Positions 1 to 64,000 of a DNA stretch of 64,000 nucleotides are shown piece by piece (within the stretch, counting starts at the first letter, position 1; the number at the start of each line of letters is the position of its first letter). The notes under the pieces are model-generated. The model worked only from the letters and a program-made list of their open reading frames with translations, was not told the DNA's origin and ran no database searches. Where the stretch lies: the IMG/VR virus record IMGVR_UViG_2617270923_000003, positions 1-64,000 of that record. The stretch is one strand, 5' to 3'. The translations under genes were made by a program, and so were the position numbers. The DNA comes from a virus.

Positions 1-564
1 TCATGCCGCAAGCCCCTTATCCACGCACTCTTTACGCAGGCGCGCAATCTGCTCGATGGTGAGGCGCCAGACGATCGGGTCAGCCTGGCGAAGGCATTCC
101 ATCGCTTCTGACTTCTCGCGCAGATACTGCAGCGCGAACTTCGGATCGAGTTCCACGATGTTGCGGGTGTTGTCGCGGATATCGAGAACCTTGACCGTCG
201 CTACCCAAGCCGGCGCTTGGCGCAGTCGCGCGCAATTGATCTGGTGACGGGCCGCCCGGTTGCCGGCTTCCTTGCCGACATTAGTCAGGAAGTAGAGGCC
301 GTCGTGGATGTCCTCGCCGAATTCCTGTTTGATCTGGTCGAGCGTAACGCCGGTGTCCTCGACGACATCGTGGAGCAAGGCCAGAACAACCTGCTGCCAG
401 GTATGCCCCGGAACAGCCTGGATCATGCCGGCGATCGTGCGCGGGTGTTGAATATAAGGCTCACCTGTGTATTTGCGCACCTGGCTCACAGCGGAGTGAG
501 CCGCGAACGCGAACAGATCGGCGCGGGCGATTTGGTTGTCGCCGTGAACTGAATAGCGGTTCAT
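1..564 (-). CDS. HD-domain hydrolase of RelA/SpoT type (small alarmone (p)ppGpp hydrolase-like); 3' end lies outside window
   Basis: The ORF runs to the window edge. It carries 'H..V..GEPYIQHP' plus 'ALLHDVVEDT', the hallmark metal-binding His/Asp motifs of the RelA/SpoT/Mesh1 HD family. Confidence 0.6.
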   Translation of the reverse strand: MNRYSVHGDNQIARADLFAFAAHSAVSQVRKYTGEPYIQHPRTIAGMIQAVPGHTWQQVVLALLHDVVEDTGVTLDQIKQEFGEDIHDGLYFLTNVGKEAGNRAARHQINCARLRQAPAWVATVKVLDIRDNTRNIVELDPKFALQYLREKSEAMECLRQADPIVWRLTIEQIARLRKECVDKGLAA

Positions 565-635
565 TCTGGTGTCTTTCTTCTTCGGTCGTTGCTGATATTC
601 GAATCTTAACGCTCTCGACTTCGGAGAGCGGCAGG

Positions 636-950
636 CTATGTGCGGTCGTTATTGTTGACCGCGATCAAACCAGTCGCCCGCGCCGCGCCCAATATGTCGC
701 GCTTGATATTCTTGGTGTCGCGGTGATCACCCGCCGTCGATGCGCAGAACACCTTGCGGGATCCATTCGGTCCTCGAATGGTGATTTGCAGGTGGTGTCC
801 GGAGTGCTCGATTGTTGCGGCGGGGCAGATTGCTTGAGCGAGCCGCAATAGCTCGCGCTTTCGTTTTTGGACGCTCATAGGGTTAGAACCTCGCATAGTC
901 GGGATGGTCACGATAGAAAGGCTCCCCGCCAAGGACGCCTTCCATTTCAT
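636..950 (-). CDS. hypothetical protein; true start probably at the internal MSVQKRK Met near 878
   Basis: ORF in the minus-strand gene array. The longest form overlaps the upstream gene by 68 nt, so a later start is likely. Confidence 0.35.
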   Translation of the reverse strand: MKWKASLAGSLSIVTIPTMRGSNPMSVQKRKRELLRLAQAICPAATIEHSGHHLQITIRGPNGSRKVFCASTAGDHRDTKNIKRDILGAARATGLIAVNNNDRT

Positions 951-1188
951 TCACGACGCTGATAGCTGCCACAGCCTGCTCAGCGGCACGTTTTTGTCGA
1001 AGCCCCTCTTGACCGGCGACCTGGGTGAATAGGTATTCGGCCATTTCGCGCGTTTGGGCAGGCTGTTTGGATAGGTATTCGTGGGTTCGGGGCCGATAGC
1101 GCACCACGAGCCAACCTGTTTTCGCAGGATCGGGATCGCGGATGATGGAAACCTCAACGTCGCCGACCTTGATCCTCTTTCCGCTCAT
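883..1188 (-). CDS. hypothetical protein ending ...DYARF (member of the C-terminal aromatic-tail family)
   Basis: 101-aa ORF translationally coupled to its neighbours. Confidence 0.45.
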   Translation of the reverse strand: MSGKRIKVGDVEVSIIRDPDPAKTGWLVVRYRPRTHEYLSKQPAQTREMAEYLFTQVAGQEGLRQKRAAEQAVAAISVVNEMEGVLGGEPFYRDHPDYARF

Positions 1189-1412
1189 GTTTCGTGAGCG
1201 TCCTTAACGAGCTCCGACACCTCATCTGCCGGGACGCGATCCATCTTCACGCGATAGGTCTCGCCATCATCGCCAAAAATTATGAGCTCCTGGGTCATCG
1301 AGCGACCGTGCGCGCCTTCGTGCCAGCGCTTGTAAATTTTGCCGGGAAAGTCTTCGCCGCACACGTTGGCGCAGTCTGTGAGGTGATCGAGCATGTTTTG
1401 CGGTGTCTGCAT
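1185..1412 (-). CDS. hypothetical protein (75 aa)
   Basis: ORF with AGGAG RBS directly downstream of a promoter/palindrome cassette at 1429-1456. Confidence 0.5.
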   Translation of the reverse strand: MQTPQNMLDHLTDCANVCGEDFPGKIYKRWHEGAHGRSMTQELIIFGDDGETYRVKMDRVPADEVSELVKDAHET

Positions 1413-1428
1413 GGCTTTGCTCCTGTTT

Positions 1429-1456
1429 TAAGTAAGTCATTACTTACGTTATAGCG
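1429..1456 (-). promoter_or_regulatory. promoter/operator cassette copy (TAAGTAAgtcaTTACTTA + TTATAGCG on the plus strand; CGCTATAA-palindrome-RBS in gene direction)
   Basis: The 7-bp inverted repeat lies 17 nt upstream of the ATG at 1412. The CTATAA -10-like box lies 2 nt upstream of the palindrome. A GC box (GCGC) lies ~17 bp further upstream. Confidence 0.5.
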
Positions 1457-1492
1457 CGAACTAAATCGGAGCGCGCAAGGTAGTGAGCGGAA

Positions 1493-1841
1493 TCAGTAGT
1501 CGTGCGCGTAGAACACCGAGAGAACCCGGATCGTTACGTTGGGATCCTCCGGGTGCTCCGACAGACTTTCCTCGTCCAGGGCGTAATAGTCGATCTTGAA
1601 CATGAACCGCTCACCTGCGGTCTCGAATGTCCCGCAATCGTGTTCGCCGTGCGGGTCGTTGTCCGGATTGAAGTTGTTGAAGCTCTGGAGCGCGGCGATA
1701 ACCAACGCCATTTTCAATCCATCATCGACTTCGTTCACCAGATCGCCAGTGATGATCACTTTACCATTCCGCGAACGGCCGGCGATCCTCAGCTCGTCGT
1801 TCAGGGCCGCGATGCGGGCCTTCTTTTTGTCGTCTGTCACC
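1493..1841 (-). CDS. hypothetical protein; likely GTG start (VTDDKKK...) overlapping the upstream stop, RBS GGAGGA
   Basis: The long ORF 1493..1981 overlaps ORF 1837..2142. A GTGA stop/start overlap with GGAGGA 8 nt upstream gives a consistent coupled start. Confidence 0.4.
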
Positions 1842-2142
1842 AGAGGTCCTCCGAATATAGCTGTGGCGTCGGCTTCGTCTCCTTGAGCTGGCCGGAGCCG
1901 ATGGCGAGGTAATAGGCTTCGACACGGTTCACGAATCGGCCGGTATCGGTCAGAAACCCCTGCGTCTGGGGTGTCGCCCAAGTGCCGTCGAGGTTCTGCA
2001 TTTCCAGATCCATCGTCTGGATGATGGTGTGATGCCGGGCGGGAGGAGGAAGCGAGATGATCGCTCCGAAGTTGATTGCCGCGGCGATGATGCGCTCAGG
2101 GGAAGAAGACACGAGCCAACCCCACTGCGATGAGTGCGCCAA
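1837..2142 (-). CDS. hypothetical protein (101 aa)
   Basis: ORF in a coupled array. Confidence 0.4.
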   Translation of the reverse strand: MAHSSQWGWLVSSSPERIIAAAINFGAIISLPPPARHHTIIQTMDLEMQNLDGTWATPQTQGFLTDTGRFVNRVEAYYLAIGSGQLKETKPTPQLYSEDLW

Positions 2143-2202
2143 CCGGTGCGCCGACGATATAGCCGACGAGGAAGAGGTCAGAATCCATATACCAAGGCAT
2201 CA

Positions 2203-2907
2203 TCAGAACCCTCCATAAGCAGGGAGCGCCCGTAGGTGTTCGCTGCTGCTGCGCGCTTCCTCGATCTGACGCTCCTCTTCCAGCCGGCGCTGGCGTTCCA
2301 GCTCGGTAAGAACCGCCTTTCGTTCGGCAACCAGGCGCTTGTGCATGATCTCTGCCTTAGCAAGCGCCGTGGTCTTGTTCTTGACCTGCTCCTTGAAACC
2401 CTTGCGGCTGACGTAGAAGCTGCGGCTGGTGCCAGCCAGCGGGTTCGGATTGCGCGGATCGCGCCTGTCGACTTTCATGAGCGAGGCGTAAACCGTGCAG
2501 TCCGGGTGATCTGGATCCTCGAACTTACCCAACAGGTCGCCCTCGAAAACAACAGGCGCCCTAACCGGATTTTCGGTCCATAAGTTGTTGAAGGGGCTTT
2601 CACCAATAGCGATCTCGTTGAGAAAGTAGAACAGGTCGCCCGAGGCTTCATGTGTCCCTCGCGTCTTGGTCGCGGTCATCTTGAGTTCGCGCGAGGGGCT
2701 GCTGCGTCCCAATGCCAGCATGAGCGTTTCCGTCAGCATCGACTTGTTGTAACCGCGGCTGGGTGACGCCATAACGATGCTCAGTTCGCCCGGTCTCCAT
2801 CCCTTAAGGCTTTCTGCAAGGTCCGCCAGGTAGTCAGGGGTCGGAAGCTTTACGTCTTGAGCTTCAAGCTTCAGGCCGTCGAACTCGACAATGTATTGGC
2901 CGCTCAT
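2203..2907 (-). CDS. hypothetical protein (234 aa) ending ...LPAYGGF
   Basis: Long ORF; C-terminal coiled-coil/charged region; member of the aromatic C-tail family. Confidence 0.55.
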   Translation of the reverse strand: MSGQYIVEFDGLKLEAQDVKLPTPDYLADLAESLKGWRPGELSIVMASPSRGYNKSMLTETLMLALGRSSPSRELKMTATKTRGTHEASGDLFYFLNEIAIGESPFNNLWTENPVRAPVVFEGDLLGKFEDPDHPDCTVYASLMKVDRRDPRNPNPLAGTSRSFYVSRKGFKEQVKNKTTALAKAEIMHKRLVAERKAVLTELERQRRLEEERQIEEARSSSEHLRALPAYGGF

Positions 2908-3137
2908 GCTGCATCCTCCCAGCGCGGCTGAATCGCCTCGATCGCTTCCATCGCAATCAGGGTGTGCCAGTCGCCGTCAGGCGCAACCACGCGGATGCCC
3001 AGCACGTTATTGGTGAAGTCGGCTTTGGTGATGACGCCGGTAAAGCTGCGGGTCTTGGTGTAGACACAGACCTCGCGCTTGTCGGGCTTCACAGTCTCGG
3101 CCTGCTCGCGGATAATCTTAACCAGACGGGCACTCAT
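2904..3137 (-). CDS. hypothetical protein (77 aa)
   Basis: ORF with ATGA overlap to its neighbour. Confidence 0.45.
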   Translation of the reverse strand: MSARLVKIIREQAETVKPDKREVCVYTKTRSFTGVITKADFTNNVLGIRVVAPDGDWHTLIAMEAIEAIQPRWEDAA

Positions 3138-3460
3138 GCTACACCGCCCTGGATGAGCTGGAGCTGCGGACGCTGGCGCTTGGGAACCGGCAGGGGCACC
3201 GGGGCGTCGGCAAGCACCTTCTCGGGCTCAGCCGGGGGTGCGGACTGCGTTCCGGCCGCACGCGCCTTTGCCTTCCACTCCGCGAAAGTAGCGGGATCGT
3301 CAGGCGTCCGGGACATCTGGTAGACGGCCTCATGGGTCAGCTTCGCCAAGACAACGGTCGCACCGAGCTTCCTGGTGACGAGCCGCACGTCGTTTGAGCC
3401 TTCCTCGATCTGGATCGCGCCAGACTTCAGCGCGGCATTGATAAGCATGGGCACAATCAT
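3134..3460 (-). CDS. hypothetical protein (108 aa)
   Basis: ORF downstream of the promoter cassette at 3475-3502. Confidence 0.5.
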   Translation of the reverse strand: MIVPMLINAALKSGAIQIEEGSNDVRLVTRKLGATVVLAKLTHEAVYQMSRTPDDPATFAEWKAKARAAGTQSAPPAEPEKVLADAPVPLPVPKRQRPQLQLIQGGVA

Positions 3461-3474
3461 TATTCGAGCCTCCT

Positions 3475-3502
3475 AAGTAATTGCTTACTTAATTTATAGC
3501 GC
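3475..3502 (-). promoter_or_regulatory. promoter/operator cassette copy (TAAGTAAttgcTTACTTA..TTATAGCG)
   Basis: Same architecture upstream of the 3134..3460 gene. Confidence 0.5.
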
Positions 3503-3521
3503 AAAAGTTTGAGGAAGCGCA

Positions 3522-3830
3522 TCAGGTTGCGCGCGAACCATCTTCTTCCCTCTTCGCAACCCAGGCTGCGAAGGCATTGTCGGTGTCCGGCCCTGCATAC
3601 TGCACTGCCTTCTGAACGCCGGCCATCAGCGCCGAGCGTTCATTCTCCGGGTAGTCGGACAGGTTCTTGACGGGGCAGGGATCCTCGGGGTGGAGCTTGG
3701 CCCACTGCTTGCGCATCTCGGCCAGGAAGCCAGCGGCTGCAAATTCGAGCCGCTGTCTGTTGGTCACGTTCACGGGACGGGTCACTTTCTTTTGATCAGT
3801 GCCGCACCTTGCTGGCCGTAAGGGTCGCAA
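3522..3830 (-). CDS. hypothetical protein (102 aa)
   Basis: ORF; overlaps the next ORF by 35 nt. Confidence 0.4.
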   Translation of the reverse strand: MRPLRPARCGTDQKKVTRPVNVTNRQRLEFAAAGFLAEMRKQWAKLHPEDPCPVKNLSDYPENERSALMAGVQKAVQYAGPDTDNAFAAWVAKREEDGSRAT

Positions 3831-4113
3831 AGTCGATCACATCAGGATCAGAGGCGATGTCGATGAGCGTCTGCATAAGCTGCGGATGACCGGCCGCGAA
3901 GGCGAGGGCGAATAACTTCTTACCCTGCTCAAGCATTGCCCGGTCCTCGTCGTTGAGGTGTTCATTGGGCTGCAGTAACCGATTGCGATCATAACCAAAC
4001 GTCAGCGCCTGCACGGCGCCGTTTTTCTTAAGGAGCAGCGCAACGTCTCCTTCTTCCACGATCTGCGTGCCCGTAATCTGTTCGGCAGCTAGAAAGTTGT
4101 TAGTATTAGACAT
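3796..4113 (-). CDS. hypothetical protein (105 aa)
   Basis: ORF; a partial TTATAGC motif lies upstream at about 4185. Confidence 0.45.
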   Translation of the reverse strand: MSNTNNFLAAEQITGTQIVEEGDVALLLKKNGAVQALTFGYDRNRLLQPNEHLNDEDRAMLEQGKKLFALAFAAGHPQLMQTLIDIASDPDVIDFATLTASKVRH

Positions 4114-4347
4114 AAGGTGCTCACTCCGTCAGATGCATTCTATTTCAACCAGAAACTGCGTGTTTCTTCTTTTAACTTATAGCTAAATCAACGAGGAAGC
4201 GCACTGATCCCTCGTTAACCGTCCGAACTTCTTGTCCATAAAGAAGTTGCAAACCGGCAGATATTCGGCTTAAAGCTGAGCCATAATCTCCACTTTGACG
4301 CGTTTCAAGGGCCAGGGCTGGTGATTGGGGTTGAACGGAGAAAACAG

Positions 4348-4551
4348 ATGCTAAGGAATGACTTTGACGCGAACGTAAACGAACTCAAGGCCGCGGTAGT
4401 CGGCGCAATGGAGACGCATTTCAAGGAGCGTCGGTTCACCTTCGACGTAGGGCGCTTTCTCGCGGAGACGCAGGTTGATCTGGACCTGTTTCTACGCGAA
4501 GCATATTTCCTCGGCGCCGAGGTATTTCCGATACAATCACCGCAGCAATAA
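4348..4551 (+). CDS. small hypothetical protein with C-terminal ...FLGAEVFP; paralog of the 5119..5324 gene
   Basis: ATG at 4348 with GGAGAAAACAG RBS; immediately followed by a strong intrinsic terminator. Confidence 0.4.
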   Translation: MLRNDFDANVNELKAAVVGAMETHFKERRFTFDVGRFLAETQVDLDLFLREAYFLGAEVFPIQSPQQ

Positions 4552-4555
4552 AGAA

Positions 4556-4586
4556 AAGGCCCGCTTGTGACGGGCCTTTTTGTTAT
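4556..4586. terminator. Rho-independent terminator, bidirectional (aaggcccgcttgtgacgggccttttt)
   Basis: GC-rich 7-bp stem with a T-tract on the plus strand and an A-tract on the other side. Sits between convergent genes. Confidence 0.65.
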
Positions 4587-4891
4587 TTCTGGAGTTTGTC
4601 GAGATCGCGCTGCAGGTCAGCGGGACTGACCGGTGTGCAGACGTAGGTCCGCGACAGGATCGGTCGACCCGTGGCAGCATCGACAGTCGCCGGCGGCTGG
4701 TCATTCAGCGTCGTAGCTCGAAAGTTGCATTCTTTCTGATCCACTATGCCTTGAACGACAACTTGGGTCTCGGGCGCTTTGCCACCGCCAAGGACCATCA
4801 CCAGAACTACCATCCATGCTGTGTTCATATACATGCCCTGCATTGTTCGTTTAGAAGCGATCTTGGTAACGAACTGGGGCGAAACAGACAA
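4583..4891 (-). CDS. small secreted/membrane protein (hydrophobic N-terminal segment MNTAWMVVLVMVLGGG)
   Basis: ORF with a signal-peptide-like N-terminus; the real start is probably one of the internal Met codons. Confidence 0.35.
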   Translation of the reverse strand: MSVSPQFVTKIASKRTMQGMYMNTAWMVVLVMVLGGGKAPETQVVVQGIVDQKECNFRATTLNDQPPATVDAATGRPILSRTYVCTPVSPADLQRDLDKLQK

Positions 4892-5118
4892 GACATTGCA
4901 ACCAAAAACCTTGCTCTAATATCGGCACCTGAAGGCGACGTAGCTTGACAGCTCCGTAGCGATCCCGGATCTCGCTTCTCGACGTGCTTAAATGTATCTC
5001 ACGACAGCGTGGATAGCGGTAGGCGATTCAAAATTCACAACATCACCGTGCATAAAGTGGTTGACTCTCGGCGCCGAGTGTAGGAATTTTGTCCTACGGA
5101 ACATAACAGGAACGGACG

Positions 5119-5324
5119 GAATGACCCACATGGAATTCTATCAGCATACCGAAGGTTTGCGACAGGCCATCACCGGAGCGATCACAGTATATTTGGCGAG
5201 GAATGATATCCCATTCTCCCAAGAAGCCTTCGTAGAACAATCCTCTACCGAGATCGAGGAACTTTCCAAAGGCGCGCTGTTTTACGGCGCCGAGGTCTTC
5301 CCGGACGCACCCGCGGCATCCTGA
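5119..5324 (+). CDS. small hypothetical protein with C-terminal ...FYGAEVFPDAP; paralog of 4348..4551
   Basis: Shares the C-terminal motif L..E.F.GAEVFP with the 4348..4551 product. The start is chosen at MTHMEF within the longer ORF 4992..5324. Confidence 0.35.
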
Positions 5325-5587
5325 CGCCACTGCTTTATCAGCTTCTCCTTCTGGCCCTGGACATAAGCGGCATCAAACTTTGGATGCCGCTCCCAGAACT
5401 TGAGCTTCCGCTCACAAATCAGGATCTCTTTCTCGACCGAGGCACGCTCTTCCCGCGTGCCCTTGACGGCTACGAAGTTGAGGAACAGATAATTGGAGTA
5501 GTGGCGCAGATAGGCTTCCGAGCCGTTCATCTTCCATACGTCGATGTCGGAATGGGCGCGCGGCGCAGTATCGCTGTAGAAATACAT
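5282..5587 (-). CDS. hypothetical protein (101 aa)
   Basis: ATG at 5587 preceded by GGAGATC RBS. Confidence 0.45.
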   Translation of the reverse strand: MYFYSDTAPRAHSDIDVWKMNGSEAYLRHYSNYLFLNFVAVKGTREERASVEKEILICERKLKFWERHPKFDAAYVQGQKEKLIKQWRQDAAGASGKTSAP

Positions 5588-5740
5588 TTGAGATCTCCGT
5601 CTCGTTGCTGACAGAGATAATTTCGCATGTTCGATCGTGGATATCGGGAGGTGCTTGACGGAAAGCGCCGGGCGACACATATTAGCGGAGTGGGCCAGGA
5701 GCGCTAACTCCTGACCCGTTTACCTTACGAGACGAATAAG

Positions 5741-5777
5741 ACCCGCACTCTCACTGTCCAGGTGGTGCGGGTTTTTC
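5741..5777. terminator. Rho-independent terminator (acccgcac...gtgcgggttttt)
   Basis: 7-bp GC stem followed by TTTTT on the plus strand. Confidence 0.5.
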
Positions 5778-5960
5778 GTATCTCAAAGGTGATACTCAAT
5801 GGCACAAGCCACATCATATCTCTCCTATCGTAGGCGAGGGCACTCGCTGGGTGCTGGTGCGGCCCATCCTCACCAGCGCGCGCCTGGACCTCGCGCACAC
5901 TGCTTTTCGCCTTCGATTCGATCACTTTAGCAGCATCTATAGCGGATGTCGGCAGGTTTA

Positions 5961-6150
5961 CTAGCGGGACCCGGCGCGGGGTGCGCATACGACCTTCGAA
6001 CCGGGCCTGAGCATATTCAACTCCTTTTTGACGACCGCGGCGACCAGCCGGCATTCGTCGCGGCTCGTAAACACAGCATTTGCGCGCTTGATATCGGGCT
6101 CTGGACCCGTGAAGTTGAAAATCAGCAGGATTGTGGTGATCTTGAGCATG
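5961..6150 (-). CDS. hypothetical small protein with hydrophobic N-terminus (62 aa)
   Basis: ATG at 6150 preceded by AAGGAGG RBS. Confidence 0.4.
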
Positions 6151-6218
6151 TTGTGCCTCCTTCTAACCAGAAAAGCCCGCACGAGGCGGGCTTCTCCAGT
6201 CGACTGCGGGATCCGCGG

Positions 6219-7118
6219 TTACTTGATCGCGTTGAAGAACGGGATCGCAGAGTTCGGCGTCATCGTGGTCGGCAGTTCGCCCTTCCACTGCAGAGCCTTC
6301 TGGTATTCGATCAGGTTCGGGTTGGCAGACAGAGCGTCGGACTTGGCCTTGATGGCAGCAGCGTCGGCTTCGCCGATAAGGCGATTACCTTCAGCGACAG
6401 CCTTGGAGTCAGCAAGCTTGCCGGCTGCGTTGGCTTCTGCGACCGCGAGCTGGCTATCAGCCTGGGCCTGCGCATTCGTCACCGCAATTTCAGCGTTGAT
6501 CTTCGCCTGCAGCGCCTTCTGTTCGAGCTTCTTGACCTCGACCTCCTGGGTCATCTTGGCTTCGATATTGTCCTCGTAGCTATCCGGCAGCGAGAAGTTT
6601 TCGATCTGCGCCGAGAGGATCTCGACAGGTCCATCGATGTTGCGGATGCGCTTGGTGAATTCGGCGCCAAGCTCGGCGCGCTTCTGGATCGCGGTGTCAG
6701 CGGTGAACTGTCCAAAGACCGTTTCGAGCGTTTCACCGACGCGACGCGTGACCATCTGGCTCACTGCCTGTTCGACAGTGCCGTAGCGGGTATAGATCTC
6801 CAGGACGGATTCATTTGCAGGCTTGGCGCGGTAGCCGATCGAAACGCGGTGAACGGTCGCGGTCTGACCATCGCGGGTGTAAGCCTTGATCTCGTCAAAG
6901 GTGATCATGCCGTCGCGAAGGGAAACTTCCTTCGTATCGTCGACCCAGGGTGCCTTCCAGTGGAAGCCGGCATCAGCCACACCGGTCACGGCGCCGTTGC
7001 GAAGGACGATCGCCTTCTCGCCTTCATCGACAGTGTAGAAGGAGCCGCCTACGACGCCGAGAGCGACGAACAGGGCGATACCGGCGATAATGCCAGAGAA
7101 AATCTTTGCGGGGCTCAT
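6219..7118 (-). CDS. SPFH/band-7 (prohibitin/HflC-like) membrane protein
   Basis: N-terminal TM helix, then an SPFH core (EKAIVLRNGAVTG...HWKAPW...RDG..ITFDEIKAYTRDGQTATV) and a long Ala/Gln/Lys-rich coiled-coil typical of the HflK/C and stomatin families. Confidence 0.8.
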   Translation of the reverse strand: MSPAKIFSGIIAGIALFVALGVVGGSFYTVDEGEKAIVLRNGAVTGVADAGFHWKAPWVDDTKEVSLRDGMITFDEIKAYTRDGQTATVHRVSIGYRAKPANESVLEIYTRYGTVEQAVSQMVTRRVGETLETVFGQFTADTAIQKRAELGAEFTKRIRNIDGPVEILSAQIENFSLPDSYEDNIEAKMTQEVEVKKLEQKALQAKINAEIAVTNAQAQADSQLAVAEANAAGKLADSKAVAEGNRLIGEADAAAIKAKSDALSANPNLIEYQKALQWKGELPTTMTPNSAIPFFNAIK

Positions 7119-7120
7119 GG

Positions 7121-7243
7121 TTATTCCTTGTCTCCTTTAGACTTGTCGGAACGATTGGTGAGAAACAGACTCGTGCGGTAGACGCCAATGGCGAACACGA
7201 CGAGAAGGACGGCAAAGCCGAGGAACATCGCGAGCTTTCCCAT
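7121..7243 (-). CDS. micro-ORF, single-TM peptide (40 aa: MGKLAMFLGFAVLLVVFAIGVYRTSLFLTNRSDKSKGDKE)
   Basis: Absent from the ORF track (<60 aa). TGATG-coupled to the upstream micro-ORF. Its stop is followed by AAAGGAGACAAGGAATAAcc-ATG of the SPFH gene. Confidence 0.45.
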   Translation of the reverse strand: MGKLAMFLGFAVLLVVFAIGVYRTSLFLTNRSDKSKGDKE

Positions 7244-7383
7244 CACAGGAGAGCCTTGATGCCTTCGACCAGGCCGGCGAGGGCGAGAGCGCCCGTGAAG
7301 ACGATGGCGACGATGACAGCACCGCGGTTACCGTTGTATGCCTTGCCGTCGTGGTTGATGGTGTTCATGTCTTCAGGGCGCAT
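7243..7383 (-). CDS. micro-ORF, single-TM peptide (46 aa: MRPEDMNTINHDGKAYNGNRGAVIVAIVFTGALALAGLVEGIKALL)
   Basis: Lies directly downstream of the promoter cassette at 7406-7432 and is first in the operon with the SPFH gene. Confidence 0.45.
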   Translation of the reverse strand: MRPEDMNTINHDGKAYNGNRGAVIVAIVFTGALALAGLVEGIKALL

Positions 7384-7405
7384 GTCGTTCTCGCTTTCTG
7401 TGAAC

Positions 7406-7432
7406 TAAGTAACGACTTACTTATATCGCTAC
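7406..7432 (-). promoter_or_regulatory. promoter/operator cassette copy (TAAGTAAcgacTTACTTA..TATCGCT variant)
   Basis: Upstream of the micro-ORF/SPFH operon; followed by the CAGGTAGTGAGCGG upstream box. Confidence 0.45.
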
Positions 7433-7463
7433 ACAGTTTGGAGTGCTGCAGGTAGTGAGCGGC

Positions 7464-8909
7464 TTATGCAGCCGCCTGCACCTCGGCGTTGACGCGCTGC
7501 ATGGTCGAAGCGACAAAGCCAACGAGCGACTTGTGGGCGCGATCGGTAATCTGCTCCCAGGACTGGGTCGTGATGAAATCGCCGTTGCGGAAGACGACCT
7601 GGAGCTGGTTGTCGATGCCCTCGGGCAGCGCGTCCTCGCGGATGGTTTCGAATTCGCCGTCATTCATGACCACGGCGACACGACCAGCCTTGGAAGACTT
7701 CGAGGGATCCGTCGCGGGCTTCTTCTGCACGTCCTGCCAGCCATTTCCGAAGTCGATGGCATTAGCCTTCATGGCGAAGCGCTGATCGTCGCGCTTGTGG
7801 GACTGCAAGAGCCCACCACCCATGCCAAAGGCGATATTGTCGATGGAGAAGCCTTCCATCAGCATCCGGGCAACCAGGGCAGCAACAGACTGCGGCGTCA
7901 TGCCGTCGCCCTGGATGACGCGCACATGCTTGTCGAGAACCTTGAACCCCTTCGAGTTCGTGGTCCCGCCGAAGATATCCCAAAGCTTCTTGATGACCGC
8001 AACGGGCGTTTCGACCGGATCGCCGGAGTCAGGACGGATAACGAGCGTGCCGTCGATATTGAGGATCTTCTCCTTGAGCTCGTCGCCGAAGATGTTCTCG
8101 ACCGCGTTGAACAGGTCGTAACTGTCGGAGACGACCGAGAACAGACCGTGACCGAAGTTGTCGATCATATTGGAGTAGGCATCCGCTTCGCGGTCCTGAC
8201 CCCAGCTCGTCATGGTCGAATGCTCCGACGCCGGAATGGAGAAGCCGGGCATCTCCTGAGCATCGTAGTAGTGCATCGCGCCCTGAATGGCTTCGAGGGT
8301 GTCGGTGCCCTTGAAATTGACCAGGTGAGCCATACCGCCCAGCATCGCGGATTCGCCAGACGAGACTCCACGGGCGCCGAAGTCATGCAGCTTGAACGGG
8401 ATCTGACCATCCGGATCGTCGGATGAGCGCTTCAGGCCGTCATAGATGATCGCCTTGGTGATGAAGGAGATCGTCGCGACAGAGGTCGGATACCAGATGG
8501 CGCGCAACAGCGCGGTTTCGACGAAGCTCGTAAGCCACGGAACCTTCGGGTCGGTGTTCTTGACCTGGATCATCGGCGTGCCGCGCGGAACGAACGAACC
8601 TTCCGGCAGAGCCTGAATCTCAATCGGCAGGTAGCCGTCATGATGTTCAAGGATATAGCGCCAGCCTTCCTCGTTGAACGGCAGGCCGTGCTTAAGGCAA
8701 AGCTCCTTGGCTTCCACGATGTCCGCTGCCTGAATCGGCATCGTCAGGTATTCCGACAGAAACGCCTGCAAACCGAAGAAGACGGAGAACTGCGGGCGAT
8801 CCGACTGCTTGCGCGCCTCGATGTAGGAGGAGATGAACTGCGCGCCGGGCGGATACTGGTTGAAATGGGACTGCTTATAGCTGTCCGTGGACAGGATGAT
8901 GTTCCTCAC
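7464..8909 (-). CDS. nadV: nicotinamide phosphoribosyltransferase (NAMPT/NadV)
   Basis: 481 aa; matches NAMPT along its whole length (STDSYK...HDFGARG...GTDT...SIPA.EHST...IRPDSGDP...QGDG). Confidence 0.85.
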   Translation of the reverse strand: MRNIILSTDSYKQSHFNQYPPGAQFISSYIEARKQSDRPQFSVFFGLQAFLSEYLTMPIQAADIVEAKELCLKHGLPFNEEGWRYILEHHDGYLPIEIQALPEGSFVPRGTPMIQVKNTDPKVPWLTSFVETALLRAIWYPTSVATISFITKAIIYDGLKRSSDDPDGQIPFKLHDFGARGVSSGESAMLGGMAHLVNFKGTDTLEAIQGAMHYYDAQEMPGFSIPASEHSTMTSWGQDREADAYSNMIDNFGHGLFSVVSDSYDLFNAVENIFGDELKEKILNIDGTLVIRPDSGDPVETPVAVIKKLWDIFGGTTNSKGFKVLDKHVRVIQGDGMTPQSVAALVARMLMEGFSIDNIAFGMGGGLLQSHKRDDQRFAMKANAIDFGNGWQDVQKKPATDPSKSSKAGRVAVVMNDGEFETIREDALPEGIDNQLQVVFRNGDFITTQSWEQITDRAHKSLVGFVASTMQRVNAEVQAAA

Positions 8910-9949
8910 AGGTAGTCTCCCTTGAGCAAGTTGGTGATGATGGAATGATGGTCTTCGTAGAACTCAGCGGTCGTGAGCGACGCGAAGTCATACCAATCGG
9001 CATGAGCCGCATCGTCACCCGCCTTGACGGCCGGGAGTTCCACGTCGGCGGGAATGGCGAACACGAAGGCCATCGACACGATGCGACCGCGGAGAGAGCG
9101 GTTCGGGTTGTCACACAGCCACTCGCCGGCGCAGTGTTCCTCAAGTGTCTCGCGATCGAGCCCGGTCTCTTCCATCGCTTCGCGTAGCGCGGCATCGAAG
9201 AAGCGTTCGCCCTTCTCGACGAACCCGCCCGGCATAGCCTTCTGACCACGACCGGCAGCCTTGCCGCGCGTGACGAGAAGGATCTTGCCGCGATGAAAGA
9301 CGAGAGCATCGGCAGCCAGGAACGGACCGTCGCCGTAGGTCTCCTTGTCCTTGGCGAGACCGTCTTTCCAGGCGACCAGATCCTTGAAGCGCGGCGTAAG
9401 AGCAAACTCCTTGAGCCAGGTGACGACCTGCGGCGAGCAAGCGTCATGCGGCAGGCGCGGGAGCCGGCGAAGGTAATCGTCGCGGATATCGGACGCGTTG
9501 AGCGTGCCGTGCTGAATGTCGATCTGAATATTGTCCCACTGGGGAAACATATTCAGATAGTAAGACGAGGCATCCTTGCCGAAGCCGGCGAGCGCGACCT
9601 TGAAGTCGTTTAACCCATGCAGGCGAATGCCACCCTTGTTGGCGTGATTGAGGATCGCATTCTCGACGCCACGGCGCAGGTTCTTCTCCCAATCGTAGTC
9701 GTGCTCGTAATCGTAGAGCGGGACCAGGATCAGACGGCCGGTTTCCAGCTCGTGATGGAAAACCCGTGTAAACATCGCTTCGCGATCAGCGAAGGTGAAA
9801 GGGTTCTTGGGCGTGGGCGCCATGTGGCTCGAACCAACAACGACGATCAGGGTTTCAACACGCTCAAGCGCGCCGCGAATGACGGCCTCGTGGCCCAGAT
9901 GAAGAGGCTGGAAACGGCCGATGAAGACGCCGTAGTGAAAGTCGCGCAT
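8906..9949 (-). CDS. natV: bifunctional NMN adenylyltransferase / Nudix ADP-ribose pyrophosphatase (NatV-like)
   Basis: N-terminal nucleotidyltransferase motif (GRFQPLHLGH) and a C-terminal Nudix box (GG.VE.GE....A.REA.EETG). ATGA-coupled to nadV. Confidence 0.8.
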   Translation of the reverse strand: MRDFHYGVFIGRFQPLHLGHEAVIRGALERVETLIVVVGSSHMAPTPKNPFTFADREAMFTRVFHHELETGRLILVPLYDYEHDYDWEKNLRRGVENAILNHANKGGIRLHGLNDFKVALAGFGKDASSYYLNMFPQWDNIQIDIQHGTLNASDIRDDYLRRLPRLPHDACSPQVVTWLKEFALTPRFKDLVAWKDGLAKDKETYGDGPFLAADALVFHRGKILLVTRGKAAGRGQKAMPGGFVEKGERFFDAALREAMEETGLDRETLEEHCAGEWLCDNPNRSLRGRIVSMAFVFAIPADVELPAVKAGDDAAHADWYDFASLTTAEFYEDHHSIITNLLKGDYL

Positions 9950-10152
9950 CAGTGGATGCTCCTCGAAAAGCGGAAGCTGCCCTCGGCAGTCCGGATGACA
10001 TCGCCGTCGATCTCCTGGATCGGTGCGGAATAGAAGGTTCGGCCATTGAGCGTGCCGCCCACGACCTGCTTGTTGGTGCCGATATCAAGGAAGCGCGCGT
10101 TGGTGATCAGACCAAGTTCTTCCTGAACAAGCTTGACTGCTGTTGGCGGCAT
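9949..10152 (-). CDS. hypothetical protein (67 aa)
   Basis: ORF directly downstream of the promoter cassette at 10163-10190. Confidence 0.4.
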   Translation of the reverse strand: MPPTAVKLVQEELGLITNARFLDIGTNKQVVGGTLNGRTFYSAPIQEIDGDVIRTAEGSFRFSRSIH

Positions 10153-10162
10153 TGTTCCTCAC

Positions 10163-10226
10163 TAAGTAATTGCTTACTTATGTTATAGCGTGAAGAAAAA
10201 GGGAGCGCTGCGGATGATGAGCGCTC
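10163..10226 (-). promoter_or_regulatory. promoter/operator cassette copy plus 9-bp inverted repeat GGGAGCGCT...AGCGCTCCC in the upstream box
   Basis: TAAGTAAttgcTTACTTAtgTTATAGCG at 10163-10190; perfect GC-rich inverted repeat at 10199-10226. Confidence 0.5.
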
Positions 10227-10237
10227 CCTTGTTGATG

Positions 10238-10660
10238 TTAGTAAGCCGCGACGATCTTGGGTGGCGCGATCTTGAAGCCGCGCTCCTTGACCAGGCAATA
10301 GACGGCCTTCGCCTTGTCGACGGACTTGTCACCGGTGGCAGCGCCGGCAGGTAGCTTGTAGCAATTCTTACGCACACCCCAGCCCGCCTTGACGGCCTTC
10401 ATCATATCCGGATCTTCGACGCGGATTTCGCTCGGGTAGCCGTTCTTCTTGAGGAACGGCAGCACCTTCTGCTGATACTCGACCTCGCGGCGCTCGTTCA
10501 CCTTCCAGTGCGGTTCGCAGCGGGTGGACTGTGCGCCGTAGTCGCGGCACGCAAAGTCCGAAAGGTCGCGATCGTCCAGGGCGAGCGCTTGATTGGAAGC
10601 GAAACCAGCAGCGACAATCAGGCCGGCGAGAAGGAGAGACTTGACGTTCATTTGAGACAT
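10238..10660 (-). CDS. secreted Cys-containing protein (signal peptide)
   Basis: N-terminus MSQMNVKSLLLAGLIVAAGFASNQALA looks like a Sec signal peptide; four Cys residues follow. Confidence 0.5.
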   Translation of the reverse strand: MSQMNVKSLLLAGLIVAAGFASNQALALDDRDLSDFACRDYGAQSTRCEPHWKVNERREVEYQQKVLPFLKKNGYPSEIRVEDPDMMKAVKAGWGVRKNCYKLPAGAATGDKSVDKAKAVYCLVKERGFKIAPPKIVAAY

Positions 10661-10731
10661 ACCTCGTTGTTTGCGTTTCGATAATTACTTATCGCGCATT
10701 CTGAGTTGGACTTCGGCAGGGGTCTTTCGGG

Positions 10732-12186
10732 TTACGCAGCCTCTGCGGGCTGCGTATCCTTCTTGGGCTTCTTGCCCTTGTGCCACTTCATTTCGCCGGC
10801 CATGATCGAGCCACGCGGAAGAATCCGGTCGGCAATCTTGGCGAGTTCGAACTTTTCAATCTGAGCTTGCACCTGGCTTGCGTTCTTGTAGGCGCTCGGC
10901 AGTTCGGATACGTCCGGATCACCGGTGTAGAAGCGGACATCAAGGCCGGCCGTTTCACGATCCATGATCGCCTTGATCGCATTCGGGCCCAGACCGCGCG
11001 TGTCGCCGAACTCTTCCATGAGGCGCTTGATATGCGCCGTGCGGGAGAGATTGCGCCCGGCACCATGCGGTGCGAACCCGAGAGCGTTCTCGTTGTTCTT
11101 GTGCTCGGCGATCAGGATGGGCTGTGCCATATTCATCGGGATCAGCGTCAGACCCTGGTCATCCTTTGAGAAGCCCTTGAAGGACGGCGTTGCGCCCTTG
11201 GCGTGGTAGAACAGCCCGTCGGAGCGCTGAAAGACAAAATTGTGCTCGTTCCAGAACTGCCCGATGATCTGATTACCGAGCCGCTTGGCGACCAGGTTGT
11301 GAATGGCGAAGTGGTTCATCTTCGTCCAAAGGCGCAGCGCCTGAAGAGCCTGCCAGTAATCCTGGCCCACCTGGCTATCCGCCTCGATCCAGGCATTGTG
11401 CAACGGGATCCTCGGGGCGACGATCCGCGTATGGCGCTCGGCTGCAGCCTTGCCCCGCTTGTAGAGCTGACCGCCCAGCCCACGAGAGCCATGATGAGTA
11501 ACGATCGCCATCTGACCGGTCGATTCCAGCTCGCCCACGTAGAAGAAGTGATTGCCGTCACCCTGGGTCATGAAGTGGTGGATGGCGTAATCCTCCAGCC
11601 CTTTCAAGAACGGGTTGGCTTCGAAACCGTTGACCAGGCTCACAAGATCCTTGTGCTGACGAACCTCAGACGCCGTGCGCTTGCCGACGCCGAAGTGGGT
11701 CGCCTTCATGGCGATATCAAGCACATAATCGACCGGCGTGTCGCGCTTGAAGACGGAGATCGCCATCGAGCAGCAGATGTCGGCCGAGTGGAAGCCCGGA
11801 TGGATCGCGTTCTTGGTCGCAACCACGCCACCAACAGGAATCGTGCCTATCGCAGAGCCTGACGGGCAAGCGTCAGGCATGACTGCGCCGCGCTCGATAG
11901 TCGGAACGCGCATTAGCGCATCCATGTGGGCGAGGACGCCGGCGACGTTCGCCTTCTCGTCGTCACCTTCCGGCTCGATGAACTGGCCGAACGGAATGTT
12001 GTTGGTTCGCAGCGGCACACCTTCCTCGACAGCCTTGGCTGCCTGGAGCGGAAACAGCGCCTGAATGATCTCCTTGTCGGTCTTGCCGTCCTCGCGGAGC
12101 TGGCGAGCCAACGGCAGCGCTTCCTTGAACCATGCGCCAGGCTGTAAGCCCCACGCGACGAGCGTCTTGCCCGAGATATTACTCAT
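10732..12186 (-). CDS. rtcB: RtcB-family RNA 3'-phosphate ligase
   Basis: 484 aa with the conserved RtcB motifs (QGDGNHF, THHGSRGLG, FAPHGAGR, His/Cys metal ligands). Confidence 0.85.
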   Translation of the reverse strand: MSNISGKTLVAWGLQPGAWFKEALPLARQLREDGKTDKEIIQALFPLQAAKAVEEGVPLRTNNIPFGQFIEPEGDDEKANVAGVLAHMDALMRVPTIERGAVMPDACPSGSAIGTIPVGGVVATKNAIHPGFHSADICCSMAISVFKRDTPVDYVLDIAMKATHFGVGKRTASEVRQHKDLVSLVNGFEANPFLKGLEDYAIHHFMTQGDGNHFFYVGELESTGQMAIVTHHGSRGLGGQLYKRGKAAAERHTRIVAPRIPLHNAWIEADSQVGQDYWQALQALRLWTKMNHFAIHNLVAKRLGNQIIGQFWNEHNFVFQRSDGLFYHAKGATPSFKGFSKDDQGLTLIPMNMAQPILIAEHKNNENALGFAPHGAGRNLSRTAHIKRLMEEFGDTRGLGPNAIKAIMDRETAGLDVRFYTGDPDVSELPSAYKNASQVQAQIEKFELAKIADRILPRGSIMAGEMKWHKGKKPKKDTQPAEAA

Positions 12187-12323
12187 TTCCTCTTTCCTTC
12201 CTTCTCACGGCGCATGGCTTCCTGGATCTTCTCCAGCACCAGCTTCCGGTGGTCGTAAAAATCATCCGAGTCGGTGCGAACTCGCCCGAGCTTAGGGTCG
12301 TATTGACCGATCTTCGGGAACAT
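12185..12323 (-). CDS. possible micro-ORF (46 aa, MFPKIGQYDPKLGRVRTDSDDFYDHRKLVLEKIQEAMRREKEGKRK) coupling into rtcB
   Basis: Not in the ORF track. Its start overlaps the upstream stop (TGATG) and its stop overlaps the rtcB ATG (ATGA). It supplies the GAAGGAAGG RBS for rtcB. Confidence 0.3.
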
Positions 12324-12709
12324 CAGCCTACGTGCTCGTCCCAAGTCTTGTTGAAGCGGCAGTTCGATGGCATACCGGCGAACATTGGCTCGATCTGCGA
12401 GCGCTTGAAGCCGGCGAGACCACAGCCGATTGGCGTGATGTCGAACGTGTGCTCCGGGTGGTCCTCGGCGAAGCGCAGGAATTCCTGCACGGACTTCTCG
12501 ATCTCGACCAGGCCACGGCTGCGGATGCGCTCGTCCTTGGTGGCGATGCCATAGGACTCGCCCTGCAAACCTTCACCTTGCAAGAGAATTGCGCCCTTGT
12601 TCTTGAGAGCATAGAGCGCGGCACCGGCGCCATGCCGGCCGGCGAGGTTCGAGCCAAATACGAAAATGTCGGCCATAAGACTTTCCTCAGATAGGGTTGA
12701 CGTGGGCAA
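12323..12709 (-). CDS. hypothetical protein, possibly Rossmann-like SLOG/DprA-like (DUF2493-like) fold
   Basis: 128 aa with a Gly-rich motif FVFGSNLAGRHGAGAALYAL. The family assignment is tentative. Confidence 0.45.
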   Translation of the reverse strand: MPTSTLSEESLMADIFVFGSNLAGRHGAGAALYALKNKGAILLQGEGLQGESYGIATKDERIRSRGLVEIEKSVQEFLRFAEDHPEHTFDITPIGCGLAGFKRSQIEPMFAGMPSNCRFNKTWDEHVG

Positions 12710-12968
12710 CGACGTTCACGCCGTCGGGCGTGTGCCATCTGATCGGACCCGCTAGATTGCTTTCCGGGACCAGGAAGATTCTCGCGTCCTCGCAGGTCGC
12801 GTCTTCGGGCGGTTCAGACGAAAGAACACCTTCGAAGCAGCAAGCCCAGCCAGAGCAGAAGTCAGTGGCTTTCCAGGCTTCAAAGGCCTCTGCGGGTGTC
12901 TCGGCGCGCACAAACAAATTCAGGCTCTCGCCGTCATTGTCGTGGGCGCAGATGAAATAGAGGTTCAT
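12687..12968 (-). CDS. hypothetical protein (93 aa)
   Basis: ORF in a coupled array. Confidence 0.4.
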   Translation of the reverse strand: MNLYFICAHDNDGESLNLFVRAETPAEAFEAWKATDFCSGWACCFEGVLSSEPPEDATCEDARIFLVPESNLAGPIRWHTPDGVNVVAHVNPI

Positions 12969-13264
12969 CGATACCTCCTCATGTCGCCGAGGATCAGCAC
13001 CAGGCGCGGGTTCTCAGTGATCTGTGGCTCCGAATAGGCGCTGTAGAAGCACTCCACGGCCTCTTCCGGACTGTCGAAAATTTCATAGAACTCCTCGCGA
13101 GGATCTTCGGTCGTGCGGTCGATACCCTCGTAGCTGTCGTAAATGACTGCGTAGAAAGGCAGGCCTTCGTGTCCGTGCTGGAAGGCCGCGATCGCCAGGC
13201 GCAACCGTGCGAAGAAGCGGTAGAGCGCCTTAGACATTGATCTTCTCCTCGATGAGAATATCAA
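12965..13264 (-). CDS. hypothetical protein (99 aa)
   Basis: ORF with ATGA coupling. Confidence 0.4.
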   Translation of the reverse strand: MIFSSRRRSMSKALYRFFARLRLAIAAFQHGHEGLPFYAVIYDSYEGIDRTTEDPREEFYEIFDSPEEAVECFYSAYSEPQITENPRLVLILGDMRRYR

Positions 13265-13586
13265 TTTCGTCGTCTGTCAGACCCTGGACGCGCCCATTGC
13301 AGGCGATCTCCACGAGCGCGGGCGGAATCATGGAATTGTCCTGCCACAACCGAAGCGCAGCGATGACTGTGTCACGCTCGGGGCCGGTAAGGGCGATCGT
13401 GTCGGTGGGCGTGATGCTGCGAAGACGACCCCTCTCAGCGAACAGGCGCTCTTTCTCCGCGTCCAAGCGCTTGATCAGGTCTGCAACAGCGGGATCATTC
13501 TCCGGACCTTCCTTCGCTTGGCATAAGCGGCAGATGACGGCTGATATCACCAGGTCCAGTTGCTCTTCGGTAAACTCGATCTGCAT
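13230..13586 (-). CDS. hypothetical protein (118 aa)
   Basis: ORF downstream of the promoter cassette at 13603-13631. Confidence 0.45.
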   Translation of the reverse strand: MQIEFTEEQLDLVISAVICRLCQAKEGPENDPAVADLIKRLDAEKERLFAERGRLRSITPTDTIALTGPERDTVIAALRLWQDNSMIPPALVEIACNGRVQGLTDDEIDILIEEKINV

Positions 13587-13602
13587 AGAAATCTCCCTTC
13601 GC

Positions 13603-13631
13603 TAAGTAATTACTTACTTAGCTTTATAGCG
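13603..13631 (-). promoter_or_regulatory. promoter/operator cassette copy (TAAGTAAttacTTACTTA..TTTATAGCG)
   Basis: Upstream of the 13230..13586 gene. A 9-bp hairpin at 13660-13690 upstream of it may terminate the preceding operon. Confidence 0.5.
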
Positions 13632-13714
13632 GTGGCATCGACGGGGTGCATCAAGTCGTGAGCGGACGGCGATAACAGGAAACTCGCCGTCCGTTACCTA
13701 CGCAGTTAGTCGGG

Positions 13715-14506
13715 TTAGCTTGCGGCAGGTGCCGGCACCAGGCTGCGCAGACGCTCGGCAATCTTGCTGTCCGAGCGGAGCGTAAGCGTCTGCCCGGAGC
13801 GATCAGCGATCTTGACCGTAGCGAAGAGGTTCATGATCTGACCTGACTGCGAGCGCGCGGTGCCTTCGCCAAGGCCGGAAGCCTTGTAGGCGCCGACGAC
13901 ATCAGCCGAAGTCATCGAGCCCTTGCTGTCGAGCAGCTTGAATGCCACCATCACGTAGACGGACGGCTCCTTGCCGACGGACAAAGCGGTGAACAGGTTG
14001 TCGAACTTCTCGGCGACCTTTACCTGAGCCGGCAGGAGCTTCATGGTCGTCTCACGGGCGGTCTTGAGGTCTTCGTCCGACATCGTGGACGGGTCGCCCG
14101 AGAGCACGAAGAACTCGTCGGCCACCTTGGAGATATCGCGAGGCGTGCGCGTCACGCCACTGGATGCTGCCTTACGCTCGCCCTTGGCCTTCGGCCGGAC
14201 GGCTGCAGTCGGCGCCGGCAATTCGGTCGTGGTAACGGAAGATGACTTCTGCTCCTCATAGATTTCGTTCTTGGCGAGCGCCAGGTCGAGATCGGCGAGC
14301 TCCTCGCTTTCGAGGACGGTCGGCGCGACCGCGGCTTCTTCCGCTGCTTCGAGTTCGGCTTCGTCTTCCGGCGTTGTCTCGTAGATCACGCCTTCTTCCT
14401 CACCCTCGGACTGAATGTCGAGGTCTGCGAGAACGGCGTCGAGTGCGTCGAGGTCTGCGGTATTCGGCATGGCGTTTTGCTGGATCGTTGCGAGTGCGGT
14501 GCTCAT
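13715..14506 (-). CDS. hypothetical protein with a strongly acidic N-terminal half (263 aa)
   Basis: Long ORF. The Asp/Glu-rich N-terminal segment could be a DNA mimic or scaffold; no family was recognised. Confidence 0.5.
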   Translation of the reverse strand: MSTALATIQQNAMPNTADLDALDAVLADLDIQSEGEEEGVIYETTPEDEAELEAAEEAAVAPTVLESEELADLDLALAKNEIYEEQKSSSVTTTELPAPTAAVRPKAKGERKAASSGVTRTPRDISKVADEFFVLSGDPSTMSDEDLKTARETTMKLLPAQVKVAEKFDNLFTALSVGKEPSVYVMVAFKLLDSKGSMTSADVVGAYKASGLGEGTARSQSGQIMNLFATVKIADRSGQTLTLRSDSKIAERLRSLVPAPAAS

Positions 14507-14520
14507 CGCTGCATTCCTTT

Positions 14521-14567
14521 CTAAGTGACTGCGTTACTTGATGAATTTGTTATAACGCAGTCACTAT
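14521..14567 (-). promoter_or_regulatory. variant cassette: 13-bp inverted repeat AGTGACTGCGTTA...TAACGCAGTCACT flanking a TTATAA box
   Basis: Upstream of the acidic-protein gene (start 14506). The palindrome sequence differs from the common TAAGTAA type. Confidence 0.4.
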
Positions 14568-14585
14568 TGGGATGCGGCAGGATCG

Positions 14586-15152
14586 TTACGCAGCGAGTGC
14601 GATCCCTTCCATCTGAGGCAGGGCGAAGAAGCCCCAATCGAGACCGCGGTAGAAGCAGTCCATCATGATATCCACGTCATAGGCCGCGGCATGTGCCCTG
14701 GTCGGGTCGTAGTCGACGCCGCAGGCAAAGGCGAGTTCGCCAAGGCGGGGCTTCTTGCCGTCGCTGCAAGCCCAGACGCCATCGACCATCGTGTCGATCC
14801 AGGGCTTCTCGGTCATGGTGAGACCGATGCGCTGCATTTCGCGTTCACCGAACGGCTTGTCGAAGTCATTGCCGTTGTGGGCGACGATGAAGTCGGCGCG
14901 CTGCAGGATCGCATTGATCGTGGGAGCCACCGCGTCCCAGGTGGGCTGTCCGATCAAGTCGGTCGCCGAGATCCCGTGAACGCGCTGGGCGTCGGCTGCA
15001 ATTGAGCGCTGCGGGTCAATGCGCTGCTCGAAGCTCCAAATCTTCTGTCCACCGCGATAGAGCCCAATGTAGGCTTCGATGATGCGGTGATCGGGCTCGT
15101 TCTTGCCCGTCGTCTCCCAATCGAGACCGGCGATAATTGGAACATAGGTCAT
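14586..15152 (-). CDS. DnaQ-like 3'-5' exonuclease (DEDDh family)
   Basis: Exo motifs I-III are present (LDWETTG; HNGNDFD; HAAAYDVD). Confidence 0.75.
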   Translation of the reverse strand: MTYVPIIAGLDWETTGKNEPDHRIIEAYIGLYRGGQKIWSFEQRIDPQRSIAADAQRVHGISATDLIGQPTWDAVAPTINAILQRADFIVAHNGNDFDKPFGEREMQRIGLTMTEKPWIDTMVDGVWACSDGKKPRLGELAFACGVDYDPTRAHAAAYDVDIMMDCFYRGLDWGFFALPQMEGIALAA

Positions 15153-15376
15153 GGTCGATGCCTCGGATTAGTCAGCGCCGCCTCAAGCATTTCGAGGGCG
15201 ATGGCGCGATTGATGTGTTGGCCGCGACCGTGGTGGTAACGTGCAACCGTGCCGGTCGGCAGATGCGTCACCTGGACGCCGGTGAGAGTGCGGGCAACAC
15301 GCATACCCTTGCTCGGATAGGCGTCGTAAACCTCGATCTTCAACTCGTCGTAGGGAATGATGGTCGCGTGGGTCAT
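15149..15376 (-). CDS. peptide chain release factor GGQ-domain homolog that lacks the GGQ motif (75 aa)
   Basis: [54 protein letters not shown] aligns with RF1 [54 protein letters not shown]. The GGQ position reads SKG here. ATG has a GGAAG RBS; ATGA-coupled to the HNH gene upstream and the DnaQ gene downstream. Confidence 0.6.
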   Translation of the reverse strand: [75 protein letters not shown]

Positions 15377-15916
15377 ACGTGCTTCCAGGTCTTGCCGTTG
15401 ATGATGTTGATGACCGTCGAGCGCGAGACGCCATAGGTCTTCGCCAGCTCTTCCGGAGTGTTATCGTTTGCGGCCGCGCGGATCTTCATCACCTGGTCAG
15501 CGGTGAGCTTGGCGTTCGAGTTCGCGGAGCCGCGTCCGGTCTTCAATCCCGTGCGATGGGCGTGTTTCTCGTTGTCCGAGCCCGTCGACCATTCGAGGTT
15601 CGAAGCCGCGTTATTCTCCTTGTTGCCGTCAATGTGATTGACCTGCGGCAAGTTGAGCGGGTTCGGATGGAAGCGCAGCGCGACCACCCGGTTGACCAGG
15701 ACCGACTTGGTGTAGCCGACATAGGTCATGTTGAAGTAAACCCGGCCGGACTTCTTGTGGACCTGCTGCGTGACGACAGAGTAGCCCTTCGACCGGTCGA
15801 CGACGCCCTTGTCGTCGGCCTTGTTGGCGCGACGAATGGTGCCGTCTTCCGAGACGATCAGATAGCCGCTCCGGATCGCGATCAGGATCCAGGTGTCCTT
15901 GGGGAACTTCTTGCTC
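15373..15916 (-). CDS. HNH homing-endonuclease-like protein (NUMOD-type N-terminus; probable TTG start)
   Basis: HNH motif NHIDGNKENNAASNLEW and a C-terminal DNA-binding tail. An N-terminal W..I.GY.VS.DG.I segment is also present. There is no ATG; a TTG overlaps the upstream stop. Confidence 0.65.
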
Positions 15917-16229
15917 AAAGATGCTGGTCCTTGTGAAGGCTGGAGAACAATTCGCCGTCCTTCGTCTGGACGGTCATGACGCCAAGACCGGCAGCCGGAT
16001 ACATCTTGGCGATCATGCGGGAGAGCCAGGACAGGATCGAGAGCTTCCACATCTGGCGTTTGGCGATACGGTAGTCCTCGGCCGTCAGCATATTGGACTG
16101 GCAGTCCGGGCATTCCTTACCGATCAGACCCTTGTGCAGGCGGTCCACATCTTCCATGTAGTGACAGGCGTCACACACCAGCCTTTGCAGCTTTTCGACG
16201 GGCCGCTTCATCACGTATTTCCTTTTCAA
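15915..16229 (-). CDS. hypothetical Zn-ribbon protein (CxxC...CxxC)
   Basis: 104 aa with two Cys pairs (CDACHY...CPDCQ). Confidence 0.45.
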   Translation of the reverse strand: MKRKYVMKRPVEKLQRLVCDACHYMEDVDRLHKGLIGKECPDCQSNMLTAEDYRIAKRQMWKLSILSWLSRMIAKMYPAAGLGVMTVQTKDGELFSSLHKDQHL

Positions 16230-16422
16230 TGTTTGCCAGCAAATCGCTGATGTCTCGCGGTGCGAGGCCGCTTGTGGAGTCGTAGAGCGAGACCACGATC
16301 AGGTAGTATTCCTTGATGGTGAGCCGCCCGGCGTCGTAGAGCTTGGTCCACTTTTCCAAGACCTCCGACATTTTGCGGCCGAGCTCGTCGGCGTAGCTCG
16401 GCCATTCATCCTTCTCGATCAT
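16171..16422 (-). CDS. hypothetical protein (83 aa)
   Basis: ORF downstream of the promoter cassette at 16438-16466. Confidence 0.45.
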   Translation of the reverse strand: MIEKDEWPSYADELGRKMSEVLEKWTKLYDAGRLTIKEYYLIVVSLYDSTSGLAPRDISDLLANIEKEIRDEAARRKAAKAGV

Positions 16423-16437
16423 GCCTACCTCGACGTA

Positions 16438-16466
16438 TTAAGTAAACGCTTACTTAACTTATAGAT
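16438..16466 (-). promoter_or_regulatory. promoter/operator cassette copy (TAAGTAAacgcTTACTTA..TTATAGAT)
   Basis: Upstream of the 16171..16422 gene. Confidence 0.45.
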
Positions 16467-17160
16467 CAAGCGAAGACGGAAGTGCGTGGAAATTCGACCG
16501 GCGACGAATGGCGTCTTCGTATTCCATCAAGAAGAATTCCTTCGCGGCGTAGGCGTCGAGCATCTGAATCTCATAGGGCGCGACGTGCTTGTCGTCGTGC
16601 ATCTTACCGGACTGCCATTCTTCATCAGGATGCTTCGGGACGATCTGCTCGGCCTCGGCTGCGCAAACGGCTTCGTCAGCCATCTTCACTTCTTTGGGCA
16701 GCGGAAAGATCAGGCCGAAGCGATCGGCGAACGCTTTCTCCCAGCTATCTTCCAGCGGCTTGATGACCGGGTGAATGCGCGGGTCGTGCTTGAGCGGGCG
16801 GATCATGTCGCCGGTCACGTATTCGGGACCGTCGTGCAGCAGCGCTTCCAGCTCCAGGTCAGGACGCTTGAGAACGTCGCGGATATAGCGGGCGCAGTAA
16901 ACGGAATGTTCCGCAACCGAGTAGCTGATCCGCGTCTTGAAACGCTTGTGCTGGGTGGCGCCATTCCAGCGATTGTTCGTCGCCAAGTGGTGCGCAACCA
17001 CGTTGATGTTGATCTCCTCTCCACGCGGGTCGAACGGGTAAATCTTCCGGCCGTTCGCGGAGTGCATATACTGACCGCGCACCGGCTGACCGTTAGTGAG
17101 GGCGGGAGCCGGCGTCGGGGTCATGATGTTGGTGTGGTGATGAACGATTGTCATGAACAA
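16459..17160 (-). CDS. HD-domain phosphohydrolase (YfbR/5'-nucleotidase-like)
   Basis: H...HS (VAEHS) and LLHD motifs, spaced as in HD phosphohydrolases. Confidence 0.6.
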   Translation of the reverse strand: MFMTIVHHHTNIMTPTPAPALTNGQPVRGQYMHSANGRKIYPFDPRGEEININVVAHHLATNNRWNGATQHKRFKTRISYSVAEHSVYCARYIRDVLKRPDLELEALLHDGPEYVTGDMIRPLKHDPRIHPVIKPLEDSWEKAFADRFGLIFPLPKEVKMADEAVCAAEAEQIVPKHPDEEWQSGKMHDDKHVAPYEIQMLDAYAAKEFFLMEYEDAIRRRSNFHALPSSLDL

Positions 17161-17172
17161 CCTTTTCAGGTG

Positions 17173-17203
17173 TGAGTAAGTAAGTTCTTACTGATTTTAT
17201 AGC
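17173..17203 (-). promoter_or_regulatory. promoter/operator cassette copy (GAGTAAGTAAgttcTTACTgat..TTTATAGCG)
   Basis: Upstream of the HD phosphohydrolase gene. Confidence 0.45.
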
Positions 17204-17253
17204 GCGCAATGCGACGGAGAACATCACATTGCGCACGGGTTATTCGAGTGGGA

Positions 17254-18822
17254 TCAGCCGTTCGGCTTCAAGCCACGAGCGTCGAACAGCTTCTTGAGGG
17301 TCTTGCGGCAAATATGCAGCTCAGCCTCGATCTGACGGTTCGACTTGCCTTCGGCGTGCAGCACCAGGGCGAGGGTATGCTTTTCGGGCAGTTCCTTCTC
17401 GGCCTTGGCCTTTTCGACGACCTTCTTCGACTTCTCGACCTTCTCAGGCGTCGGCTTGGCAGTTCCCTTGCCGATCTTTGACTCAGGGGAGCTCACAGGC
17501 TCGCTCGGAGCAGTCATTGCAGCGCTGATAGCGGCCGAGAGATCGCCGCTCGCAGCGGCCTTCTGAACGGCCTTGCTCGGCTTCTTCTGACGCGACAGTT
17601 CGACCTCATCCACGCGCTTGCGCAGATCGCGGATCGACACGTCGACCTTCTCCTCGATCACCTCGGGGCGATCATCGAGCGCCTTGGCAACGCCGGAGGT
17701 TCCGACATCGGCACGCGCCATCTTCTTCGCACCTTCGACCGGCGTGACGGTGACGTTTCCACCGTAGGCCGAGCCGATGTTGACGATCTCAAGGATCGAC
17801 GTGTGATTGCCCTTGATCACGTCCGCGAGCAGCTTGGATGCCTTCTCGTGTCCGGTCATCGGCTTGTTGCTGCGCAGCGTCGGGTGAACGTCAGCCGGCA
17901 GGACCGCGACGATGTGATAGCCCTTGGCGCGCATCTTGTTCGGCTCGCCGGGCGGCACAGCGATCACGTCTTCCGGCGCGACCTTGACCAGGGTGATGAT
18001 ATCGCCACTGAAGCCGGAGAGGTAGCCGCGCCGTGCGATATGCAAGCCCGTCGAGCATTCGTTGCGCCGGTTCGGGTCGACCAGCTTCTCGTCCATCTGC
18101 ACGAAGGAGCCGAGCTTCTGCGTCACCTTGCGCGAATGGCAATCGACGAAGCCGTTGGACGTGGACTGCAGCACCTTGTAGGCGACGATCGAGCCGTCAT
18201 CCGCGATCGGCAGGTCGCCCTTGCTCATGAAGTTGAGCAGCTCCTTGATAGTATGCGAGCGGCTGTCGATCACAGAGGCGATGCGCTCCATGAACTTCTG
18301 GAAGCCTGCGGCGTCCTCGCCGTGATTGATCGCATCCATGTAGGGCGTCAGCGCCTCGACACCAGGGATGACCTTGTTGTTGACGACGGCGTGCAGTTCT
18401 TCCGGCTCATATTCGACAGCCGGACCCTTGTCCTGCGGAACGTAGCGCGACGACACCGACGGCTTCGTCAGCTCCATGACCGGCGTGGGAGCCGGCGTCG
18501 GCTTGACGCTGCCCAGAACGACAGTCGTGGTCTTGGGCTCCGGCTCGCTCGGCGTGCCGCCCAGCAATGCCTTGAGCTGGGAGAAGCGGCCGCGCACGAA
18601 CCTCACGACGCCGTTGGTCTTCTCCTCGATAGTCTTCTCGATGGAGAAGGTCGCGAGGTCGATTTCCATGTGCTCGCCGCGCTTGAGAGCTTCGACCGTC
18701 TGATCGAGGATCTCCTTCGTGCGCTTGGTGTCCTTCTTGAGGTTTAGTTCCTCCCCGTTGTCGAGGAAGAGGGTAACGCCGGAATTAGATGCGATGGCGC
18801 TGAGGATCTTTACCTTGCTCAT
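17254..18822 (-). CDS. rIIB: rIIB-like protein with a C-terminal HTH-like segment
   Basis: Lies immediately downstream of the rIIA-like gene with an ATGA overlap. AAGGAGG RBS precedes the MSKVK start at 18822. Size and position match T4 rIIB. The C-terminus (LALVLHAEGKSNRQIEAELHICRKTLKK) resembles a LuxR/sigma-70 region-4 HTH. Confidence 0.55.
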   Translation of the reverse strand: MSKVKILSAIASNSGVTLFLDNGEELNLKKDTKRTKEILDQTVEALKRGEHMEIDLATFSIEKTIEEKTNGVVRFVRGRFSQLKALLGGTPSEPEPKTTTVVLGSVKPTPAPTPVMELTKPSVSSRYVPQDKGPAVEYEPEELHAVVNNKVIPGVEALTPYMDAINHGEDAAGFQKFMERIASVIDSRSHTIKELLNFMSKGDLPIADDGSIVAYKVLQSTSNGFVDCHSRKVTQKLGSFVQMDEKLVDPNRRNECSTGLHIARRGYLSGFSGDIITLVKVAPEDVIAVPPGEPNKMRAKGYHIVAVLPADVHPTLRSNKPMTGHEKASKLLADVIKGNHTSILEIVNIGSAYGGNVTVTPVEGAKKMARADVGTSGVAKALDDRPEVIEEKVDVSIRDLRKRVDEVELSRQKKPSKAVQKAAASGDLSAAISAAMTAPSEPVSSPESKIGKGTAKPTPEKVEKSKKVVEKAKAEKELPEKHTLALVLHAEGKSNRQIEAELHICRKTLKKLFDARGLKPNG

Positions 18823-21191
18823 GCTGCCTCCTTGAGGGCGGTGGTGTTGGTGTTGGCTGCGGACTTCTTGGCGGACTTCTGCTTGGCGCGGCGCTGCAGG
18901 AACTTGATCGTTTCGATCAGATCGTCGGTGAACTGATCGCCCCACTCGGACACCCGCTCATTGAGGAACCAGGCGCCGCAGATCGGATTGAGGTAGCGGA
19001 AGTGATCCTCGGCCTTGGAGATGCTCAGCGGCTTGAAGGTCTTGCCGCACGCCTTCTTGAGGCCGTCCTTAGCCTGGGTGACGATGGTCTTGGTCTCGTC
19101 CGACATGGACTCAGCGCTGGAGAGGAAGTCCCAGATCAGCTTTGCTTCCTGATGCAGCTCGCCGGGATTTGCCCGGTCGGGGAACAGGAGCTTGGCAATC
19201 CGGGGTTCCTTCTTAGCCAGCTTGAGCGCAGCCTCGACGGTCGAGGCGTGATAGGCGCTGCTACCATCGCGGATGAAACGGTCGTGCCGGATGGTCTCGC
19301 CGTAGACGACCTCGCGCTTCTTGGTGAGTTCGACCAGGCGGGCAGCCAAGACCTCGTGCAGGTTGCGGCAGCCGGCCTTCTTGAGCTTCTCCTCCTGGCC
19401 CTTCGTCGTGATGAGCGCGGTCTTCGGATAGAGCTTCATGATCTGGGCGCGGTATGCCTCGTTGAACGGCATCCGGGCGATCTCGTCGCGCTGCCAGGTC
19501 ATCATGTAGAAGGACGGATCCTCGCAGGACGCCGGATGGTCACGGTCGCGGCTCTTGTCGCTGATGTCTTCCAGGATGAAATACTTGTCGGCGCTGGTCT
19601 TGCGCACGGCAGGCTTGCGATTTGCCTTGGCCTCCTCGTAATCGAACAGCTCCAAGCTGATCTTGAAGTGGCCGCACAGTTCCTGCAGACGCTTGAGGTT
19701 CTTCTCGGTCCACTGGCGCATGACCATGCCGGGCACGTAGGTATTCTTGTCGTGGCCGTAGAACTCGCGACCCTTGAGCGCGAGCATCGGGCGCAAGTCG
19801 CGCATGTTGCGGGCAACGCACAGCACCGGATAGACGTGCCCCGAGCGTTCGTATTCGCCGATCCGCTTGGTCTTCGGTCCCGGATAGTCGTGGCGATGCC
19901 TGTAAATGTCGAACAGCATCAGCTCCTTGAGCAGGCCCATCTTCGACGCGATGCGCAGTGCCGCCGTAGAGGTGCGCTTGAAGTGCAGCTCCTTCGCATT
20001 GCCGAAGTTCTGCGGAGCGCGCCGGTAGAACCGGCGATCGTCGCGGAACATCTTCTGGGCGATCTTGTAGAGCTTGCGGCGCGTGTCGATGCCGATCCAA
20101 ACGTGGTGATGACCGTGCGTGGAGACCGCGTGGTCGGCGATCATATCGGGCGTCGACAGGATTCCTGCCGGGTAGTCGCTGCGCGGGCTGATATAGTCGT
20201 CCAACTGCAGACGGCTGCGGCTCTCAACGATCGAGGTGAGCAACCGCATGGTAGCGGGATCCAGCGCCCGCGTGATCGTCTTGATCGCCTTGTTGAGCAG
20301 GCGGTTCAACGTCTCGTCGGTGAGCGGCGAGAACGACAGCGCTTCACGCGACGGCGTGACGCCGATCGAGTTCGGAGGCGGGATCAGCACCAGGATCGAG
20401 TTCGTGCCACAAAGATTGATCGCCTCGACGGCGAGCCGGGTCATGGCGTCGTCAGTGTTGGTCAGCGGATACATGACCGTGCCGTAGAGGACGTAGACGC
20501 GGCCTTCGTTGAGCCCGATGTTCGGGATGACGCCGAACTCGTGCTTACGGGCCTCGGTGAAGTCGAAGCGCTCAAGCGGCACGCCGTTCAAGGTAGCAAG
20601 CATTCCGCCCTGCTTGACGACAGCGCGAATGTGGTTTTCGAACTCGTAGCGGTCCTTGGGCTGCTGGATCGGGATCGTGACCGTCAGACCGGTTTCGGTC
20701 GAAGCGGTGCGGAACATCTCGCGCATTTCCGGCTTGCCGTCGGTCGCGACACCACCACGGGAGATCGCATGGACGGTCTTGAGGCCGTCGTGCTGGTTGA
20801 CGATGGTGAAGTGGTCCGTCACGGCGAAAGGCGCCTTGGATCCGAGGCCGAAGCCGCCCGTCTGGTTCTCGTCCTTGACCTTGGTGGACTTGCCGTAGAT
20901 GCAATAGATCGGGTGCAGCAGCTCCAGCGGAATGCCAGGCCCGAAGTCGCGGATCTTGATCTCGGTTTCAGTGACCGTGATTTCGACCGGAACGTCGGTC
21001 TTGCCGACCATAATGTGTGCATCCCAGGCGTTGCAGATGGTCTCTCGCATCGCCGCGCGCTTCTTGTCGCGGTAAATCTTGTCGGAGAGGAGGGCATAGA
21101 GCTCAGCGGAGTCGTCCATGCCGAAGGCTTTGGCCTCGCCACCGCCGATGACGGCATGTGTGTCGAGTTCTGCGATCGTTGAAACCTGCAT
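18819..21191 (-). CDS. rIIA: rIIA-like protein (N-terminal GHKL/HATPase_c domain)
   Basis: 790 aa. N-terminal Bergerat ATPase motifs (E..NAWDA, DFGPGI, GGFGLGSKAPFAV), as in T4 rIIA. Confidence 0.7.
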   Translation of the reverse strand: MQVSTIAELDTHAVIGGGEAKAFGMDDSAELYALLSDKIYRDKKRAAMRETICNAWDAHIMVGKTDVPVEITVTETEIKIRDFGPGIPLELLHPIYCIYGKSTKVKDENQTGGFGLGSKAPFAVTDHFTIVNQHDGLKTVHAISRGGVATDGKPEMREMFRTASTETGLTVTIPIQQPKDRYEFENHIRAVVKQGGMLATLNGVPLERFDFTEARKHEFGVIPNIGLNEGRVYVLYGTVMYPLTNTDDAMTRLAVEAINLCGTNSILVLIPPPNSIGVTPSREALSFSPLTDETLNRLLNKAIKTITRALDPATMRLLTSIVESRSRLQLDDYISPRSDYPAGILSTPDMIADHAVSTHGHHHVWIGIDTRRKLYKIAQKMFRDDRRFYRRAPQNFGNAKELHFKRTSTAALRIASKMGLLKELMLFDIYRHRHDYPGPKTKRIGEYERSGHVYPVLCVARNMRDLRPMLALKGREFYGHDKNTYVPGMVMRQWTEKNLKRLQELCGHFKISLELFDYEEAKANRKPAVRKTSADKYFILEDISDKSRDRDHPASCEDPSFYMMTWQRDEIARMPFNEAYRAQIMKLYPKTALITTKGQEEKLKKAGCRNLHEVLAARLVELTKKREVVYGETIRHDRFIRDGSSAYHASTVEAALKLAKKEPRIAKLLFPDRANPGELHQEAKLIWDFLSSAESMSDETKTIVTQAKDGLKKACGKTFKPLSISKAEDHFRYLNPICGAWFLNERVSEWGDQFTDDLIETIKFLQRRAKQKSAKKSAANTNTTALKEAA

Positions 21192-21206
21192 TGTCGTCGT
21201 CTCTCC

Positions 21207-21237
21207 TATGTAATTGCTTACTTATCTCGTTATAGCG
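21207..21237 (-). promoter_or_regulatory. promoter/operator cassette copy (TATGTAAttgcTTACTTA...TTATAGCG)
   Basis: Upstream of rIIA and downstream of the tRNA island. Confidence 0.45.
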
Positions 21238-21277
21238 AATGACGCGTTGGAGTGCGTCAGGTGACGAGTGGATAATC

Positions 21278-21354
21278 TGGTTGGGGATTAGAGGAGTCGA
21301 ACCTCAACCTTGTCTGACTCGTCAGCCAGTTGCTCTGCCCTGAGCTAATCCCCA
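21278..21354 (-). tRNA. tRNA-like gene with a normal acceptor stem, D-arm and T-arm (GGTTCGACTCC) and encoded CCA, but an aberrant anticodon arm
   Basis: rc sequence TGGGGAT-TA-GCTC-AGGGCA-GAGC-A-ACTGGCTGACGAGTCAGAC-AAGG-TGAGG-TTCGACT-CCTCT-ATCCCCA-A-CCA. The anticodon region is the palindrome CTGAC-GA-GTCAG, so a 5-bp stem with a 7-nt loop cannot form. Confidence 0.4.
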
Positions 21355-21370
21355 ACATGGACACGATTTG

Positions 21371-21647
21371 ACGAAGGGTGCCTCTTAGTTCCGGGATCGA
21401 ACCGGCACACCCGTTTGTAACTGGCCTCGGACGGAGCAGGGAGCGCTGCTGTGGTCGCGATTGCTCTCGTCTAACCGCGCCGCCGAAGATGCACCAGCGT
21501 CCGATTATGCCTCGTCAATTCGAGGATTATTCCCCTAAGCCGGCCTTGTCGGCACTTGCGTAACTCCAACCCGTAAAGGTCTTGCGGAGAATGCGGGGAT
21601 GCCTGGGCTAAATCTACCTCCCAGGCTGAATCGGAGCACCCTTCGTC
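21371..21647 (-). ncRNA. ~277-nt structured RNA element closed by a 12-bp long-range helix, with a tRNA T-arm-like hairpin (CCGG-TTCGATC-CCGG) near its 3' end
   Basis: 21371-21382 (acgaagggtgc..) is the reverse complement of 21635-21646. Internal perfect hairpins include GCCTGGG/CCCAGGC, CCTCG-AATTGA-CGAGG and GAGCA...TGCTC. The element sits between two tRNA genes. Confidence 0.3.
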
Positions 21648-21654
21648 AAAAAGA

Positions 21655-21727
21655 TGGCCGGGAGGCAAGGAGTCGAACCTCGACCGCTGCCCTCCATAGG
21701 CAGTGCTCTGCCCTAAGCTACCTCCCG
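21655..21727 (-). tRNA. tRNA with anticodon UGG (Pro) and an unusual A33; encoded CCA
   Basis: rc sequence CGGGAGG-TA-GCTT-AGGGCA-GAGC-A-CTGCC-TATGGAG-GGCAG-CGGT-CGAGG-TTCGACT-CCTTG-CCTCCCG-G-CCA. Cloverleaf is clean; the anticodon loop is UAUGGAG. Confidence 0.55.
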
Positions 21728-21980
21728 GTATTTATGGTGGTGATGAGCTCCTATACCCCTCTGGCCGACTGCCAGTGATATCCGCGGTGTCAATCGCGGC
21801 CAGGGCTCCTAAGAGCTCATCACCGAAACGTTTCCCCGTTCATCCGGCCTATCAGATGGCTACTTTCGCAGCGTCCACGATCTACCCAGCGCTAGACTCA
21901 GGCGGTGGCGGGGCTTGCCTTGCGGAGCGGTGTTCAGACTCCACAAGTTCGGCGCACTTCGTTGCCCATTCGGGCGAAAC

Positions 21981-22068
21981 TGGAGATCCGGGTCGGATTC
22001 GAACCGACGAGTCCAAGAAAGGAACGGGATTTGCAGTCCCGCGCGTTCGACCACTTCGCTACCGGATC
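21981..22068 (-). tRNA. type-II (long variable arm) tRNA with anticodon GCA (Cys codons) and U73 discriminator; encoded CCA
   Basis: rc sequence GATCCGG-TA-GCG-AAGTGGTCGAA-CGC-G-CGGGA-CTGCAAA-TCCCG-TTCCTTTCTTGGACTC-GTCGG-TTCGAAT-CCGAC-CCGGATC-T-CCA. It has a 3-bp D-stem with an 11-nt D-loop and a 16-nt variable arm, as in Ser/Leu/Tyr tRNAs. The anticodon is that of Cys. Confidence 0.6.
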
Positions 22069-22298
22069 GGATGGGCTGGGACGCCAGCGACTAGGCACTG
22101 GTCTGGACCGCGGCTCCACCCTACTACCTGGGACGCTAACGCGCGCCAGGCCGTCCCAACTCGTTGAATTAACGTCCCTGGGAGTAGAAAGGACGAAACA
22201 CCTCCCAGGGACTCGCCGGGTCGCTACTCCGGTGAACAGGCGATAGGCGTGGGTTATGACGCCTCGTTTTAAGTCGCCGCTTGCGCGGCTTGATTAGC

Positions 22299-22367
22299 AT
22301 CGGGAGCGTGGAGTCGAACCACGACCGCGGATTTCAAGCCCGCCGCACTGCCCTGTGCTACTCCCGC
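22299..22367 (-). tRNA. short type-I tRNA with anticodon UGA (would read UCA Ser codons), G1-A72 mismatch, no encoded CCA
   Basis: rc sequence GCGGGAG-TA-GCAC-AGGGCA-GTGC-G-GCGGG-CTTGAAA-TCCGC-GGT-CGTGG-TTCGACT-CCACG-CTCCCGA-T. 69 nt with a 3-nt variable loop. Confidence 0.5.
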
Positions 22368-22528
22368 ATATCGACCCTAATCAGTTCTCGCTCTGCTGAT
22401 TACCCGATGCGTTCGGGACCGTCTGGGCAAAGGTGGAGCCCGATGCTGTCGAGGCGGCTTCAATGATCGGCCACACACCGGGCTCCTAGACGCCAACCCG
22501 ACGGCTGTCGGCGTCTATTCGTCAACCC

Positions 22529-23002
22529 TTACAGGCCGAAGCGAACTTCGCGGCCGCGAGGAACGATACCGCCCTGGTGAAAACGACCACCGCGGCCGGC
22601 GATCGCAGCAGCGAGAACGGAAGCGATGCCGGCAGCAGCAGCGAAGGCGTTCTCACCACCGACGTTGTAAGCTTCGTGGCCGCGCTTCAGCAGCGCCTTG
22701 AGATCGTCGTGATCGAGGTCTTCGTCATCGGCGATCGCAGCGAGGTCTTCGCGAAGGCCCTTCAGGAGCTTCTTCTGCGCCTTCACGGCCTTGTAGCGCT
22801 TGTCGATGTCGGCCTGCATGTTCAGGACTTCGCCGATAAGATGGCGCTTTTCGGCGACACGCTCGGCTTCGACGCGTTCGGCTTCGATGCGCGCGGCTTC
22901 TGCGGCAGCTTCTTCGCGTTCCTGCTTGATCGAGTTGAGCGTCGGGTCGATCTTGACGACGGTTGCGACAGCGGTATCAGCGGCCTGATTTTCGTAGGTC
23001 AT
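22529..23002 (-). CDS. hypothetical coiled-coil protein (~157 aa from MTYENQ)
   Basis: ATG at 23002 with AAGGAAC RBS. Central Glu/Ala/Arg-rich coiled coil; Gly/Ala-rich C-terminus. Confidence 0.5.
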   Translation of the reverse strand: MTYENQAADTAVATVVKIDPTLNSIKQEREEAAAEAARIEAERVEAERVAEKRHLIGEVLNMQADIDKRYKAVKAQKKLLKGLREDLAAIADDEDLDHDDLKALLKRGHEAYNVGGENAFAAAAGIASVLAAAIAGRGGRFHQGGIVPRGREVRFGL

Positions 23003-23128
23003 GGGTAGTTCCTTTCGGTTGCGGATCAGATCAAATTCAGCGTCAAGCACCCGACAAAGATGATGGAGGCAGCGCAGACGAGGTGTGCGAAACTAATGCT
23101 CATCTGCGCTGTCTTTCGTTCGTTGTCA

Positions 23129-23160
23129 GTATGTGCTTACTTACATTTCTACTTATAGCG
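23129..23160 (-). promoter_or_regulatory. promoter/operator cassette copy (ATGTGCTTACTTACAT...CTTATAGCG)
   Basis: Upstream of the 22529..23002 gene and a possible 25-aa hydrophobic micro-ORF. Confidence 0.4.
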
Positions 23161-23260
23161 ATGCGCTCATCGGAGCGCATCAGGTTGTGAGCGGAAAGTC
23201 GTTGCAAAGATAGAAAACAATAATATCGTAGACCGCATTCAGTAATTTTCGGGGGAAATC

Positions 23261-23794
23261 ATGGGCTGGATTAACGAGCGCTACTGCCGGTCAGGGAGCC
23301 CCCTGCCGCATCTCTTGATAGAGGATGTTGATCACTCCCAAGGTTGCAATAATGGTGGGCTTGAATATTTTTCGCGAAACGGATCATCGTGGCCGTATAC
23401 AGTCGCCCACGGTATCGTTGATGTAACTGATGTTTCGACAAAATATTACAAGACAACTATTGTTGGTGAGAGGGAGCGAAAAGTCATCTCTTGCACGAAG
23501 AACTCACAGGGGAATCTTGTTAATATTCGGCGGATTTGGGCTTACGGCGATACCAACTACGTTCCAGCAAACTACGACAATCCTTGGGATGTGATGCTCA
23601 TCCAGCTTCATCGAAATTCAACCTATCGGAATCTGTATAATCTTCACGCTCGCCAAATTTTGGTTGAGATCAGAAAGCCCAACGGCCGATACGAAAACCG
23701 GGTGCTTGGTCCGAAGTCGCGTTGGGGCGAGTCAATCCCATTTCCGCCCGGCTGGGAAATAACCCACGCGGAATGGGGCGCGCCGGGAACCTGA
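23261..23794 (+). CDS. hypothetical protein on the opposite strand in a low-GC island (moron-like, 177 aa)
   Basis: Plus-strand ORF with GGGGGAAATC RBS. The local GC content is much lower than the surrounding ~60% GC. It converges on the kinase gene. No family was recognised. Confidence 0.5.
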   Translation: MGWINERYCRSGSPLPHLLIEDVDHSQGCNNGGLEYFSRNGSSWPYTVAHGIVDVTDVSTKYYKTTIVGERERKVISCTKNSQGNLVNIRRIWAYGDTNYVPANYDNPWDVMLIQLHRNSTYRNLYNLHARQILVEIRKPNGRYENRVLGPKSRWGESIPFPPGWEITHAEWGAPGT

Positions 23795-23805
23795 CGCGCC
23801 CTGCC

Positions 23806-24426
23806 TTAGTGGATGTGAGCGGACGAGGACCGCTCACGCGAAATGTCGTCCATCCGCCTTACGATCGTGTCGTGGAGCGCCTCATGGCGATCCTCAAGAT
23901 CCTGGGAGCGGATGATCGTGTAGTTGATCCGGCCGTAGAGCCTAGACATACACCCCTGCATTATAAGCTGGGTGTGGGTCTGATAGGCCCGATTGTCGGC
24001 CGGACGGCTTTCCTTGATCTCGTAATGGTCGAGCTGGCCGAGGATGAAGATATAGTCGTAGAGCTTTGCCGTGGTTTCCAGGCAAAGATCCACATACTCC
24101 TCGGCAGCGACGATCTCCTCGGGGGTGGCGCGCATATGCGAGTGCATATCGAACTCACCCATGAGGTATGCGACCATATCGATCGGCGTGCGGTCCACGA
24201 TTAACGGACGATCTGCCTTCGTGACCATTTCCACATGGTCATTGAGCAAGTGCATCTGCAGTTCGAGGCGCGAACGAATGGACATCGGGGCTACGGGATC
24301 AAACCCATGCTTCTTGCCGCATTCGGTGATGGACGTGGGCATGTAAGTGATGCCCAGGTCTTCTGCCACCCGCTTTGCGAGGGTGGTCTTACCAGTGCCG
24401 GACGCGCCGGAGATGCCAAACAGCAT
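23806..24426 (-). CDS. P-loop nucleoside/nucleotide kinase (Nrk1/uridine-kinase-like; possible NR kinase or dNMP kinase)
   Basis: Start MLFGISGASGTGKTTLAKRV (Walker A) resembles Nrk1 IIGISGVTNSGKTTLAK. About 205 aa; coupled to the dut stop (TAAtATG). Confidence 0.55.
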   Translation of the reverse strand: MLFGISGASGTGKTTLAKRVAEDLGITYMPTSITECGKKHGFDPVAPMSIRSRLELQMHLLNDHVEMVTKADRPLIVDRTPIDMVAYLMGEFDMHSHMRATPEEIVAAEEYVDLCLETTAKLYDYIFILGQLDHYEIKESRPADNRAYQTHTQLIMQGCMSRLYGRINYTIIRSQDLEDRHEALHDTIVRRMDDISRERSSSAHIH

Positions 24427-24427
24427 A

Positions 24428-24886
24428 TTACTTGCCCGTCGAGCCGAAGCCGTTTGCGCCGCGGGCCGTGTCGTCGAGGGACTCGGCGACGGTGAACTCG
24501 GCACGAATGACAGGCGCGATCACCATCTGCGCGATACGGTCGCCGGTCTTGATCGCAAAGTCTTCCTTGCCCGTGTTGAGCAGAATTACCTTCACCTCGC
24601 CGCGATAATCGCTGTCGATCGTGCCCGGTGCGTTGACCACAGTAATGCCGTTCTTCGCAGCCAGACCGGAACGCGGGCGAACCTGGGCTTCCGTGCCAGT
24701 GCTCAGTTCGATGGCGATGCCGGTCGGAACGATGGCGCGCTCGCCAGGAGGGATTACCAATTCGCCATCGACGACCGCGTAAAGATCCGCGCCGGCCGCT
24801 TCATTCGAGCCGTAGGTCGGAACCTTGGCCTTGTCGTTCAAAAGCTGGACGCGAACGCCCGTGGTTTCGTAAAGTGATGCACCCAT
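24428..24886 (-). CDS. dut: dUTP diphosphatase (dUTPase)
   Basis: Start [11 protein letters not shown] with AAGGAGAA RBS. Carries the five dUTPase motifs (AAGADL; PTG; [10 protein letters not shown]; RIAQ; C-terminal GFGSTG). Confidence 0.85.
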
Positions 24887-24897
24887 TTGGTTCTCCT

Positions 24898-25089
24898 TTA
24901 TGCAACGCCGAGGGCGGATGCGACAGCCCTGGCTAGATGTTCTTCGCACGCCTTGACCGCAGCTTCTTCTGCGGCCCTGCGAGAGGGGTAGGGACTAGAC
25001 CAGGGCGCACTTTCGTCGCCGGCCGGGTGACGGAAGCACCAGCCGCCCTGGCGCTCTGCCACGTCGAAGCTCATGGTGATGGTGCTCAT
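24898..25089 (-). CDS. hypothetical protein (63 aa)
   Basis: ATGA-coupled to the upstream gene; GAAGGACG RBS. Confidence 0.4.
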
Positions 25090-26006
25090 GCCGCGTCCTT
25101 CACGTATTCGCCGGCAAGCGTCTTGCGGAACTGGATCCAACCAGGTCCAAAATTGCCGCCCAGGTCCGGGTTCTCGAAGATCATCTTACCATTGCCCAGG
25201 TAGAGCTTTGATCCGCGGTCGGGGGTTGCCTGGTGTTCGGTCGGCGAGGCGTGCAGCGGTGATGATCCGACAAGCAGATCATACCGTTCCAGTTCGCGCT
25301 CGATCGAGGCATCGCCATCGAACGGAGCGTAGGAGATGCGGGCCGAACGAGCGACCGACAGCTTCTGCAGGACATCGAGGCTGTGGAACTTCTTCTCCTG
25401 GCGCGTGACGTAAGGCAGATGCCAATCGCCATGCAGGAGGGTCTGGTATTGCGCACCAGCCAGAGCCTCGCGCACCATAATCGCGAGGTCATGGAAGTGC
25501 GGCTCAGCATCGTCGTGATCGCGCAGATGCAGGAAGTTCGCCCACGAGGTCGAGGTGATCAACGTGTGCTTCCAGGTGAAGGGCGCAATCAGACGGTTGG
25601 CGACCTGCTTATGATATCCGGCCTCGCCAAACGCTTCTGCGAAGCCTGCGGCCGTCCTCGCCGCGTGGCGCCAAGCTTCCTCGCGATCAAGGTCGTTACA
25701 TTCCAGCTCCATCGGAATGAAGTCGGTCGGAATGCGGGTATTACATTCTTCTAAAGCCTGCATGCCGCGCTGGTTCTTGCCCCAATGCCACGGCACGAAC
25801 GGATCGTTGCGAACTTCTTCGACCATCGTCTTGATCGGAACCGCGCGCATCGAACGGGCGTTGCGCGAGAAGACCCGGTGCGTCATCACTTCGCCGTGGA
25901 TGATATCCGGATAGTGCAGGTGCATCGTGATCAGCGGCAGAGCCGTGGTGTCGGCCGGGCGAGACGCAAGGACGATCTTTGCGAACATTCGATCAAGACC
26001 CGACAT
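25086..26006 (-). CDS. ThyX-like flavin-dependent thymidylate synthase (tentative)
   Basis: Start MSGLDRMF at 26006 with GGAGG RBS. Contains a THRVFSRNARSMRA segment resembling the ThyX RHR..S....S.RY motif. Adjacent to dut. Confidence 0.45.
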   Translation of the reverse strand: MSGLDRMFAKIVLASRPADTTALPLITMHLHYPDIIHGEVMTHRVFSRNARSMRAVPIKTMVEEVRNDPFVPWHWGKNQRGMQALEECNTRIPTDFIPMELECNDLDREEAWRHAARTAAGFAEAFGEAGYHKQVANRLIAPFTWKHTLITSTSWANFLHLRDHDDAEPHFHDLAIMVREALAGAQYQTLLHGDWHLPYVTRQEKKFHSLDVLQKLSVARSARISYAPFDGDASIERELERYDLLVGSSPLHASPTEHQATPDRGSKLYLGNGKMIFENPDLGGNFGPGWIQFRKTLAGEYVKDAA

Positions 26007-26196
26007 TGATCTGTGCCTCCAATTCAGCGATCCGACGGCGCTGGGCGCGGTTTTCTTCAAGCTGCTGGTTGTTATGGTTGAGAAGCTCGGCCACGCGCTT
26101 ATTGTGCGCCTCGACCAGAGTTTCGTCGGTGATTTCCACGACGGTCGTCTCATTGATGACGATCGTGGTCGGCTGGCGCCGGAACAGGCCAAACAT
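25993..26196 (-). CDS. hypothetical protein (67 aa)
   Basis: ATG at 26196 with GAAGGAGAAGCC RBS. Confidence 0.45.
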   Translation of the reverse strand: MFGLFRRQPTTIVINETTVVEITDETLVEAHNKRVAELLNHNNQQLEENRAQRRRIAELEAQINVGS

Positions 26197-26210
26197 GGCT
26201 TCTCCTTCTA

Positions 26211-26627
26211 TTAGAACTTTGCGAAATTCTCGGGCTGGTCCGATGCTTCGAGCGGATCGGGTTCGATGAAGACCTTGATCTTCACGCGGCTTGCGGCCTC
26301 GCCGATCGACTTTTCGAGCGCCACCTTGACGCCCTTCTCGGTCGCATCGAGAACCAGTTTCGGATAGTTGGTCCGGCTGCCATGCTTGTCGGCGAGGCGC
26401 TGGGCCAGGTTCTCCAGGAACTGATCGTCCTTGAGGAGCTGGTTGATGCGCTCGTCGGCGCGGGCGCGGACCTGGTAGCTCACGTCCTTCGAGCCACCGA
26501 TACCGTGCTCGTTGGCAAGAATGTTCTGGATCTGACCGGTCAGGAACCACTTGAGCGCGGCCTTGTCGTCCTGATGCAGCTTGTCGAAGAAAGCCTTTCC
26601 GCGCTTTTCGAGTTCGTCCGGAGTCAT
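26211..26627 (-). CDS. hypothetical protein (138 aa) ending ...NFAKF
   Basis: ORF downstream of the promoter cassette at 26638-26665. Confidence 0.5.
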   Translation of the reverse strand: MTPDELEKRGKAFFDKLHQDDKAALKWFLTGQIQNILANEHGIGGSKDVSYQVRARADERINQLLKDDQFLENLAQRLADKHGSRTNYPKLVLDATEKGVKVALEKSIGEAASRVKIKVFIEPDPLEASDQPENFAKF

Positions 26628-26637
26628 ATCTTCCTCT

Positions 26638-26665
26638 TGAGTAAGTGCTTACTTAACTTATAGCG
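26638..26665 (-). promoter_or_regulatory. promoter/operator cassette copy (TGAGTAAgtgcTTACTTAacTTATAGCG)
   Basis: Upstream of the 26211..26627 gene. Confidence 0.5.
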
Positions 26666-26716
26666 TGAACGAATTGGAACTGCGCATTTTGTTCTCGGCG
26701 GCAGTGTTTTTTTATT

Positions 26717-26753
26717 AGTGCTACGTCTTGTAAGACTCGCCAGTCATACCTAT
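26717..26753 (+). promoter_or_regulatory. direct repeat TTGTAAGACTCG x2 (25-bp pitch) in an AT-rich leader upstream of the PadR gene; candidate autoregulatory operator
   Basis: Two exact 12-mers at 26717-26728 and 26742-26753. A T-tract lies upstream. Confidence 0.4.
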
Positions 26754-26799
26754 TGTAAGACTCGTTGGTTCCTATGGTTTACGTTTGATTGGATTGATT

Positions 26800-27096
26800 A
26801 TGTTTGGTGCCACGGACTTGGAAATGGAGATCCTGCGGCTTTTGACTAGCGGACGCCGCCTCTATGGACTTGAGATGGTAAAGGAGTCGGAGAAATTGAA
26901 ACGGGGAACGATCTACGTCTACCTCGGCAGGATGGAAGACAAAGAGTGGATTAAATCGGAAGCCGAGAAGGAAGCTTCGGTTCCGGGACTGCCGCGCAGG
27001 CGCTATTGGATCACTGGTAAGGGCCAGCGGGTCTTCGACCGCGCCAATGAAATGCGGAGGCAGTATGACGCGTTTGGTGAAGGATACGCGGTATGA
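26800..27096 (+). CDS. PadR-family transcriptional regulator
   Basis: Winged-helix PadR signature (LEMEILRLL..G...YGLEM...G.......GT.Y..L.R.E..G.I). AT-rich; plus strand. Confidence 0.7.
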   Translation: MFGATDLEMEILRLLTSGRRLYGLEMVKESEKLKRGTIYVYLGRMEDKEWIKSEAEKEASVPGLPRRRYWITGKGQRVFDRANEMRRQYDAFGEGYAV

Positions 27097-27686
27097 GTGA
27101 CGACAATAAAAAAGAGAGATCATGTTACGATGTCATTTTTCACCGCGAGGGAATTCCTTCCTACATTCAGGTGAAAACCTACGGAAAAGGCACAAAGAAA
27201 ATTAGCCCTGCGAACGAGTGGAATCTCCAAACTCAAGAGCATTTTCTTGCGATCACGCGGGCTATTCGAGAGACTCATGTTAATCAAGTCAACATGTTAG
27301 TCTCGTTTGAGGACAATCAGGCCAAATCCAAGGCCGTATACATCGAGACCGAGCTTCTCCAAGCTGAAAAAATATTGGACAGTTGGAAGATTGAACCAGA
27401 AGTGCCCTTGGCGGCACCCGTCATCGAACGGCCACCTGGGCACCGCGTCATAGTGATACTTCAGACGGTTCTGCCAAAATCCGTCTTCGAACGGGTGTAT
27501 GGCCAGATGGTAGCCGATTCGCGCGAAGAGTATTACGAAGCCCTTCAGCAAGGCGACTGCGAGGAGGCGAAAAAGATCAAGTGGCAACTCAATTACCACC
27601 TGATCATGTCCGTTGTGGAATACTTTGCGAGCCTGCCGGCCCACTTGCTGACAAAACCTTTGAAGATGTTCGACAAAGGCGAATAA
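27093..27686 (+). CDS. hypothetical protein (197 aa) co-transcribed with PadR; AT-rich
   Basis: ATGA-coupled to padR; followed by an intrinsic terminator. No family was recognised. Confidence 0.55.
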   Translation: MSDDNKKERSCYDVIFHREGIPSYIQVKTYGKGTKKISPANEWNLQTQEHFLAITRAIRETHVNQVNMLVSFEDNQAKSKAVYIETELLQAEKILDSWKIEPEVPLAAPVIERPPGHRVIVILQTVLPKSVFERVYGQMVADSREEYYEALQQGDCEEAKKIKWQLNYHLIMSVVEYFASLPAHLLTKPLKMFDKGE

Positions 27687-27711
27687 GGTGGGGCCGAAGC
27701 CCCACCTTTCT
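27685..27711. terminator. Rho-independent terminator, bidirectional (ggtggggccgaagccccacctttct)
   Basis: 8-bp GC stem with T-tract; sits between convergent genes. Confidence 0.65.
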
Positions 27712-27928
27712 AAAATTCAAGATATTCGACAAGCTGGTCATACCCACCAATAAGCACCCCATCGTGGAAGACCTGCGGAAAGGTCGTGTAACCGGCGTCC
27801 TTAAACCGCTGGACCTTCTCCGGCGTGTCGTGGTCGGTTACGGTGAAGTGCTCCTTGTTGCTCTTGAGAAGAGCCTTCGCGCGGACGCAGTAGTTGCAGC
27901 CCGGCCTCGTCATGATGTGATATGCCAT
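27710..27928 (-). CDS. nrdH: NrdH-like glutaredoxin
   Basis: 72 aa with a CNYC redox motif near the N-terminus; thioredoxin-fold length; downstream of nrdA. Confidence 0.75.
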   Translation of the reverse strand: MAYHIMTRPGCNYCVRAKALLKSNKEHFTVTDHDTPEKVQRFKDAGYTTFPQVFHDGVLIGGYDQLVEYLEF

Positions 27929-27929
27929 C

Positions 27930-29612
27930 TTACGCCTCGCACGCTACGCACGAAGCGTTGGCACGGGCCAGCTCCTGTGCCTTGTTCATTCCCTTGCGGT
28001 AGTAGAGAGACTTTGAGCCGCCCTTCCATGCCGCGACGATGATGTCGATGTCGTCCTTCATGGTGGCTTCCGGCGGAAGCTGAACGTTGAAGGAGATGCC
28101 CTGGTCGACGAACGGCGTGCGGTCATTGTTCTGACGCACGAGCTCCATCTGGTCGATATCGACCCACGGCTTGTAGGTGTCCTTCTGGCGCTGGGTCAGG
28201 AAGTCCAGATGCTCGACACGGCCGCCTGCAGCCAGAATGGACTGCCAGACCGAGGTCGTGTTCATGCCCAGCCGGTCGAGCAGCTTGACGAACTGCGGAT
28301 TGTAGTTGGTGAACACACCCTTCGCGTTGTCGTTTTCGAAGACGACAGCTTCCCACGGCTCAATCGACTGCGAGACCTGGCCGCAGATGATCGAGGACGA
28401 GGTAGTCGGGGCGATCGCGTTGACCGTTAGGTTGCGATAACCAGTGCCCTTGAGACCTTCAGGCTCGCCCAGGATGATCGCCAGGTCGCGGGATGCGGCG
28501 TGGGACTCGTCATGGAGATACTTGTGGATCTCGATGTTGAGGTCGCGGGCTTCCTGCGTCTCGATCGGGATTTCACGCGACTGCAGGTAGGAGTGCCAGC
28601 CGAGCGTTCCGAGACCAAGCGCGCGCCAGCGAACGGCAAAGCGATGGGCGTCGGCGAGCAGCCGCTTTCCTTCGGTCTTGCGGATGTATTCCGACATGAC
28701 CGCGTCCAGGAAGAAGATCATCTCCTTGACGAAGGTCGTGCCCTTCCATTCCTCGTAGTAGAGGACGTTGACCGAGGACAGGTCGCAGACGAAGCTTTCG
28801 TCCGGCCCGGACGGCAGCATGATCTCGGTGCAGAGGTTCGAAGCGTAGATCAGCAGACCGAGCCGCTTGAGGACTTCCGGCCGGGCATTGTTGGCGTTGT
28901 CGCGGAACAGGATATAGGGGAAGCCGGTCTCGCGCCGCTTGTTGCGGATCTTCGCCATCATCCGGCGCTTCGGACCACCCTTCGGCTCCGCAAGCATTTC
29001 ATTCATCCAGTCGTCGCCAATGGTGACGCCGAAGGACAGATGCTGGATCGGATGATGAACGCCTTCGGTCGTGGAACGCATCTGCATCCAGCGATCGGCG
29101 TCCTGGTGCTCGATCGGCAGCCAGATGGCAGCATTACCGCGCCGGGTGTTGCCCTGCGAAACGACAGTCACCTGCTCCTGTGTCAGGCGGGCGAAATGGA
29201 CCGGGCCTTCGGACGTGCCACCGCCCGAGATAGGCGACCCGAACGGGCGCAGCGCGCCCATATAGAGCGAGGTGCCGGCACCTTCCTTAGTCATCGCACC
29301 GATTTCGGCGTTCTTGAACAGGATGGAGTCCATGTCGTCGTCAACGAAGGAACCGTTGCACGAGATGGGCAGACCGCGGTTGGTGCCGAAGTTCGACCAG
29401 ATCGGCGAGGCGGGCGATACCCAGCCGCGCTTCATGCCGTAGCGAACCATCGGCAATTCCATGCCGAGCTCCTTCTCGGCAGCATCAACAAGCGCGTTCG
29501 CACGCTTGATGGCCTCATCCTTGAGGTCTTCCTTCGCAATGCCTTCCCGCAGATATCCGCGAGAGAGGGTCTTCAACGAGATATCGTTGAAATGTTCCCA
29601 ATCAGGGCGCAT
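27930..29612 (-). CDS. nrdA: ribonucleotide reductase class I large subunit (no ATP-cone)
   Basis: 560 aa with the active-site SNLCTEI motif. Confidence 0.85.
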   Translation of the reverse strand: MRPDWEHFNDISLKTLSRGYLREGIAKEDLKDEAIKRANALVDAAEKELGMELPMVRYGMKRGWVSPASPIWSNFGTNRGLPISCNGSFVDDDMDSILFKNAEIGAMTKEGAGTSLYMGALRPFGSPISGGGTSEGPVHFARLTQEQVTVVSQGNTRRGNAAIWLPIEHQDADRWMQMRSTTEGVHHPIQHLSFGVTIGDDWMNEMLAEPKGGPKRRMMAKIRNKRRETGFPYILFRDNANNARPEVLKRLGLLIYASNLCTEIMLPSGPDESFVCDLSSVNVLYYEEWKGTTFVKEMIFFLDAVMSEYIRKTEGKRLLADAHRFAVRWRALGLGTLGWHSYLQSREIPIETQEARDLNIEIHKYLHDESHAASRDLAIILGEPEGLKGTGYRNLTVNAIAPTTSSSIICGQVSQSIEPWEAVVFENDNAKGVFTNYNPQFVKLLDRLGMNTTSVWQSILAAGGRVEHLDFLTQRQKDTYKPWVDIDQMELVRQNNDRTPFVDQGISFNVQLPPEATMKDDIDIIVAAWKGGSKSLYYRKGMNKAQELARANASCVACEA

Positions 29613-29629
29613 TCACGTTTCCTTTCGAT

Positions 29630-30598
29630 TTAGAAATTGTCGTCGTCGGCCTGATCCGCCTTCTGGTAGGCGGTCGGCTCGGAGTGGAAAAAGTCGACCT
29701 TGGCGGGCGCGAGCAGCCCTTCGGTCATCCAGAAGGTCTCGGCGCGCTCAGCCTCGGAGACCTCGAACATCGGCGTGTAGCCAATGCCTTCGAGCGACTC
29801 GTTGAGGCGCTGAGCGACGTAGGTCTTAAGGATCGAGGCGTTGAGCTTGGGCTGGTCGTAGTCGCCGAGCATCCAGTCGATCAGAGCGGCTTCAGCCTTG
29901 TAGGCTTCCTGGCACTCTTCCTTGATGCGGGCTTCCAGCTCGGCGTCGAACAGGTCCGGATATTCCACGCGCAGCGTATTGATGATCTTCATGCCGGCCT
30001 GGGCATGGAGCATCTCCTCGTTGCGGGTGTATTTCACCTGCTGGGCGGCGTCCTTGAAGCGGTTCTCGAAGCGGTTGAACCAGAGGACGATGTAGAACTG
30101 CGAGAAAAGGCTCACATTCTCCACGAACAGCGTGAACAGGATCAGGCTGTAGATGAACTGCTTCTTGTCGTCGTTGGCGAATGCCTTGTCCTTGTGCTTG
30201 GACAGGTAGCCGACACGGCCGGCGATTGCCGGCACGTTCATGTTTTCCTTAAACACGCCCTGCAGACCGAGCTTCTTGAGGAGCTTCTCATAGGCGTTAT
30301 TATGGATGACCTCGATGTAGCCCATCGTGATCCCGAGATCGGAGATAGAAGGATGAGGCAGAATGCGACCGAGTAGCGGCCAGAATTCCTTCACCTGAAT
30401 TTCGATCTGGGCGATCGCAGCGAGGCAGCGCTTGATGATTTCGCGCTCCTGGTCGGTCAGGCGGAGCTCGTAGTCGGTCACATCGCTGTCGAAGGTGAAC
30501 TTCTTGGCGGTCCAGAAGCCGTCCTGCATGGCTTCGATGAAGTCCTGAGCCCAAGGATAGAGGTCGGGGAGACGTTCGACCTGGCGTTCGAAAAGCAT
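29630..30598 (-). CDS. nrdB: ribonucleotide reductase class I small subunit
   Basis: 322 aa with the di-iron/tyrosyl radical helices (...EE..H...) and the C-terminal acidic-aromatic tail (DDDNF). Confidence 0.85.
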   Translation of the reverse strand: MLFERQVERLPDLYPWAQDFIEAMQDGFWTAKKFTFDSDVTDYELRLTDQEREIIKRCLAAIAQIEIQVKEFWPLLGRILPHPSISDLGITMGYIEVIHNNAYEKLLKKLGLQGVFKENMNVPAIAGRVGYLSKHKDKAFANDDKKQFIYSLILFTLFVENVSLFSQFYIVLWFNRFENRFKDAAQQVKYTRNEEMLHAQAGMKIINTLRVEYPDLFDAELEARIKEECQEAYKAEAALIDWMLGDYDQPKLNASILKTYVAQRLNESLEGIGYTPMFEVSEAERAETFWMTEGLLAPAKVDFFHSEPTAYQKADQADDDNF

Positions 30599-30654
30599 GG
30601 TTATTCTCGTCGGTTGGGAATGGTTGAACCCGACGCTAGGTCGGGCTCACATCA

Positions 30655-30700
30655 TAAGTAAGTAAGCCCTTACTTACTAGACTTGACAAATAAAAAGGTG
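30655..30700 (-). promoter_or_regulatory. palindrome copy (ATAAGTAAGTAAgcccTTACTTAC) followed by TTGACA...TAAAAA instead of the TTATAGCG box; upstream of nrdB
   Basis: Differs from the common cassette: a sigma-70-like -35 TTGACA lies beside the palindrome. Confidence 0.4.
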
Positions 30701-30703
30701 GTC

Positions 30704-31276
30704 TCAGGCTGCCTGCGGGACCGACCGGAGAATGGCAAGCGTCTGCTGGAAGGAAGGCGTCCTGATGCCCGCTTCCATGATCGCAACCGCGTCAGCCAGG
30801 TGCTCGTTCTTCTTGACCGGAACCATGATGCCGCCCCGCTTCGTCAGGAGCCACGGTGCCTTCGGATACTTGCCGAACGCCCATTCGATCATTTCATCCT
30901 TGGATGCGGTCTTCGTGCCGACGGCGCCAAGCTTGGTTTCCGCAGGGGATACCTCGATACCCGGAATGGGGATGCCGGCATAGGTGCCGATCACGATACC
31001 GAAGCCGAGAACGGCGTTATAGTCCTGGCCGCCCGACGGCACTTCGTAGAAGACGGTCGTAACGCCCTTGAGGGCTGCGTGAACGCCAATGCGTAGCTCG
31101 GTTGCACGGGCCAGATTGTCGGACGACGCGCGAATATTCTTGACCTTCGACTTCTCCGTCTCAACCAAGGTCAGATCCTTGACTTCAAGGGCGAGCGTGT
31201 CGAGGTCGAGCCAGGCAGTCGCAATGCCGAAGTTGCGCAGAGAGCCGTCGAGGCCCGCGATGAGAATCTTGCCCAT
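30704..31276 (-). CDS. RuvC-like Holliday junction resolvase (tentative)
   Basis: N-terminal ILIAGLDGSLRNFGIA and C-terminal HLADAVAIMEAG resemble the RuvC catalytic Asp motifs. Confidence 0.55.
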   Translation of the reverse strand: MGKILIAGLDGSLRNFGIATAWLDLDTLALEVKDLTLVETEKSKVKNIRASSDNLARATELRIGVHAALKGVTTVFYEVPSGGQDYNAVLGFGIVIGTYAGIPIPGIEVSPAETKLGAVGTKTASKDEMIEWAFGKYPKAPWLLTKRGGIMVPVKKNEHLADAVAIMEAGIRTPSFQQTLAILRSVPQAA

Positions 31277-31599
31277 TAAAAGGCTCCATAATTCGGATTG
31301 AAGTTGTTGATCCGGGTTTTCAGATCGGCAATCTCTTGTTCAATGTCGGTCAGGTCAGGTGCGGGAGGAGGAGGCGGCAAGGCGGCAAGCTTAGCCTGCA
31401 GGTCAAAGAGCTGGTTCTGGAGCCGGGCAATATCAGGGTTACTAGTCGGATATCGATTGCGCTGAACGACATCAGCGACAACATTCGGGTCCAGGGCCGA
31501 GCGCGCCTGCAGCGCCACGATCATGTTCCCGAGAAACGAGACCTCGTGCGGCTCAAGTTCATAGGAGATCGTGCCATCGGTGGCATAGACGCTCCGCAT
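31276..31599 (-). CDS. hypothetical protein (107 aa) ending ...NYGAF
   Basis: TAATG-coupled to the RuvC-like gene; poly-Pro stretch. Confidence 0.45.
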   Translation of the reverse strand: MRSVYATDGTISYELEPHEVSFLGNMIVALQARSALDPNVVADVVQRNRYPTSNPDIARLQNQLFDLQAKLAALPPPPPAPDLTDIEQEIADLKTRINNFNPNYGAF

Positions 31600-32069
31600 C
31601 AGAATGCCCCGAACAGCTCGTTATTCTGCAGAGCCATTTCCGTCTGCTTCTTCTCAAGCTCGGCTTCGTTCGCCTTGGCGTTGAGGCGCTCGGCGACGAC
31701 GGAGTTGACGATGGTGTTGAAGTTCTCGCCTTCGACGCCGAAATGCTTGGCAACAGCCGCACCAATCAGCGGAAAGGTGAAGTCGACCTCCTTCGGGTTA
31801 AGCTCGGCCCACTTGTATTCCTGGGCGTCTTCCGGCGTCATGCCAAGGATGAGCTTGCCCTGGGTGCCGACATAGGCGTATTCGACGGCGAACAGCCAGC
31901 CGGCCATCAGGGTCTTCTTCTTGAAATTCCCGGCTGCGTATTTCACCGTCGCCATCGGGGTTCCATCGACCTCGAAGAACTCACCCTTGAGAGCGGCAAC
32001 AATCTCGTTGCCGACCTGTTCGAGGATCTTCTTGGTTTCGGGATGCTGATCGGCCTTGACCTTCGGCAT
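31599..32069 (-). CDS. hypothetical protein (156 aa) ending ...QNNELFGAF
   Basis: ORF downstream of the promoter cassette at 32084-32110. Confidence 0.5.
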   Translation of the reverse strand: MPKVKADQHPETKKILEQVGNEIVAALKGEFFEVDGTPMATVKYAAGNFKKKTLMAGWLFAVEYAYVGTQGKLILGMTPEDAQEYKWAELNPKEVDFTFPLIGAAVAKHFGVEGENFNTIVNSVVAERLNAKANEAELEKKQTEMALQNNELFGAF

Positions 32070-32083
32070 CGCTTTCTCCTTCT

Positions 32084-32110
32084 AAGTAAGTGCTTACTTA
32101 ATATATAGCG
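32084..32110 (-). promoter_or_regulatory. promoter/operator cassette copy (TAAGTAAgtgcTTACTTAatatATAGCG)
   Basis: Upstream of the 31599..32069 gene. Confidence 0.5.
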
Positions 32111-32145
32111 CTTTCTTCTGGGGAACGCACAAAATATTGTGTTGG

Positions 32146-32598
32146 CTACATCGATGCGCCCGCTGCATCCTCGGCAGCGCTATCGAGCCTGTCCGTTACG
32201 TTTTCGCCAAGAGCCGCACGAAGGTCGTCGAACGCCTTCTGCTTCTTGGCGTCATACTCCTGCCAGGACCAATCCGAAGCGAAGCGCTCAGCGCCCGGCG
32301 CTTCCTTTCCGTCGGGTGTATCCCAGCAATCCTTCTCGGGCTCACCATTAACGGACTCGACGTAGGCGATCGCTGCCTTCTTGATTGCCCGAAGCTGCGC
32401 GAACTCGGTCTCGACTGCGTTACTCACGCGCTGGAAGGTCGAACGCGGCGCCGGAGAGCGCAGGTATTCTTCACAACGTTCGACTTCCGAGGGCCGCAAG
32501 AGGTGCGGCGACTTTCCACGCGACGCCGCCCAGGCGAACCTCAGCAGTTCAATCAGATCGCCAGGGTAGGGCGGTTCAAATACGATTTCTTCGGTCAT
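32146..32598 (-). CDS. hypothetical protein (150 aa)
   Basis: ATG at 32598 with GGAGAAATGGG RBS. Confidence 0.5.
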   Translation of the reverse strand: MTEEIVFEPPYPGDLIELLRFAWAASRGKSPHLLRPSEVERCEEYLRSPAPRSTFQRVSNAVETEFAQLRAIKKAAIAYVESVNGEPEKDCWDTPDGKEAPGAERFASDWSWQEYDAKKQKAFDDLRAALGENVTDRLDSAAEDAAGASM

Positions 32599-32807
32599 CC
32601 CATTTCTCCGATCTTCACGCCGAGCCAGACGGCTCCGCAGACTGCGCCGATGAGCCAGATCGCAATTCCGACGACCGGGACCAGGACGAAGGCTTCAAGC
32701 CCACCCTTGCGATTGAAGAACAACGTGAGCAGTCCGCCGATATAGCCAGCCAGAAAGACGCACACGATGTAGATTGCGGCTGCGCCGGTGAGTTCGAGCG
32801 GGGTCAT
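32595..32807 (-). CDS. small membrane protein (2 TM helices, 70 aa)
   Basis: Two hydrophobic spans; ATGA-coupled to the sbcC-like gene. Confidence 0.5.
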   Translation of the reverse strand: MTPLELTGAAAIYIVCVFLAGYIGGLLTLFFNRKGGLEAFVLVPVVGIAIWLIGAVCGAVWLGVKIGEMG

Positions 32808-34741
32808 GCTGCAAGCTCCGTGACGCGAGTGGTCTTGTTGGCGAGCTTCTCGACCAGGAGCACCTGCTTGATATGGTCGCGCAGCTCGTTATGGGAGACC
32901 ACGAAGACCGACCCACGTTCGCGTGCCTTTTCCTCCAGAATCTGCATGAGCCGTTCCAGGCCGGACGCATCGAGCGCGTCATCGATTTCGTCGCCGATGA
33001 AAAGGTCAATCGGCTTGGTCGCGCGGGTCGCCACAAGATCCTGCAGCGCGAGAGCTGTCGAGATCCTGACCTTGCGCTTTTCACCACCGGACAGACCCTT
33101 GAAGCTTTCACCGCCCGTCGCGTTGGTCACGTCGATGGTGAACTTCTCCTTTAAATTGCCCTTGGCGTCAGGCGTCAGGGTGTTCCAGGTCGCCTCAATA
33201 TTGCCGTCGGACAGGATCGCCAGGTATTTCGCCGTCTGCGAATTGAGGAACGGCGTCACGTCGTCAAGGATCGTGGCGCGTGCACCGGCAGGTCCGTAGA
33301 CCTTGACGGCCTCGGTTTCGAGCGCGACTTCCGCTTCCTCATCCTTGATCTTCGAGGCAAGCTCGTTGGTCTTGGCCTCAGCGTCGGCTAGCTCCTTGGT
33401 CAGACGGATGACGGTTGCCGCGTGCGGGTTCGCTTCCGCCTGAATTGCGACCAAGCGATCACGCCAAGTCTTGGCCGTGTTCGCAAGACTGACCTGCTTA
33501 CTCACCAGATCGTTGTAGGATGCAAGCTCACGTTCGAATGCAGAGCGCTGGGCAGCGACCGCGCTGATGTCAGTCATACCTGCTGCGAAAATGTCGCGAG
33601 CGGCCACAGCTTCGCTGTGAGCTTCTACCGCAGCCTCGTGATCAGCCTTCGCCTTCACGAGTTCCGCAGCCCTCTCATCGATACGAGCCTTCGCCGAATT
33701 GGTCGTGGCGCGCAGTTCATCTGCGGTCAGCGGGCGACCGCACTCCTTGCAGGGGCAGCCGAGCTGGTGCTGAATGCCGGCAAGTGCAGCTTCGGCCACC
33801 GAATGCTCGCGCGCAACCAAGTCGAACCTGTATGCGGTGTTGTTGACGGCCGTGTGAGCAGCGGCCACCTTGGCGTCATAGGTGCGTAATTCCGCCTGCT
33901 GCGTGCCCACGGCTGCGATCTTCGCATCGCAGTCGGCGATGGAAGCCTCGATCTTGCCCTTGTCGATCGCCTCGATCGATGCCTTGATCGTCTTGAGGTG
34001 CGGAATGATGGCCGCGATCTCATTCTTGGCCTCCGCCTCGCGGACCTTCATCTGGCCTTCCCAAGACCCAAGGGAACTCTTGGCGGAATGAAGCTGGGCA
34101 CGGAGAAAGCCTTCCTGGCTACTTGCCGTCATGTGCTCGGCGTTCGCCGCTTCAAGCTTCTTCTGGGCGGCGAGAAGACCCTTGCGGGCGATCTCATGTG
34201 CGCCTTCGAGCAGGGATGCGCCGGAAGCTTCCTCGATCAGAACCTTCAAGTTCTTGTCGGTCATGCCGGGGAGGTCGGGCATCTGTTCCTGCCCGGCGTA
34301 GATCGACGCCGCAAAAACTTCGAGGCTGGATCCGATAACCTTGTTGGCCTCAATCTGCGTCAGAGCGTCCTTGCCCTTCGTCAGGTCGGTTTCCTTGAAG
34401 CCGTCGAACTGCTTTAATGTGAAGGTGTTCTTGCCGGTCTTGTGCTTACGATAGCGCGTGGCCGTATAGGTCATCGTGCCGTCGATCACGACGGAGCGGA
34501 CGAAGCAGTCCTTCTTGGCATCGCGGTTGATCACGTCATCGCCGGAGACGCCGCGCGCGGTGGTGCCGAACCAGCACCAGCAAAGAGCATCGGGAATGGT
34601 CGACTTGCCGGCGCCATTGGAGTCAGCGGACGTGTCTGCCTGGTTGTCGCCCTGGATCAGGACGAGGCCGCGATCAGCCAGGTTCAGCTTGGCGTTGGTG
34701 ATGGCGAGGAAGTGCTGGATTTCGAGTTCGGGAAACTTCAC
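32804..34741 (-). CDS. SbcC/Rad50-like ATPase (T4 gp46-like)
   Basis: N-terminal Walker A (GAGKST), long coiled-coil with a CxxC hook (CPCKEC), C-terminal ABC signature (LSGGEKRKV) and Walker B/D-loop. Confidence 0.8.
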   Translation of the reverse strand: MKFPELEIQHFLAITNAKLNLADRGLVLIQGDNQADTSADSNGAGKSTIPDALCWCWFGTTARGVSGDDVINRDAKKDCFVRSVVIDGTMTYTATRYRKHKTGKNTFTLKQFDGFKETDLTKGKDALTQIEANKVIGSSLEVFAASIYAGQEQMPDLPGMTDKNLKVLIEEASGASLLEGAHEIARKGLLAAQKKLEAANAEHMTASSQEGFLRAQLHSAKSSLGSWEGQMKVREAEAKNEIAAIIPHLKTIKASIEAIDKGKIEASIADCDAKIAAVGTQQAELRTYDAKVAAAHTAVNNTAYRFDLVAREHSVAEAALAGIQHQLGCPCKECGRPLTADELRATTNSAKARIDERAAELVKAKADHEAAVEAHSEAVAARDIFAAGMTDISAVAAQRSAFERELASYNDLVSKQVSLANTAKTWRDRLVAIQAEANPHAATVIRLTKELADAEAKTNELASKIKDEEAEVALETEAVKVYGPAGARATILDDVTPFLNSQTAKYLAILSDGNIEATWNTLTPDAKGNLKEKFTIDVTNATGGESFKGLSGGEKRKVRISTALALQDLVATRATKPIDLFIGDEIDDALDASGLERLMQILEEKARERGSVFVVSHNELRDHIKQVLLVEKLANKTTRVTELAA

Positions 34742-35013
34742 GGGTCGCTCCTCGTGGTCTGCACCGCAATCGGCACCTGCTTGGTGCAGTTTTTACCGCA
34801 ACTCTCGGCGTGGAAGCCGGTCGTGGTGCCGGAGCAGTTGGAATAGTAGACGTATTCGCCGGCGTCCTTGAACCGATAGACCTTGCAGCCCTCGTATTCG
34901 AACATCTTGGAGACCGGCACGTTCGGATTGTCGCTCTGCCCCGTGGAGACGGGATCCTTGCCACATGCGGCGAGAAGGATCGCGGCGGAAAAGAGTGCGA
35001 GGATTTTCTTCAC
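34738..35013 (-). CDS. lipoprotein (lipobox LAAC; Cys-rich, 91 aa)
   Basis: Signal peptide MKKILALFSAAILLAAC. Located between the sbcD-like and sbcC-like genes. Confidence 0.5.
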   Translation of the reverse strand: MKKILALFSAAILLAACGKDPVSTGQSDNPNVPVSKMFEYEGCKVYRFKDAGEYVYYSNCSGTTTGFHAESCGKNCTKQVPIAVQTTRSDP

Positions 35014-35369
35014 GAACGCGCTCCCGCATTGATCGCGGCTGCCAGATTGCCGGATGCAGCAGCGCTCTGCGCGGCCGCCTTCCCGCTCGGTGCGCTCGTT
35101 GTCGCCAACGGCTTATTCTTCCCGCTCGGGACGGCGCCGCGGAACTCGGTCTTGGCCTTCTTGGCGCCGTGCGAACGCTGAGCTTCGGTCATGTAGTAGG
35201 GCTCGATGCGCCAGTTACCGAACTTCTTGTAGCTCTGGGCCGTCGAAAGCGGCAGGGCGTGCAGCGTCTGCGGATAGTCCATCTCGTATTCGCCGGTCTT
35301 TCGACCCTTTTCATCGAACTTGGACACGACCTGCTTGGTCGTGAAATGCACCGTGTAGAGCTGGGTCAT
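35010..35369 (-). CDS. hypothetical protein (119 aa) with C-terminal ...AAASGNLAAAINAGARS tail
   Basis: The tail is shared, at nucleotide level too, with the 55804..56385 product. Confidence 0.5.
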   Translation of the reverse strand: MTQLYTVHFTTKQVVSKFDEKGRKTGEYEMDYPQTLHALPLSTAQSYKKFGNWRIEPYYMTEAQRSHGAKKAKTEFRGAVPSGKNKPLATTSAPSGKAAAQSAAASGNLAAAINAGARS

Positions 35370-35433
35370 GATGTCGTTTCCTGTATCAAATCAATGCTTT
35401 GATATGTTTTGACATATCAGCGAATGGAGTTCG

Positions 35434-36528
35434 TCAGGCTTCTTCGAAGATCGAGCGGCTTTCATCCAGGATCGCCTGGCACCGCTTCTTGAGCTTCTCC
35501 TTGTCGATCGATGCCGGGATCGCCTTGGCCGTGTCGATGAAGTTCGCGACCGACTGGTCGATCGTCAGCCCCTTGGATGCAGCAGCCGACGGACGAGTGG
35601 CGACCGTGGTCTTCGGAACCTCGATCGAGACACCGAGAGCACCCCACTTGCGGAACTGGTCGCGGAGCTCGTTGATTTCGGCCTGGGTCATGGTCGGGCC
35701 GCGGAAGCGGACGTAATTGCCGCGGCACTCGATCTCCATGTCCGTCTCGTCGAGACCGGTCAGATCGGTGAACTTCGGTGCGCGGGTATCGTGGAACGAC
35801 ACCGCGTCGCTATCGGTATCGACCATCAAGAAGCCGGCACGAGTGCCAACATCGCCCCAATTGTGATGAGTGGTCGCGCCGATCGACACGACTGCGCCGT
35901 CTTCGAAGATGACGTGGTTATGGTAGTGGCCGGCATAAATGCGCTTGAAGCCAAACTTAGCCAAGTCGGCTGAGGTCAGACCGTGCGCCGGCATACCAGA
36001 CAGAACACCGTCGATACCTGCATGGATAAAGACGTGCATATCTGCGTGGGCGGGATGCGCCGACAGGTCGCCCAGATCTTCGAGAAGATCCTTGAGTGCC
36101 GCGCGCCACGGCACGAAGCCGAACCACTGGCCTTCGACCTGGAAGGACGTGACCTGATTGTAGCAGCGGAACATGCCGCCCGCGATCGAGATCTGGGCAA
36201 GGTTCTCGATCTGCGAGGACAGCGCACGACTATCCTTCGACTTCAAATCGTGGTTGCCGGGAATCGCGTGAATATCGATTCCCATGTTGAGAATTTCTTC
36301 GACGGTCGCGCGCAGCGGGTTCAGCACTTCCGGATCAATCGATCCGCGCGTGTGGAAGATGTCACCGGCGATGAACATGCTCTTGCCGCCCTGCGCCTGC
36401 AGGGTCAGCGCCGCGCGCTGCAGCTCGGAGAGGATGAGCGACAGACGGGTGTTGATACCGTCCACTCCAGTCGAGGAGTAAACGGTCGAGCCATAGGCGT
36501 GAATGTCAGCGAGGACAGCGAAGTGCAT
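35434..36528 (-). CDS. SbcD/Mre11-like nuclease (T4 gp47-like)
   Basis: Calcineurin-like phosphoesterase motifs (DIH; GDIFH; GNHD; ...H.H). Confidence 0.8.
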   Translation of the reverse strand: MHFAVLADIHAYGSTVYSSTGVDGINTRLSLILSELQRAALTLQAQGGKSMFIAGDIFHTRGSIDPEVLNPLRATVEEILNMGIDIHAIPGNHDLKSKDSRALSSQIENLAQISIAGGMFRCYNQVTSFQVEGQWFGFVPWRAALKDLLEDLGDLSAHPAHADMHVFIHAGIDGVLSGMPAHGLTSADLAKFGFKRIYAGHYHNHVIFEDGAVVSIGATTHHNWGDVGTRAGFLMVDTDSDAVSFHDTRAPKFTDLTGLDETDMEIECRGNYVRFRGPTMTQAEINELRDQFRKWGALGVSIEVPKTTVATRPSAAASKGLTIDQSVANFIDTAKAIPASIDKEKLKKRCQAILDESRSIFEEA

Positions 36529-36540
36529 TGCGATACCTTT

Positions 36541-36574
36541 CTAAGTAATTACTTACTTACTTATTCACTTATAG
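36541..36574 (-). promoter_or_regulatory. promoter/operator cassette copy (TAAGTAAttacTTACTTACTTA..CTTATAGCG)
   Basis: Upstream of the sbcD-like gene. Confidence 0.5.
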
Positions 36575-36613
36575 CGAAACGCGCGTGGGAGTGCGTCAGG
36601 TATAGAGCGGGAC

Positions 36614-37066
36614 TTAAAAGGTCGTCTTGCCGGCAAGCTTGATGAAGTGCTTGTGGTTGACGTAGTGCTGCATGGCGCCGCCCCGCTTCTCGTAGTTGCG
36701 GAACGTGAACTTGGTCGGATCCATGCAGGTTTCGAGCGTCGTGATATAGATCATGCCGCCTCGTTCGCGCTCGATGACGCCAACGTATTTCACCTTTTTG
36801 AGCCGAAACTCCAGCAGGTGATCGTGATCAAAGGCCCATTCTTCCTTGTTGAGGGCCATTGCTGCGGAGATGTTTGGCTCTCCGCAGCAGAAAATTTCGC
36901 CACGCCAGCGCCGAGCCAGGTAGCAGAGATCGCCGTTAGACAACTCGTAAACCGCTCCAATAGTGCGGGAGCTGCGCTTCACGACCCATTTCACGTTCGC
37001 CTTCGAGAACCGGCGCTGCGGCGGGCGTGGAAACTTCCGTTTCGCTGCCATTCGGGAGGACTCCAT
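36614..37066 (-). CDS. hypothetical protein (start uncertain; the longest ORF overlaps the upstream gene)
   Basis: 150-aa ORF with a 130-nt out-of-frame overlap with ORF 36936..37517. Confidence 0.35.
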   Translation of the reverse strand: MESSRMAAKRKFPRPPQRRFSKANVKWVVKRSSRTIGAVYELSNGDLCYLARRWRGEIFCCGEPNISAAMALNKEEWAFDHDHLLEFRLKKVKYVGVIERERGGMIYITTLETCMDPTKFTFRNYEKRGGAMQHYVNHKHFIKLAGKTTF

Positions 37067-37481
37067 TCCAATCGTAGATGCCCTGGGCGCCGCGGATCGG
37101 GATCGGATGCTCCAACGTCATCAGGTTCGCCAAGCGCCAGGCAAAGTTCCCGCGCTCCCAATGACCGTATGCCTTCTCCTCGTCAGACACTTCCTCCATG
37201 AACTCTTCCGTCATGAGGCAGCATTCTTCGATCATCACCGTGCCAAGTAGATAGCCGCAGGGCAGGGTGTCGAGAGGAGGCATTCCGGTCGTCGCATAGT
37301 AATGAGCGAACCGTTCGTCCTCGAAATAGGCGCGCTGCGCTGGCTTCAAACCCTTGGTGGAGGCAATACCGATAGTTTGACCAATGATGGAAGCCGGCGC
37401 AGGCCAGGTGCGTGTTTCAAAAGTCTTGAAGCCCTTCACCGCTAACGAGGCGAAGGGCTGCCAGATGGATATTACTTTCAT
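36936..37481 (-). CDS. ASCH/PUA-like domain protein (tentative)
   Basis: Start MKVISIWQPFASLAVKGFKTFETR resembles the ASCH beta-barrel N-terminus. Confidence 0.45.
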   Translation of the reverse strand: MKVISIWQPFASLAVKGFKTFETRTWPAPASIIGQTIGIASTKGLKPAQRAYFEDERFAHYYATTGMPPLDTLPCGYLLGTVMIEECCLMTEEFMEEVSDEEKAYGHWERGNFAWRLANLMTLEHPIPIRGAQGIYDWNGVLPNGSETEVSTPAAAPVLEGEREMGREAQLPHYWSGLRVV

Positions 37482-37548
37482 GCTCTGCCCGACTTGCTGT
37501 TCGTGTTTACAGATCACTTATAGCAAGTCGGGCGAGGGAGTGCAGGGA

Positions 37549-38667
37549 TTAGGCAGCTTCCTTCGTCTCTTCCGAGACGAGAGCTGCGAGTTCGACATCC
37601 GCAACAACAGGCGGCTTGTAGGCGGCCGGCAGCAGTGCGCGCAGCTTGGCAAAGCCAGTCGGACCTTCTGCTTCGATCTGACGAGCCAGATTCTCGCGGG
37701 CGATCTCCTTGCCTTCCCAAAAGACAAAGCCCTTCCGAACTTCCTTGCCATCCGGCTTGGTGGTCGGGAACAGCTTCTCTTCGTTCAGGAACTCGATCAG
37801 GCTGCGTTCTACGTCAAAGCGACCAGTGCCATCGGGCTGGAACATGAAGCGCCACTTGGCCTTGGCGAAGGGCCGAGCGACCTTGTTCTTTACGAACATG
37901 CCCGACACTTCCATACCGAGAACGTCACCGTTAGGGCCCTTGATCTGGGCGGCCGACAGCCACAGGCGCTGCGAGAAATAGAACTCAGGCGCGTCGCCGC
38001 CCGTAGTCTTGCGGGGATCACCGAACACGACGCCGATCTTCTTGCGCATCTGGTTCAAGAAGATGACCAGAACGTCATACTTTTCGGCAATCATCGCAAT
38101 AGCCGGGAAGTGGGCTGACGTTGCACGAGCCAGCGCCGTGTTGTCGTTCATGTTGCGCTCAGCCGCCTCACGAGCATTGCCCTTGGCGTCCTGCAGGACC
38201 GACTGCGGAACCATAGCAGCCAGACTGTCGAAGACCCACACAATAGGAGCGTCCTTGGCGATCAACTTCTTATCGCGGATCAAGGCGACGGTCTTATGGA
38301 AGGTATCGACAGACTGTTCGAAGGTTTCCGGCTTCTTATAGATGAAGATGCCGGGCGTGGTATCGAGACCGATCTTTTTCGCGACCGACGACATAAACGA
38401 GCGCTCATGATCCATAAACGCTGCGATGCCGCCTGCCTTCTGCGCTGCGGTCATCAATGCAGTCGCGATTGCAGTCTTGCCGGACGACGGCGGACCGGCG
38501 ATTTCGATCACGCGGCCGACAGGGCCACCGTTGTCCCAATTGGCGCTCGATGCGTTGTTGAGGGGCGGAAAGCCAGTATCGAGGAAGTGCTTAACGCTTG
38601 CCTCCGGGTCATTCGCGCCAATGACGCCAGCCAGCGCCTTCATGATATCTTCGGGCTTGCTCATGTT
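37549..38667 (-). CDS. uvsX: RecA-like recombinase (UvsX-like)
   Basis: Start MSKPEDIMKAL with AAGGAGAA RBS. Walker A GPPSSGKT, Walker B and L1/L2-like loops. Confidence 0.8.
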   Translation of the reverse strand, partial: NMSKPEDIMKALAGVIGANDPEASVKHFLDTGFPPLNNASSANWDNGGPVGRVIEIAGPPSSGKTAIATALMTAAQKAGGIAAFMDHERSFMSSVAKKIGLDTTPGIFIYKKPETFEQSVDTFHKTVALIRDKKLIAKDAPIVWVFDSLAAMVPQSVLQDAKGNAREAAERNMNDNTALARATSAHFPAIAMIAEKYDVLVIFLNQMRKKIGVVFGDPRKTTGGDAPEFYFSQRLWLSAAQIKGPNGDVLGMEVSGMFVKNKVARPFAKAKWRFMFQPDGTGRFDVERSLIEFLNEEKLFPTTKPDGKEVRKGFVFWEGKEIARENLARQIEAEGPTGFAKLRALLPAAYKPPVVADVELAALVSEETKEAA

Positions 38668-38683
38668 TTCTCCTTCGTAAAAT

Positions 38684-39634
38684 CTAAGCGGCAAGCGCCT
38701 GACGAGGCGCTCGGAATGCAGGAAAGACGGAGATCCAGTCGTCGAAGTCCTTGAGGATCGACTTGAAAAGCAGGATCTCGCAGAACTGACGAAACTTGTC
38801 GGCGTCGGGCGTGCCTTTATCGACCTCAAGCGCCTGGGGCGCGGGACGCGCCGTGGTGCGCAGATCCACAAGATCGATGTTGCGGGAGAAGGTGATCGCC
38901 TTGTTCTCGTCTTCGACCAGGTTGCGATACTTCTTCGGCACGCCCTTAAGATCGATAGACTTGTCGAGGATCACGCCATTGGTGAAGTTGGCGACGGAGC
39001 CATACTGCTTGATGAACTCGATCGCGCCCTTCTCGCCGATGCCACCCACGCCGGCCACGTTGTCGCCCTGGTCGCCGCACAGCGCCTTAACCTCGACGAA
39101 CTGACGCACGGTCTCGACACCGGTGAAATCCTGAAAGGTCTTCTGCGTGACGAGCCGGTCGTTGGCGAAATCCTTCCAGACGACACCAGGCCCGACGAGC
39201 TGAAGCCAGTCCTTGTCGCCTGTGAGCAGGATGATACGGCTGCCGGTCTTCGTGTAGCGGTCGGTCAGGATCGCCCCGAGGTCGTCAGCTTCCATGTTGA
39301 GCGACCAGACCTGGGGAATGCCGAGAAACCGGAGAGCCTTCTTGATATAGGGCACCTGCTTCTTGTAGGCGTCCTTCATCTCCTGCATCCGGATCTCGTT
39401 CTTCGTCTCCTTCCGGTCCCGGTTCTCCTTGTATTCGGCGAACATCAGCTTGCGCCAGGACACGCCGTCCCACAGAACGACCGGCTGGTAATCCTGAAAA
39501 CTTGCAACGTGCGACCGGACCCCCTTCAACAGATGATAGATCGCCTGGACCTGGGTCTCTCCGATCGAGAGCGGCTTGGAATTGTTGTAATAGTGACCGA
39601 GCGAGTTGCCGTCGATCAACGTGTAATTGGTCAT
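38684..39634 (-). CDS. rnh: 5'-3' exonuclease / flap endonuclease (T4 RNase H-like)
   Basis: PIN-like N-terminus (LIDGNSL; EADD; TGDKDWLQLV) and H3TH (LCGDQGDNVAGVGGIGEKGA). Confidence 0.8.
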   Translation of the reverse strand: MTNYTLIDGNSLGHYYNNSKPLSIGETQVQAIYHLLKGVRSHVASFQDYQPVVLWDGVSWRKLMFAEYKENRDRKETKNEIRMQEMKDAYKKQVPYIKKALRFLGIPQVWSLNMEADDLGAILTDRYTKTGSRIILLTGDKDWLQLVGPGVVWKDFANDRLVTQKTFQDFTGVETVRQFVEVKALCGDQGDNVAGVGGIGEKGAIEFIKQYGSVANFTNGVILDKSIDLKGVPKKYRNLVEDENKAITFSRNIDLVDLRTTARPAPQALEVDKGTPDADKFRQFCEILLFKSILKDFDDWISVFPAFRAPRQALAA

Positions 39635-39751
39635 TGAAACCTCGCAAGAGAAAGGCGACGACGCCGGGAGGAAAGGCGTCGTCGCAAAGCCTCATCCGCG
39701 ACGATGAGGCGGCCAGAGCGGGGAGGGGACGACCCGCTCGGCAGATGCTGA

Positions 39752-40786
39752 TCACACGAGGTTATCGAGCTCAGCGAGGATCGCGTCCTGTTCGGAGACA
39801 GGCAGCGAGGAGATGCCGGACGCGGGAGCCGCGGTCTCGGCCGGAGCAGGCGCCGGCGTTTCAAGCGCGGCGAGCTCGGCGGCTGCTTCCTGCTGGCGAC
39901 GCAGGATTTCGGCCTTGCGGGCTTCGATCGCCGGATCGACTACAGGTGCGGCTGCGGTCTCGACCGGAGCGGCAGCAGTCTGTGCAGCGGCGGGTGCCGA
40001 TGCGGTAGAAGCGTCGGCGACGGCAGCAGCCGACGAAGACAGAGCGGCAGTCGGCGTGCGGACACCGGCAGCAGTTGCAGGACCGGTCAGAGCCGGAACG
40101 GCGACGCCTGCAATCTGGGCGATGCAGTTGAGCGCCTTCTGTTCCTCACCGCGGAAGAAGTTCTGCGCGATGAATTCGTGCAGGTCCGTCGTGCGGCCGA
40201 GAACGTCCGGAGCAACCGGCTTCGGCGGAGCAGGATCGACCATCACTTCATACTTGGTGTTGAGCCCCTTGCCGGTCTTGGTGATGATAATATCAACACC
40301 GGACAACGGGTCGGTGATGTCCTTACCAGCGTCGTCGTAGACGTTGATCAGATCCATAACCTTACCGAAGGTCGTGCTGGTCAGTTCGAGAACGACCGGA
40401 TCCTCACCGGAAGAGCGGTCGACAACATTGAGAAGGACCGACTTCTTGGCCTTCCACTCGTTGTAGAGCTCCTTGGATTCCTCATCCATTGCCGAGTTGA
40501 TCGCCATCTCGATAGCGGTGTTCAGGACGGAGGGCTGCTGGTAAACGGTGTCGCAGTCGCCAACGACGGCGAGCGGCTTGCCGTTCTTGTCAGCCTTGAT
40601 CCAGTGAACGCCGAGATCGGCCCAATACTGGCCGGAAGGAGGGACCCAGGATGCCTGGGCAGAAGTCGGTGCGAGAACGCGATATGCGTTACGACCATCC
40701 TTCGGCTTGACGGTCTTCTGGTTGTTGGAAGAATACTTGTTCTTCGCGCTGGAGACCATCTTCTTCAATTCGGGGCTAAGTGCCAT
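39752..40786 (-). CDS. gp32-like single-stranded DNA-binding protein (tentative)
   Basis: 344 aa. The N-terminal region resembles the T4 gp32 core (..GRNAYRVLAP..). There is a long Ala/Pro-rich linker and an acidic C-terminus (EQDAILAELDNLV). Position matches T4: next to rnh/uvsX. Confidence 0.55.
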   Translation of the reverse strand: MALSPELKKMVSSAKNKYSSNNQKTVKPKDGRNAYRVLAPTSAQASWVPPSGQYWADLGVHWIKADKNGKPLAVVGDCDTVYQQPSVLNTAIEMAINSAMDEESKELYNEWKAKKSVLLNVVDRSSGEDPVVLELTSTTFGKVMDLINVYDDAGKDITDPLSGVDIIITKTGKGLNTKYEVMVDPAPPKPVAPDVLGRTTDLHEFIAQNFFRGEEQKALNCIAQIAGVAVPALTGPATAAGVRTPTAALSSSAAAVADASTASAPAAAQTAAAPVETAAAPVVDPAIEARKAEILRRQQEAAAELAALETPAPAPAETAAPASGISSLPVSEQDAILAELDNLV

Positions 40787-40905
40787 ATGCGTAGTTCCTT
40801 ACTGCTTTGTGCTTTGGTGCTTTCGACTTGCCTCGACAGCTATTTAGCTATCTAGCTGTTTACTTATAGCGACGTGTCGATGGGATCGCTCAAGTTCCCG
40901 ACGGA

Positions 40906-41169
40906 TCAGGCTGCCTTGCGGGCAGGGCGGATCAGTCCAGAATTCTTCCAATTGTTCGACAGTTCGGCTGCATCAGCCGCTTCGAGACGTGCGGCTTCTG
41001 CCTTCTCGGCTGCCGCCTTGGCACGCTTGTCGGCCTTTTCAGCCCTTGCCGTGTGGAGCTTTTCGAGCGTATCGAGGTCGCGGACGACCTTGCTCTGACG
41101 GCTTACAACGCGGTCGATGGTCAGTTCGAGACCAAGAACCTTGCGCAGGTATGCGATAAACTGTTCCAT
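40906..41169 (-). CDS. hypothetical protein (87 aa)
   Basis: ORF downstream of the promoter cassette at 41197-41225. Confidence 0.45.
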   Translation of the reverse strand: MEQFIAYLRKVLGLELTIDRVVSRQSKVVRDLDTLEKLHTARAEKADKRAKAAAEKAEAARLEAADAAELSNNWKNSGLIRPARKAA

Positions 41170-41196
41170 GAGGATCTTCCTTTGGAGGGCGTCACA

Positions 41197-41225
41197 CTAA
41201 GTAAGTGCTTACTTACTTTATAGCG
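41197..41225 (-). promoter_or_regulatory. promoter/operator cassette copy (TAAGTAAgtgcTTACTTACTTTATAGCG)
   Basis: Upstream of the 40906..41169 gene. Confidence 0.5.
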
Positions 41226-41245
41226 TAAATGACGACGGATTGCAC

Positions 41246-41821
41246 TTAATTCTGAGAATTTTCTGCGGCTGCGTTTCCGGCATTCCGACGCGCCAGGCGG
41301 TCGAGGGCAATGATCTTGGACGCTTCAAGAGCATCCTCGCGGGCCGAGCGTTCGCGGATCGACAGCTCGCCCTTCATCTCCTCACGGGAGATCAGCCCCT
41401 GCTGCACGAGCATGTCACGACGATGGCGGAAAGCCTCAACTGCGGTCTTGCCAATGGACTCGATCCGCTTGGCCTCGTTGAGCGCCTTCTTCATGGAGAT
41501 GACGCGAGGATGGCGCGCGACCTTGGCCGCGATCGCGGACTCGGTGATCTTCTCGCTGGCAGCCGCAAGTTCGTTGCGAATGATCTGCTGGACGGCAGCC
41601 TCGGTATTCTCGACCAGCATCTTCACAACGTCGGTCTGCTTGGCAGCTTCCGCAGCCAGGACGCCGTAATGTGAGAACATGGATGCCTGCTGCATCATGG
41701 CGTCGGTCAGGTTGTTAGGAGAGTAGGCGAGATCGCGCCTCAATTCTGCGGCGTCAATGAAGTCGCGGACCTGGTAAACAGTCAGCTCCTTCCCTGCATC
41801 GCCAGTCGTGGGCTTGGTCAT
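41246..41821 (-). CDS. hypothetical protein (191 aa)
   Basis: ORF; helical; no family recognised. Confidence 0.5.
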   Translation of the reverse strand: MTKPTTGDAGKELTVYQVRDFIDAAELRRDLAYSPNNLTDAMMQQASMFSHYGVLAAEAAKQTDVVKMLVENTEAAVQQIIRNELAAASEKITESAIAAKVARHPRVISMKKALNEAKRIESIGKTAVEAFRHRRDMLVQQGLISREEMKGELSIRERSAREDALEASKIIALDRLARRNAGNAAAENSQN

Positions 41822-41878
41822 GTCTGGTTTCCTTCTTTGATGCTAGAATTATAGCGATCTGACGATCGGAGCGCGCAT

Positions 41879-42511
41879 TTAGAAAGCGCCGAAAATCTCG
41901 TTCTGCTGGTAGTGCTGTTCGCGCACCTCAGCCTCGGCCAGTTCTTTTTCGAGCTTGCGCTTGTGGTTCTCCATCTGGAAAGCAAGCTCGCGCACGTGGC
42001 GCATCTTCTCTTCACGCTGGAGTTCCCTCTCGGCCGCGATATCTGCCGGCGAGACGGCGATGCCATGCGAGGCCAGCCCGAGCTTCTTCTGCCATTCATC
42101 GATCGCGGCCAGACGTTCGCTTTCCTGCATGTCGTTCCACTCCTCGATCTCAAACTGTTCGAGCACCTTGTCGCCGTCGTTCATGACGGACCGCAGCATC
42201 GGGTGCCTACCCTTCGGCTGCCACCAGTCCGGTGCGGGCTGGTAGTAATACTGCGTCGGCGTCAGGGGCATTCCGCGCCATGTCATGAACGTGCCTAAGA
42301 CCCTGGCGTTTTCGTTAGGCAACCTCATCTTGCCGTAGGTCATAGGAACGGGCGTGGGATCAGCCGTGGGCTTGCTCTCGACCGGCTCTTCGCCCACAGC
42401 GGACAACGACTCCAAGATCCGCTGAAGGAAGCCCTTCTTGGGCTTCTCCAACGCGGTCAGGCTTGCAACATAAGTCGGACGCATGATCTCAATCCCTCCG
42501 TTCCAAATCAT
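41879..42511 (-). CDS. hypothetical protein (210 aa) ending ...QQNEIFGAF; ATGA-coupled downstream of dnaE
   Basis: ORF with a Trp-rich central region and a C-terminal coiled-coil. Confidence 0.5.
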   Translation of the reverse strand: MIWNGGIEIMRPTYVASLTALEKPKKGFLQRILESLSAVGEEPVESKPTADPTPVPMTYGKMRLPNENARVLGTFMTWRGMPLTPTQYYYQPAPDWWQPKGRHPMLRSVMNDGDKVLEQFEIEEWNDMQESERLAAIDEWQKKLGLASHGIAVSPADIAAERELQREEKMRHVRELAFQMENHKRKLEKELAEAEVREQHYQQNEIFGAF

Positions 42512-45500
42512 GACAGGCAGTCCGCGACGGCTGCGAACACCTGATTCATGTTTTCCTGCTTGTCCGGGTCGTGATAGATTTCACCCGGAGAGAAGCCGAT
42601 GATGATGTTGGCGTCATACTTCTTGGAGTAGATGACCTTGCCGGCCTGCTCTGACGCCTTACCCTTGAAGTCCGGGAAGAAGTGACGCACGGTCGTCGAG
42701 CCGAGGAGCACGATGACGGGCGGCTGCAACAATTCGATCTCCCGCTCCAGGTAGGGCTCGTAGGTCTTGATCTCGTCGGGCGTGACCTGCTTGCCGCGCT
42801 TCGGACGCTTGATGAGCGCCGTCCAATAGGCGTTGTGTCTATCGAGGGACGCCGTTTCGATCGCTTCGACCACTGCGTTATTCGAGATCGAGAAGCCCAT
42901 GATCCCGCCCGTGTCCTCCTCGTTGCCGGGGGCATCGGAGATGATCATGAAGTCGGCGCTCTTGCCGAAGAACGGCTTGACCGGATATCCGTCTGCAGTC
43001 GTGGCCTTGGGCCCATGCGCTGCGCGGTATTCGTCCACGAGCTCGCCAAGGGCTGCCTTCGTGTCCTTATCCTTGTTCAAGTCGTGGTCGACCGGCACAT
43101 GCGCGGCGATCAGGCCCGGCAGGAGTTCGATCTGGTCCTTGATGCGGCTCGGGTCGTTAGCAGGCGCCTGACCAGACTCAATGCGAGAGAAAGCACCCAC
43201 CAGGTCGAGCGCCTCCTGGACCCGCTTGTTACAGACGCGCTTCTCCACCCGAGACAGGAAATCGTTCTTATCGACAAACGGGCCGGCCTTGCGGGCTGCG
43301 AGGATCGCGTTCGTTGCCTTCTCGCTCAGACCCTTGATGCGCTGGAGCGGCATGACGAGGCGGACAGACGTTGCCATCTCGAAGCGGTTGGTCGAGATAT
43401 TGATGTCAGGCATCGAGACCTCGATCCCGAGCGCCTTTGCATCCCGGATGATACCCGTCAGCTTCTCTTCCTTCTGCACGGTCAGGGCTGCGGCGTAGAA
43501 CTCGGCCGGATAGTAGGTCTTGAGATACATCGACTGATAGGAGATCAGCGTGTATTCGACCGAGTGCGACTTGTTGAAGCCGTAGCCGGCGAAGCCTTCG
43601 ATCTTGTCGAACAGAGCGCCTGCCCAATCCTCGGTGCAGCCGATCGTGGCGACACAGCCGTCGCAGAACTTCTTCCGCTCCTTCTTCATTTCCTCCGGCA
43701 GCTTCTTGCCCATGATCTTGCGGAGCTTGTCAGCAGCGGCGCCGGAGTAGCCGGCGATCACCTGGGAGATCTTCATGACCTGCTCCTGGTAGACGATGAC
43801 GCCGAAGGTTTCTTCGAGCACCGGCTCCATCAGCGGGTGATCATATTCGATCTCCTCATTGCCCTGCTTGCGCAGATAGAAGCTATCCATCATCCCGGAC
43901 TCGATCGGGCCAGGACGATAGAGCGCGGTGCAAGCCGTGATATCTTCGAAGGTGATGACGCCAGTCGAGCCGAGCTCCTTCAAGAGCCGGCGCATACCTC
44001 CGGACTCGAACTGGAAGATGGCAGTCGTGTTCGCCTTGGCGAAGTTCGCCAGCACCTTCTCGTCATCGAGAGGAATGCGGTTCAAGTCGATGCGCTTGCC
44101 CGTGTTCTCGCGGATATATTCGAGCGCCAGGGTCATATGGTCGAGCGTGTTCAGGCCGAGCACGTCCATCTTGACCAGGCCCTGGTCCTCGACGATGCGC
44201 TTGTCCCAGCACACGACGTTGCCTTCCTTGCGCCGTTCCACGACCGCGCGATCCACAATGTCTACACCGGCGACAATGACACCGCCTGCGTGCTGACCGA
44301 AGTTGCGGATCGTTCCTTCCAGGCGCTCCATCATCGGATAGTGCGTCGGATAGTTGTTGGCGAAGTCGTCGATCTCCTTGACCTGCTTGCGAGCCTCGGG
44401 GAGGGGAACGTTCTGCCCGTGCAGCTTCGGCACGAACTTGGAGACGGAGAAGTCCTTTTCGGGGATGAGCGTCACGCGGCCGACATCGCGGATCGCGGAT
44501 GCGGAGCCGAGCGTGCCATAGTTATTGACGCCTGCGACACGCGCTGCGCCATACTTCTTGGTCAGATATTCGAAGACCTCGTGCCGGCGCTCGGACATAA
44601 AATCGAGGTCGGCGTCGGGCAAGTCGATACGTTCGGGATTGATGAAGCGTTCGAACAGGAGCCCGAAGCGGATCGGGTCGCACTCGGTAATGCCCATCAG
44701 ATACGCGACGAGGGATCCGCCCACGGAACCACGACCAGGGCCAACCATGATGCCGGACTTCTTGGCAAACTGCACCACGTCCTGCACGAGCAGGAAGTAA
44801 CCCGAGAAATTGAGGCGCTTGAGGGTTTCGAGTTCATAGGCGAGGCGAGGCTTATAAACCTCGACCAGCTCCTTTGCGCCCGGCTGATGACCGAAGATCG
44901 GCGCGTCGAAGCGCTCCTTCCAGCCCTTCTTGCACTCCTCGACCACGGCGGCGAACTCGTTCGGCGCCATAACCGGCAGTGACACGTCTGCCTTCTTCCA
45001 TTCATATTCGACCAGGTCGACTAGCTCAGCCGTATTGAGCAGCCCCTGCTTGAAGCAATCAGCGACATACGAAGCAGCCATGCCGCGCTTGACCAGGTGG
45101 GCTACCGCCTTCTTCATTTCGCCGACGAGCTCGCCCGAGCCCATGATGTGCATATCGCGGTTGAAACGCGACTTGAACCAGCCATCGGTGATCTTGTTGT
45201 TGTCGGAGATCGCCGTCATAATTTCCTGGGTGTCGGCTTCGCCCTGGCCGTAGAAGGCCGGACGCACGACGATCGGCTTGATGTTCTGCCGGGCGAACTC
45301 GCCAAGCGCGATCTGATTAAGCCGACCGTAATAGGGCGTGCTAACCGGGATCAGCGGCGCATACAGATGCGTCACGCGGGTTTCCAGCTCATCCACGATC
45401 TTCGTGTATTCGGGGTGCTCCAGGATGCTGTGAGCGTCACCGAGGACGATAGCGAGGTCATCCGGCGCGATCTTCGCCAGCTCCTTGTAAAGATCCTCGA

Positions 45501-45873
45501 AGCCGAGCTTGGCCTCGTAGTAGAAGCGGTCGTCCGAGTTGGCGAGCGTCAAGAGACGGAAGATCGCCTTCATGCCAACTTCCTTGAGCGCGTAGACGGT
45601 CAGGAAGTAGGAGCGCGGCATATCCTTCTTTTTCTCACCATCGCCCGGACGCCAGGTCGGATCATCGGACAGGCGCAGCCGGCAACCAATCACAGGCTTC
45701 AGACCCTCGGCCTTGGCCTTATTCGTAAAGTCGATCATGCCAGTAATCGACATGGTGTCGGTCATCGCGACGGCCTTGGCTCCGGCGTCGACGGCGTTCT
45801 TAATCAGACGCTTGGTTGTGAGGATGCTTTCGCCGACTGAGAAATCAGTCCGCGCTGCAAGGATCGAGTGCAT
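42508..45873 (-). CDS. dnaE: DNA polymerase III alpha subunit (DnaE-type C-family polymerase with N-terminal PHP domain)
   Basis: 1121 aa, full-length similarity to bacterial DnaE: PHP His/Asp motifs, palm catalytic Asp region (GPGRGS), fingers, and OB-fold. Confidence 0.9.
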   Translation of the reverse strand: MHSILAARTDFSVGESILTTKRLIKNAVDAGAKAVAMTDTMSITGMIDFTNKAKAEGLKPVIGCRLRLSDDPTWRPGDGEKKKDMPRSYFLTVYALKEVGMKAIFRLLTLANSDDRFYYEAKLGFEDLYKELAKIAPDDLAIVLGDAHSILEHPEYTKIVDELETRVTHLYAPLIPVSTPYYGRLNQIALGEFARQNIKPIVVRPAFYGQGEADTQEIMTAISDNNKITDGWFKSRFNRDMHIMGSGELVGEMKKAVAHLVKRGMAASYVADCFKQGLLNTAELVDLVEYEWKKADVSLPVMAPNEFAAVVEECKKGWKERFDAPIFGHQPGAKELVEVYKPRLAYELETLKRLNFSGYFLLVQDVVQFAKKSGIMVGPGRGSVGGSLVAYLMGITECDPIRFGLLFERFINPERIDLPDADLDFMSERRHEVFEYLTKKYGAARVAGVNNYGTLGSASAIRDVGRVTLIPEKDFSVSKFVPKLHGQNVPLPEARKQVKEIDDFANNYPTHYPMMERLEGTIRNFGQHAGGVIVAGVDIVDRAVVERRKEGNVVCWDKRIVEDQGLVKMDVLGLNTLDHMTLALEYIRENTGKRIDLNRIPLDDEKVLANFAKANTTAIFQFESGGMRRLLKELGSTGVITFEDITACTALYRPGPIESGMMDSFYLRKQGNEEIEYDHPLMEPVLEETFGVIVYQEQVMKISQVIAGYSGAAADKLRKIMGKKLPEEMKKERKKFCDGCVATIGCTEDWAGALFDKIEGFAGYGFNKSHSVEYTLISYQSMYLKTYYPAEFYAAALTVQKEEKLTGIIRDAKALGIEVSMPDINISTNRFEMATSVRLVMPLQRIKGLSEKATNAILAARKAGPFVDKNDFLSRVEKRVCNKRVQEALDLVGAFSRIESGQAPANDPSRIKDQIELLPGLIAAHVPVDHDLNKDKDTKAALGELVDEYRAAHGPKATTADGYPVKPFFGKSADFMIISDAPGNEEDTGGIMGFSISNNAVVEAIETASLDRHNAYWTALIKRPKRGKQVTPDEIKTYEPYLEREIELLQPPVIVLLGSTTVRHFFPDFKGKASEQAGKVIYSKKYDANIIIGFSPGEIYHDPDKQENMNQVFAAVADCLS

Positions 45874-45879
45874 GGCGAA

Positions 45880-46113
45880 TTACCCCTTAATAGGCTGGAA
45901 ATCGTAGACGAAGACGGATGGCTCGTCCTTTGGGAGCAAGCATCCCTGGGCAAGCGCCTGCGCCACGATGTTGCGGGAGATCTGGTCTTCGACGGAACGC
46001 AGCACGCCTTCGTTGAGCGAACCCGGTCCTACGTCCGAGACGCGCTTATGAATGCGGCCGGCGATGACGAAACTGTAAAAGAGCCGCGTTCTGGACTTCT
46101 GTTGCGTCGTCAT
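45880..46113 (-). CDS. hypothetical protein (77 aa)
   Basis: ORF immediately upstream of dnaE. Confidence 0.4.
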   Translation of the reverse strand: MTTQQKSRTRLFYSFVIAGRIHKRVSDVGPGSLNEGVLRSVEDQISRNIVAQALAQGCLLPKDEPSVFVYDFQPIKG

Positions 46114-46116
46114 GGG

Positions 46117-46665
46117 TTAACTCCTGAGAGAAATGATGCCGTCCTGATTGCAGATGGCGCCAATGTGTTCGAGGGCTTGAATTGCCATGCGGGCGTGAGC
46201 GTCTGCCGTGCCCTGCTGCCAATCCAGCTTCTTGACGAAGGCGGTTGCGATGAGCGCCCGGTCGATCCGCGTGTTCTTAAGATTGAGGAGCAGATGACCG
46301 ACGATCTGCATGAACTTCATGGATGCGCCGAACGGGTTCTCGCCACGCGAGAACTTGCCCTTAACGTCGTAGTTTCCACGGTCGAGCCGGTCGATCAGCT
46401 CCTGTGTCTTCTTCGGCAGCACCAGCATGTCAGCCGGGCGATTGGCTTCACGCTCGGCACGTTCCTCTGCGAGCCTGCGGTCACGCTCTGCGTAGACCTG
46501 AGCGGATGTCTTGATACCGTAGCGCTCTCGCAAAACAGCCTGAGCTTCCAGGTGTGCGGGTTCGCACATGCTTGCGAACTTGCATCCACGGCATACGGTG
46601 TCGTCCTTTTTGAAAGCGACTGCGGAGCCGTAGCAACCAGGCGCATACTGAGGAATGGTCGTCAT
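46117..46665 (-). CDS. hypothetical Zn-finger protein (CxxC...CxxC)
   Basis: Start MTTIPQYAPGCYGS at 46665 (TAGGACG RBS); CRGCKFASMC motif. Confidence 0.45.
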   Translation of the reverse strand: MTTIPQYAPGCYGSAVAFKKDDTVCRGCKFASMCEPAHLEAQAVLRERYGIKTSAQVYAERDRRLAEERAEREANRPADMLVLPKKTQELIDRLDRGNYDVKGKFSRGENPFGASMKFMQIVGHLLLNLKNTRIDRALIATAFVKKLDWQQGTADAHARMAIQALEHIGAICNQDGIISLRS

Positions 46666-46672
46666 GATCGTC

Positions 46673-47317
46673 CTAATTCGAAATGAGCCGCCCGATCTGG
46701 GTGACTTCATCCATGATCTGCTTGCGCTCGGCCCGGCTTGCGCCCATGAAATCAAAGATCATTGCGCTGGTGATGCGGCCGGGCATTGCGTAACAAGCGC
46801 CAATTTCCTTGGCGTAGGCGGATTTCGCTTCGAGATCCTTCATACGTTCCATCAGCTCCGGCGGATTGTCCTTGAGGAAGGTCAGAAACATCTGCGACCG
46901 GGGCGACAGGCGCGTCAGAGCGTAAGCGAAGCAATCCTCACGCTGATAGGTTTCGTCCTGACGCTCGTGCGGGTCAGGAACAACGTCGCCAAGCGAGGTT
47001 GCGCCCGTATAATCTGCGTCGTCTCCCCGCAGCTTCATGTCGAGGGACGCGGCGATGGTCTCGCCATGAAAGCGCTCGAAGTTCTTCTCGACCCAGCGAT
47101 TGATGTGGTTGCGCAGACCAGCATAGAGAAAGGTCTTAAACGCGGCACCGCCGTTGTCGTCATACTTTTCGCAGGCCAGGCACCACGCTACCCAGAGCTC
47201 GCTTTCAACATCTTCGAGGGTCTGGGTCTTGGCCCCAAGCGCATGAACGCGCTTGAGCACCTTGTAAGCAAATGCCTTGATCTGCTGGCGATCGAGCTTC
47301 GGGTCACGCTTGATCAT
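46673..47317 (-). CDS. sigma-70 family (ECF-like) sigma factor
   Basis: Region-2-like segment (AFAYKVLKR...ELWVAWCLACEKYD...FKTFLYAGLRNHINRW) and a C-terminal region-4-like HTH. Confidence 0.55.
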   Translation of the reverse strand: MIKRDPKLDRQQIKAFAYKVLKRVHALGAKTQTLEDVESELWVAWCLACEKYDDNGGAAFKTFLYAGLRNHINRWVEKNFERFHGETIAASLDMKLRGDDADYTGATSLGDVVPDPHERQDETYQREDCFAYALTRLSPRSQMFLTFLKDNPPELMERMKDLEAKSAYAKEIGACYAMPGRITSAMIFDFMGASRAERKQIMDEVTQIGRLISN

Positions 47318-48618
47318 GCGCCGAACACCCGCTGCATATATTCCTGCACGACCTTCTTATCGACACGCGACAGACGGTTGGCGAAGGCAAGCTCCATTCC
47401 GAGCGTCCAGTTACCACCGTATGCGATGCCGAGGGATGCGCAGCGGATCAGCTCGCGCGGCGAGACCGTCATAGTGATCTTGCCGTCGCGGAACAGCTTG
47501 CGCACCTCGTTCGCCATCTTGACGATCTTGTTGGCGCTGGCACTGTCGATACCGGTCTTCGACTGCAGGATCGCGGTCTCGATCTTTGCGTCCATGTATT
47601 CGACCTCTTCCGTGATGGCGAAGCGCGAATAGTTGGCTGCGTTCTGGACGAGAGTGCCCTGGTAGAGGCCGGTTTCGTCGCCGACGCCGTTCGTGTTGCC
47701 GGTCGCAACGAAGCGGAAGTTCGGATGCGGGATGATCTTGCGGAAGTGCGGAGGCGCGTCCTTGATCAGGAGCGGCTGCCCTTCGAGAACCGGCTGATAG
47801 ACCGCGGTCACGGACGGCATCGCGAAGTCGTATTCATCGGCACAATAAACCCAGCCGTTGATCATCGCCATCGGCAGCGGCCCGAGCTGGAACTCGGTGA
47901 CGGACTGCTGCTTCATCACCTTATGCTTGACGCCAGCACCATCGAGCTCCTCGACTTCAACCGGCTTCGAGCGCACGGTCCACTGACCAAGAACGTCCGA
48001 CTCCTGCATGTTGATCGTATGCTGGACACGAATGAACGGCCGGCGAGTGCGCGCGGCTGCCTGCTGCAGAATCGTGGTCTTGCCAGTGCCGTGAAAGCCC
48101 CAGAGGTAGGTCGGCATGTTCAGCTCAAAGCCGATGATGACCTTCTTCAACAGGTCGATGTTGAAAACGTAGGACTTGTCGATATCAGCAAGGAAGTCGG
48201 CCGAGATCGGATCATGACCTTCGAGGATCTTGATCGGAATCGGCTGACCCTTGGCAGACAGAGCGGCCGGCGCAGTGCCAAGCTCGAACAGCTCGTGGAA
48301 GAGAGCCTGCTTGACGACGATCTTGGAAGGCGAACCAACACCGGCTTCGACCAGCATGTTTGCCTGGATCGAGTGAGCGTCACCACCGGCAGGGGTCTGG
48401 GCTTCCTTCTCTGCCTTCTTCTTGGCGATGATATCTAGTGCGGTCTGGGAGAACAGCGGCTCGCCGGGAAACTTCTCCTGGTATTTCTCGACCGTCCAGT
48501 CCTTGTGGTTATTCTTGATGTGGGCCTGGATCGAGTGAACGCGAACGTTATCGATATGGCACAAAATCTTATCGTCAGGCGCAGCGACAGCTACGCCAGC
48601 TTCATCAGCCTGGCTCAT
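47314..48618 (-). CDS. CobS-like / MoxR-type AAA+ ATPase
   Basis: Walker A LWGFHGTGKTT, Walker B and sensor motifs of the AAA_5 (CobS/MoxR) type. Paired with a downstream vWA protein. Confidence 0.75.
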   Translation of the reverse strand: MSQADEAGVAVAAPDDKILCHIDNVRVHSIQAHIKNNHKDWTVEKYQEKFPGEPLFSQTALDIIAKKKAEKEAQTPAGGDAHSIQANMLVEAGVGSPSKIVVKQALFHELFELGTAPAALSAKGQPIPIKILEGHDPISADFLADIDKSYVFNIDLLKKVIIGFELNMPTYLWGFHGTGKTTILQQAAARTRRPFIRVQHTINMQESDVLGQWTVRSKPVEVEELDGAGVKHKVMKQQSVTEFQLGPLPMAMINGWVYCADEYDFAMPSVTAVYQPVLEGQPLLIKDAPPHFRKIIPHPNFRFVATGNTNGVGDETGLYQGTLVQNAANYSRFAITEEVEYMDAKIETAILQSKTGIDSASANKIVKMANEVRKLFRDGKITMTVSPRELIRCASLGIAYGGNWTLGMELAFANRLSRVDKKVVQEYMQRVFGA

Positions 48619-48654
48619 GACTTCCCTCTTGTGTGATTAAGCGCTTTCGCGTTG

Positions 48655-48728
48655 CGCTATAAGTAATGACTTACTTATTTTTCAGATGGAGAGCAAGCGG
48701 GAAAATAAGCTCCCGCTTACTTTTTTTA
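48655..48728. promoter_or_regulatory. inverted cassette copy (CGCTATAAGTAATGACTTACTTA on the plus strand) followed by a plus-strand intrinsic-terminator-like hairpin (AAGCGGGAaaataagcTCCCGCTT + T7) between cobT-like and cobS-like genes
   Basis: Orientation is opposite to the other copies; GC stem plus T-tract at 48695-48728. Confidence 0.35.
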
Positions 48729-51086
48729 CATGCCGGTGAGAATCTTCTTGATCTCCGTCATCACCTGACCGGGGAGATCCTCGGCCTTATGGAGAACCGT
48801 CGACTTCGGGTAATACTTGGTCACAGACGAGTCCATGATACCGATCCCGATGCACTCAACGCCCAACTTGCCAAGGCTTTGCACGACACCAGAGAGGTGA
48901 GGGCCGCACTTGGCGCCGCCTGCAGGCTGCCCATCGGACAGAACCAGCATGACCTTGCGCTTTTCAGAGCGTTTAAGCAGCCGCTCGGCTGCATATTCCA
49001 GGGACTCGCCGTCGATGTTGCCATTGAGACCTGCCTGGGCATTCCTCATAAACGCGAAACGACTTTTCACGGTCGCGGTCAGGCGTTCGTCGAAGGTCTT
49101 GTAGATCGGCATAACGATCGGGATCACACGATCCCAATTGATACGCGCCTTTTTCGCATCTTCGGCCATCGCCTCGCGCAGCGACTGCGGCATTCCGTAG
49201 TAGCCACCCGTAGTGAAGCCGATAACCTCATGGGAAATCTTGACGCGGTCGAGGGTCGAGCAGAGCGCATAGCCGGCCGTCATGGCGAGCTTCATCTTCG
49301 GGCCGCCCATCGAGCCGGAGTTGTCGATGACGACCGATACGGCCGTATCCTTCGACACATGCTCCTGCTTCTGGGTGAACACGCGCGGATCGCCGCCCGG
49401 AACACGGAACAGCGATGGCGCATGAAGCTTGCCGGTGCGATGACCAGGAGTGCGGATGACGTGGGACTGAGAGGCCATCATGCGCTCGATGTCCTTCTGC
49501 ATCTTTGAGGTCATCTGCCGAGTCTCGTCTTCCATTTCCGGAACCCACTTGGAGTTCATGTTATCCGGAACCTGCACGGGCTTGATCTCGTCCATCTCGC
49601 GGGTGAAGACGAGATACTGGCGAGGGTCCATTGCCGCGACCGCCGCATCGGAAATCTTGATCGCGATCTGCGAGGACATATCGACGGCTTCGAAATCGCC
49701 GTCCTCGTAGTCGAACAGAGACTTGGCTGCAGCGTTTCCGACGCCTCCTCCTCCGCCCTGGTGCTCCTCCTCGCTGCCGTCGCCTACCTCGCCGATGCCA
49801 CCACCTTCGTCGCCGGAGGTAATGACAGACGATACCTCGTTGCGGCGACCGCCTTCGTCATCGTCACCGTCATCGCCATTGTTCGAGGATTCATCAGCGG
49901 ATGAATTGTCTTCTTCATCAGGGCCGTCCTCAGCGCCTTCGTTCCCGCTTTCGTCTCCTTCGTCCTGTGGATCTTCATCTGCGCCAGGAGCGTCATCCTC
50001 CTCTTCGCTGTCGCCCACCTCGCTCTCAGGATCAGCATCTGCGTCACCGTCGTCGCCGGCGTCATCATCGGAATCCTCTTCGCTGCCATCAGACGGATCG
50101 CCGTCGTCATCGGCGCCAGCTTCTTCCTCAGCGTCGTCTTCCTTATCCTTCTTCTCATTCTTGCCGCCCTTCGAACTATCGGGCTTGGACTTTTCATCGC
50201 CGGCTTCATCACCGTCGCCTTCGCCCTTATCGTCCTTTTTCTTCTGCTTGCCCTTGCCGGACTTGCCTTCGTTCGGCTCCGACTTCGAGTGATCGCGCTC
50301 GCCATCACCGTCACCTTCGCCAGCCTCCTTTTCGGGCTTGTCCACAGACTTGCCCTTGGATTCAGACTTATCCTTCGTCTTTGAAGGCTGGGGCGGGGGA
50401 GGCGGCAGGATCTTGCCCATCAGAATGTCATGGACCTCTTCGGCGACGACGAGCGTCTCCTTGGTGGTCGTTGCCTTCTTGAGGAGCTCAAGAGTGGCCG
50501 GCTTCATGGTCGCGAGCATTTCCTCTACAAGCGGATGCTTCCAGTAGCCGTGCTTGTCCATCCAATCCTGCATTTCTTCGTGCCCGCCAAGAGCGCGCAT
50601 CATCGGGACCATGATGTAGCGGAACTGCTCCTTGGGATCCTTGACGCCCTTGAGCGCCGCATCAGTGATCTTTTCGAGAAACCACTTGCGCGTAACCGAC
50701 AGGTTGCGAGCTGCGCCAGGGAAGGTCTTGACCTGCTCCCGTTCGATCATCACGTCTTCGATAATGTTGTGGGTGTTCATGAACGCACGACGCCTGGGAT
50801 CACGCAGGTCTCGTTCGCTCATACCGCCCTTGCCACCGTAGTAGTGCCAGTCGGTATGAAGGACGTGAGCGACCTCGTGGTCGATAAAGCCGGAAATAGC
50901 CGCGATGAACTCCGAATTTGCATTGTCCGGGATGTTCGGGATATTGACCAGAACCGGCTGCTTGGTCTTGGCATCAGTCTGGACGTAAGCCTGCGAACCG
51001 CGCTGCGTAACCATCAGGCCCTTGCCAGACAGAAGCGGCACGAGCTTGGTAATCACCTCGCGCAGTTCGATGATATCGCGGTTCAT
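48726..51086 (-). CDS. CobT-like vWA-domain protein with a ~200-aa poly-acidic tract
   Basis: vWA MIDAS motif (VIDNSGSMGG) in the C-terminal half. Central Asp/Glu/Gly/Ser low-complexity region. N-terminal CobT-like region. Confidence 0.75.
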   Translation of the reverse strand: MNRDIIELREVITKLVPLLSGKGLMVTQRGSQAYVQTDAKTKQPVLVNIPNIPDNANSEFIAAISGFIDHEVAHVLHTDWHYYGGKGGMSERDLRDPRRRAFMNTHNIIEDVMIEREQVKTFPGAARNLSVTRKWFLEKITDAALKGVKDPKEQFRYIMVPMMRALGGHEEMQDWMDKHGYWKHPLVEEMLATMKPATLELLKKATTTKETLVVAEEVHDILMGKILPPPPPQPSKTKDKSESKGKSVDKPEKEAGEGDGDGERDHSKSEPNEGKSGKGKQKKKDDKGEGDGDEAGDEKSKPDSSKGGKNEKKDKEDDAEEEAGADDDGDPSDGSEEDSDDDAGDDGDADADPESEVGDSEEEDDAPGADEDPQDEGDESGNEGAEDGPDEEDNSSADESSNNGDDGDDDEGGRRNEVSSVITSGDEGGGIGEVGDGSEEEHQGGGGGVGNAAAKSLFDYEDGDFEAVDMSSQIAIKISDAAVAAMDPRQYLVFTREMDEIKPVQVPDNMNSKWVPEMEDETRQMTSKMQKDIERMMASQSHVIRTPGHRTGKLHAPSLFRVPGGDPRVFTQKQEHVSKDTAVSVVIDNSGSMGGPKMKLAMTAGYALCSTLDRVKISHEVIGFTTGGYYGMPQSLREAMAEDAKKARINWDRVIPIVMPIYKTFDERLTATVKSRFAFMRNAQAGLNGNIDGESLEYAAERLLKRSEKRKVMLVLSDGQPAGGAKCGPHLSGVVQSLGKLGVECIGIGIMDSSVTKYYPKSTVLHKAEDLPGQVMTEIKKILTGM

Positions 51087-51132
51087 GTCGCGTCTCTCCT
51101 TGAGATAAGTATTTGATTACTTATGTTTATGC

Positions 51133-51414
51133 TCAAAATGAACGGAGCACTACAGGCTTCACTTCGAACGACAAAAGCCCCTTTGCATCGCCAATGGCTG
51201 GAATGACAACGTGAATGTTGCCGTGGATCGGATGCTTTCCGGAGTAGACGGTGCAACCGTTCATCTCCTCGACCTCGCGATTTTCGAGCTCCATAGCGAC
51301 CTCGTTGGCCTGTTCGTTCGTGAAAGACAGATTGCGGAGGAAAGGTGACTTCTCGCTCATGATGACCTCGTGTTTGGACGGTGTAAGTATGCGATTACTT
51401 ATATTCGCGGACAA
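51133..51414 (-). CDS. hypothetical protein (93 aa or shorter)
   Basis: ORF downstream of a palindrome/promoter cassette at 51392-51450. Confidence 0.4.
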   Translation of the reverse strand: MSANISNRILTPSKHEVIMSEKSPFLRNLSFTNEQANEVAMELENREVEEMNGCTVYSGKHPIHGNIHVVIPAIGDAKGLLSFEVKPVVLRSF

Positions 51415-51473
51415 AAAGAATGCTTGCCATGGTTATAGCAAGCATCCAATTGAACCGCTGCAGGTCAGGAGCG

Positions 51474-51875
51474 TTACGCGTCGGGCGCGAACAGCTTCCG
51501 TAGGGCCTCTTCACGCTCCTTCGTCAAGGCGGGCGGCGTATCGCCCGCCGCTTCTCTGACGGTATTCAGTATGGCGCGCTCTTCCTTGGAGACCCCGGTC
51601 TCCATAAGCTCGGTCAGCATTCTAACCGAGGCGTCGTCGTAAAATTGGGTGAGCGCCAGTTTGAACATATCCACCGGGTCGACACCAAGGGCCTTAGACA
51701 TCGCTGGAACGCGGTCGAGAGCGAGCTTCACATGCCCAAGTTTGAGCATGGTGATCATGTTCTGGTTCTTGAAGCCGACGGCCTCCGCTATCTCTCTTTG
51801 AGACTTCGAAGACTCCATGAGCAGCTTCATAATGTAGTTGGAAAACCTCGTAGGTGTTCCTGCTTCCTTAGCCAT
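51474..51875 (-). CDS. XRE-family HTH transcriptional regulator (Cro/CI-like)
   Basis: HTH SQREIAEAVGFKNQNMITMLKLGH; AGGGGATTTGAA RBS. Diverges from the RHH-RepC operon. Confidence 0.65.
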   Translation of the reverse strand: MAKEAGTPTRFSNYIMKLLMESSKSQREIAEAVGFKNQNMITMLKLGHVKLALDRVPAMSKALGVDPVDMFKLALTQFYDDASVRMLTELMETGVSKEERAILNTVREAAGDTPPALTKEREEALRKLFAPDA

Positions 51876-51912
51876 TTCAAATCCCCTGACAGGCGGTTCG
51901 TTTTCAATTTCA

Positions 51913-51951
51913 GTGTCTCTCGCTTTCGACAGTTCATTTATAGCGAGACAC
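51913..51951. promoter_or_regulatory. 10-bp inverted repeat GTGTCTCGCT...AGCGAGACAC enclosing a TTATAGCG box, in the XRE / RHH divergent control region
   Basis: Perfect 10-bp arms separated by 17 bp; candidate operator. Confidence 0.4.
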
Positions 51952-52177
51952 TGATGGGATCGTTGCGGAAGTCGTTAGACCATACGAAAAAAATATGTCA
52001 ACACTTACTTATTTTCTGGACTCGGCTTGTCATCAATTCGAGTCCTCTATAAGGGCATTTCCCTGGGGCAAAAGGATCGCTGAGTTCCATAATTAAACTT
52101 ATGCGATCAATTGTGGATTCGCTGCTACTGTTGATTGTCTGGAACTTTTGGGGTTCACAAATCGAGAGAATCGGGCA

Positions 52178-52199
52178 ATCACTAGCGATGTAGTGATTT
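52178..52199. promoter_or_regulatory. palindromic operator AATCACTAgcgatgTAGTGATT immediately upstream of the RHH gene
   Basis: 8-bp perfect arms 15-20 bp before the RHH start; typical RHH autorepression site. Confidence 0.45.
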
Positions 52200-52220
52200 G
52201 AATGAGTCGGAAGTTTGAGC

Positions 52221-52418
52221 ATGGGCATCCAAGCAGAGATAACACCGTCAGAACGTTATAGGGTCAAGCGCGAGGCGCGGGGCGAAAAACAGGTTCTTTT
52301 GTGGATAGAGAACCGTCTGACGGCGCAACTGGATGATCTAGTCAAAACGGGTGAGTTCCGCAATCGGTCTGAGGCCGTTGCGGTTGCCCTTAACAAGTTG
52401 ATCGAGGAACGAAACTAA
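52221..52418 (+). CDS. ribbon-helix-helix (CopG/ParD-like) DNA-binding protein
   Basis: 65 aa with EFRNRSEAVAVALNKLI, a typical RHH second helix. GGAAG RBS. Confidence 0.6.
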   Translation: MGIQAEITPSERYRVKREARGEKQVLLWIENRLTAQLDDLVKTGEFRNRSEAVAVALNKLIEERN

Positions 52419-52586
52419 GGGCTTAAACGGCTGAAGGCTCCAGGACGGCAATCCCAGAGCCTTCGAATTAGATAGTGACCGTCGGGACACCAGAGCCATT
52501 TAGCAACTCTGTTATCCCGAATCACCGCTGATTTGTCAACGACCTTTTGGGGTCGATGGCGAAGCTTTGCCCGGAAACGAGGGATT

Positions 52587-53714
52587 ATGAGAAGCGCACA
52601 GTCATCCGGCTGGCGCGCTCTAAAGCCGACAAAGCCGTCGGCCGCGGAGCCTGATACAGCGGATAAACAAGTCCTCTATGAGGCGGCCAGAGCGGCAGCT
52701 CAGGTCTTGAGATTGCCGTCGTCATGCCGGTTCGTTCTGGATCAGCTTGTCGGCGTCTATGGTGGAGAGCTCATCGAAAACCGTATGCTCGTCTGGCCGT
52801 CCAACGAATTTCTGGTCGAACGAACGGGAATCCCGGAGCGGTCTGTTCGCTACGCCTTGTCGCGACTGCTCGCAGAGGGCGTCATCGGCGCAAAGGATTC
52901 GCCAAACGGCAAGCGATATGCGCAGCGATCGCCCCGTGGGCAGATCATCAAGGCGTATGGTTTCGACCTCTCCCCTCTCCTCGCTATGCTCCCCGAGTTA
53001 CGCGATCGGCTGCAGGCAATCAGAGACGCCGAGCGTGAGCGCTTGGCTGTATTCGATGATCTCACTATACACCGAAGAGCGGCTCAGGAAGCGCTGAGGA
53101 CGCTTGCTGAGGTCTATCCGGACATCGACATAGTTGACCTCGGCTCGCGGGCCCTTGAGCTTGCACGAGTTACACCACGCAGATCCGTAACGGGATCGGC
53201 CGATAGTGCCCGAGATGCATGGCAGGCGATCAGGATCGAAGCAGAAAGCAGATATTATGCCGCCTCTGCCGGCAATTCTTGCCGTCACAAAGACAACAAC
53301 AAATATGCCCCTGACCAGTCTTGTAACAACGGCAAAGAGAATGGTGAGGAGGCGAAGCCGAGGGTAACCGCGACGGCTGAGGATGTGATGAAGGCGTGCC
53401 CGGACGCAATGGAGTTTATCGGGCCTGCCAGAAGCGACCGTGAATTTGTGGCGTGCGTCGGTCGCGCCCGCGGCATGTTTGGTGTTTCACCGTCAGCCTG
53501 GGAGGAAGCAGTGCGCGAAATCGGGGCGCTGGGCGCGGCCGTGACGCTGACTTATGTGGTTCAACTCCAGCAGAGGCCCGCGCCGGGGTCGGAGACTATC
53601 AAAAACGCGGGCGGCTATTTCCGAGCGCTGGTGAGGCTCATCAAGAATGGATCCGTCGATATCGAAGCCGAGATTATGAAGCTGAAAAGGTCGGGTCGAC
53701 CACGATCTGATTAA
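52587..53714 (+). CDS. repC: RepC-like plasmid replication initiator (repABC-family type)
   Basis: N-terminal winged-helix segment (VLDQLVGVYGGE..WPSNEFLVERTGIPERSVRYALSRLLAEGVIGAKDSPNGKRYA) closely resembles alphaproteobacterial RepC. A central AT-rich low-complexity stretch (53230-53350) sits where repC genes carry their internal origin. Confidence 0.6.
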   Translation: MRSAQSSGWRALKPTKPSAAEPDTADKQVLYEAARAAAQVLRLPSSCRFVLDQLVGVYGGELIENRMLVWPSNEFLVERTGIPERSVRYALSRLLAEGVIGAKDSPNGKRYAQRSPRGQIIKAYGFDLSPLLAMLPELRDRLQAIRDAERERLAVFDDLTIHRRAAQEALRTLAEVYPDIDIVDLGSRALELARVTPRRSVTGSADSARDAWQAIRIEAESRYYAASAGNSCRHKDNNKYAPDQSCNNGKENGEEAKPRVTATAEDVMKACPDAMEFIGPARSDREFVACVGRARGMFGVSPSAWEEAVREIGALGAAVTLTYVVQLQQRPAPGSETIKNAGGYFRALVRLIKNGSVDIEAEIMKLKRSGRPRSD

Positions 53715-54168
53715 CGTCATCGAGCTTGGCCCAGAATTTTCGGCGAGCCGGACGGTAAGTGCCGCCTTGGCTGATTGGGGTTAGCTTTGGAGAGGGAGAC
53801 GAGCATATGAGAAAGGAGACCACTGGATTGGTCGAACCCTTCTTAACGTCAATCTTGTCGACGGTGAGGATTGTGCCGGCATCGAGAGTAATATGGGCGC
53901 CCAAGAACACCTGCCCACGGCGGATGCGATAGATTTCGGTTATTCTCTCGTCCTGCTGAAGGGTTCGTCGCCGCGAATTAATCAACTCCAGGGAGGCTAG
54001 TTCCTGATCGATATCGCCGGCCTTTATGAGTTCGTCGCGGTAGTCGGCGCTGTTGGAAAGATCAAGACCATTCCAGAGATCGGCGTTCTGGTGATCGTTG
54101 TATAACTTAAACGTCCATGGCTGAAGCAATTCAACCTTTTGCCCCACCCTAGGTATAAATATGCGCAT
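53674..54168 (-). CDS. hypothetical protein (164 aa)
   Basis: Minus-strand ORF converging on repC with a 40-nt overlap. Confidence 0.45.
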   Translation of the reverse strand: MRIFIPRVGQKVELLQPWTFKLYNDHQNADLWNGLDLSNSADYRDELIKAGDIDQELASLELINSRRRTLQQDERITEIYRIRRGQVFLGAHITLDAGTILTVDKIDVKKGSTNPVVSFLICSSPSPKLTPISQGGTYRPARRKFWAKLDDVNQIVVDPTFSAS

Positions 54169-54267
54169 TATCCTGCCTCAATTCTCGACATGCGTGCATA
54201 TTCCGTCCAATAGCCGACGCAACTGCAAAAAGTAAAGGGCTGCTTTCGCAACCCTTTCTTTAATTTG

Positions 54268-55794
54268 TCACGCGGCCTCCTTGATCTCCACTTCGCCGTC
54301 CTTATCGTCGCGGAAGCGAATGGCGCGGGGATGACGAAGCGAGCCGTCGGGCGTAACTTCCATGAACTCGGTTTCGAGAAGCCGGGTCATCAGGTTCGTG
54401 GCGCCAACCTCCTTGAGATCATCGTATGCGAATGACTTGCCCTTGAAGCCAACCGAGGGATCGATGCCGAGGATCTTGGCGTCCATTTCCCAGAGCTGCC
54501 AGAGTTCCTCGCGATCGGGATCGGAGAAGCCACCGCCTACGCGAACGTTGACGCCATCGTGGTCGACGATGACGCCGCCCAGGATATTCTCATACTTGGA
54601 ATGCTCCTGACCGTTGTAGATACCGACAATCGGCAGATCGAGAGTTTCCTCGGCCTTGACCTTCAACCAGGCAGAGGACTTCTTCTTCTCGTAAAGCGCC
54701 TCTAGATCCTTGACGACGATGCCTTCGAGGACTGCGGGCTTACCGGTCTTCGGGTTGATCGTGGTCTTGAGAAGCGCCTCCTCCTTCGCCTTGTTACCGC
54801 GAGCCAGGTAGGAGGCGAGCGTCATGTCGCGTGCGCGCAGGAACAGCTCCTGGACCTCGGCGTCATTGTTGACGAAGAACTGCGGCACGATCTGGATCGT
54901 TTCGGGCGAGGACGTGCCCTTGAGTGCGATCTTGGCGAGATCCTGGAACTCTTCGACCCACTTGCGACGAACAGACAGCGGCTGACCGACAGCCCCAACG
55001 GCATTGAAGTCATCGTAGGACATCATGTCGTAGAGGTGCAACTCGGCGCCAACAGCGTCTTCTTCCTGACGACGAAATGCGCCGGTCTCCTCGAAGACCG
55101 TCATCATGGCTTCACCGTCGAGCATAAAATTAAGCTTGTCCTCACCGTCGCGCATCATAACCCTGCGCAGCTCGGGACTCGCCGCTGACACCACATAGGA
55201 TGCCGCCTGCATGACCGGCTCTACCAGGAAGTCGAGTGCCGCCACACGGTTGCCAGTGCGCGTAAAGAAGCCGGCGTTGTTGTCCTTGCACAGGAAGGTG
55301 TTGCGGTTCCCGTCCAGCTTGAACTCGGCCTTATAGACCTTGCCCTTCTTGAGCTTCTTGGGCTCGTAGTGAACCGCGCGCTGCACGGAGAAGACCGGAA
55401 TGAGGCCAGGCACCGCGACGTTGATCGTCTGCGCCCCAATGCCGCACTTCAAATCCTTCGAGAGGATTAGAAACAGCAGACGTGCGCCGTCTTCATCGAG
55501 CGCGCCCATAACCTCACCCACCTCGCGCTCAGCAGCAAGGCCGGTAAGCTCACGCGAAGCCAGCTTCTTCAACAGCGGCTCGATCAGGTTCTGCTTAAAC
55601 TCCATCTTGAAGCGACCAGCATTTTCGGTGAGCGCCGGCGTCAGATAGAACTTGATGTAGGGGTTATACGCCCAGGAAAGAACGAACTTGCCCAGATCGG
55701 AAGCGCCAAGCTCCATCGTCAGGCGTTCCTTTTCCGTGCGTGATGATGTCGCCCCAATGTCATCGATCAGGGACTTGACGGCATAAGCGTCCAT
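54268..55794 (-). CDS. ATP-dependent DNA ligase
   Basis: Adenylation motif I (AEFKLDGNR), motifs III-V and OB domain; 508 aa. Confidence 0.85.
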   Translation of the reverse strand: MDAYAVKSLIDDIGATSSRTEKERLTMELGASDLGKFVLSWAYNPYIKFYLTPALTENAGRFKMEFKQNLIEPLLKKLASRELTGLAAEREVGEVMGALDEDGARLLFLILSKDLKCGIGAQTINVAVPGLIPVFSVQRAVHYEPKKLKKGKVYKAEFKLDGNRNTFLCKDNNAGFFTRTGNRVAALDFLVEPVMQAASYVVSAASPELRRVMMRDGEDKLNFMLDGEAMMTVFEETGAFRRQEEDAVGAELHLYDMMSYDDFNAVGAVGQPLSVRRKWVEEFQDLAKIALKGTSSPETIQIVPQFFVNNDAEVQELFLRARDMTLASYLARGNKAKEEALLKTTINPKTGKPAVLEGIVVKDLEALYEKKKSSAWLKVKAEETLDLPIVGIYNGQEHSKYENILGGVIVDHDGVNVRVGGGFSDPDREELWQLWEMDAKILGIDPSVGFKGKSFAYDDLKEVGATNLMTRLLETEFMEVTPDGSLRHPRAIRFRDDKDGEVEIKEAA

Positions 55795-55803
55795 TGCTGC
55801 TCC

Positions 55804-56385
55804 TTACGCTGCATTAATCGCCGCTGCGAGATTGCCGGATGCGGCAGCATCGCCAACGGAGTTGGTCTGGGTGTTGGTGTTGTCGGCCTTCGGAGCAGCC
55901 TTGCGCGACTTGCGCGGCGTCGGGCTCTCGGTGAAGTTGCGGGAATAAGAAGGGCCGTCGTCGCTCGGAAGCGGTGCAGCACCAATAGCCTTTCCGATGC
56001 GCTCGGAAGCGGTCTCGATCTTGAGCCGTTCTGCATCCGAGACGCCCGGAAACTCTCGATAGTAGGACTCGACGACCATCGGGCGGTGGATGCGTTCCAG
56101 AACGTCCTTACGCAGCTTGCCCACGACCGGCGTGTCGGATGCGTAGTCATCCTGCCAGCTTCGACCGTTGGTGCGGATCTTGTTGACGATCGCCGCGGCC
56201 GCGCACTTGCCGGCCCGCATGCAAACCTGGCAGCCCTTGCGGACCTCGGGACGCTCGCCGCGCCAGAACATCTCCCGCAGCTTGAAGCACTGCGAAATCT
56301 TGGTCGTGGTCTCAAATACCGGGCAAACAAACGCGAACTGATTGCGCGGGTCGTCCAGTTTCACGTATTCGTTCTTGGTAGACAT
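55804..56385 (-). CDS. Cys-rich hypothetical protein (possible Zn-binding DNA-end sensor) with C-terminal ...AAASGNLAAAINAA tail
   Basis: N-terminal C..C....C...C cluster (CPVF...CFK...CQVCMRAGKC), a Lys/Pro/Thr-rich linker, and a tail shared with the 35010..35369 product. Confidence 0.5.
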   Translation of the reverse strand: MSTKNEYVKLDDPRNQFAFVCPVFETTTKISQCFKLREMFWRGERPEVRKGCQVCMRAGKCAAAAIVNKIRTNGRSWQDDYASDTPVVGKLRKDVLERIHRPMVVESYYREFPGVSDAERLKIETASERIGKAIGAAPLPSDDGPSYSRNFTESPTPRKSRKAAPKADNTNTQTNSVGDAAASGNLAAAINAA

Positions 56386-56906
56386 CAGAACCTCCCGTAG
56401 AGATCGTTTTCGGAGTAAGCCTTTTCAGCCGCTTCCTTTTCGGCTGCGAGCTGCGCGGCGCGAACGGCTGCGGGGTCGACCTTGCGCGAGGAGTCGAGCT
56501 TGTTGCCGTCTTCATCCCACTGCGGGCTATCCAGTTCACGCATACCGCTCGTATCGAAGCCGGGATCGAGGTGCTGGACTGCTGTCGCGCCCATCTTGTT
56601 GAAGTAGACATTGCCCACGGCCTTCACGATTTCCGAGGGGTCTTTCGCACTTGCCTCGCGCGCCGGCCCGTTCTGGCGATAGCCCTTACGGGTCTTCTCG
56701 GTCTCCTTCTTGTCGAAGGCACGCTGCGCCTTGACCGGGCTGTCGAACATTTCGATCTTCATTTCACCGATCGCGCCGGTCTTGCCCCAGCGGTTAATGA
56801 CGACGCAGTTCCCGTTCGCAGCCTGGATCAGGTGCAGATGATAGGACTTCGTGCCGCCCTGGTGATCGTAGGAGATGGTCTTCGATGTAATCGGGTAGAC
56901 GGACAT
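56385..56906 (-). CDS. WGR-domain protein (ending ...DLYGRF)
   Basis: Start MSVYPITSK with AGAGGAAAGCT RBS. KSYHLHLIQ...VINRWGKTGAIGEMKIEMFDSPVKAQRAFDKKETEKTRKGY matches the PARP-associated WGR consensus (kfY.l.l...rWGRiG.........A...F..k...Kt.kGY). Confidence 0.7.
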   Translation of the reverse strand: MSVYPITSKTISYDHQGGTKSYHLHLIQAANGNCVVINRWGKTGAIGEMKIEMFDSPVKAQRAFDKKETEKTRKGYRQNGPAREASAKDPSEIVKAVGNVYFNKMGATAVQHLDPGFDTSGMRELDSPQWDEDGNKLDSSRKVDPAAVRAAQLAAEKEAAEKAYSENDLYGRF

Positions 56907-57028
56907 AGCTTTCCTCTGCGCGACAATCGGTCTGCGACCAGTGATGCGCGTTTCTTCGTTCATGTTTGAGTTATAGCGAGATCGTCATTGGGACGCGGCA
57001 GGAAATAAGTATGTGATTACTTATCCCG

Positions 57029-58171
57029 TCAGGCAGCAGTTCGCGCCCTCGCCTCCTCGGCAAGCTTTTTCTTTTCAGCAGCCGCGTAGGGGTTCTTGAG
57101 ACGCCAGCGAATATCAAGCTTAGGGGTCCAAAGTTCGGCCGCGTAGAAAGCACGACGCACCACGTCACCGGTGACTTCGTTCGGATCCTTCTCAAACGGC
57201 AGAAGAGCAACACGGACCTTGAGCCCGATCCCCGTAAGAATCTTGGCAGCATCGAGAGCGGCAAGAAGCGCTTTAACCTCGCCGTCCCACATGATCGTGA
57301 CAGTCGTAACTCCCCTCGCCTTCAACTGAATGAACCGGCCAAGCTGGTCATCGCCATCCGACGCGCCATAGGACAAGTGCTTGCCGAACGATCCAACCGG
57401 CACGATATGGCGAAGGTCGGGATCGGCGTCGAAAGCTACCTTGATGGCCGCAACGTCGAAAGCGCCCTCGCCCATCACCACATGATCCGTCGCCACCGCA
57501 TTGTGGCCGTTGAGCAGATATCGCCCCGTTCCCGGCAGCTCCATCGGGAATAGATACTTCTTATTCGAGGTGCCGGTTAGATCGCGGCCCTGGAACGTCT
57601 TCAAGCTTCCGTCGAGATCAAAGACCGGAATGATGATCCGATTGCCGAAATTCTGCGTCTGCGTGACGCCGTCGGCGTCCTTGAACTTCCACCAGCCGAA
57701 CTGGCACCAACGAAGCTCGAAATACTTCGCGATCTCGCCGTCAAAGCCGCGTTGCTCCAGATATGCCAGGTTCGAACCGTCGGCGAGAGGCAGCGGATCA
57801 GAAACCGGCAGAGTGACCTGACTATGGTCGACGGCTACCATAGCCTTTCTCTTGGGCTTGTAGCCCTGGTCACGCAGGATTTCCTCGCACGTTTCGAACG
57901 TGGCGCGCCAGTTGTCGCCATGATCGAACTGGTAGTTCACATACTGGAGCTTGTTGAAGGAGTTGCCGCAGACGAAGCAGTTACCCTTGCCATTATCGAT
58001 CCCGAAATAGGTGCGCCAGCGCTCGTCACGACAACTTGGATGTGGACACGTCTTGATGTTAAGCTGAATGCCTGACGTGCCGCGCGTCTCGCGATAGGAA
58101 ATGCTTTCGCGATCCAGCAGAAACTCCATGTCGAGCTCCTCCTGGATCTGGTCGTATTCTACCCGTGCCAT
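57029..58171 (-). CDS. DnaG-like DNA primase (T4 gp61-like)
   Basis: Zinc-ribbon (CPHPSCRDE...CFVCGN) and TOPRIM (VVMGEGAFDVAA...DGD). Confidence 0.8.
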   Translation of the reverse strand: MARVEYDQIQEELDMEFLLDRESISYRETRGTSGIQLNIKTCPHPSCRDERWRTYFGIDNGKGNCFVCGNSFNKLQYVNYQFDHGDNWRATFETCEEILRDQGYKPKRKAMVAVDHSQVTLPVSDPLPLADGSNLAYLEQRGFDGEIAKYFELRWCQFGWWKFKDADGVTQTQNFGNRIIIPVFDLDGSLKTFQGRDLTGTSNKKYLFPMELPGTGRYLLNGHNAVATDHVVMGEGAFDVAAIKVAFDADPDLRHIVPVGSFGKHLSYGASDGDDQLGRFIQLKARGVTTVTIMWDGEVKALLAALDAAKILTGIGLKVRVALLPFEKDPNEVTGDVVRRAFYAAELWTPKLDIRWRLKNPYAAAEKKKLAEEARARTAA

Positions 58172-58172
58172 A

Positions 58173-59504
58173 TTATTCCTTCCCGAGAACCTTGGTCAGA
58201 AACTGCATCTTCTGGCGATCCTGCTTAATACGCAGGGAGAAGCCGTCTTCGGTGTTACGCGACAGCAGCCACGACAGACGGGCCTCGCCTGCGGCCTTCT
58301 CGGCCTCGGTGGCGTTGATGCCGATCATAATGTCGACCGTTCGCGCCTTGTTCCAGTCGTCGCCAACGTCTGTAGCATCGGCCTTGGCCTTCTTGGCGCC
58401 GTCACGGTTGGTCTGGGTGGCCGTCAGAAACGCGCAGTTGAGTTCATGGGCAAGAGCGCGGAGATCGACGTAGATCGTGCGCAGGTTTTCCTGCAGCGAG
58501 TCCGAGCGATACTCCGCAGCCATGATGTCGGCGTAGTCGACGATCACCAGGTCGAACATGATGCCGTCGGCCCGGTAGTTCTCAATCAGGCGATGCAGCG
58601 CAGACGGCTTCAACGTGCCGGAGGCGTGATCGCGGAGCTCGAAGCGGCCTGACTTGGCGTGGATGGCCTTGATCGCGGCCTCAATCTTGTCCGGATCCTT
58701 GTGCAGTTCGCGCATCAACGTGTCGGACATGGCCGCGTCGATACGATCGGCAATGATCTCCTTCGAAACTTCAAGGCTGTCGTAGAGGACGTTGTAGCCG
58801 GCCATCGCGGCGTTCTTGCCAAAGTCACCGAGAGACATGGACTTGCCGGCCTTGGCAGCGCCCATCATGCACGACAGTTCCTTGCGGCCCCATCCGCAGT
58901 GGTAAAGGTAGGCGTCCATTGCCGGATAACCGGTCGTGATCCCGTTCCTCACAACCTTCCCAGCCTTGAGATCGTGGCGCATCTTGGTGCGGTTCGCGAT
59001 CTCCTCGAAATAGTTGTATCCACCACCGTCGACATTGGCGCCGATCGCGGTTGCCTCCTTCATGAGCTGACCGATCTTGCCCCAATCCTTCTTGTCGATC
59101 AGGCCGTTGACGCACTTCTCCATCACATCGATGACCGCCTGCGTCTTTGCGAAATCAACGACCTTGTCCTGGACGAATTGAGGGTTGGACAGATCGGTCG
59201 TGAGGATCGACTTCACCATCTGCTTAACGGGATCCACCATGTCAGGACGGATCCGCTTGGCCGCGATTTCGTCTTTCAAGATCGTCGGCAGGATCTTCAT
59301 GTCCGGGACCGCTCGATAGGTCTTCACATGCTCGTGGACGATGCGAACGAGGGTGCCGGCGGCATCTTCCGTGAAATACTCGGGCTTGATCAGGTCCTTC
59401 GTGTTCATTGCGAAGGTGGTGTCGCGCATCACGAGGGCGGCGACCTTCGTCTGGAACGACTGGTCGAACTCGAACTGTGCCTCTTCGGTCACAACTGACT
59501 CCAT
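58173..59504 (-). CDS. DnaB-family replicative helicase (T4 gp41-like)
   Basis: Walker A GAAKAGKS, Walker B DYADIM, RecA-like C-domain and N-terminal helical domain. Confidence 0.85.
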   Translation of the reverse strand: MESVVTEEAQFEFDQSFQTKVAALVMRDTTFAMNTKDLIKPEYFTEDAAGTLVRIVHEHVKTYRAVPDMKILPTILKDEIAAKRIRPDMVDPVKQMVKSILTTDLSNPQFVQDKVVDFAKTQAVIDVMEKCVNGLIDKKDWGKIGQLMKEATAIGANVDGGGYNYFEEIANRTKMRHDLKAGKVVRNGITTGYPAMDAYLYHCGWGRKELSCMMGAAKAGKSMSLGDFGKNAAMAGYNVLYDSLEVSKEIIADRIDAAMSDTLMRELHKDPDKIEAAIKAIHAKSGRFELRDHASGTLKPSALHRLIENYRADGIMFDLVIVDYADIMAAEYRSDSLQENLRTIYVDLRALAHELNCAFLTATQTNRDGAKKAKADATDVGDDWNKARTVDIMIGINATEAEKAAGEARLSWLLSRNTEDGFSLRIKQDRQKMQFLTKVLGKE

Positions 59505-59505
59505 T

Positions 59506-59575
59506 TCCTAAGTAAGTGCTTACTTATATTATAAGACGCAGAGCGTCGTGTTTCGACTTATAGCGAAACGTTGAT
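59506..59575 (-). promoter_or_regulatory. tandem cassette: palindrome TAAGTAAgtgcTTACTTA + TATTATAAG, then a second CTTATAGCG box; between the 59579..60337 gene and helicase
   Basis: Two -10-like boxes 35 bp apart. Confidence 0.4.
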
Positions 59576-59578
59576 GGG

Positions 59579-60337
59579 CTACTGCAGATAGCGTTCGATC
59601 AATTCCAACGGCGGCAGGTCGGGATCCTTGCGAGACTTCACCTTGTCCAAGGGAAGCATGTTTTCCTCAACGAACCGGCCGATAAACTCTGCGGGGTTTG
59701 ACCGGAGCTTGGCCTGCTTGAAAAGCCATTCATGATAATGGTTCTGCTGAGGTAGATCCTGATAGTTCTGCACCAGGTAGCAGGAATGCTCGGCAAGAAA
59801 GAGCCGCGATGCCTGGAGCTCCTCCCACCGTTCCGCAATCTTCTCGACCACGTAATCGCCATAGAGCTGCTGCGGCTGCGGCATGTTGTTCTGCTGCCAG
59901 TGGTTCATCCGGTAGGTGAAAGCGAGGTCAATATAGACATCGTAGGGCATGGTCAGCATGTCGGCGATCTGACGGCCGCGCCAGCAGCCGATAAGCTGCT
60001 TCTTTGCCTTTGTCACCTTCTTCGGGTCAGCCTGACCGCCCGGACGAAGTGCAGCGAGAATATTGTCGACATGCAGAGGATTGATATGCTCGGCCCTCTC
60101 GCGATCATAGACACGGGCATAGATGCGCTTGTAGACAATTGCGTAAGCTTCCATGTAGGCCACGGTTGCCTGCAGCAGTGTCATGTGCCGATAGTCGAAC
60201 CACTTCTTCTCCCATCCCATACGATCAAAGCCCTGCCACTCATCCTTGATGTAGTTGGAGATGATGTAGTCGTTTTCGAAAGTAGGGCAGCGCTCGGCTT
60301 CAAGCTCGGTCGTATAGGCGGTAATGATATGCGGCAT
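59579..60337 (-). CDS. hypothetical protein (252 aa)
   Basis: ORF; Trp/Tyr-rich; no family recognised. Sits between helicase and PhoH; a helicase-loader role is possible but not shown. Confidence 0.45.
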   Translation of the reverse strand: MPHIITAYTTELEAERCPTFENDYIISNYIKDEWQGFDRMGWEKKWFDYRHMTLLQATVAYMEAYAIVYKRIYARVYDRERAEHINPLHVDNILAALRPGGQADPKKVTKAKKQLIGCWRGRQIADMLTMPYDVYIDLAFTYRMNHWQQNNMPQPQQLYGDYVVEKIAERWEELQASRLFLAEHSCYLVQNYQDLPQQNHYHEWLFKQAKLRSNPAEFIGRFVEENMLPLDKVKSRKDPDLPPLELIERYLQ

Positions 60338-60429
60338 AGCTGGTCTTTCACTGTATCTGCTAAGACTTATAGCGAGACGCGCATGGAAGCGCAGAGAAAG
60401 CGAGCGCGGGATTTCCGCGCTCTTGGTTG

Positions 60430-61182
60430 TCAGCTTTCGTAGGCTTCCACGATGTCCTGGCAGAGACCCGAACGGACGATCTCGGAACGCAAGAAGTTGA
60501 CGACCGTGACCTGGCTGTGATTGCCAATCCGGTTGACCGCGTCGCTAAGACCCGAATTGCGCCCAATCTTTTCATCGGTCTGCGTCACATCGCCATTGAT
60601 AACGAACTTGGCGTTCTCGCCGATCCGGGTCAGGAACGCCTGGAATTCGGCCTTGGTCGCGTTCTGCATTTCGTCGGCAATCACCCAGGCATCTCTCAAG
60701 GTGCGACCACGGATAAACGCCAGCGGCACAGGCTCAATGACGCCGGCCTTCAGGCAATATTCGTAATAGCCAAAGCCTAGCGCCTCGACGAAGGCTTCCT
60801 TGACCGGAACCAGGTAAGGGGCAAACTTCTCGTGCAATTCGCCCGGAAGAAAGCCCATGCCCTCGCCTACTTCGATTGCCGGGCGAGTGACATAAATCTT
60901 CTTGATGTCACCACGCTTGAGCGCTTCCGCCGCACGCTGGATTGCGAACCAGGTCTTGCCAGTGCCGGCCGGCCCAAGGCCGAAAACGATACTGGACTGC
61001 TTAAACCCGGCGTCATAACGCTTCTGACCAGCAGTGAGCGGCTTTACCGGCTCCTTGCGAGCGGCAGTGGGTGCGGCAGGGATCGACCGATCCGCGGATG
61101 CGATCAGCTTGGAGTCATTGCGCATACGGGCGCGTTCGTCGCGACGGGTCTGACGGGCGACGGACTTACGAGGCTTGGACAT
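60430..61182 (-). CDS. phoH: PhoH-like ATPase
   Basis: Walker A GPAGTGKTW and PhoH-family conserved blocks (YVTRP..E.GE.MGFLPG...K..P). Confidence 0.85.
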   Translation of the reverse strand: MSKPRKSVARQTRRDERARMRNDSKLIASADRSIPAAPTAARKEPVKPLTAGQKRYDAGFKQSSIVFGLGPAGTGKTWFAIQRAAEALKRGDIKKIYVTRPAIEVGEGMGFLPGELHEKFAPYLVPVKEAFVEALGFGYYEYCLKAGVIEPVPLAFIRGRTLRDAWVIADEMQNATKAEFQAFLTRIGENAKFVINGDVTQTDEKIGRNSGLSDAVNRIGNHSQVTVVNFLRSEIVRSGLCQDIVEAYES

Positions 61183-61280
61183 TTCAGGGGACTCCAGTGG
61201 AATATTAACGGTCCCACTGTAGCGAAATTCTGAGAAATAAGTAAGTAATTACTTACATAGGCGATCAGAATTTCATGCCG

Positions 61281-61679
61281 TCAGCCGTTGCGCCGATAGA
61301 TCGCAAAACCGGAAATCTCGCCGTTGTCGTCCGACATATCCTGTCTGTAATCGCCCCTGTAATACGTCCAGCCACCGCCTGACCAAGAGGTAGCGTTATA
61401 GTCGATCCGCGCTACCTCGCCACCGCCCCAGACCAACTGAGCATAAGTCCCCAAAAAGGCGTGATTGACGCGCGTCCAGCCGTAGTTGCTGTCATATGCC
61501 GGGCCTTCCTGAACAACCGAGCTCTTGCCGTGCAGGTCGCCCATCGAAATCCATCCAGACGAGCGACCTGCAAGATTTCGCACGTTTCCGTCATTCAGAT
61601 AAATCGGAGCGTTCCAGGCTTTACCAAGTTCCTGATTAACCTGGCTCATCAAGATATGTCCGGAAGATGGAAGAGTCAT
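61281..61679 (-). CDS. hypothetical protein, Gly/Trp/Tyr-rich; ATGA-coupled to the tail fibre gene (possible fibre-associated/adhesin component)
   Basis: 132-aa ORF overlapping the tail-fibre stop. Confidence 0.4.
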   Translation of the reverse strand: MTLPSSGHILMSQVNQELGKAWNAPIYLNDGNVRNLAGRSSGWISMGDLHGKSSVVQEGPAYDSNYGWTRVNHAFLGTYAQLVWGGGEVARIDYNATSWSGGGWTYYRGDYRQDMSDDNGEISGFAIYRRNG

Positions 61680-64000
61680 CCGCTTGCTCCCGCCTTGAGC
61701 GCCGTCACTTCAGCGCGCAACTCCTTGATCGCCTGGATTAGAACAGGAGTGAGCTTGTCATAAGCGACCACGCGCCACTGTTCGCCATCATTCTGTTCGT
61801 CGGGAATGGAGAGACTGACGATCTCCGGCAGAACAGCTTCAACCTCGTCAGCCAGAACACCGATGTCACGCTCGCCGGGGCGGCCGATAAGCTTGGTCTT
61901 GCCATTCCAGGTGAAGCGAACACCGCGGAGCTGTTGCACGATGTCGAGCGCATTATCAATTTCGGCTACATCATCCTTCAGACGAGGATCCGAATACGCG
62001 CCGACGTTACCAGCGGAAACCATGTCGCCACTCGGGGACGTATACCAAGACCAGGCAGGCCGAGACCAACCACCGAGACCGAAATAACCATCTGCGCGCA
62101 GATGCATCTTGATGCCATACTGACCCTGGCACAAGAATGTCATCGCGGCTACAGCACTGTCGCCGGTGCCAGATGCGTTCTGAATACGAAGATTGCCACC
62201 ATCGTCATTCTGGTTGGCATTTTGATTGATAGGGCGGGTCAACAAACTGCCGACCATCTGCTGATCAATATCGCGACGCAGCCAGTTTGCCGCGACTACG
62301 CCGCCCAACTGATCGGCCGTCGTCGCAGAGGCAGCCTTGCCGCTGGTGGAGAGCTTTCCGTCCAACGTCGTCTGCAGGTTGGTGATCTTGCTAATAGCCA
62401 ACGAAGGGATGCGTGCGTCAGCCAAGGTGCCGGACGAGATGTTCGAGGCGTTAAGCGAGGTCAGTGACGCGCCGGAGCCAGAGAATGAAACAGCGGTAAC
62501 AGCTCCCGTATATGTCGCGGTGGCGCAGGTAAAGCTCAGCGAGCCACCACCTGCGGTCCCGCTTCCGCCGCTTGCGATGATGCGGGCGTCGTAGTCGGTC
62601 GCGGTCGCGCCAGAATGGAAGTCGAGAACCGGCGTGCTCGCGGTTCCATCGGTGCGGCCGATCTCGATGGCAACACTGCCCGGTCCGTTGAGGGACAGGG
62701 TGTTGCCTGCGAGCGTCATCCGGTTACTTCCACCAGTGGTGAATCCGATTGAATCTGCGCCAGGGAACCACAAGCCCGTGTTCAGGTCGGCCGCGTTCGT
62801 GAAAGAAGGCGCGGCCGCTGAGTCCGAGTTGGTGCCATAGAAGCGGGCAAAGTCGGCGACGCCCGAGCCGGTAACATTACCAGCAAAGGAAGCACCCGAG
62901 GAGAAGGTCGCGGTTCCGGTGGTCGAGAAGGCGCCGGCAACGCTCAAACCGTTTCCAATCGCGACAGCGCCAGTCGTCGCACTCACCCGCAACGGACGAA
63001 GCGAATTGTATGCGCCGTTCTGATCACCCGAATCGGTCAGCATCAGATACCAGTTCGAACCGTCGAACCGTTGAAAGATACCGTAGTCGCCAGAGACGAA
63101 GCGATAGCTGTTCTGACTAGTCGAACGGAATTCCGCGCTATTGGTCAAGACGCCGCCGAGCGAGCCACCGGTCAGATTGAGCTTAGCATCCAAAGCTGCC
63201 TGCAGACTCGTAACATCCGAGATCGCGTGCGTGTGAACCGTGTCGGCCTTGCCGGACGTGCCGTTCTGAACTGCCGTCGTGACGAATGCGGTCGTGGCGA
63301 TACGCGTGGAATTATTGCCAACTGCCTGAGTAGGCGCCGTCGGCGTGCCGGTCAGAGCAGGAGACGCCAGCGGGGCCTTGGCGTTCAGGAGCGCGGCGAG
63401 ATCGGTAATATCCGCCGCTACGTGCGTGTGAGATGACGCGGCCTTAGCATCCAGAGCGGCCTGTAAGCCGGTCACATCAGCGATAACATGCTGATGGCCC
63501 GTTGCTGCGAGACCGGATGCCGCGATCGCCAGCTTAACGTGCGCGGTCGTGGCAAGCTGGGTGTTATTGGTCGCAGCCGCAGCGGTCGGAGCGGTCGGCG
63601 TTCCAGTGAGGGCCGGAGACGCCTTCGGTGCGAGGCCGTTGATTGCTGCCACCAGTCCCGTGATGTCAGCCATAGCATGAGTATGGCCGGCATCGGCCTT
63701 GCCGGCCAACGCCTGCGTCATCGTCGCCGCAAAGTTTGGATCGTCACCGAGGGCGTCTGCGATCTCCTGCAGCGTGTCGAGAGTGCCAGGCGCCGCACCG
63801 ATCATCTCATCCAACGCCTGTCGAACGTATTCGGTGTTGGCAATCGCGAGCGAGCGATCACTAGGGGCCTTAGTAGGGACAGTCGGGGTGCCGGTAAACG
63901 CCGGGGAGGCAATAAACGCGTCTAGCTGAGCTTGAAGGCCATTGATTTCCGCGATTTCATGCGCGTGGGTCTTGGTTGCAGCGTAGGCCGCAATCGCCTG
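61676..64000 (-). CDS. tail fibre protein with repeated H-x-H...DITGL motifs and a C-terminal intramolecular-chaperone (S74-like) domain; 5' end outside window
   Basis: Repeats GHTHAMADITGL / GHQHVIADVTGL / SHTHVAADITDL / HTHAISDVTSL / THAHEIAEINGL. The frame stays open to the window edge. C-terminal DPRLKDDV...RFTWNGK...YDKLTPVLIQAIKELRAEVTALK is typical of auto-cleaving fibre chaperone domains. Confidence 0.75.
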   Translation of the reverse strand, partial: QAIAAYAATKTHAHEIAEINGLQAQLDAFIASPAFTGTPTVPTKAPSDRSLAIANTEYVRQALDEMIGAAPGTLDTLQEIADALGDDPNFAATMTQALAGKADAGHTHAMADITGLVAAINGLAPKASPALTGTPTAPTAAAATNNTQLATTAHVKLAIAASGLAATGHQHVIADVTGLQAALDAKAASSHTHVAADITDLAALLNAKAPLASPALTGTPTAPTQAVGNNSTRIATTAFVTTAVQNGTSGKADTVHTHAISDVTSLQAALDAKLNLTGGSLGGVLTNSAEFRSTSQNSYRFVSGDYGIFQRFDGSNWYLMLTDSGDQNGAYNSLRPLRVSATTGAVAIGNGLSVAGAFSTTGTATFSSGASFAGNVTGSGVADFARFYGTNSDSAAAPSFTNAADLNTGLWFPGADSIGFTTGGSNRMTLAGNTLSLNGPGSVAIEIGRTDGTASTPVLDFHSGATATDYDARIIASGGSGTAGGGSLSFTCATATYTGAVTAVSFSGSGASLTSLNASNISSGTLADARIPSLAISKITNLQTTLDGKLSTSGKAASATTADQLGGVVAANWLRRDIDQQMVGSLLTRPINQNANQNDDGGNLRIQNASGTGDSAVAAMTFLCQGQYGIKMHLRADGYFGLGGWSRPAWSWYTSPSGDMVSAGNVGAYSDPRLKDDVAEIDNALDIVQQLRGVRFTWNGKTKLIGRPGERDIGVLADEVEAVLPEIVSLSIPDEQNDGEQWRVVAYDKLTPVLIQAIKELRAEVTALKAGASG

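Follow-up and report, generated by a model that had tools for sequence, protein, structure and literature searches.

What do the short cassettes that recur in front of so many genes of this viral DNA do, and does the palindrome within them act as DNA or as RNA? In the 64,000-nt stretch analysed here (the window; 58% G+C), about 25 gene starts share the same promoter, and most of them also bear an 18-bp palindrome. Within the pLM21S1/RHEph10/B1VFA family of alphaproteobacterial phage-plasmids, elements of roughly 115–122 kb, the window represents a new member. Relatives carry repC together with parA/parB and encode two ParB-like proteins and a sigma factor. Some are known in plasmid form (pLM21S1, pRlX6), while B1VFA and RHEph10 were isolated as plaque-forming phages, a lysogenic state being hypothetical for both. 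The features of the window are listed below in window coordinates, with spacing given in nt from the −10 octamer to the palindrome.

1429..1491, minus strand: full cassette, the example given in an earlier sequence-only reading; palindrome 1429-1446, −10 octamer CGCTATAA 1449-1456, spacing 2; upstream box to ~1491; ATG 16 nt past the palindrome.
3474..3536, minus strand: cassette; palindrome 3474-3491, octamer 3494-3501, spacing 2.
7406..7463, minus strand: cassette; palindrome 7406-7423 overlapping octamer CGATATAA 7421-7428, offset −3.
10163..10225, minus strand: cassette; palindrome 10163-10180, octamer 10183-10190; in this copy the upstream GC box is a terminator-like hairpin with a T run after it.
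13603..13666, minus strand: cassette; palindrome 13603-13620, octamer 13624-13631, spacing 3.
16439..16501, minus strand: cassette with degenerate −10 ATCTATAA 16459-16466; palindrome 16439-16456.
17177..17239, minus strand: cassette; palindrome 17177-17194 (1 mismatch), octamer 17197-17204.
21207..21272, minus strand: cassette; palindrome 21207-21224 (1 mismatch), octamer 21230-21237, spacing 5; upstream of a 790-aa ORF (18819-21191), which sits in a region matching rIIA/rIIB-annotated genes of RHEph10.
23126..23195, minus strand: cassette; palindrome 23126-23143 (2 mismatches), octamer 23153-23160, spacing 9.
26638..26700, minus strand: cassette; palindrome 26638-26655 (1 mismatch), octamer 26658-26665.
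30659..30676: palindrome without a preceding CGCTATAA, flanked by a conserved TTGTCA and a TATGAT box, in front of a gene matching ribonucleotide reductase beta.
32083..32145, minus strand: cassette; palindrome 32083-32100, octamer CGCTATAT 32103-32110.
36542..36611, minus strand: cassette; palindrome 36542-36559 with an overlapping second register 36546-36563; octamer 36569-36576.
37518..37525, minus strand: palindrome-less promoter octamer TGCTATAA, upstream of an ASCH-domain gene.
40864..40871, minus strand: palindrome-less promoter octamer; AGCTA-type repeats (40837-40858) follow instead.
41198..41260, minus strand: cassette; palindrome 41198-41215, octamer 41218-41225.
41849..41856, minus strand: palindrome-less promoter octamer.
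46673..47317, minus strand: element-encoded sigma-70-family protein; region 2 alone detected, match to the ECF superfamily model below cut-off.
48660..48677: palindrome lying between the cobS-like gene and a terminator-like hairpin that follows cobT.
51106..51123: variant palindrome TAAGTAATCAAATACTTA, its −10 degenerate, ahead of the cobT-like, cobS-like and sigma genes.
51384..51401: variant palindrome that precedes a conserved 75-aa ORF (ATG 51360), right behind the terminator-like hairpin of the XRE gene.
51474..51875, minus strand: candidate repressor, XRE family, 133 aa; Pfam HTH_3 at residues 15-68.
51938..51945, minus strand: palindrome-less promoter octamer, the XRE regulator gene's own promoter.
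51994..52011: degenerate palindrome that includes TTGACA, between the divergent XRE and RHH-repC genes; B1VFA, pLM21S1 and Shinella all keep this TTGAC variant.
56971..56978, minus strand: palindrome-less promoter octamer upstream of a WGR-domain gene.
57006..57023: palindrome directly after CTGACG-GGA, upstream of the palindrome-less promoter 56971-56978; its counterpart in RHEph10 is that phage's own palindrome, inside TTGACG-N17-TTACAA.
59509..59565, minus strand: tandem promoters of a DnaB-like helicase gene; palindrome-less CGCTATAA 59558-59565, then CTTATAAT with palindrome 59509-59526.
60367..60374, minus strand: palindrome-less promoter octamer, with no palindrome at its counterparts in B1VFA and pLM21S1 either.
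61238..61255: palindrome in front of phoH, ~15 nt ahead of a conserved GCTACAKTGGG box.

The sequence-only reading had located 16 palindrome copies and six palindrome-less ones, and all exist, within 8 and 13 nt, respectively, of where it placed them. Its list missed 30659, 51994 and 57006 and named 48660 and 61238 merely as 'inverted' copies, a term without meaning for a palindrome. At 48655-48662 on the plus strand CGCTATAA overlaps the palindrome 48660-48677; in the orientation of the minus-strand gene this reads as palindrome then TAGCG, a feature that is not conserved (B1VFA has GAGCG). The count of more than 25 cassettes is borderline but fair: about 22 are canonical (octamer with ≤1 mismatch plus TCC box, intergenic, minus strand) and 3–4 are degenerate.

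Using the pattern TAAGTAANNNNTTACTTA with ≤2 mismatches allowed, we found TAAGTAA-N4-TTACTTA at 21 distinct sites (23 matches) in the 64-kb window, against 0.02 expected from shuffled sequence. The palindrome, earlier described as a 7-bp inverted repeat around N4, is real and is better written as 8+2+8, TAAGTAAK-NN-MTTACTTA. Its half-site cores are centred 10 bp apart and its arms, nearly invariant in sequence, carry 1.5–2 bits per position (100 sites). Such dyad symmetry, with half-sites about one helical turn apart, is as expected of the site of an HTH dimer. Equal frequency of the motif inside coding regions, which the earlier reading had named as evidence against itself, is not what we observed: 19 of 21 sites lie entirely outside ORFs (binomial P = 7e-15, greedy ORF set covering 86% of the window), the remaining two fall inside ORF-calling artefacts, and the sites are effectively all intergenic. 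At 14 sites, viewed in gene orientation, a Shine-Dalgarno (SD)-like purine run (identified by eye) and a start codon 10–28 nt away follow the palindrome, which at most sites ends 0–10 nt before the SD. The proposal of a composite promoter/operator cassette directly 5′ of the ribosome binding site and ATG, on the gene strand, is supported. Copies number 39 in the B1VFA genome and 40 in that of pLM21S1, where they occur in early, late and partition regions and at structural genes, in some cases without the CGCTATAA promoter.

The other half of the cassette is equally distinctive. TTATAGCG has 17 exact matches against 0.71 expected, 16 of them on the plus strand, the orientation that corresponds to minus-strand genes. 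The consensus is CCGCTCA..ACCTG..GCRCTCC-N11-CGCTATAA, in which GCRCTCC is the best conserved upstream element and stands a fixed 11 nt from the octamer; the gap from TTATAGCG to GGAG had been put at 8–10 nt. About half of the copies also have a CCTGAY box, 21 nt upstream. All cassettes have a (C)TATAAN −10, and their −35 region is non-canonical. Rhizobial SigA promoters combine a CTTGAC-like −35, a spacer of 16–23 nt and a TATNNT −10, the −10 consensus for the primary sigma being TATNNT in R. etli and cTATat in S. meliloti (PMC4943231). The cassette −10 fits this consensus, in keeping with the earlier assignment of CTATAA as a −10 box. A scan for E. coli-type sigma-70 promoters detected 0 cassettes and, missing every one, is unusable for placing these promoters.

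Positions outside the functional motifs are not conserved between cassette copies, which are thus maintained regulatory sites and not recently spread repeats; a mobile repeat (MITE or PeSL-like) is ruled out on the same ground. PeSLs ('promoter-early stem-loops') of T4-type phages are mobile intergenic cassettes that place a promoter and a stem-loop before many early genes. They resemble the present elements as short, repeated, intergenic combinations of promoter and palindrome, but here the palindrome lies downstream of the −10 and is not an upstream terminator. Three further candidates were discarded. The upstream GC box is a terminator hairpin in a few copies (e.g. 10190) but not generally, and CCGCTCA and GCRCTCC are not complementary. 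An N4-type hairpin promoter was rejected, the relatives having no annotated phage RNA polymerase. Host sites of IHF, CtrA, LexA or LuxR type do not fit by consensus, and a host site would stay the same between sister phages of related hosts.

Promoter and palindrome are two separable modules. Promoters of the window that have no palindrome are also palindrome-less at the matching positions in B1VFA and pLM21S1, so that the two regulatory classes proposed earlier, with and without palindrome, are conserved in both genomes; the label 'constitutive' for the second class is unsupported. Two of the palindrome-less promoters stand alongside a second promoter that does bear the putative operator, and a different repeat trails one of the class. 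This separability bears on the idea that the palindrome is simply part of the promoter (an initiator or discriminator, or a recognition element of host or phage holoenzyme) with no binding factor of its own. The near-fixed distance from the −10 box in most cassettes would suit that idea, as would the ease of strand opening at an AT-rich palindrome in a 58% G+C genome. We nonetheless consider it very improbable: conserved promoters of the same type do without the palindrome in all three genomes, the palindrome takes up several different positions, sigma recognition elements have no dyad symmetry, and sister lineages alter the palindrome symmetrically with the promoter module unchanged.

Where the palindrome sits suggests how it might work. 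The spacing between −10 box and palindrome is 2 nt in 21 of 37 cassettes, so the palindrome should cover the predicted transcription start, which at these cassettes should fall within the left arm. At other promoters it is found in the spacer or over the −35. The portal and minor-tail promoters of B1VFA and pLM21S1 read TTGnnn-N1-[palindrome], with the last TA of the palindrome beginning TAcaAT to give a −35/N17/−10 arrangement; those of RHEph10 retain the TTG and the −10 with a different palindrome between them. A palindrome-type element thus fills the 17-bp spacer of these promoters in three genomes, though strict spacer-type promoters are few, numbering 5, 2, 3 and 1 per genome. Judged by promoter consensus only, the palindrome would overlap the core promoter, at the −35, the spacer, the −10 or the start.

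The sequence-only reading had left open whether the palindrome is an operator or a 5′-UTR stem-loop. As RNA it could be a 5′-terminal or intercistronic hairpin that stabilises mRNA, a processing mark, or the SD-adjacent site of a global translational repressor; T4 RegA, for example, binds many early mRNAs. Several features would suit such roles, among them the short distances from palindrome to SD and start codon. Most cassettes have no terminator, so read-through transcripts from upstream genes would include the entire palindrome, and cassettes with 5–9 nt spacing would themselves transcribe all of it. Ahead of the capsid gene of B1VFA and pLM21S1, complementary bases on either side lengthen the palindrome into a larger inverted repeat that could fold as RNA, and asymmetric RHEph10 sites show an orientation bias relative to transcription, possibly indicating a strand-specific role. 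Against these stands the pattern of variation. Among 100 sites of the TAAGTAA lineage, none of 43 non-consensus arm pairs keeps Watson-Crick pairing (4 become G-T), showing that sequence and not mere pairing is conserved. Conservation extends jointly to positions 8 and 11 (G/T and C/A), which are unable to pair across a loop of 2 nt. Folded as RNA, the hairpin is weak, at −3.1 kcal/mol (−1.3 for the RHEph10 type, many sites of which have an internal A/G mismatch), and for a transcript beginning within the left arm the value drops to −1.2 kcal/mol. At several promoters the −35 and −10 flank the palindrome, which places it upstream of any start, and an Rfam search returned no match for it, four tRNAs being the only finds. 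An RNA role thus appears improbable. A DNA operator is favoured because the palindrome is an independent module that also occurs inside −35/−10 spacers, because sister lineages place different palindromes at the same positions, because deviating arm pairs are never compensated while the hairpin is weak, and because the modal 2-nt spacing puts the predicted start inside the left arm, which would then go untranscribed.

The replacement of palindromes between lineages is itself informative. RHEph10 has TCAGTMAATATTKAYTGA at about 30 sites in the same architecture; the core of this type, AGTAAATATTGA, recurs in RHph_N1_10 and a Pararhizobium plasmid. The Methylobacterium plasmid pAMS5a has TCAGTCA-N4-TGACTGA, and Shinella has mixed palindrome types. 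Among the phages, V1VFA-S and RHph_X66 belong with B1VFA to the TAAGTAA type, and RHEph10 and RHph_N1_10 to a TCAGTMAAT type. In sister lineages the palindrome changes symmetrically, in the same places, and the promoter module is kept.

If a protein binds the palindrome as DNA, it need not be a lysogeny repressor. A ParB/KorB-like regulator of the plasmid backbone, or a temporal regulator that turns off or redirects transcription in lytic growth, possibly acting with the element's sigma factor, might do so. Proteins of these kinds are at hand: the relatives encode two ParB-like proteins and a sigma, and the window encodes a sigma. In RK2 (IncP), KorA and KorB act at short palindromic operators at many plasmid-backbone promoters, and the binding proteins include a ParB homologue. 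The present family shares with RK2 the repeated short palindromes at many promoters and the ParB-like proteins, and the occurrence of the palindrome at early, late and partition-operon promoters alike resembles the KorA/KorB regulon. The rigid GCRCTCC-N11 element is not a canonical −35, which makes an extra factor at these promoters plausible. However, KorB sites, 12 in number and 13 bp long, are often placed ahead of the −35 or at some remove from the promoter and are not known to cover the start, nor are they known to control phage functions. A site that overlaps the start or fills a 17-bp spacer has the position of a repressor, not an activator, site, and half-site geometry and length suit a small HTH dimer. 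The earlier suggestion that the phage sigma reads the cassette is not supported: the sigma gene's own operon sits behind such a cassette, which must therefore be able to work without sigma, and the −10 resembles that of host promoters. We regard regulation of this kind as unlikely, though less so than an RNA role. The palindrome is also present at the parA-containing operon of B1VFA, as would be expected of a global silencer more than of a repressor confined to lytic genes.

Based on these comparisons, we read the palindrome as a dispersed operator for a dimeric repressor encoded by the element, with the XRE protein at 51474-51875 as the candidate (probability about 0.6). The first module would be a family-specific promoter composed of CCGCTCA..ACCTG..GCRCTCC, the rigid 11 nt and CGCTATAA; the second, the 18-bp palindrome, would be the operator bound by a DNA-binding repressor of the phage-plasmid, with TAAGTAAGCACTTACTTA as the proposed operator sequence for the XRE protein. 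At most promoters of the window the operator would begin 2 nt past the −10 box and span roughly −5 to +13, where a bound protein would stand in the way of RNA polymerase; elsewhere in the family the operator would fill the −35/−10 spacer or overlap the −35. One repressor could in this way silence about two thirds of the window's promoters in the plasmid-prophage state, and the same scheme in the relatives would hold about 40 sites per genome silent.

The XRE protein is the most likely repressor. Its gene is divergent from RHH-repC, the protein is conserved across the family, and an XRE HTH_3 protein adjoins RHH-repC in every member examined. Its promoter has no start-site palindrome in all three genomes compared. 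Homologues with 31–34% identity occur in 832 plasmid records, including SSU5-like elements of ~100–110 kb; one distant homologue, from the SSU5-like phage-plasmid Cyrano, bears the annotation putative master repressor, and lysogens express it. In the predicted recognition helix, residue 1 is N, Q or R according to palindrome class, but the three classes represent just three independent groups, and the link between XRE protein and operator is thus confounded by phylogeny. Divergence of the XRE protein is not unusual compared with that of other proteins, and alternative DNA-binding candidates are equally available (the two ParB-like proteins, the RHH protein and small unannotated ORFs). A sequence search of the XRE protein against solved structures gave no match. 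XRE relatives in bacterial genomes, considered for a repressor-operator correlation, were just distant Rhodobacteraceae proteins and other loci without repeated palindromes.

Silencing from many dispersed sites has precedents. In P1, 22 operators of the C1 repressor are dispersed through the genome, every one at a promoter or adjoining it (PMC8546580). P1 is a plasmid prophage of about 100 kb, as the present elements probably are, and both have many dispersed sites for a repressor, here a predicted one. P1 operators, however, are asymmetric 17-mers, ATTGCTCTAATAAATTT, and C1 is not of XRE type, whereas here the site is a perfect 18-bp palindrome, present about 40 times per genome in relatives, and none of the searches revealed sequence relatedness to P1. 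Cluster A mycobacteriophages (L5, Bxb1) have 20–30 repressor sites, whose lineage-specific consensus varies with the repressor and defines immunity groups (PMC6550527). Many genome-wide sites and a lineage-specific consensus are found here as well, again with a predicted repressor. Their stoperators differ in being 13-bp, asymmetric, oriented with transcription and mostly off promoters, where they block elongation; the sites described here are symmetric and lie on core promoters. SSU5-like elements share the local gene order repressor, small ORF, cobT-like, cobS-like, Pol III alpha, but the putative Cyrano repressor gene is divergent from the cobT-like operon while the two are co-directional in the window. 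That Cyrano shares the window's palindrome is ruled out for the 40-kb stretch searched, which has no TAAGTAA-type palindrome; there AATGATTCCATACA is the most repeated motif, occurring 5 times, and a single inverted pair accounts for two of these copies. In a literature search on the motif strings and named relatives, which did not extend to the RHEph10 paper, no description of the motif was found.

The principle of one repressor with many dispersed operators is already known. Phage-plasmids are increasingly regarded as common carriers of genes between bacteria, and how ~100 kb of lytic genes are silenced in the plasmid state is largely unstudied outside P1 and N15. For this rhizobial family the analysis provides a testable regulatory map, with a putative operator sequence, ~25 promoters in the window, a candidate repressor and three operator classes. 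It may be of use in promoter annotation in the poorly annotated genomes of the family, in predicting superinfection immunity among rhizobiophages that affect legume inoculants, and as a source of a compact repressible promoter for alphaproteobacterial genetics. More tentatively, this distantly SSU5-related family might silence almost its whole genome by one XRE repressor at ~40 operators in three promoter architectures, and GCRCTCC-N11-CGCTATAA might be a new promoter class needing an element-encoded factor; N, Q or R changes in the recognition helix, paired with symmetric operator changes, could then separate immunity groups. Operator sequences that differ by lineage would define such groups, and the three operator classes predict mutual immunity among elements.

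On the plus strand, the cassette at 1429-1500 reads TAAGTAAGTCATTACTTA-CG-TTATAGCG-CGAACTAAATC-GGAGCGCGCAAGGTAGTGAGCGG. The sequence-only reading had described this arrangement as a many-fold repeat, which was confirmed: the palindrome TAAGTAANNNNTTACTTA, searched with up to 2 mismatches, gave 23 matches at 21 distinct sites in the window (0.02 expected from shuffles), and TTATAGCG has 17 exact matches against 0.71 expected. The coordinates first reported for the copies were all correct to within 13 nt. TTATAGCG lies on the plus strand in 16 of 17 cases, which is the orientation of the predominantly minus-strand genes, and the proposed inverted copies were unsupported. In gene direction, the upstream box is followed by CGCTATAA, a short gap, the palindrome, an SD-like purine-rich run (judged by eye, without scoring) and ATG, with 10-28 nt from palindrome to start codon at 14 sites. 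Nineteen of the 21 palindrome sites are entirely outside ORFs in a greedy set spanning 86% of the window (binomial P = 7e-15), and the other two are inside ORF-calling artefacts; the motif is therefore not equally frequent inside coding regions, which had been named as evidence against a regulatory cassette. The window holds about 22 canonical and 3-4 degenerate promoter cassettes, with the palindrome present in 13 canonical and 3 degenerate ones. Five more palindromes were found in other contexts, as follows.

30659, palindrome
48660, palindrome
51994, palindrome
57006, palindrome
61238, palindrome

A total of 37 palindrome-bearing cassettes from the window and two related phage-plasmids, B1VFA and pLM21S1, were aligned on the -10 octamer. 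Conserved blocks were CCGCTCA (-34 to -28), ACCTG (-25 to -21) and GC-N-C-TCC (-18 to -12), with a fixed gap of 11 nt between TCC and CGCTATAA. Since positions between the blocks show no conservation among the 37 cassettes, the copies are maintained regulatory sites, and a recently spread repeat was rejected. The -10 agrees with the rhizobial primary-sigma consensus, which is TATNNT with spacers of 16-23 nt in R. etli and cTATat in S. meliloti (PMC4943231). Upstream conservation is strongest in GCRCTCC; a lax -35 could be provided by a CCTGAY box 21 nt upstream, and an E. coli-type promoter scan detected none of the cassettes. The suggestion that the phage sigma-family protein (46673-47317, minus strand) reads the cassette was not supported. 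Region 2 alone was detected in this protein. Its gene itself lies behind a cassette (51106), which argues against the protein being required for the cassette. At one cassette (10191-10225, minus strand), the upstream GC box forms a perfect 9-bp hairpin followed by TTTTTCTT; this terminator-like element of the upstream gene overlaps the promoter box of the next gene.

The palindrome is a module independent of the cassette promoter. B1VFA and pLM21S1 carry 39 and 40 distinct palindrome sites, respectively, covering the whole genome, structural genes included. Portal and minor-tail promoters have the form (C)TTGnnn-N1-palindrome (18 bp), in which the palindrome's final TA starts TAcaAT; by consensus, a -35 and a -10 are thus separated by 17 bp that the palindrome fills. 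The relative RHEph10 keeps TTG and the -10 at these promoters, with a different 18-mer between them. Strictly defined spacer-type sites are few, with 5, 2, 3 and 1 in the individual genomes. At other places a putative -35 is overlapped by the palindrome, or a second, palindrome-less promoter follows just downstream of it, as exemplified in the window at 61238 and 57006. Seven promoters of the same type lack the palindrome in the window and at the matching positions in B1VFA and pLM21S1, and this conservation supports the earlier division into promoters with and without it.

60374, palindrome-less promoter
59565, palindrome-less promoter
56978, palindrome-less promoter
51945, palindrome-less promoter
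41856, palindrome-less promoter
40871, palindrome-less promoter
37525, palindrome-less promoter

Directly 3′ of the palindrome-less promoter at 40864-40871 is a second repeat, CAGCTATTTAGCTATCTAGCTG (40837-40858; TAGCTA-NN-TAGCTA units). Similar AGCTA/ATAGCT runs are present in B1VFA and pLM21S1, both at the matching place and close to other promoters, and this repeat may be the site of another regulator. Two late genes of relatives, one of them the capsid gene, are preceded by a pair of palindromes at a distance of 50-52 bp, or about five helical turns (about 9108/9159 and 16298/16348 in B1VFA; about 32942/32994 in pLM21S1), a spacing that would allow cooperative binding or looping; flanks GGACTA...TAGTCC lengthen the dyad of the downstream palindrome of the capsid pair. 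The palindrome places TAA in two of three reading frames on both strands, and each site is therefore also a translational stop barrier between genes in either direction.

We favor a protein-bound DNA operator over an RNA hairpin as the role of the palindrome. Information content in the arms is 1.5-2 bits per position over 100 sites. Position 8 is restricted to G/T and position 11 to C/A, so the true half-site is TAAGTAAK with a 2-bp centre, which could not form an RNA loop. None of 43 non-consensus arm pairs retained Watson-Crick pairing, and the 2-mismatch search rule would still have caught a compensated pair. The RNA hairpin has a value of -3.1 kcal/mol, the common RHEph10 form -1.3, and a transcript begun inside the left arm -1.2. 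Of the 37 cassettes, 21 have a 2-nt gap between octamer and palindrome (overall range -3 to +9), and with CTATAA or TATAAN as the -10 and the usual start distance, +1 would fall inside the left arm. The palindrome had no match in Rfam. Together, the conserved arms, lack of compensation, weak hairpin, start position and Rfam result favor the operator; half-site centres 10 bp apart correspond to the geometry of a small HTH dimer. The composite promoter/operator proposal was thus largely right, with its operator option preferred and its hairpin option disfavored. Start sites, binding, repression and a link to lysogeny are all matters that we infer.

Two conserved hairpins lie next to palindromes. 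AGCGC-AACGCGAAA-GCGCT (48620-48660, minus strand) is in the cobS-like leader just after palindrome 48660, and occurs in B1VFA and pLM21S1 too. The GC-rich CCCGAC-CTAGC-GTCGGG (about 30629-30645, minus strand), between palindrome 30659 and a gene matching ribonucleotide reductase beta, has equivalents in both relatives and gave no Rfam match.

Among database records, the Rhizobium siphophages B1VFA, V1VFA-S and RHph_X66 are nearest, matching part of the query at ~82-86% nucleotide identity, with RHEph10 and its relatives farther away; the nearest plasmids are pLM21S1 (Sinorhizobium) and pRlX6 (R. beringeri), and further plasmid matches of about 116-118 kb come from Shinella, Pararhizobium and Methylobacterium. 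Genes present in these elements include repC, parA and parB, and published work describes the elements as phage-plasmids (PMC12509600; PMC4447125; PMC7969092). Window proteins are about 60-85% identical to those of B1VFA and pLM21S1 and 35-68% to those of RHEph10. The same cassette occurs in several ~120 kb IMG/VR contigs, whose identity to the window reaches about 86% at most; the window is therefore a new family member. Four tRNA genes lie between two cassettes at 21278-22368 (minus strand): Pro-TGG, Cys-GCA, Ser-TGA and one without an assigned anticodon. Other sets are annotated or reported for relatives; that of B1VFA comprises Cys, Met, Asn and a pseudo-tRNA.

The palindrome itself is lineage-specific. 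RHEph10 nearly lacks TAAGTAA sites (3 weak matches); instead, TCAGTMAATATTKAYTGA occurs about 30 times there, with register and kinds of position unchanged. The core of this version, AGTAAATATTGA, is repeated in RHph_N1_10 and a Pararhizobium plasmid. Methylobacterium pAMS5a has TCAGTCA-N4-TGACTGA, again immediately 3′ of GCTATAAC, and Shinella has mixed TAAGTMA sites. Changes between lineages are symmetric (position 2 with 17, 6 with 13), with the promoter module unchanged.

The closest functional counterparts are P1 C1, the cluster A mycobacteriophage repressors and, third, the KorA/KorB operators of plasmid RK2. Unlike the perfect palindrome here, C1 has 22 dispersed, asymmetric 17-bp operators (PMC8546580), and cluster A repressors have 20-30 stoperators, 13 bp long and asymmetric, with a lineage-dependent consensus (PMC6550527). 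In contrast to all three systems, the palindrome is combined with a family-specific promoter and occupies core promoters in three or more arrangements. The repeat goes unmentioned in the B1VFA and pLM21S1 papers, and a full-text literature search with motif strings returned nothing relevant; the palindrome/promoter system itself is undescribed, and the kind of system is already known.

The candidate repressor is a 133-aa XRE-family protein (51474-51875, minus strand; Pfam HTH_3, E = 4e-5), found at this position in all family members examined. Its gene is divergent from an RHH gene and repC, with a terminator-like hairpin 3′. In all three genomes, the XRE promoter (octamer 51938-51945) lacks a palindrome at the start site; a conserved degenerate palindrome with TTGAC lies about 50 bp upstream (51994). 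The HTH alignment places N at residue 1 of the predicted recognition helix in every TAAGTAA-type member, Q in the RHEph10 group and R in Methylobacterium. This tracking of operator class is suggestive only, with three independent groups and an XRE protein that is not unusually diverged; possibly ParB-like, RHH or small unannotated proteins bind the palindrome instead. Among neighbors of the candidate XRE repressor, the 786-aa CobT-like protein (48726-51086, minus strand) contains an acidic low-complexity insert, ~220 residues long and enriched in D, E, G and K, that separates its N-terminal part from the C-terminal VWA domain. The XRE protein has homologues with 31-34% identity in 832 plasmid records and in SSU5-like phage-plasmids, among them Yersinia pestis plasmids of pMT1 size (about 96-100 kb) as well as elements from Klebsiella and Escherichia. 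The homologue in Escherichia phage Cyrano is annotated as a putative master repressor, with lysogen expression 10-fold above background (PMC9928086). Rhizobial and SSU5-like elements (Cyrano) have a common gene order of repressor, small ORF, cobT-like, cobS-like and Pol III alpha, which, with the distribution of XRE homologues, points to a deep relationship between rhizobial and SSU5-like enterobacterial phage-plasmids.

What the first reader, a model, noticed from the sequence alone, without database searches (positions are those of the whole stretch)
15149..15376. Phage-encoded release-factor GGQ-domain mini-protein with the GGQ motif replaced (SKG): candidate ribosomal A-site binder
The 75-aa product aligns residue by residue with the catalytic domain 3 of class-I release factors: [36 protein letters not shown], and [24 protein letters not shown]. 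At the GGQ position it reads SKG. It lacks the codon-recognition domains and the ArfB-type C-tail. Such a protein should dock at the peptidyl-transferase centre without hydrolysing peptidyl-tRNA. It could be a termination or rescue inhibitor, a ribosome hibernation or hijack factor, or an anti-defence factor against abortive systems that use ribosome rescue. It is translationally coupled (ATGA) to an HNH endonuclease upstream and a DnaQ exonuclease downstream.
Basis: partly seen in the sequence, partly recalled or inferred. Interest (0 to 1): 0.75.

Follow-up and report, generated by a model that had tools for sequence, protein, structure and literature searches.

The report
Phage mini release-factor domain lacking GGQ
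A large Rhizobium phage encodes a 75-residue protein that is just the catalytic domain of a bacterial translation release factor with its catalytic Gly-Gly-Gln replaced by Lys-Gly-Met; it belongs to a large, uncharacterised phage family of such mini-proteins and probably binds the ribosome without cutting the nascent chain.

Summary
Window 15149..15376 (-) encodes a 75-aa protein that passes Pfam's RF-1 threshold (43 bits against 35). Its confident AlphaFold model superposes on domain 3 of RF1/RF2. A gapless alignment puts K23-G24-M25 at the GGQ position, not SKG. The protein has no codon-recognition domains and no ArfB-type insertion or tail. It is ATGA-coupled to an HNH gene and a DnaQ-like exonuclease gene.

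It is not a decayed fragment. Orthologues sit at the same position in two related ~120-kb phage contigs. Residues 33-75 evolve at omega about 0.1, while the former catalytic loop evolves at omega about 1.

The protein belongs to a large phage family of ~70-aa stand-alone domain-3 proteins ending in "LTHPxFR". 4584 clusters matched the profile, but only the best 120 were inspected. Most inspected members keep GGQ. The GGQ-less members keep the body motifs (THxPTG, RSQHxNR), and 20 of 36 carry x-G-M.

The most likely role, which is inferred, is a non-hydrolytic occupant of the 50S A-site/peptidyl-transferase cleft. Ribosome binding is unproven, and the isolated ArfB GGQ domain is inactive. NCBI and PHROGs annotate such genes, but I found no functional study.

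The parts
15149..15376 (-). CDS of the 75-aa stand-alone release-factor domain-3 protein (mini-RF), stop codon included. It is identical to WP_097169844.1, 'peptide chain release factor-like protein', from Rhizobium sp. AN5.
   Evidence: ORF list. Pfam RF-1 43 bits, above the cut-off of 35. PDB phmmer. AF2 model and Foldseek. Identical database protein.
15302..15310 (-). Codons AAG GGT ATG, encoding K23-G24-M25. These residues occupy the position of the catalytic GGQ.
   Evidence: Gapless alignment to E. coli RF2 G250-G251-Q252. Alignment to the family profile. Sequence read directly.
15281..15325 (-). The former catalytic loop, residues 18-32, between strand 1 and strand 2. It is hypervariable among orthologues.
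   Evidence: AF2 secondary structure. omega 1.1-1.6 in the two pairs where dS could be estimated (dS saturated in the third), against 0.09-0.18 for residues 33-75.
15251..15268 (-). T37-H38-L39-P40-T41-G42, the strand 2 / strand 3 turn motif shared with RF1, RF2 and ArfB.
   Evidence: Alignments. In GGQ-less family members His is 100% conserved, Pro 94% and Gly 97%.
15206..15226 (-). R51-G52-Q53-H54-I55-N56-R57, the start of the long helix. It is the equivalent of RSQHKNK in RF1/RF2.
   Evidence: Alignments. In GGQ-less members Gln is 97% conserved and Asn 92%.
15152..15175 (-). The C-terminal cap L68-T-N-P-R-H-R-P75. It corresponds to the family-specific 'LTHPxFR' ending, which canonical RFs lack.
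   Evidence: Family alignments.
15373..15376 (-). ATGA overlap: the HNH stop codon overlaps the mini-RF start codon. A GGAAG Shine-Dalgarno-like motif lies 5 nt upstream.
   Evidence: Sequence.
15149..15152 (-). ATGA overlap: the mini-RF stop codon overlaps the exonuclease start codon. A 4-nt overlap at this junction is also present in both orthologous loci.
   Evidence: Sequence. Gene coordinates in L006 and L033.
15373..16113 (-). Upstream neighbour: an HNH homing-type endonuclease with a C-terminal HTH. This is the maximal ORF. The real start is probably near 15918, because relatives are 176-193 aa.
   Evidence: Pfam HNH_3 and PHROG 59. Relatives.
14586..15152 (-). Downstream neighbour: a DnaQ/RNase_T-type 3'-5' exonuclease.
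   Evidence: Pfam PF00929 and PHROG 192.

Best explanation
SHOWN: the ORF encodes a real protein under purifying selection. The protein is a bare class-I release-factor catalytic domain with three strands, a loop and a helix. It is a member of a large phage-borne family of ~70-aa stand-alone domain-3 proteins with a characteristic LTHPxFR C-terminus. In this phage lineage the GGQ tripeptide is replaced by K/Q/R-G-M, or by PGGF in one orthologue. The loop evolves at about the neutral rate, while the sheet and helix, including THLPTG and RxQHxNR, are strongly conserved. INFERRED: because most inspected members keep GGQ, whose only known substrate is ribosome-bound peptidyl-tRNA, the family's target is the A-site side of the peptidyl-transferase centre of the large subunit. 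The GGQ-less members keep the same body motifs, so they most likely go to the same site. With the first glycine lost, this protein would sit there without hydrolysing the peptidyl-tRNA ester. It has no anchor in the decoding centre or mRNA channel, so it should bind weakly. It would then act mainly on ribosomes or 50S subunits whose A site stays empty for a long time. There it would exclude RF1/RF2, ArfB or tmRNA, or shield the nascent chain. It would be a viral modulator of termination or rescue rather than a release factor. I put the identity and anatomy at about 0.95 and this mechanism at about 0.45.
For: Domain identity and fold. Real gene: orthologues of 70-71% identity sit at the same place (HNH, then mini-RF, then exonuclease) in two related phage contigs. 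dN/dS is 0.19-0.34 overall and 0.09-0.18 for residues 33-75, at dS 0.65-1.0. The mini-RF stop / exonuclease start overlap is conserved. Family: 4584 clusters matched the profile, and the best 120 inspected are almost all 67-78 aa and nearly all carry PxGGQHVG. All genomic contexts examined look like phage, and BFVD holds many phage proteins with this fold. GGQ-less members keep His36 at 100%, Pro38 at 94%, Gly40 at 97%, Gln51 at 97% and Asn54 at 92%, as high as in GGQ+ members. Pro40, Gly42, Gln53 and Asn56 are also invariant in an alignment with RF1 and ArfB. Loss of catalysis: the glycine backbones adopt conformations that no other residue can, and mutating them abolishes release (PMC5799190; PMC4691834). 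Position 23 is K, Q or R in near-identical variants, and the loop evolves at omega about 1. Link of x-G-M variants to the translation apparatus: Otagovirus GGM proteins are fused to a segment resembling the ribosomal protein L7/L12 C-terminal domain. ArfB is proposed to dock first through its N-terminal domain on the 50S subunit (PMC7427801).
Against: There is no direct evidence of ribosome binding. The N-terminal GGQ domain of ArfB alone cannot hydrolyse peptidyl-tRNA, and single tail mutations reduce ribosome binding (PMC3950681 abstract; PMC7427801). A bare domain 3 may therefore need a partner, and none was found. A general A-site blocker would also harm phage translation. Gly24-Met25 are kept in three of four variants of this clade, and x-G-M recurs across the family. 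That pattern hints at a specific chemical role for the loop rather than mere steric filling. Related phages B1VFA and RHph_X66 lack the gene, so it is dispensable.
Confidence: 0.45

Rival explanations
1. The protein is still a peptidyl-tRNA hydrolase. G-M-x-V would be a working variant of G-Q-H-V, with Met packing into the PTC pocket like (methyl-)Gln and making the phage protein independent of the host methyltransferase PrmC. On this reading it rescues ribosomes stalled during infection, for example after host cleavage of tRNA.
For: Catalysis depends on the main-chain amide of the Gln position, the side chain mainly packs the pocket, and a Q-to-E mutant keeps reasonable activity (PMC4691834). 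x-G-M occurs in 20 of 36 GGQ-less sequences, in about 14 lineages. The Gly before Met is invariant, and Q-to-M needs at least 2 nucleotide changes. Several members keep both glycines as GGM. The phage also carries RtcB and tRNA genes.
Against: Here the first glycine is Lys, and it is Gln or Arg in close variants. Mutating either glycine abolishes release. The His after Gln is lost. The loop evolves at omega about 1, and the orthologue P0002 has no Met at this position. The isolated ArfB GGQ domain is inactive.
Confidence: 0.2
2. The domain-3 body is used as a mimic or adaptor for a non-ribosomal partner. It could be a decoy or dead-end ligand of the GGQ methyltransferase PrmC, or a binder of another host or phage protein or RNA. 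There is a precedent for a GGQ-less RF homologue recruited to RNA binding in chloroplasts (PrfB3; from my own knowledge).
For: The body is conserved while the loop is free. Inactive bRF-PH domains recruited to other roles are documented, for example MRPS35 (PMC6514570). A bare GGQ domain is expected to bind ribosomes poorly.
Against: Most inspected family members keep GGQ, which points to the ribosome as the ancestral target. A PrmC ligand would need a constrained loop, but the loop here evolves at about the neutral rate. No conserved neighbour gene was found.
Confidence: 0.2
3. The gene is a functionless remnant. It would be a hitch-hiker of the adjacent HNH homing endonuclease that is decaying after losing GGQ.
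For: The gene is absent from the close relatives B1VFA and RHph_X66. It lies in a variable spot next to one or two HNH genes. The catalytic motif is lost.
Against: omega is 0.09-0.18 over residues 33-75 at dS 0.65-1.0. The reading frame is intact and the exonuclease-junction overlap is conserved in three diverged phages. The AF2 fold is confident.
Confidence: 0.05

Closest known systems
Domain 3 (GGQ domain) of bacterial class-I release factors RF1/RF2 (Pfam RF-1, PF00472)
   Same: Same fold and the same register, with no gaps over 58 residues. It shares THxPTG and R(S)QHxN(K/R). Sequence identity over the Foldseek-aligned region is 31-40% for the significant hits (E <= 1e-3).
   Different: It has no domain 1 and no domains 2/4, so it cannot read stop codons. 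GGQ is replaced by KGM. The long helix is cut after about 17 residues and capped by LTNPRHRP. The protein is 75 aa against about 360.
ArfB (YaeJ) / ICT1 / mtRF-R: codon-independent GGQ rescue factors
   Same: They also use a GGQ-type domain without codon-recognition domains. The N-terminal domain binds the 50S A site (PMC7427801).
   Different: ArfB has GGQ, an inserted helix between strands 2 and 3, a linker and a basic C-terminal tail. The tail is essential for binding and activity. None of these features is present here.
Phage stand-alone RF-1-domain proteins already annotated in databases: PHROG 20323 (Acinetobacter Lazarusvirus), PHROG 35727 (Otagovirus), Agrobacterium phage OLIVR5 gp244, and NCBI 'peptide chain release factor-like protein'
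   Same: They are small phage proteins made of domain 3 only. The four cultured-phage lineages I read also lack GGQ: SGARRW, RPSG-L and GGM.
   Different: Identity to the window protein is only 33-46%. The window protein belongs to the metagenome-rich 'LTHPxFR' subfamily, which has no PHROG of its own (36 bits to PHROG 20323). The Otagovirus proteins carry an extra L7/L12-CTD-like segment. I found no functional study of any of them.
Catalytically inactive release-factor relatives: MRPS35 (bRF-PH fold); Dom34/Pelota, most baeRF-1 families and Balon (aeRF1 fold)
   Same: The release-factor catalytic domain is kept while the catalytic Gln is lost. These proteins are proposed or shown to occupy the A site without hydrolysis (PMC6514570; Balon paper PMC10901736, listed).
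   Different: Those proteins keep additional RNA-binding or GTPase-interacting domains, or are built into the ribosome. Dom34 and Balon have an unrelated fold. The window protein is a bare 75-aa viral domain.
PrfH (RF-H), partner of RtcB2 in ribosome repair
   Same: It is an RF homologue linked to RNA repair. The window also encodes an RtcB 3 kb away, and phage PrfH-like proteins exist in IMG/VR.
   Different: PrfH keeps GGQ and a domain 2/4-like module. The NCBIfam PrfH score here is 26 bits against a cut-off of 167. RtcB is also present in relatives that lack the mini-RF.

Membership tests
RF-1 domain / bacterial release-factor peptidyl-hydrolase fold (PF00472) | Profile match above the curated threshold | tested here: met
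   43 bits against a gathering score of 35, E 5.2e-11.
RF-1 domain / bacterial release-factor peptidyl-hydrolase fold (PF00472) | Three-stranded sheet plus helix that superposes on domain 3 of solved RFs | tested here: met
   AF2 pLDDT 91.6. Foldseek gives query TM-scores of 0.65-0.75 to RF1/RF2 chains at E down to 1.7e-5.
RF-1 domain / bacterial release-factor peptidyl-hydrolase fold (PF00472) | Catalytic Gly-Gly-Gln tripeptide | tested here: not met
   K23-G24-M25 occupies that position.
RF-1 domain / bacterial release-factor peptidyl-hydrolase fold (PF00472) | Ribosome-dependent peptidyl-tRNA hydrolysis | not testable with these tools
   This needs a biochemical assay.
RF1 / RF2 (TIGR00019, TIGR00020) | Full-length architecture with domain 1 and codon-recognition domains 2/4 (PxT or SPF) | tested here: not met
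   The protein is 75 aa. Local scores are 43-44 bits against cut-offs of 370-423.
ArfB / ICT1 | GGQ, an inserted helix between strands 2 and 3, a linker and a basic C-terminal tail | tested here: not met
   The alignment with E. coli ArfB shows no insertion, and the protein ends 6 residues after the helix.
PrfH (TIGR03072) | Equivalog-level profile match, with a domain 2/4-like module plus GGQ | tested here: not met
   26.2 bits against a cut-off of 166.65.
Phage ~70-aa stand-alone domain-3 family with LTHPxFR ending (unnamed; delineated here) | Stand-alone protein of 65-80 aa that ends shortly after the helix in (A/G)(A/G)(L/I)T(H/D/S)PxF/H-R | tested here: met
   75 aa, ending ...[11 protein letters not shown].
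Phage ~70-aa stand-alone domain-3 family with LTHPxFR ending (unnamed; delineated here) | GVxVTHxPTG and RSQHxNRxIA body motifs | tested here: met
   [10 protein letters not shown] and [10 protein letters not shown], with one Ser-to-Gly change. 112 bits to the family profile for the 99%-identical P0001.
Phage ~70-aa stand-alone domain-3 family with LTHPxFR ending (unnamed; delineated here) | PxGGQHVG loop, the state in most inspected members | tested here: not met
   The window has PSKGMRVA. In a non-random sample, 148 of 184 sequences have GGQ, 36 do not, and 20 of those 36 are x-G-M.
Phage ~70-aa stand-alone domain-3 family with LTHPxFR ending (unnamed; delineated here) | Encoded in phage genomes | tested here: met
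   The window encodes rIIA/rIIB, DNA polymerase, ribonucleotide reductase and a tail fibre, and is syntenic with Rhizobium phages B1VFA and RHph_X66. Other members lie in phage-like contigs.

The most novel reading that the evidence does not exclude
The x-G-M mini-RFs, this one included, would be a distinct viral class of non-hydrolytic ligands of the peptidyl-transferase centre, derived repeatedly from GGQ mini-RFs. They would act as 'anti-rescue / anti-termination' factors. They would hold peptidyl-tRNA on ribosomes whose A site stays empty, for instance after host defence nucleases deplete tRNAs. They would keep host release and rescue factors out until phage tRNAs and RtcB restore decoding. 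Alternatively, they would selectively silence host ribosome rescue.
Probability: 0.2. Interest if true: 0.85.

Novelty: new variant of a known kind. Interest (0 to 1): 0.6.

Why it matters
Release-factor catalytic domains are thought to need a decoding-centre or mRNA-channel anchor to work. Here phages carry a large family of bare ~70-aa versions; 4584 clusters matched the profile, though only the best 120 were inspected. Most inspected members keep GGQ. Several lineages, including all four cultured-phage groups I examined, have replaced it, often with x-G-M. If these proteins bind the ribosome, they are the smallest natural probes or inhibitors of the A-site side of the peptidyl-transferase centre. 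They would be a new route by which viruses tune termination or ribosome rescue. If they do not bind the ribosome, the RF domain has been recruited to a new partner. Both outcomes can be tested directly with a 75-residue protein. The GGQ+ and x-G-M natural pairs provide built-in controls.

Tried and rejected
- AF2 with only the three closest sequences gave an unusable model (pLDDT 44). It was replaced by a 39-sequence alignment.
The single-protein genome scan found only two distant hits, so the distribution in bacterial genomes is unknown.
- I looked for a conserved partner gene beside family members. The upstream and downstream small ORFs of L006, L033, L034 and L036 are unrelated.
- I looked for a general link to tRNA genes. 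They lie next to the gene only in Acinetobacter phages and a few kb away in this lineage, and are absent within the fetched flanks (about 2.5-8 kb on each side) of the other loci.
- PADLOC defence models gave no hit.
- The promoter and terminator scan found nothing above the shuffled expectation, so the gene sits inside a polycistronic block.
- Literature searches for a characterised phage mini-RF or GGQ-less bacterial-type RF domain found only annotations, plus a note on RF-1-domain genes in mycobacterial tRNA arrays. Burroughs and Aravind 2019 do not mention phage versions.
- Rejected: a decayed fragment of a full-length RF (same-size relatives, omega about 0.1).
- Rejected: ArfB-like or PrfH-like membership (defining parts absent).
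- The neighbour-joining and parsimony estimate of repeated Q-to-M changes (24 state changes) rests on 56 columns. I treat it as suggestive only.
- The Shaw and Green 2007 paper could not be read. Its results are cited through PMC4691834.
Full report
**1. The observation**

Window 15149..15376 on the minus strand is an ATG-initiated ORF of 75 codons. Its product is [75 protein letters not shown].
- It matches Pfam RF-1 (PF00472) at 43 bits, above the gathering score of 35 (E 5.2e-11). The match covers profile positions 7-71 of 116.
- It matches the prfA, prfB and prfH NCBIfam models only locally, at 26-44 bits against cut-offs of 167-423.
- phmmer against PDB sequences aligns residues 11-68 without a gap to E. 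coli RF2 residues 238-295 (E 8e-8). In that alignment G250-G251-Q252 face K23-G24-M25. The conclusion that GGQ is absent stands.
- An AlphaFold2 model from three sequences was poor (pLDDT 44). A model from a 39-sequence family alignment is confident (pLDDT 91.6, pTM 0.77). It has strand 12-17, loop 18-32, strands 33-38 and 43-47, and helix 53-69.
- Foldseek places this model on domain 3 of RF2, RF1 and mitochondrial RFs, with query TM-scores of 0.65-0.75 for the top-ranked hits.
- The protein has no domain 1 and no domains 2/4. It lacks the ArfB inserted helix, linker and tail.
- Both ATGA overlaps are present. The neighbours are an HNH endonuclease with an HTH, and an RNase_T/DnaQ-like exonuclease.

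**2. The setting**

The window is part of a large virulent-type phage.
- It encodes rIIA and rIIB, DNA polymerase, ribonucleotide reductase, an SbcC-like protein, DNA ligase, a tail fibre, an NAD-salvage pair, RtcB and four tRNA-like genes. Almost all lie on one strand.
- It is syntenic with the ~120-kb Rhizobium phages B1VFA and RHph_X66.
- The protein is identical to WP_097169844.1, 'peptide chain release factor-like protein', from a 120.5-kb contig of Rhizobium sp. AN5.
- No promoter-like site was found in the scanned region, and terminator-like sites did not exceed the shuffled expectation, so none separates the gene from its neighbours.
- B1VFA and RHph_X66 lack the gene. At the same spot RHph_X66 joins HNH directly to the exonuclease gene, and B1VFA has a 39-aa membrane peptide. 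The gene is therefore accessory. It lies in a variable spot populated by HNH genes.

**3. It is a working gene, not a remnant**

Two metagenomic phage contigs, L006 (118.7 kb) and L033, are syntenic with the window. They carry orthologues of 70 and 75 aa (70-71% identity) at the same place, each overlapping the exonuclease gene start by 4 nt. Pairwise Nei-Gojobori estimates:

| Region | omega |
|---|---|
| Whole gene | 0.19-0.34 |
| Residues 33-75 (dS 0.65-1.0) | 0.09-0.18 |
| Loop, residues 18-32 | about 1.1-1.6 (few sites, dS near saturation; not estimable for one pair) |

The motif at the GGQ position reads KGM in the window and QGM in a 97%-identical variant. It reads RGM in L033 and PGGF in L006. 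The sheet-and-helix body is under strong constraint. The former catalytic loop is nearly free apart from Gly-Met.

**4. The family**

- An exhaustive HMM search of 1.84 billion representatives found 2495 hits. The best are ~70-aa proteins, not release factors.
- A profile of 39 of these proteins recovered 4584 clusters. The best 120 are almost all 67-78 aa and nearly all read ...PPRxxGGQHVGxxxxGVKVTHLPTGxxA....RSQHxNRxIAxxMIEAALTHPxFR.
- The family is thus a stand-alone GGQ domain with its own C-terminal cap. It differs from canonical RFs in having GGQHVG rather than GGQHVN.
- Every genomic context examined looks like phage. These include IMG/VR contigs, a contig with rIIB and a family-A DNA polymerase, and a 148-kb contig that also carries Tpt1-, Thg1- and YqeY-like genes. 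BFVD holds many phage proteins with this fold.
- In my sample of 184 family sequences, 148 have GGQ and 36 do not. The sample is not random.
- The 36 GGQ-less sequences keep the body motifs as well as the GGQ+ members do: His 100%, Pro 94%, Gly 97%, Gln 97%, Asn 92%.
- Twenty of the 36 read x-G-M. The Gly is invariant and the first position is free (G, K, R, Q, P, T, V, S or L). They fall in about 14 lineages at 70% identity or less. For most of these lineages the nearest neighbour outside the lineage is a GGQ protein.
- A change from Gln to Met needs at least two nucleotide changes, so Met appears to be selected. The tree behind the count of repeated origins rests on 56 columns and is only suggestive.
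- The four lineages of cultured phages I read all lack GGQ:

| Phage lineage | Loop sequence |
|---|---|
| This lineage (B1VFA-like) | KGM |
| Agrobacterium Heverleevirus | RPSG-L |
| Acinetobacter Lazarusvirus | SGARRW |
| Pseudomonas Otagovirus | GGM |

- The Otagovirus proteins are fused to a segment that matches the ribosomal protein L7/L12 C-terminal domain. The score is 29.5 bits against a cut-off of 25.9 for phage VCM, and 25.6 bits for phiPsa374. This fusion ties x-G-M variants to the translation apparatus.

**5. Mechanism**

The anatomy, the selection pattern and the family membership are shown. The rest is inferred.
- GGQ has one known substrate, the ester bond of ribosome-bound peptidyl-tRNA. 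Most inspected members keep GGQ, so the family's target should be the A-site side of the peptidyl-transferase centre.
- The GGQ-less members keep the same body motifs. Pro, Gly, Gln and Asn of these motifs are also invariant in an alignment with RF1 and ArfB. These members most likely go to the same site.
- The two glycines adopt backbone conformations that no other residue can reach, and their mutation abolishes release. The Gln contributes its main-chain amide and a packing side chain (PMC5799190; PMC4691834).
- With Lys, Gln or Arg at the first glycine position and a loop evolving at about the neutral rate, this protein is most likely not a hydrolase.
- My best reading is therefore a small, weakly binding, non-hydrolytic occupant of the 50S A-site cleft. 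It would compete with release and rescue factors, or shield the nascent chain, on ribosomes whose A site stays empty. I give this about 0.45.
- The main weakness is that a bare GGQ domain may not bind. The ArfB N-terminal domain alone is inactive, and tail mutations reduce binding (PMC3950681; PMC7427801). The same work does propose initial docking through the N-terminal domain.
- No conserved partner gene was found, there is no general tRNA linkage, and no defence-system model matches.

**6. Rivals**

- Residual or altered hydrolase activity, with Met as a PrmC-independent stand-in for methyl-Gln: about 0.2. The recurrence of G-M favours it. The lost glycine and the free loop argue against it.
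- A non-ribosomal partner, such as PrmC or another protein or RNA: about 0.2. Precedents such as MRPS35 favour it (PMC6514570). The family-wide GGQ conservation argues against it.
- A decaying hitch-hiker of the HNH gene: about 0.05. omega of about 0.1 over the body argues against it.

**7. Comparison with what is known, and novelty**

- The protein is a member of the RF-1 domain fold but fails its catalytic-motif criterion. It is not RF1, RF2, ArfB or PrfH.
- The closest functional analogies are inactive release-factor relatives that occupy the A site: Dom34, Balon, most baeRF-1 families, and MRPS35. These carry extra domains or have a different fold.
- Genes of this kind are already annotated (NCBI 'peptide chain release factor-like protein'; PHROGs 20323 and 35727). 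RF-1-domain genes have been noted in mycobacterial tRNA arrays next to HNH genes (PMC5966550).
- I found no functional study, and no description of the LTHPxFR family, of its GGQ-less lineages or of the x-G-M motif.
- I rate it a new variant of a known kind, with interest 0.6.

Noticed in passing
window 21282..21353 (-): A tRNA-like gene (Rfam tRNA 33.2 bits against a gathering score of 29; ARAGORN 'tRNA-???') whose anticodon loop has 8 nucleotides (CUGACGAG). It could be a quadruplet-reading or frameshift-suppressor-like tRNA, or a degenerate copy. It lies in a cluster with tRNA-Pro(UGG), tRNA-Cys(GCA) and tRNA-Ser(UGA).
   Followed up: partly
L037:2489-2881 (Pseudomonas phage phiPsa374 gp006) and L038:2501-2980 (phage VCM_00181): The Otagovirus RF-domain proteins read GGM instead of GGQ. 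They are fused to a segment matching the ribosomal protein L7/L12 C-terminal domain. PF00542 scores 29.5 bits (above the cut-off of 25.9) in VCM and 25.6 bits in phiPsa374. The records annotate them as 'hypothetical' or 'peptide chain release factor 1'.
   Followed up: partly
L003:2190-3213 (Acinetobacter phage Stupor): The GGQ-less mini-RF of the Lazarusvirus phages (loop SGARRWVN) sits inside the phage tRNA array. It lies about 700 bp downstream of a tRNA with anticodon CUA, an amber-suppressor type that is annotated tRNA-Pyl.
   Followed up: partly
family-wide (sample of 184 sequences; e.g. P0009, P0012, P0016, P0024, P0029, P0043, P0051, P0090, P0125, P0127, P0150, L010, L030): G-M-x-V-G recurs in place of G-Q-H-V-G in stand-alone phage RF domains. 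It is found in 20 of 36 GGQ-less sequences and about 14 lineages. The Gly before Met is invariant and the first-glycine position is free. This is unexplained.
   Followed up: partly
L014-L015, L017-L027, L029 (IMG/VR contigs): Many viral contigs encode PrfH-like ORFs with GGQ and a domain-2-like N-terminus. The ORFs span about 185 codons, but start codons were not resolved. L016 (145 aa) and L028 (741 aa) carry RF-like domains without GGQ inside larger proteins.
   Followed up: no
L034:5890-6102, 7213-7650, 12779-14397 (JGI contig Ga0207747_1000037): A 148-kb phage-like contig carries a GGQ+ mini-RF. It also encodes an RMF-like protein (weak hit) and YqeY-, Tpt1- (PTS_2-RNA) and Thg1-like proteins, which amounts to a cluster of genes related to translation and RNA repair.
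   Followed up: no
window 7464..9949 (-) and 10732..12186 (-): The phage carries an NAD+ salvage pair, nicotinamide phosphoribosyltransferase and an NMNAT-NUDIX fusion. It also carries an RtcB RNA ligase a few kb from the mini-RF. Relatives that lack the mini-RF also carry RtcB, and the NAD+ salvage pair is likewise present in the syntenic mini-RF-bearing contigs L006 and L033.
   Followed up: partly
window 15373..16113 (-); L033:6759-7863: The stretch between the HD-phosphohydrolase gene and the exonuclease gene is a variable spot. It holds one HNH gene in the window, B1VFA, RHph_X66 and L006, and two in L033. It also holds a small membrane-peptide gene in B1VFA and L033, and a 90-aa ORF in L006. 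The window's 246-codon HNH ORF is probably over-extended at its 5' end.
   Followed up: partly
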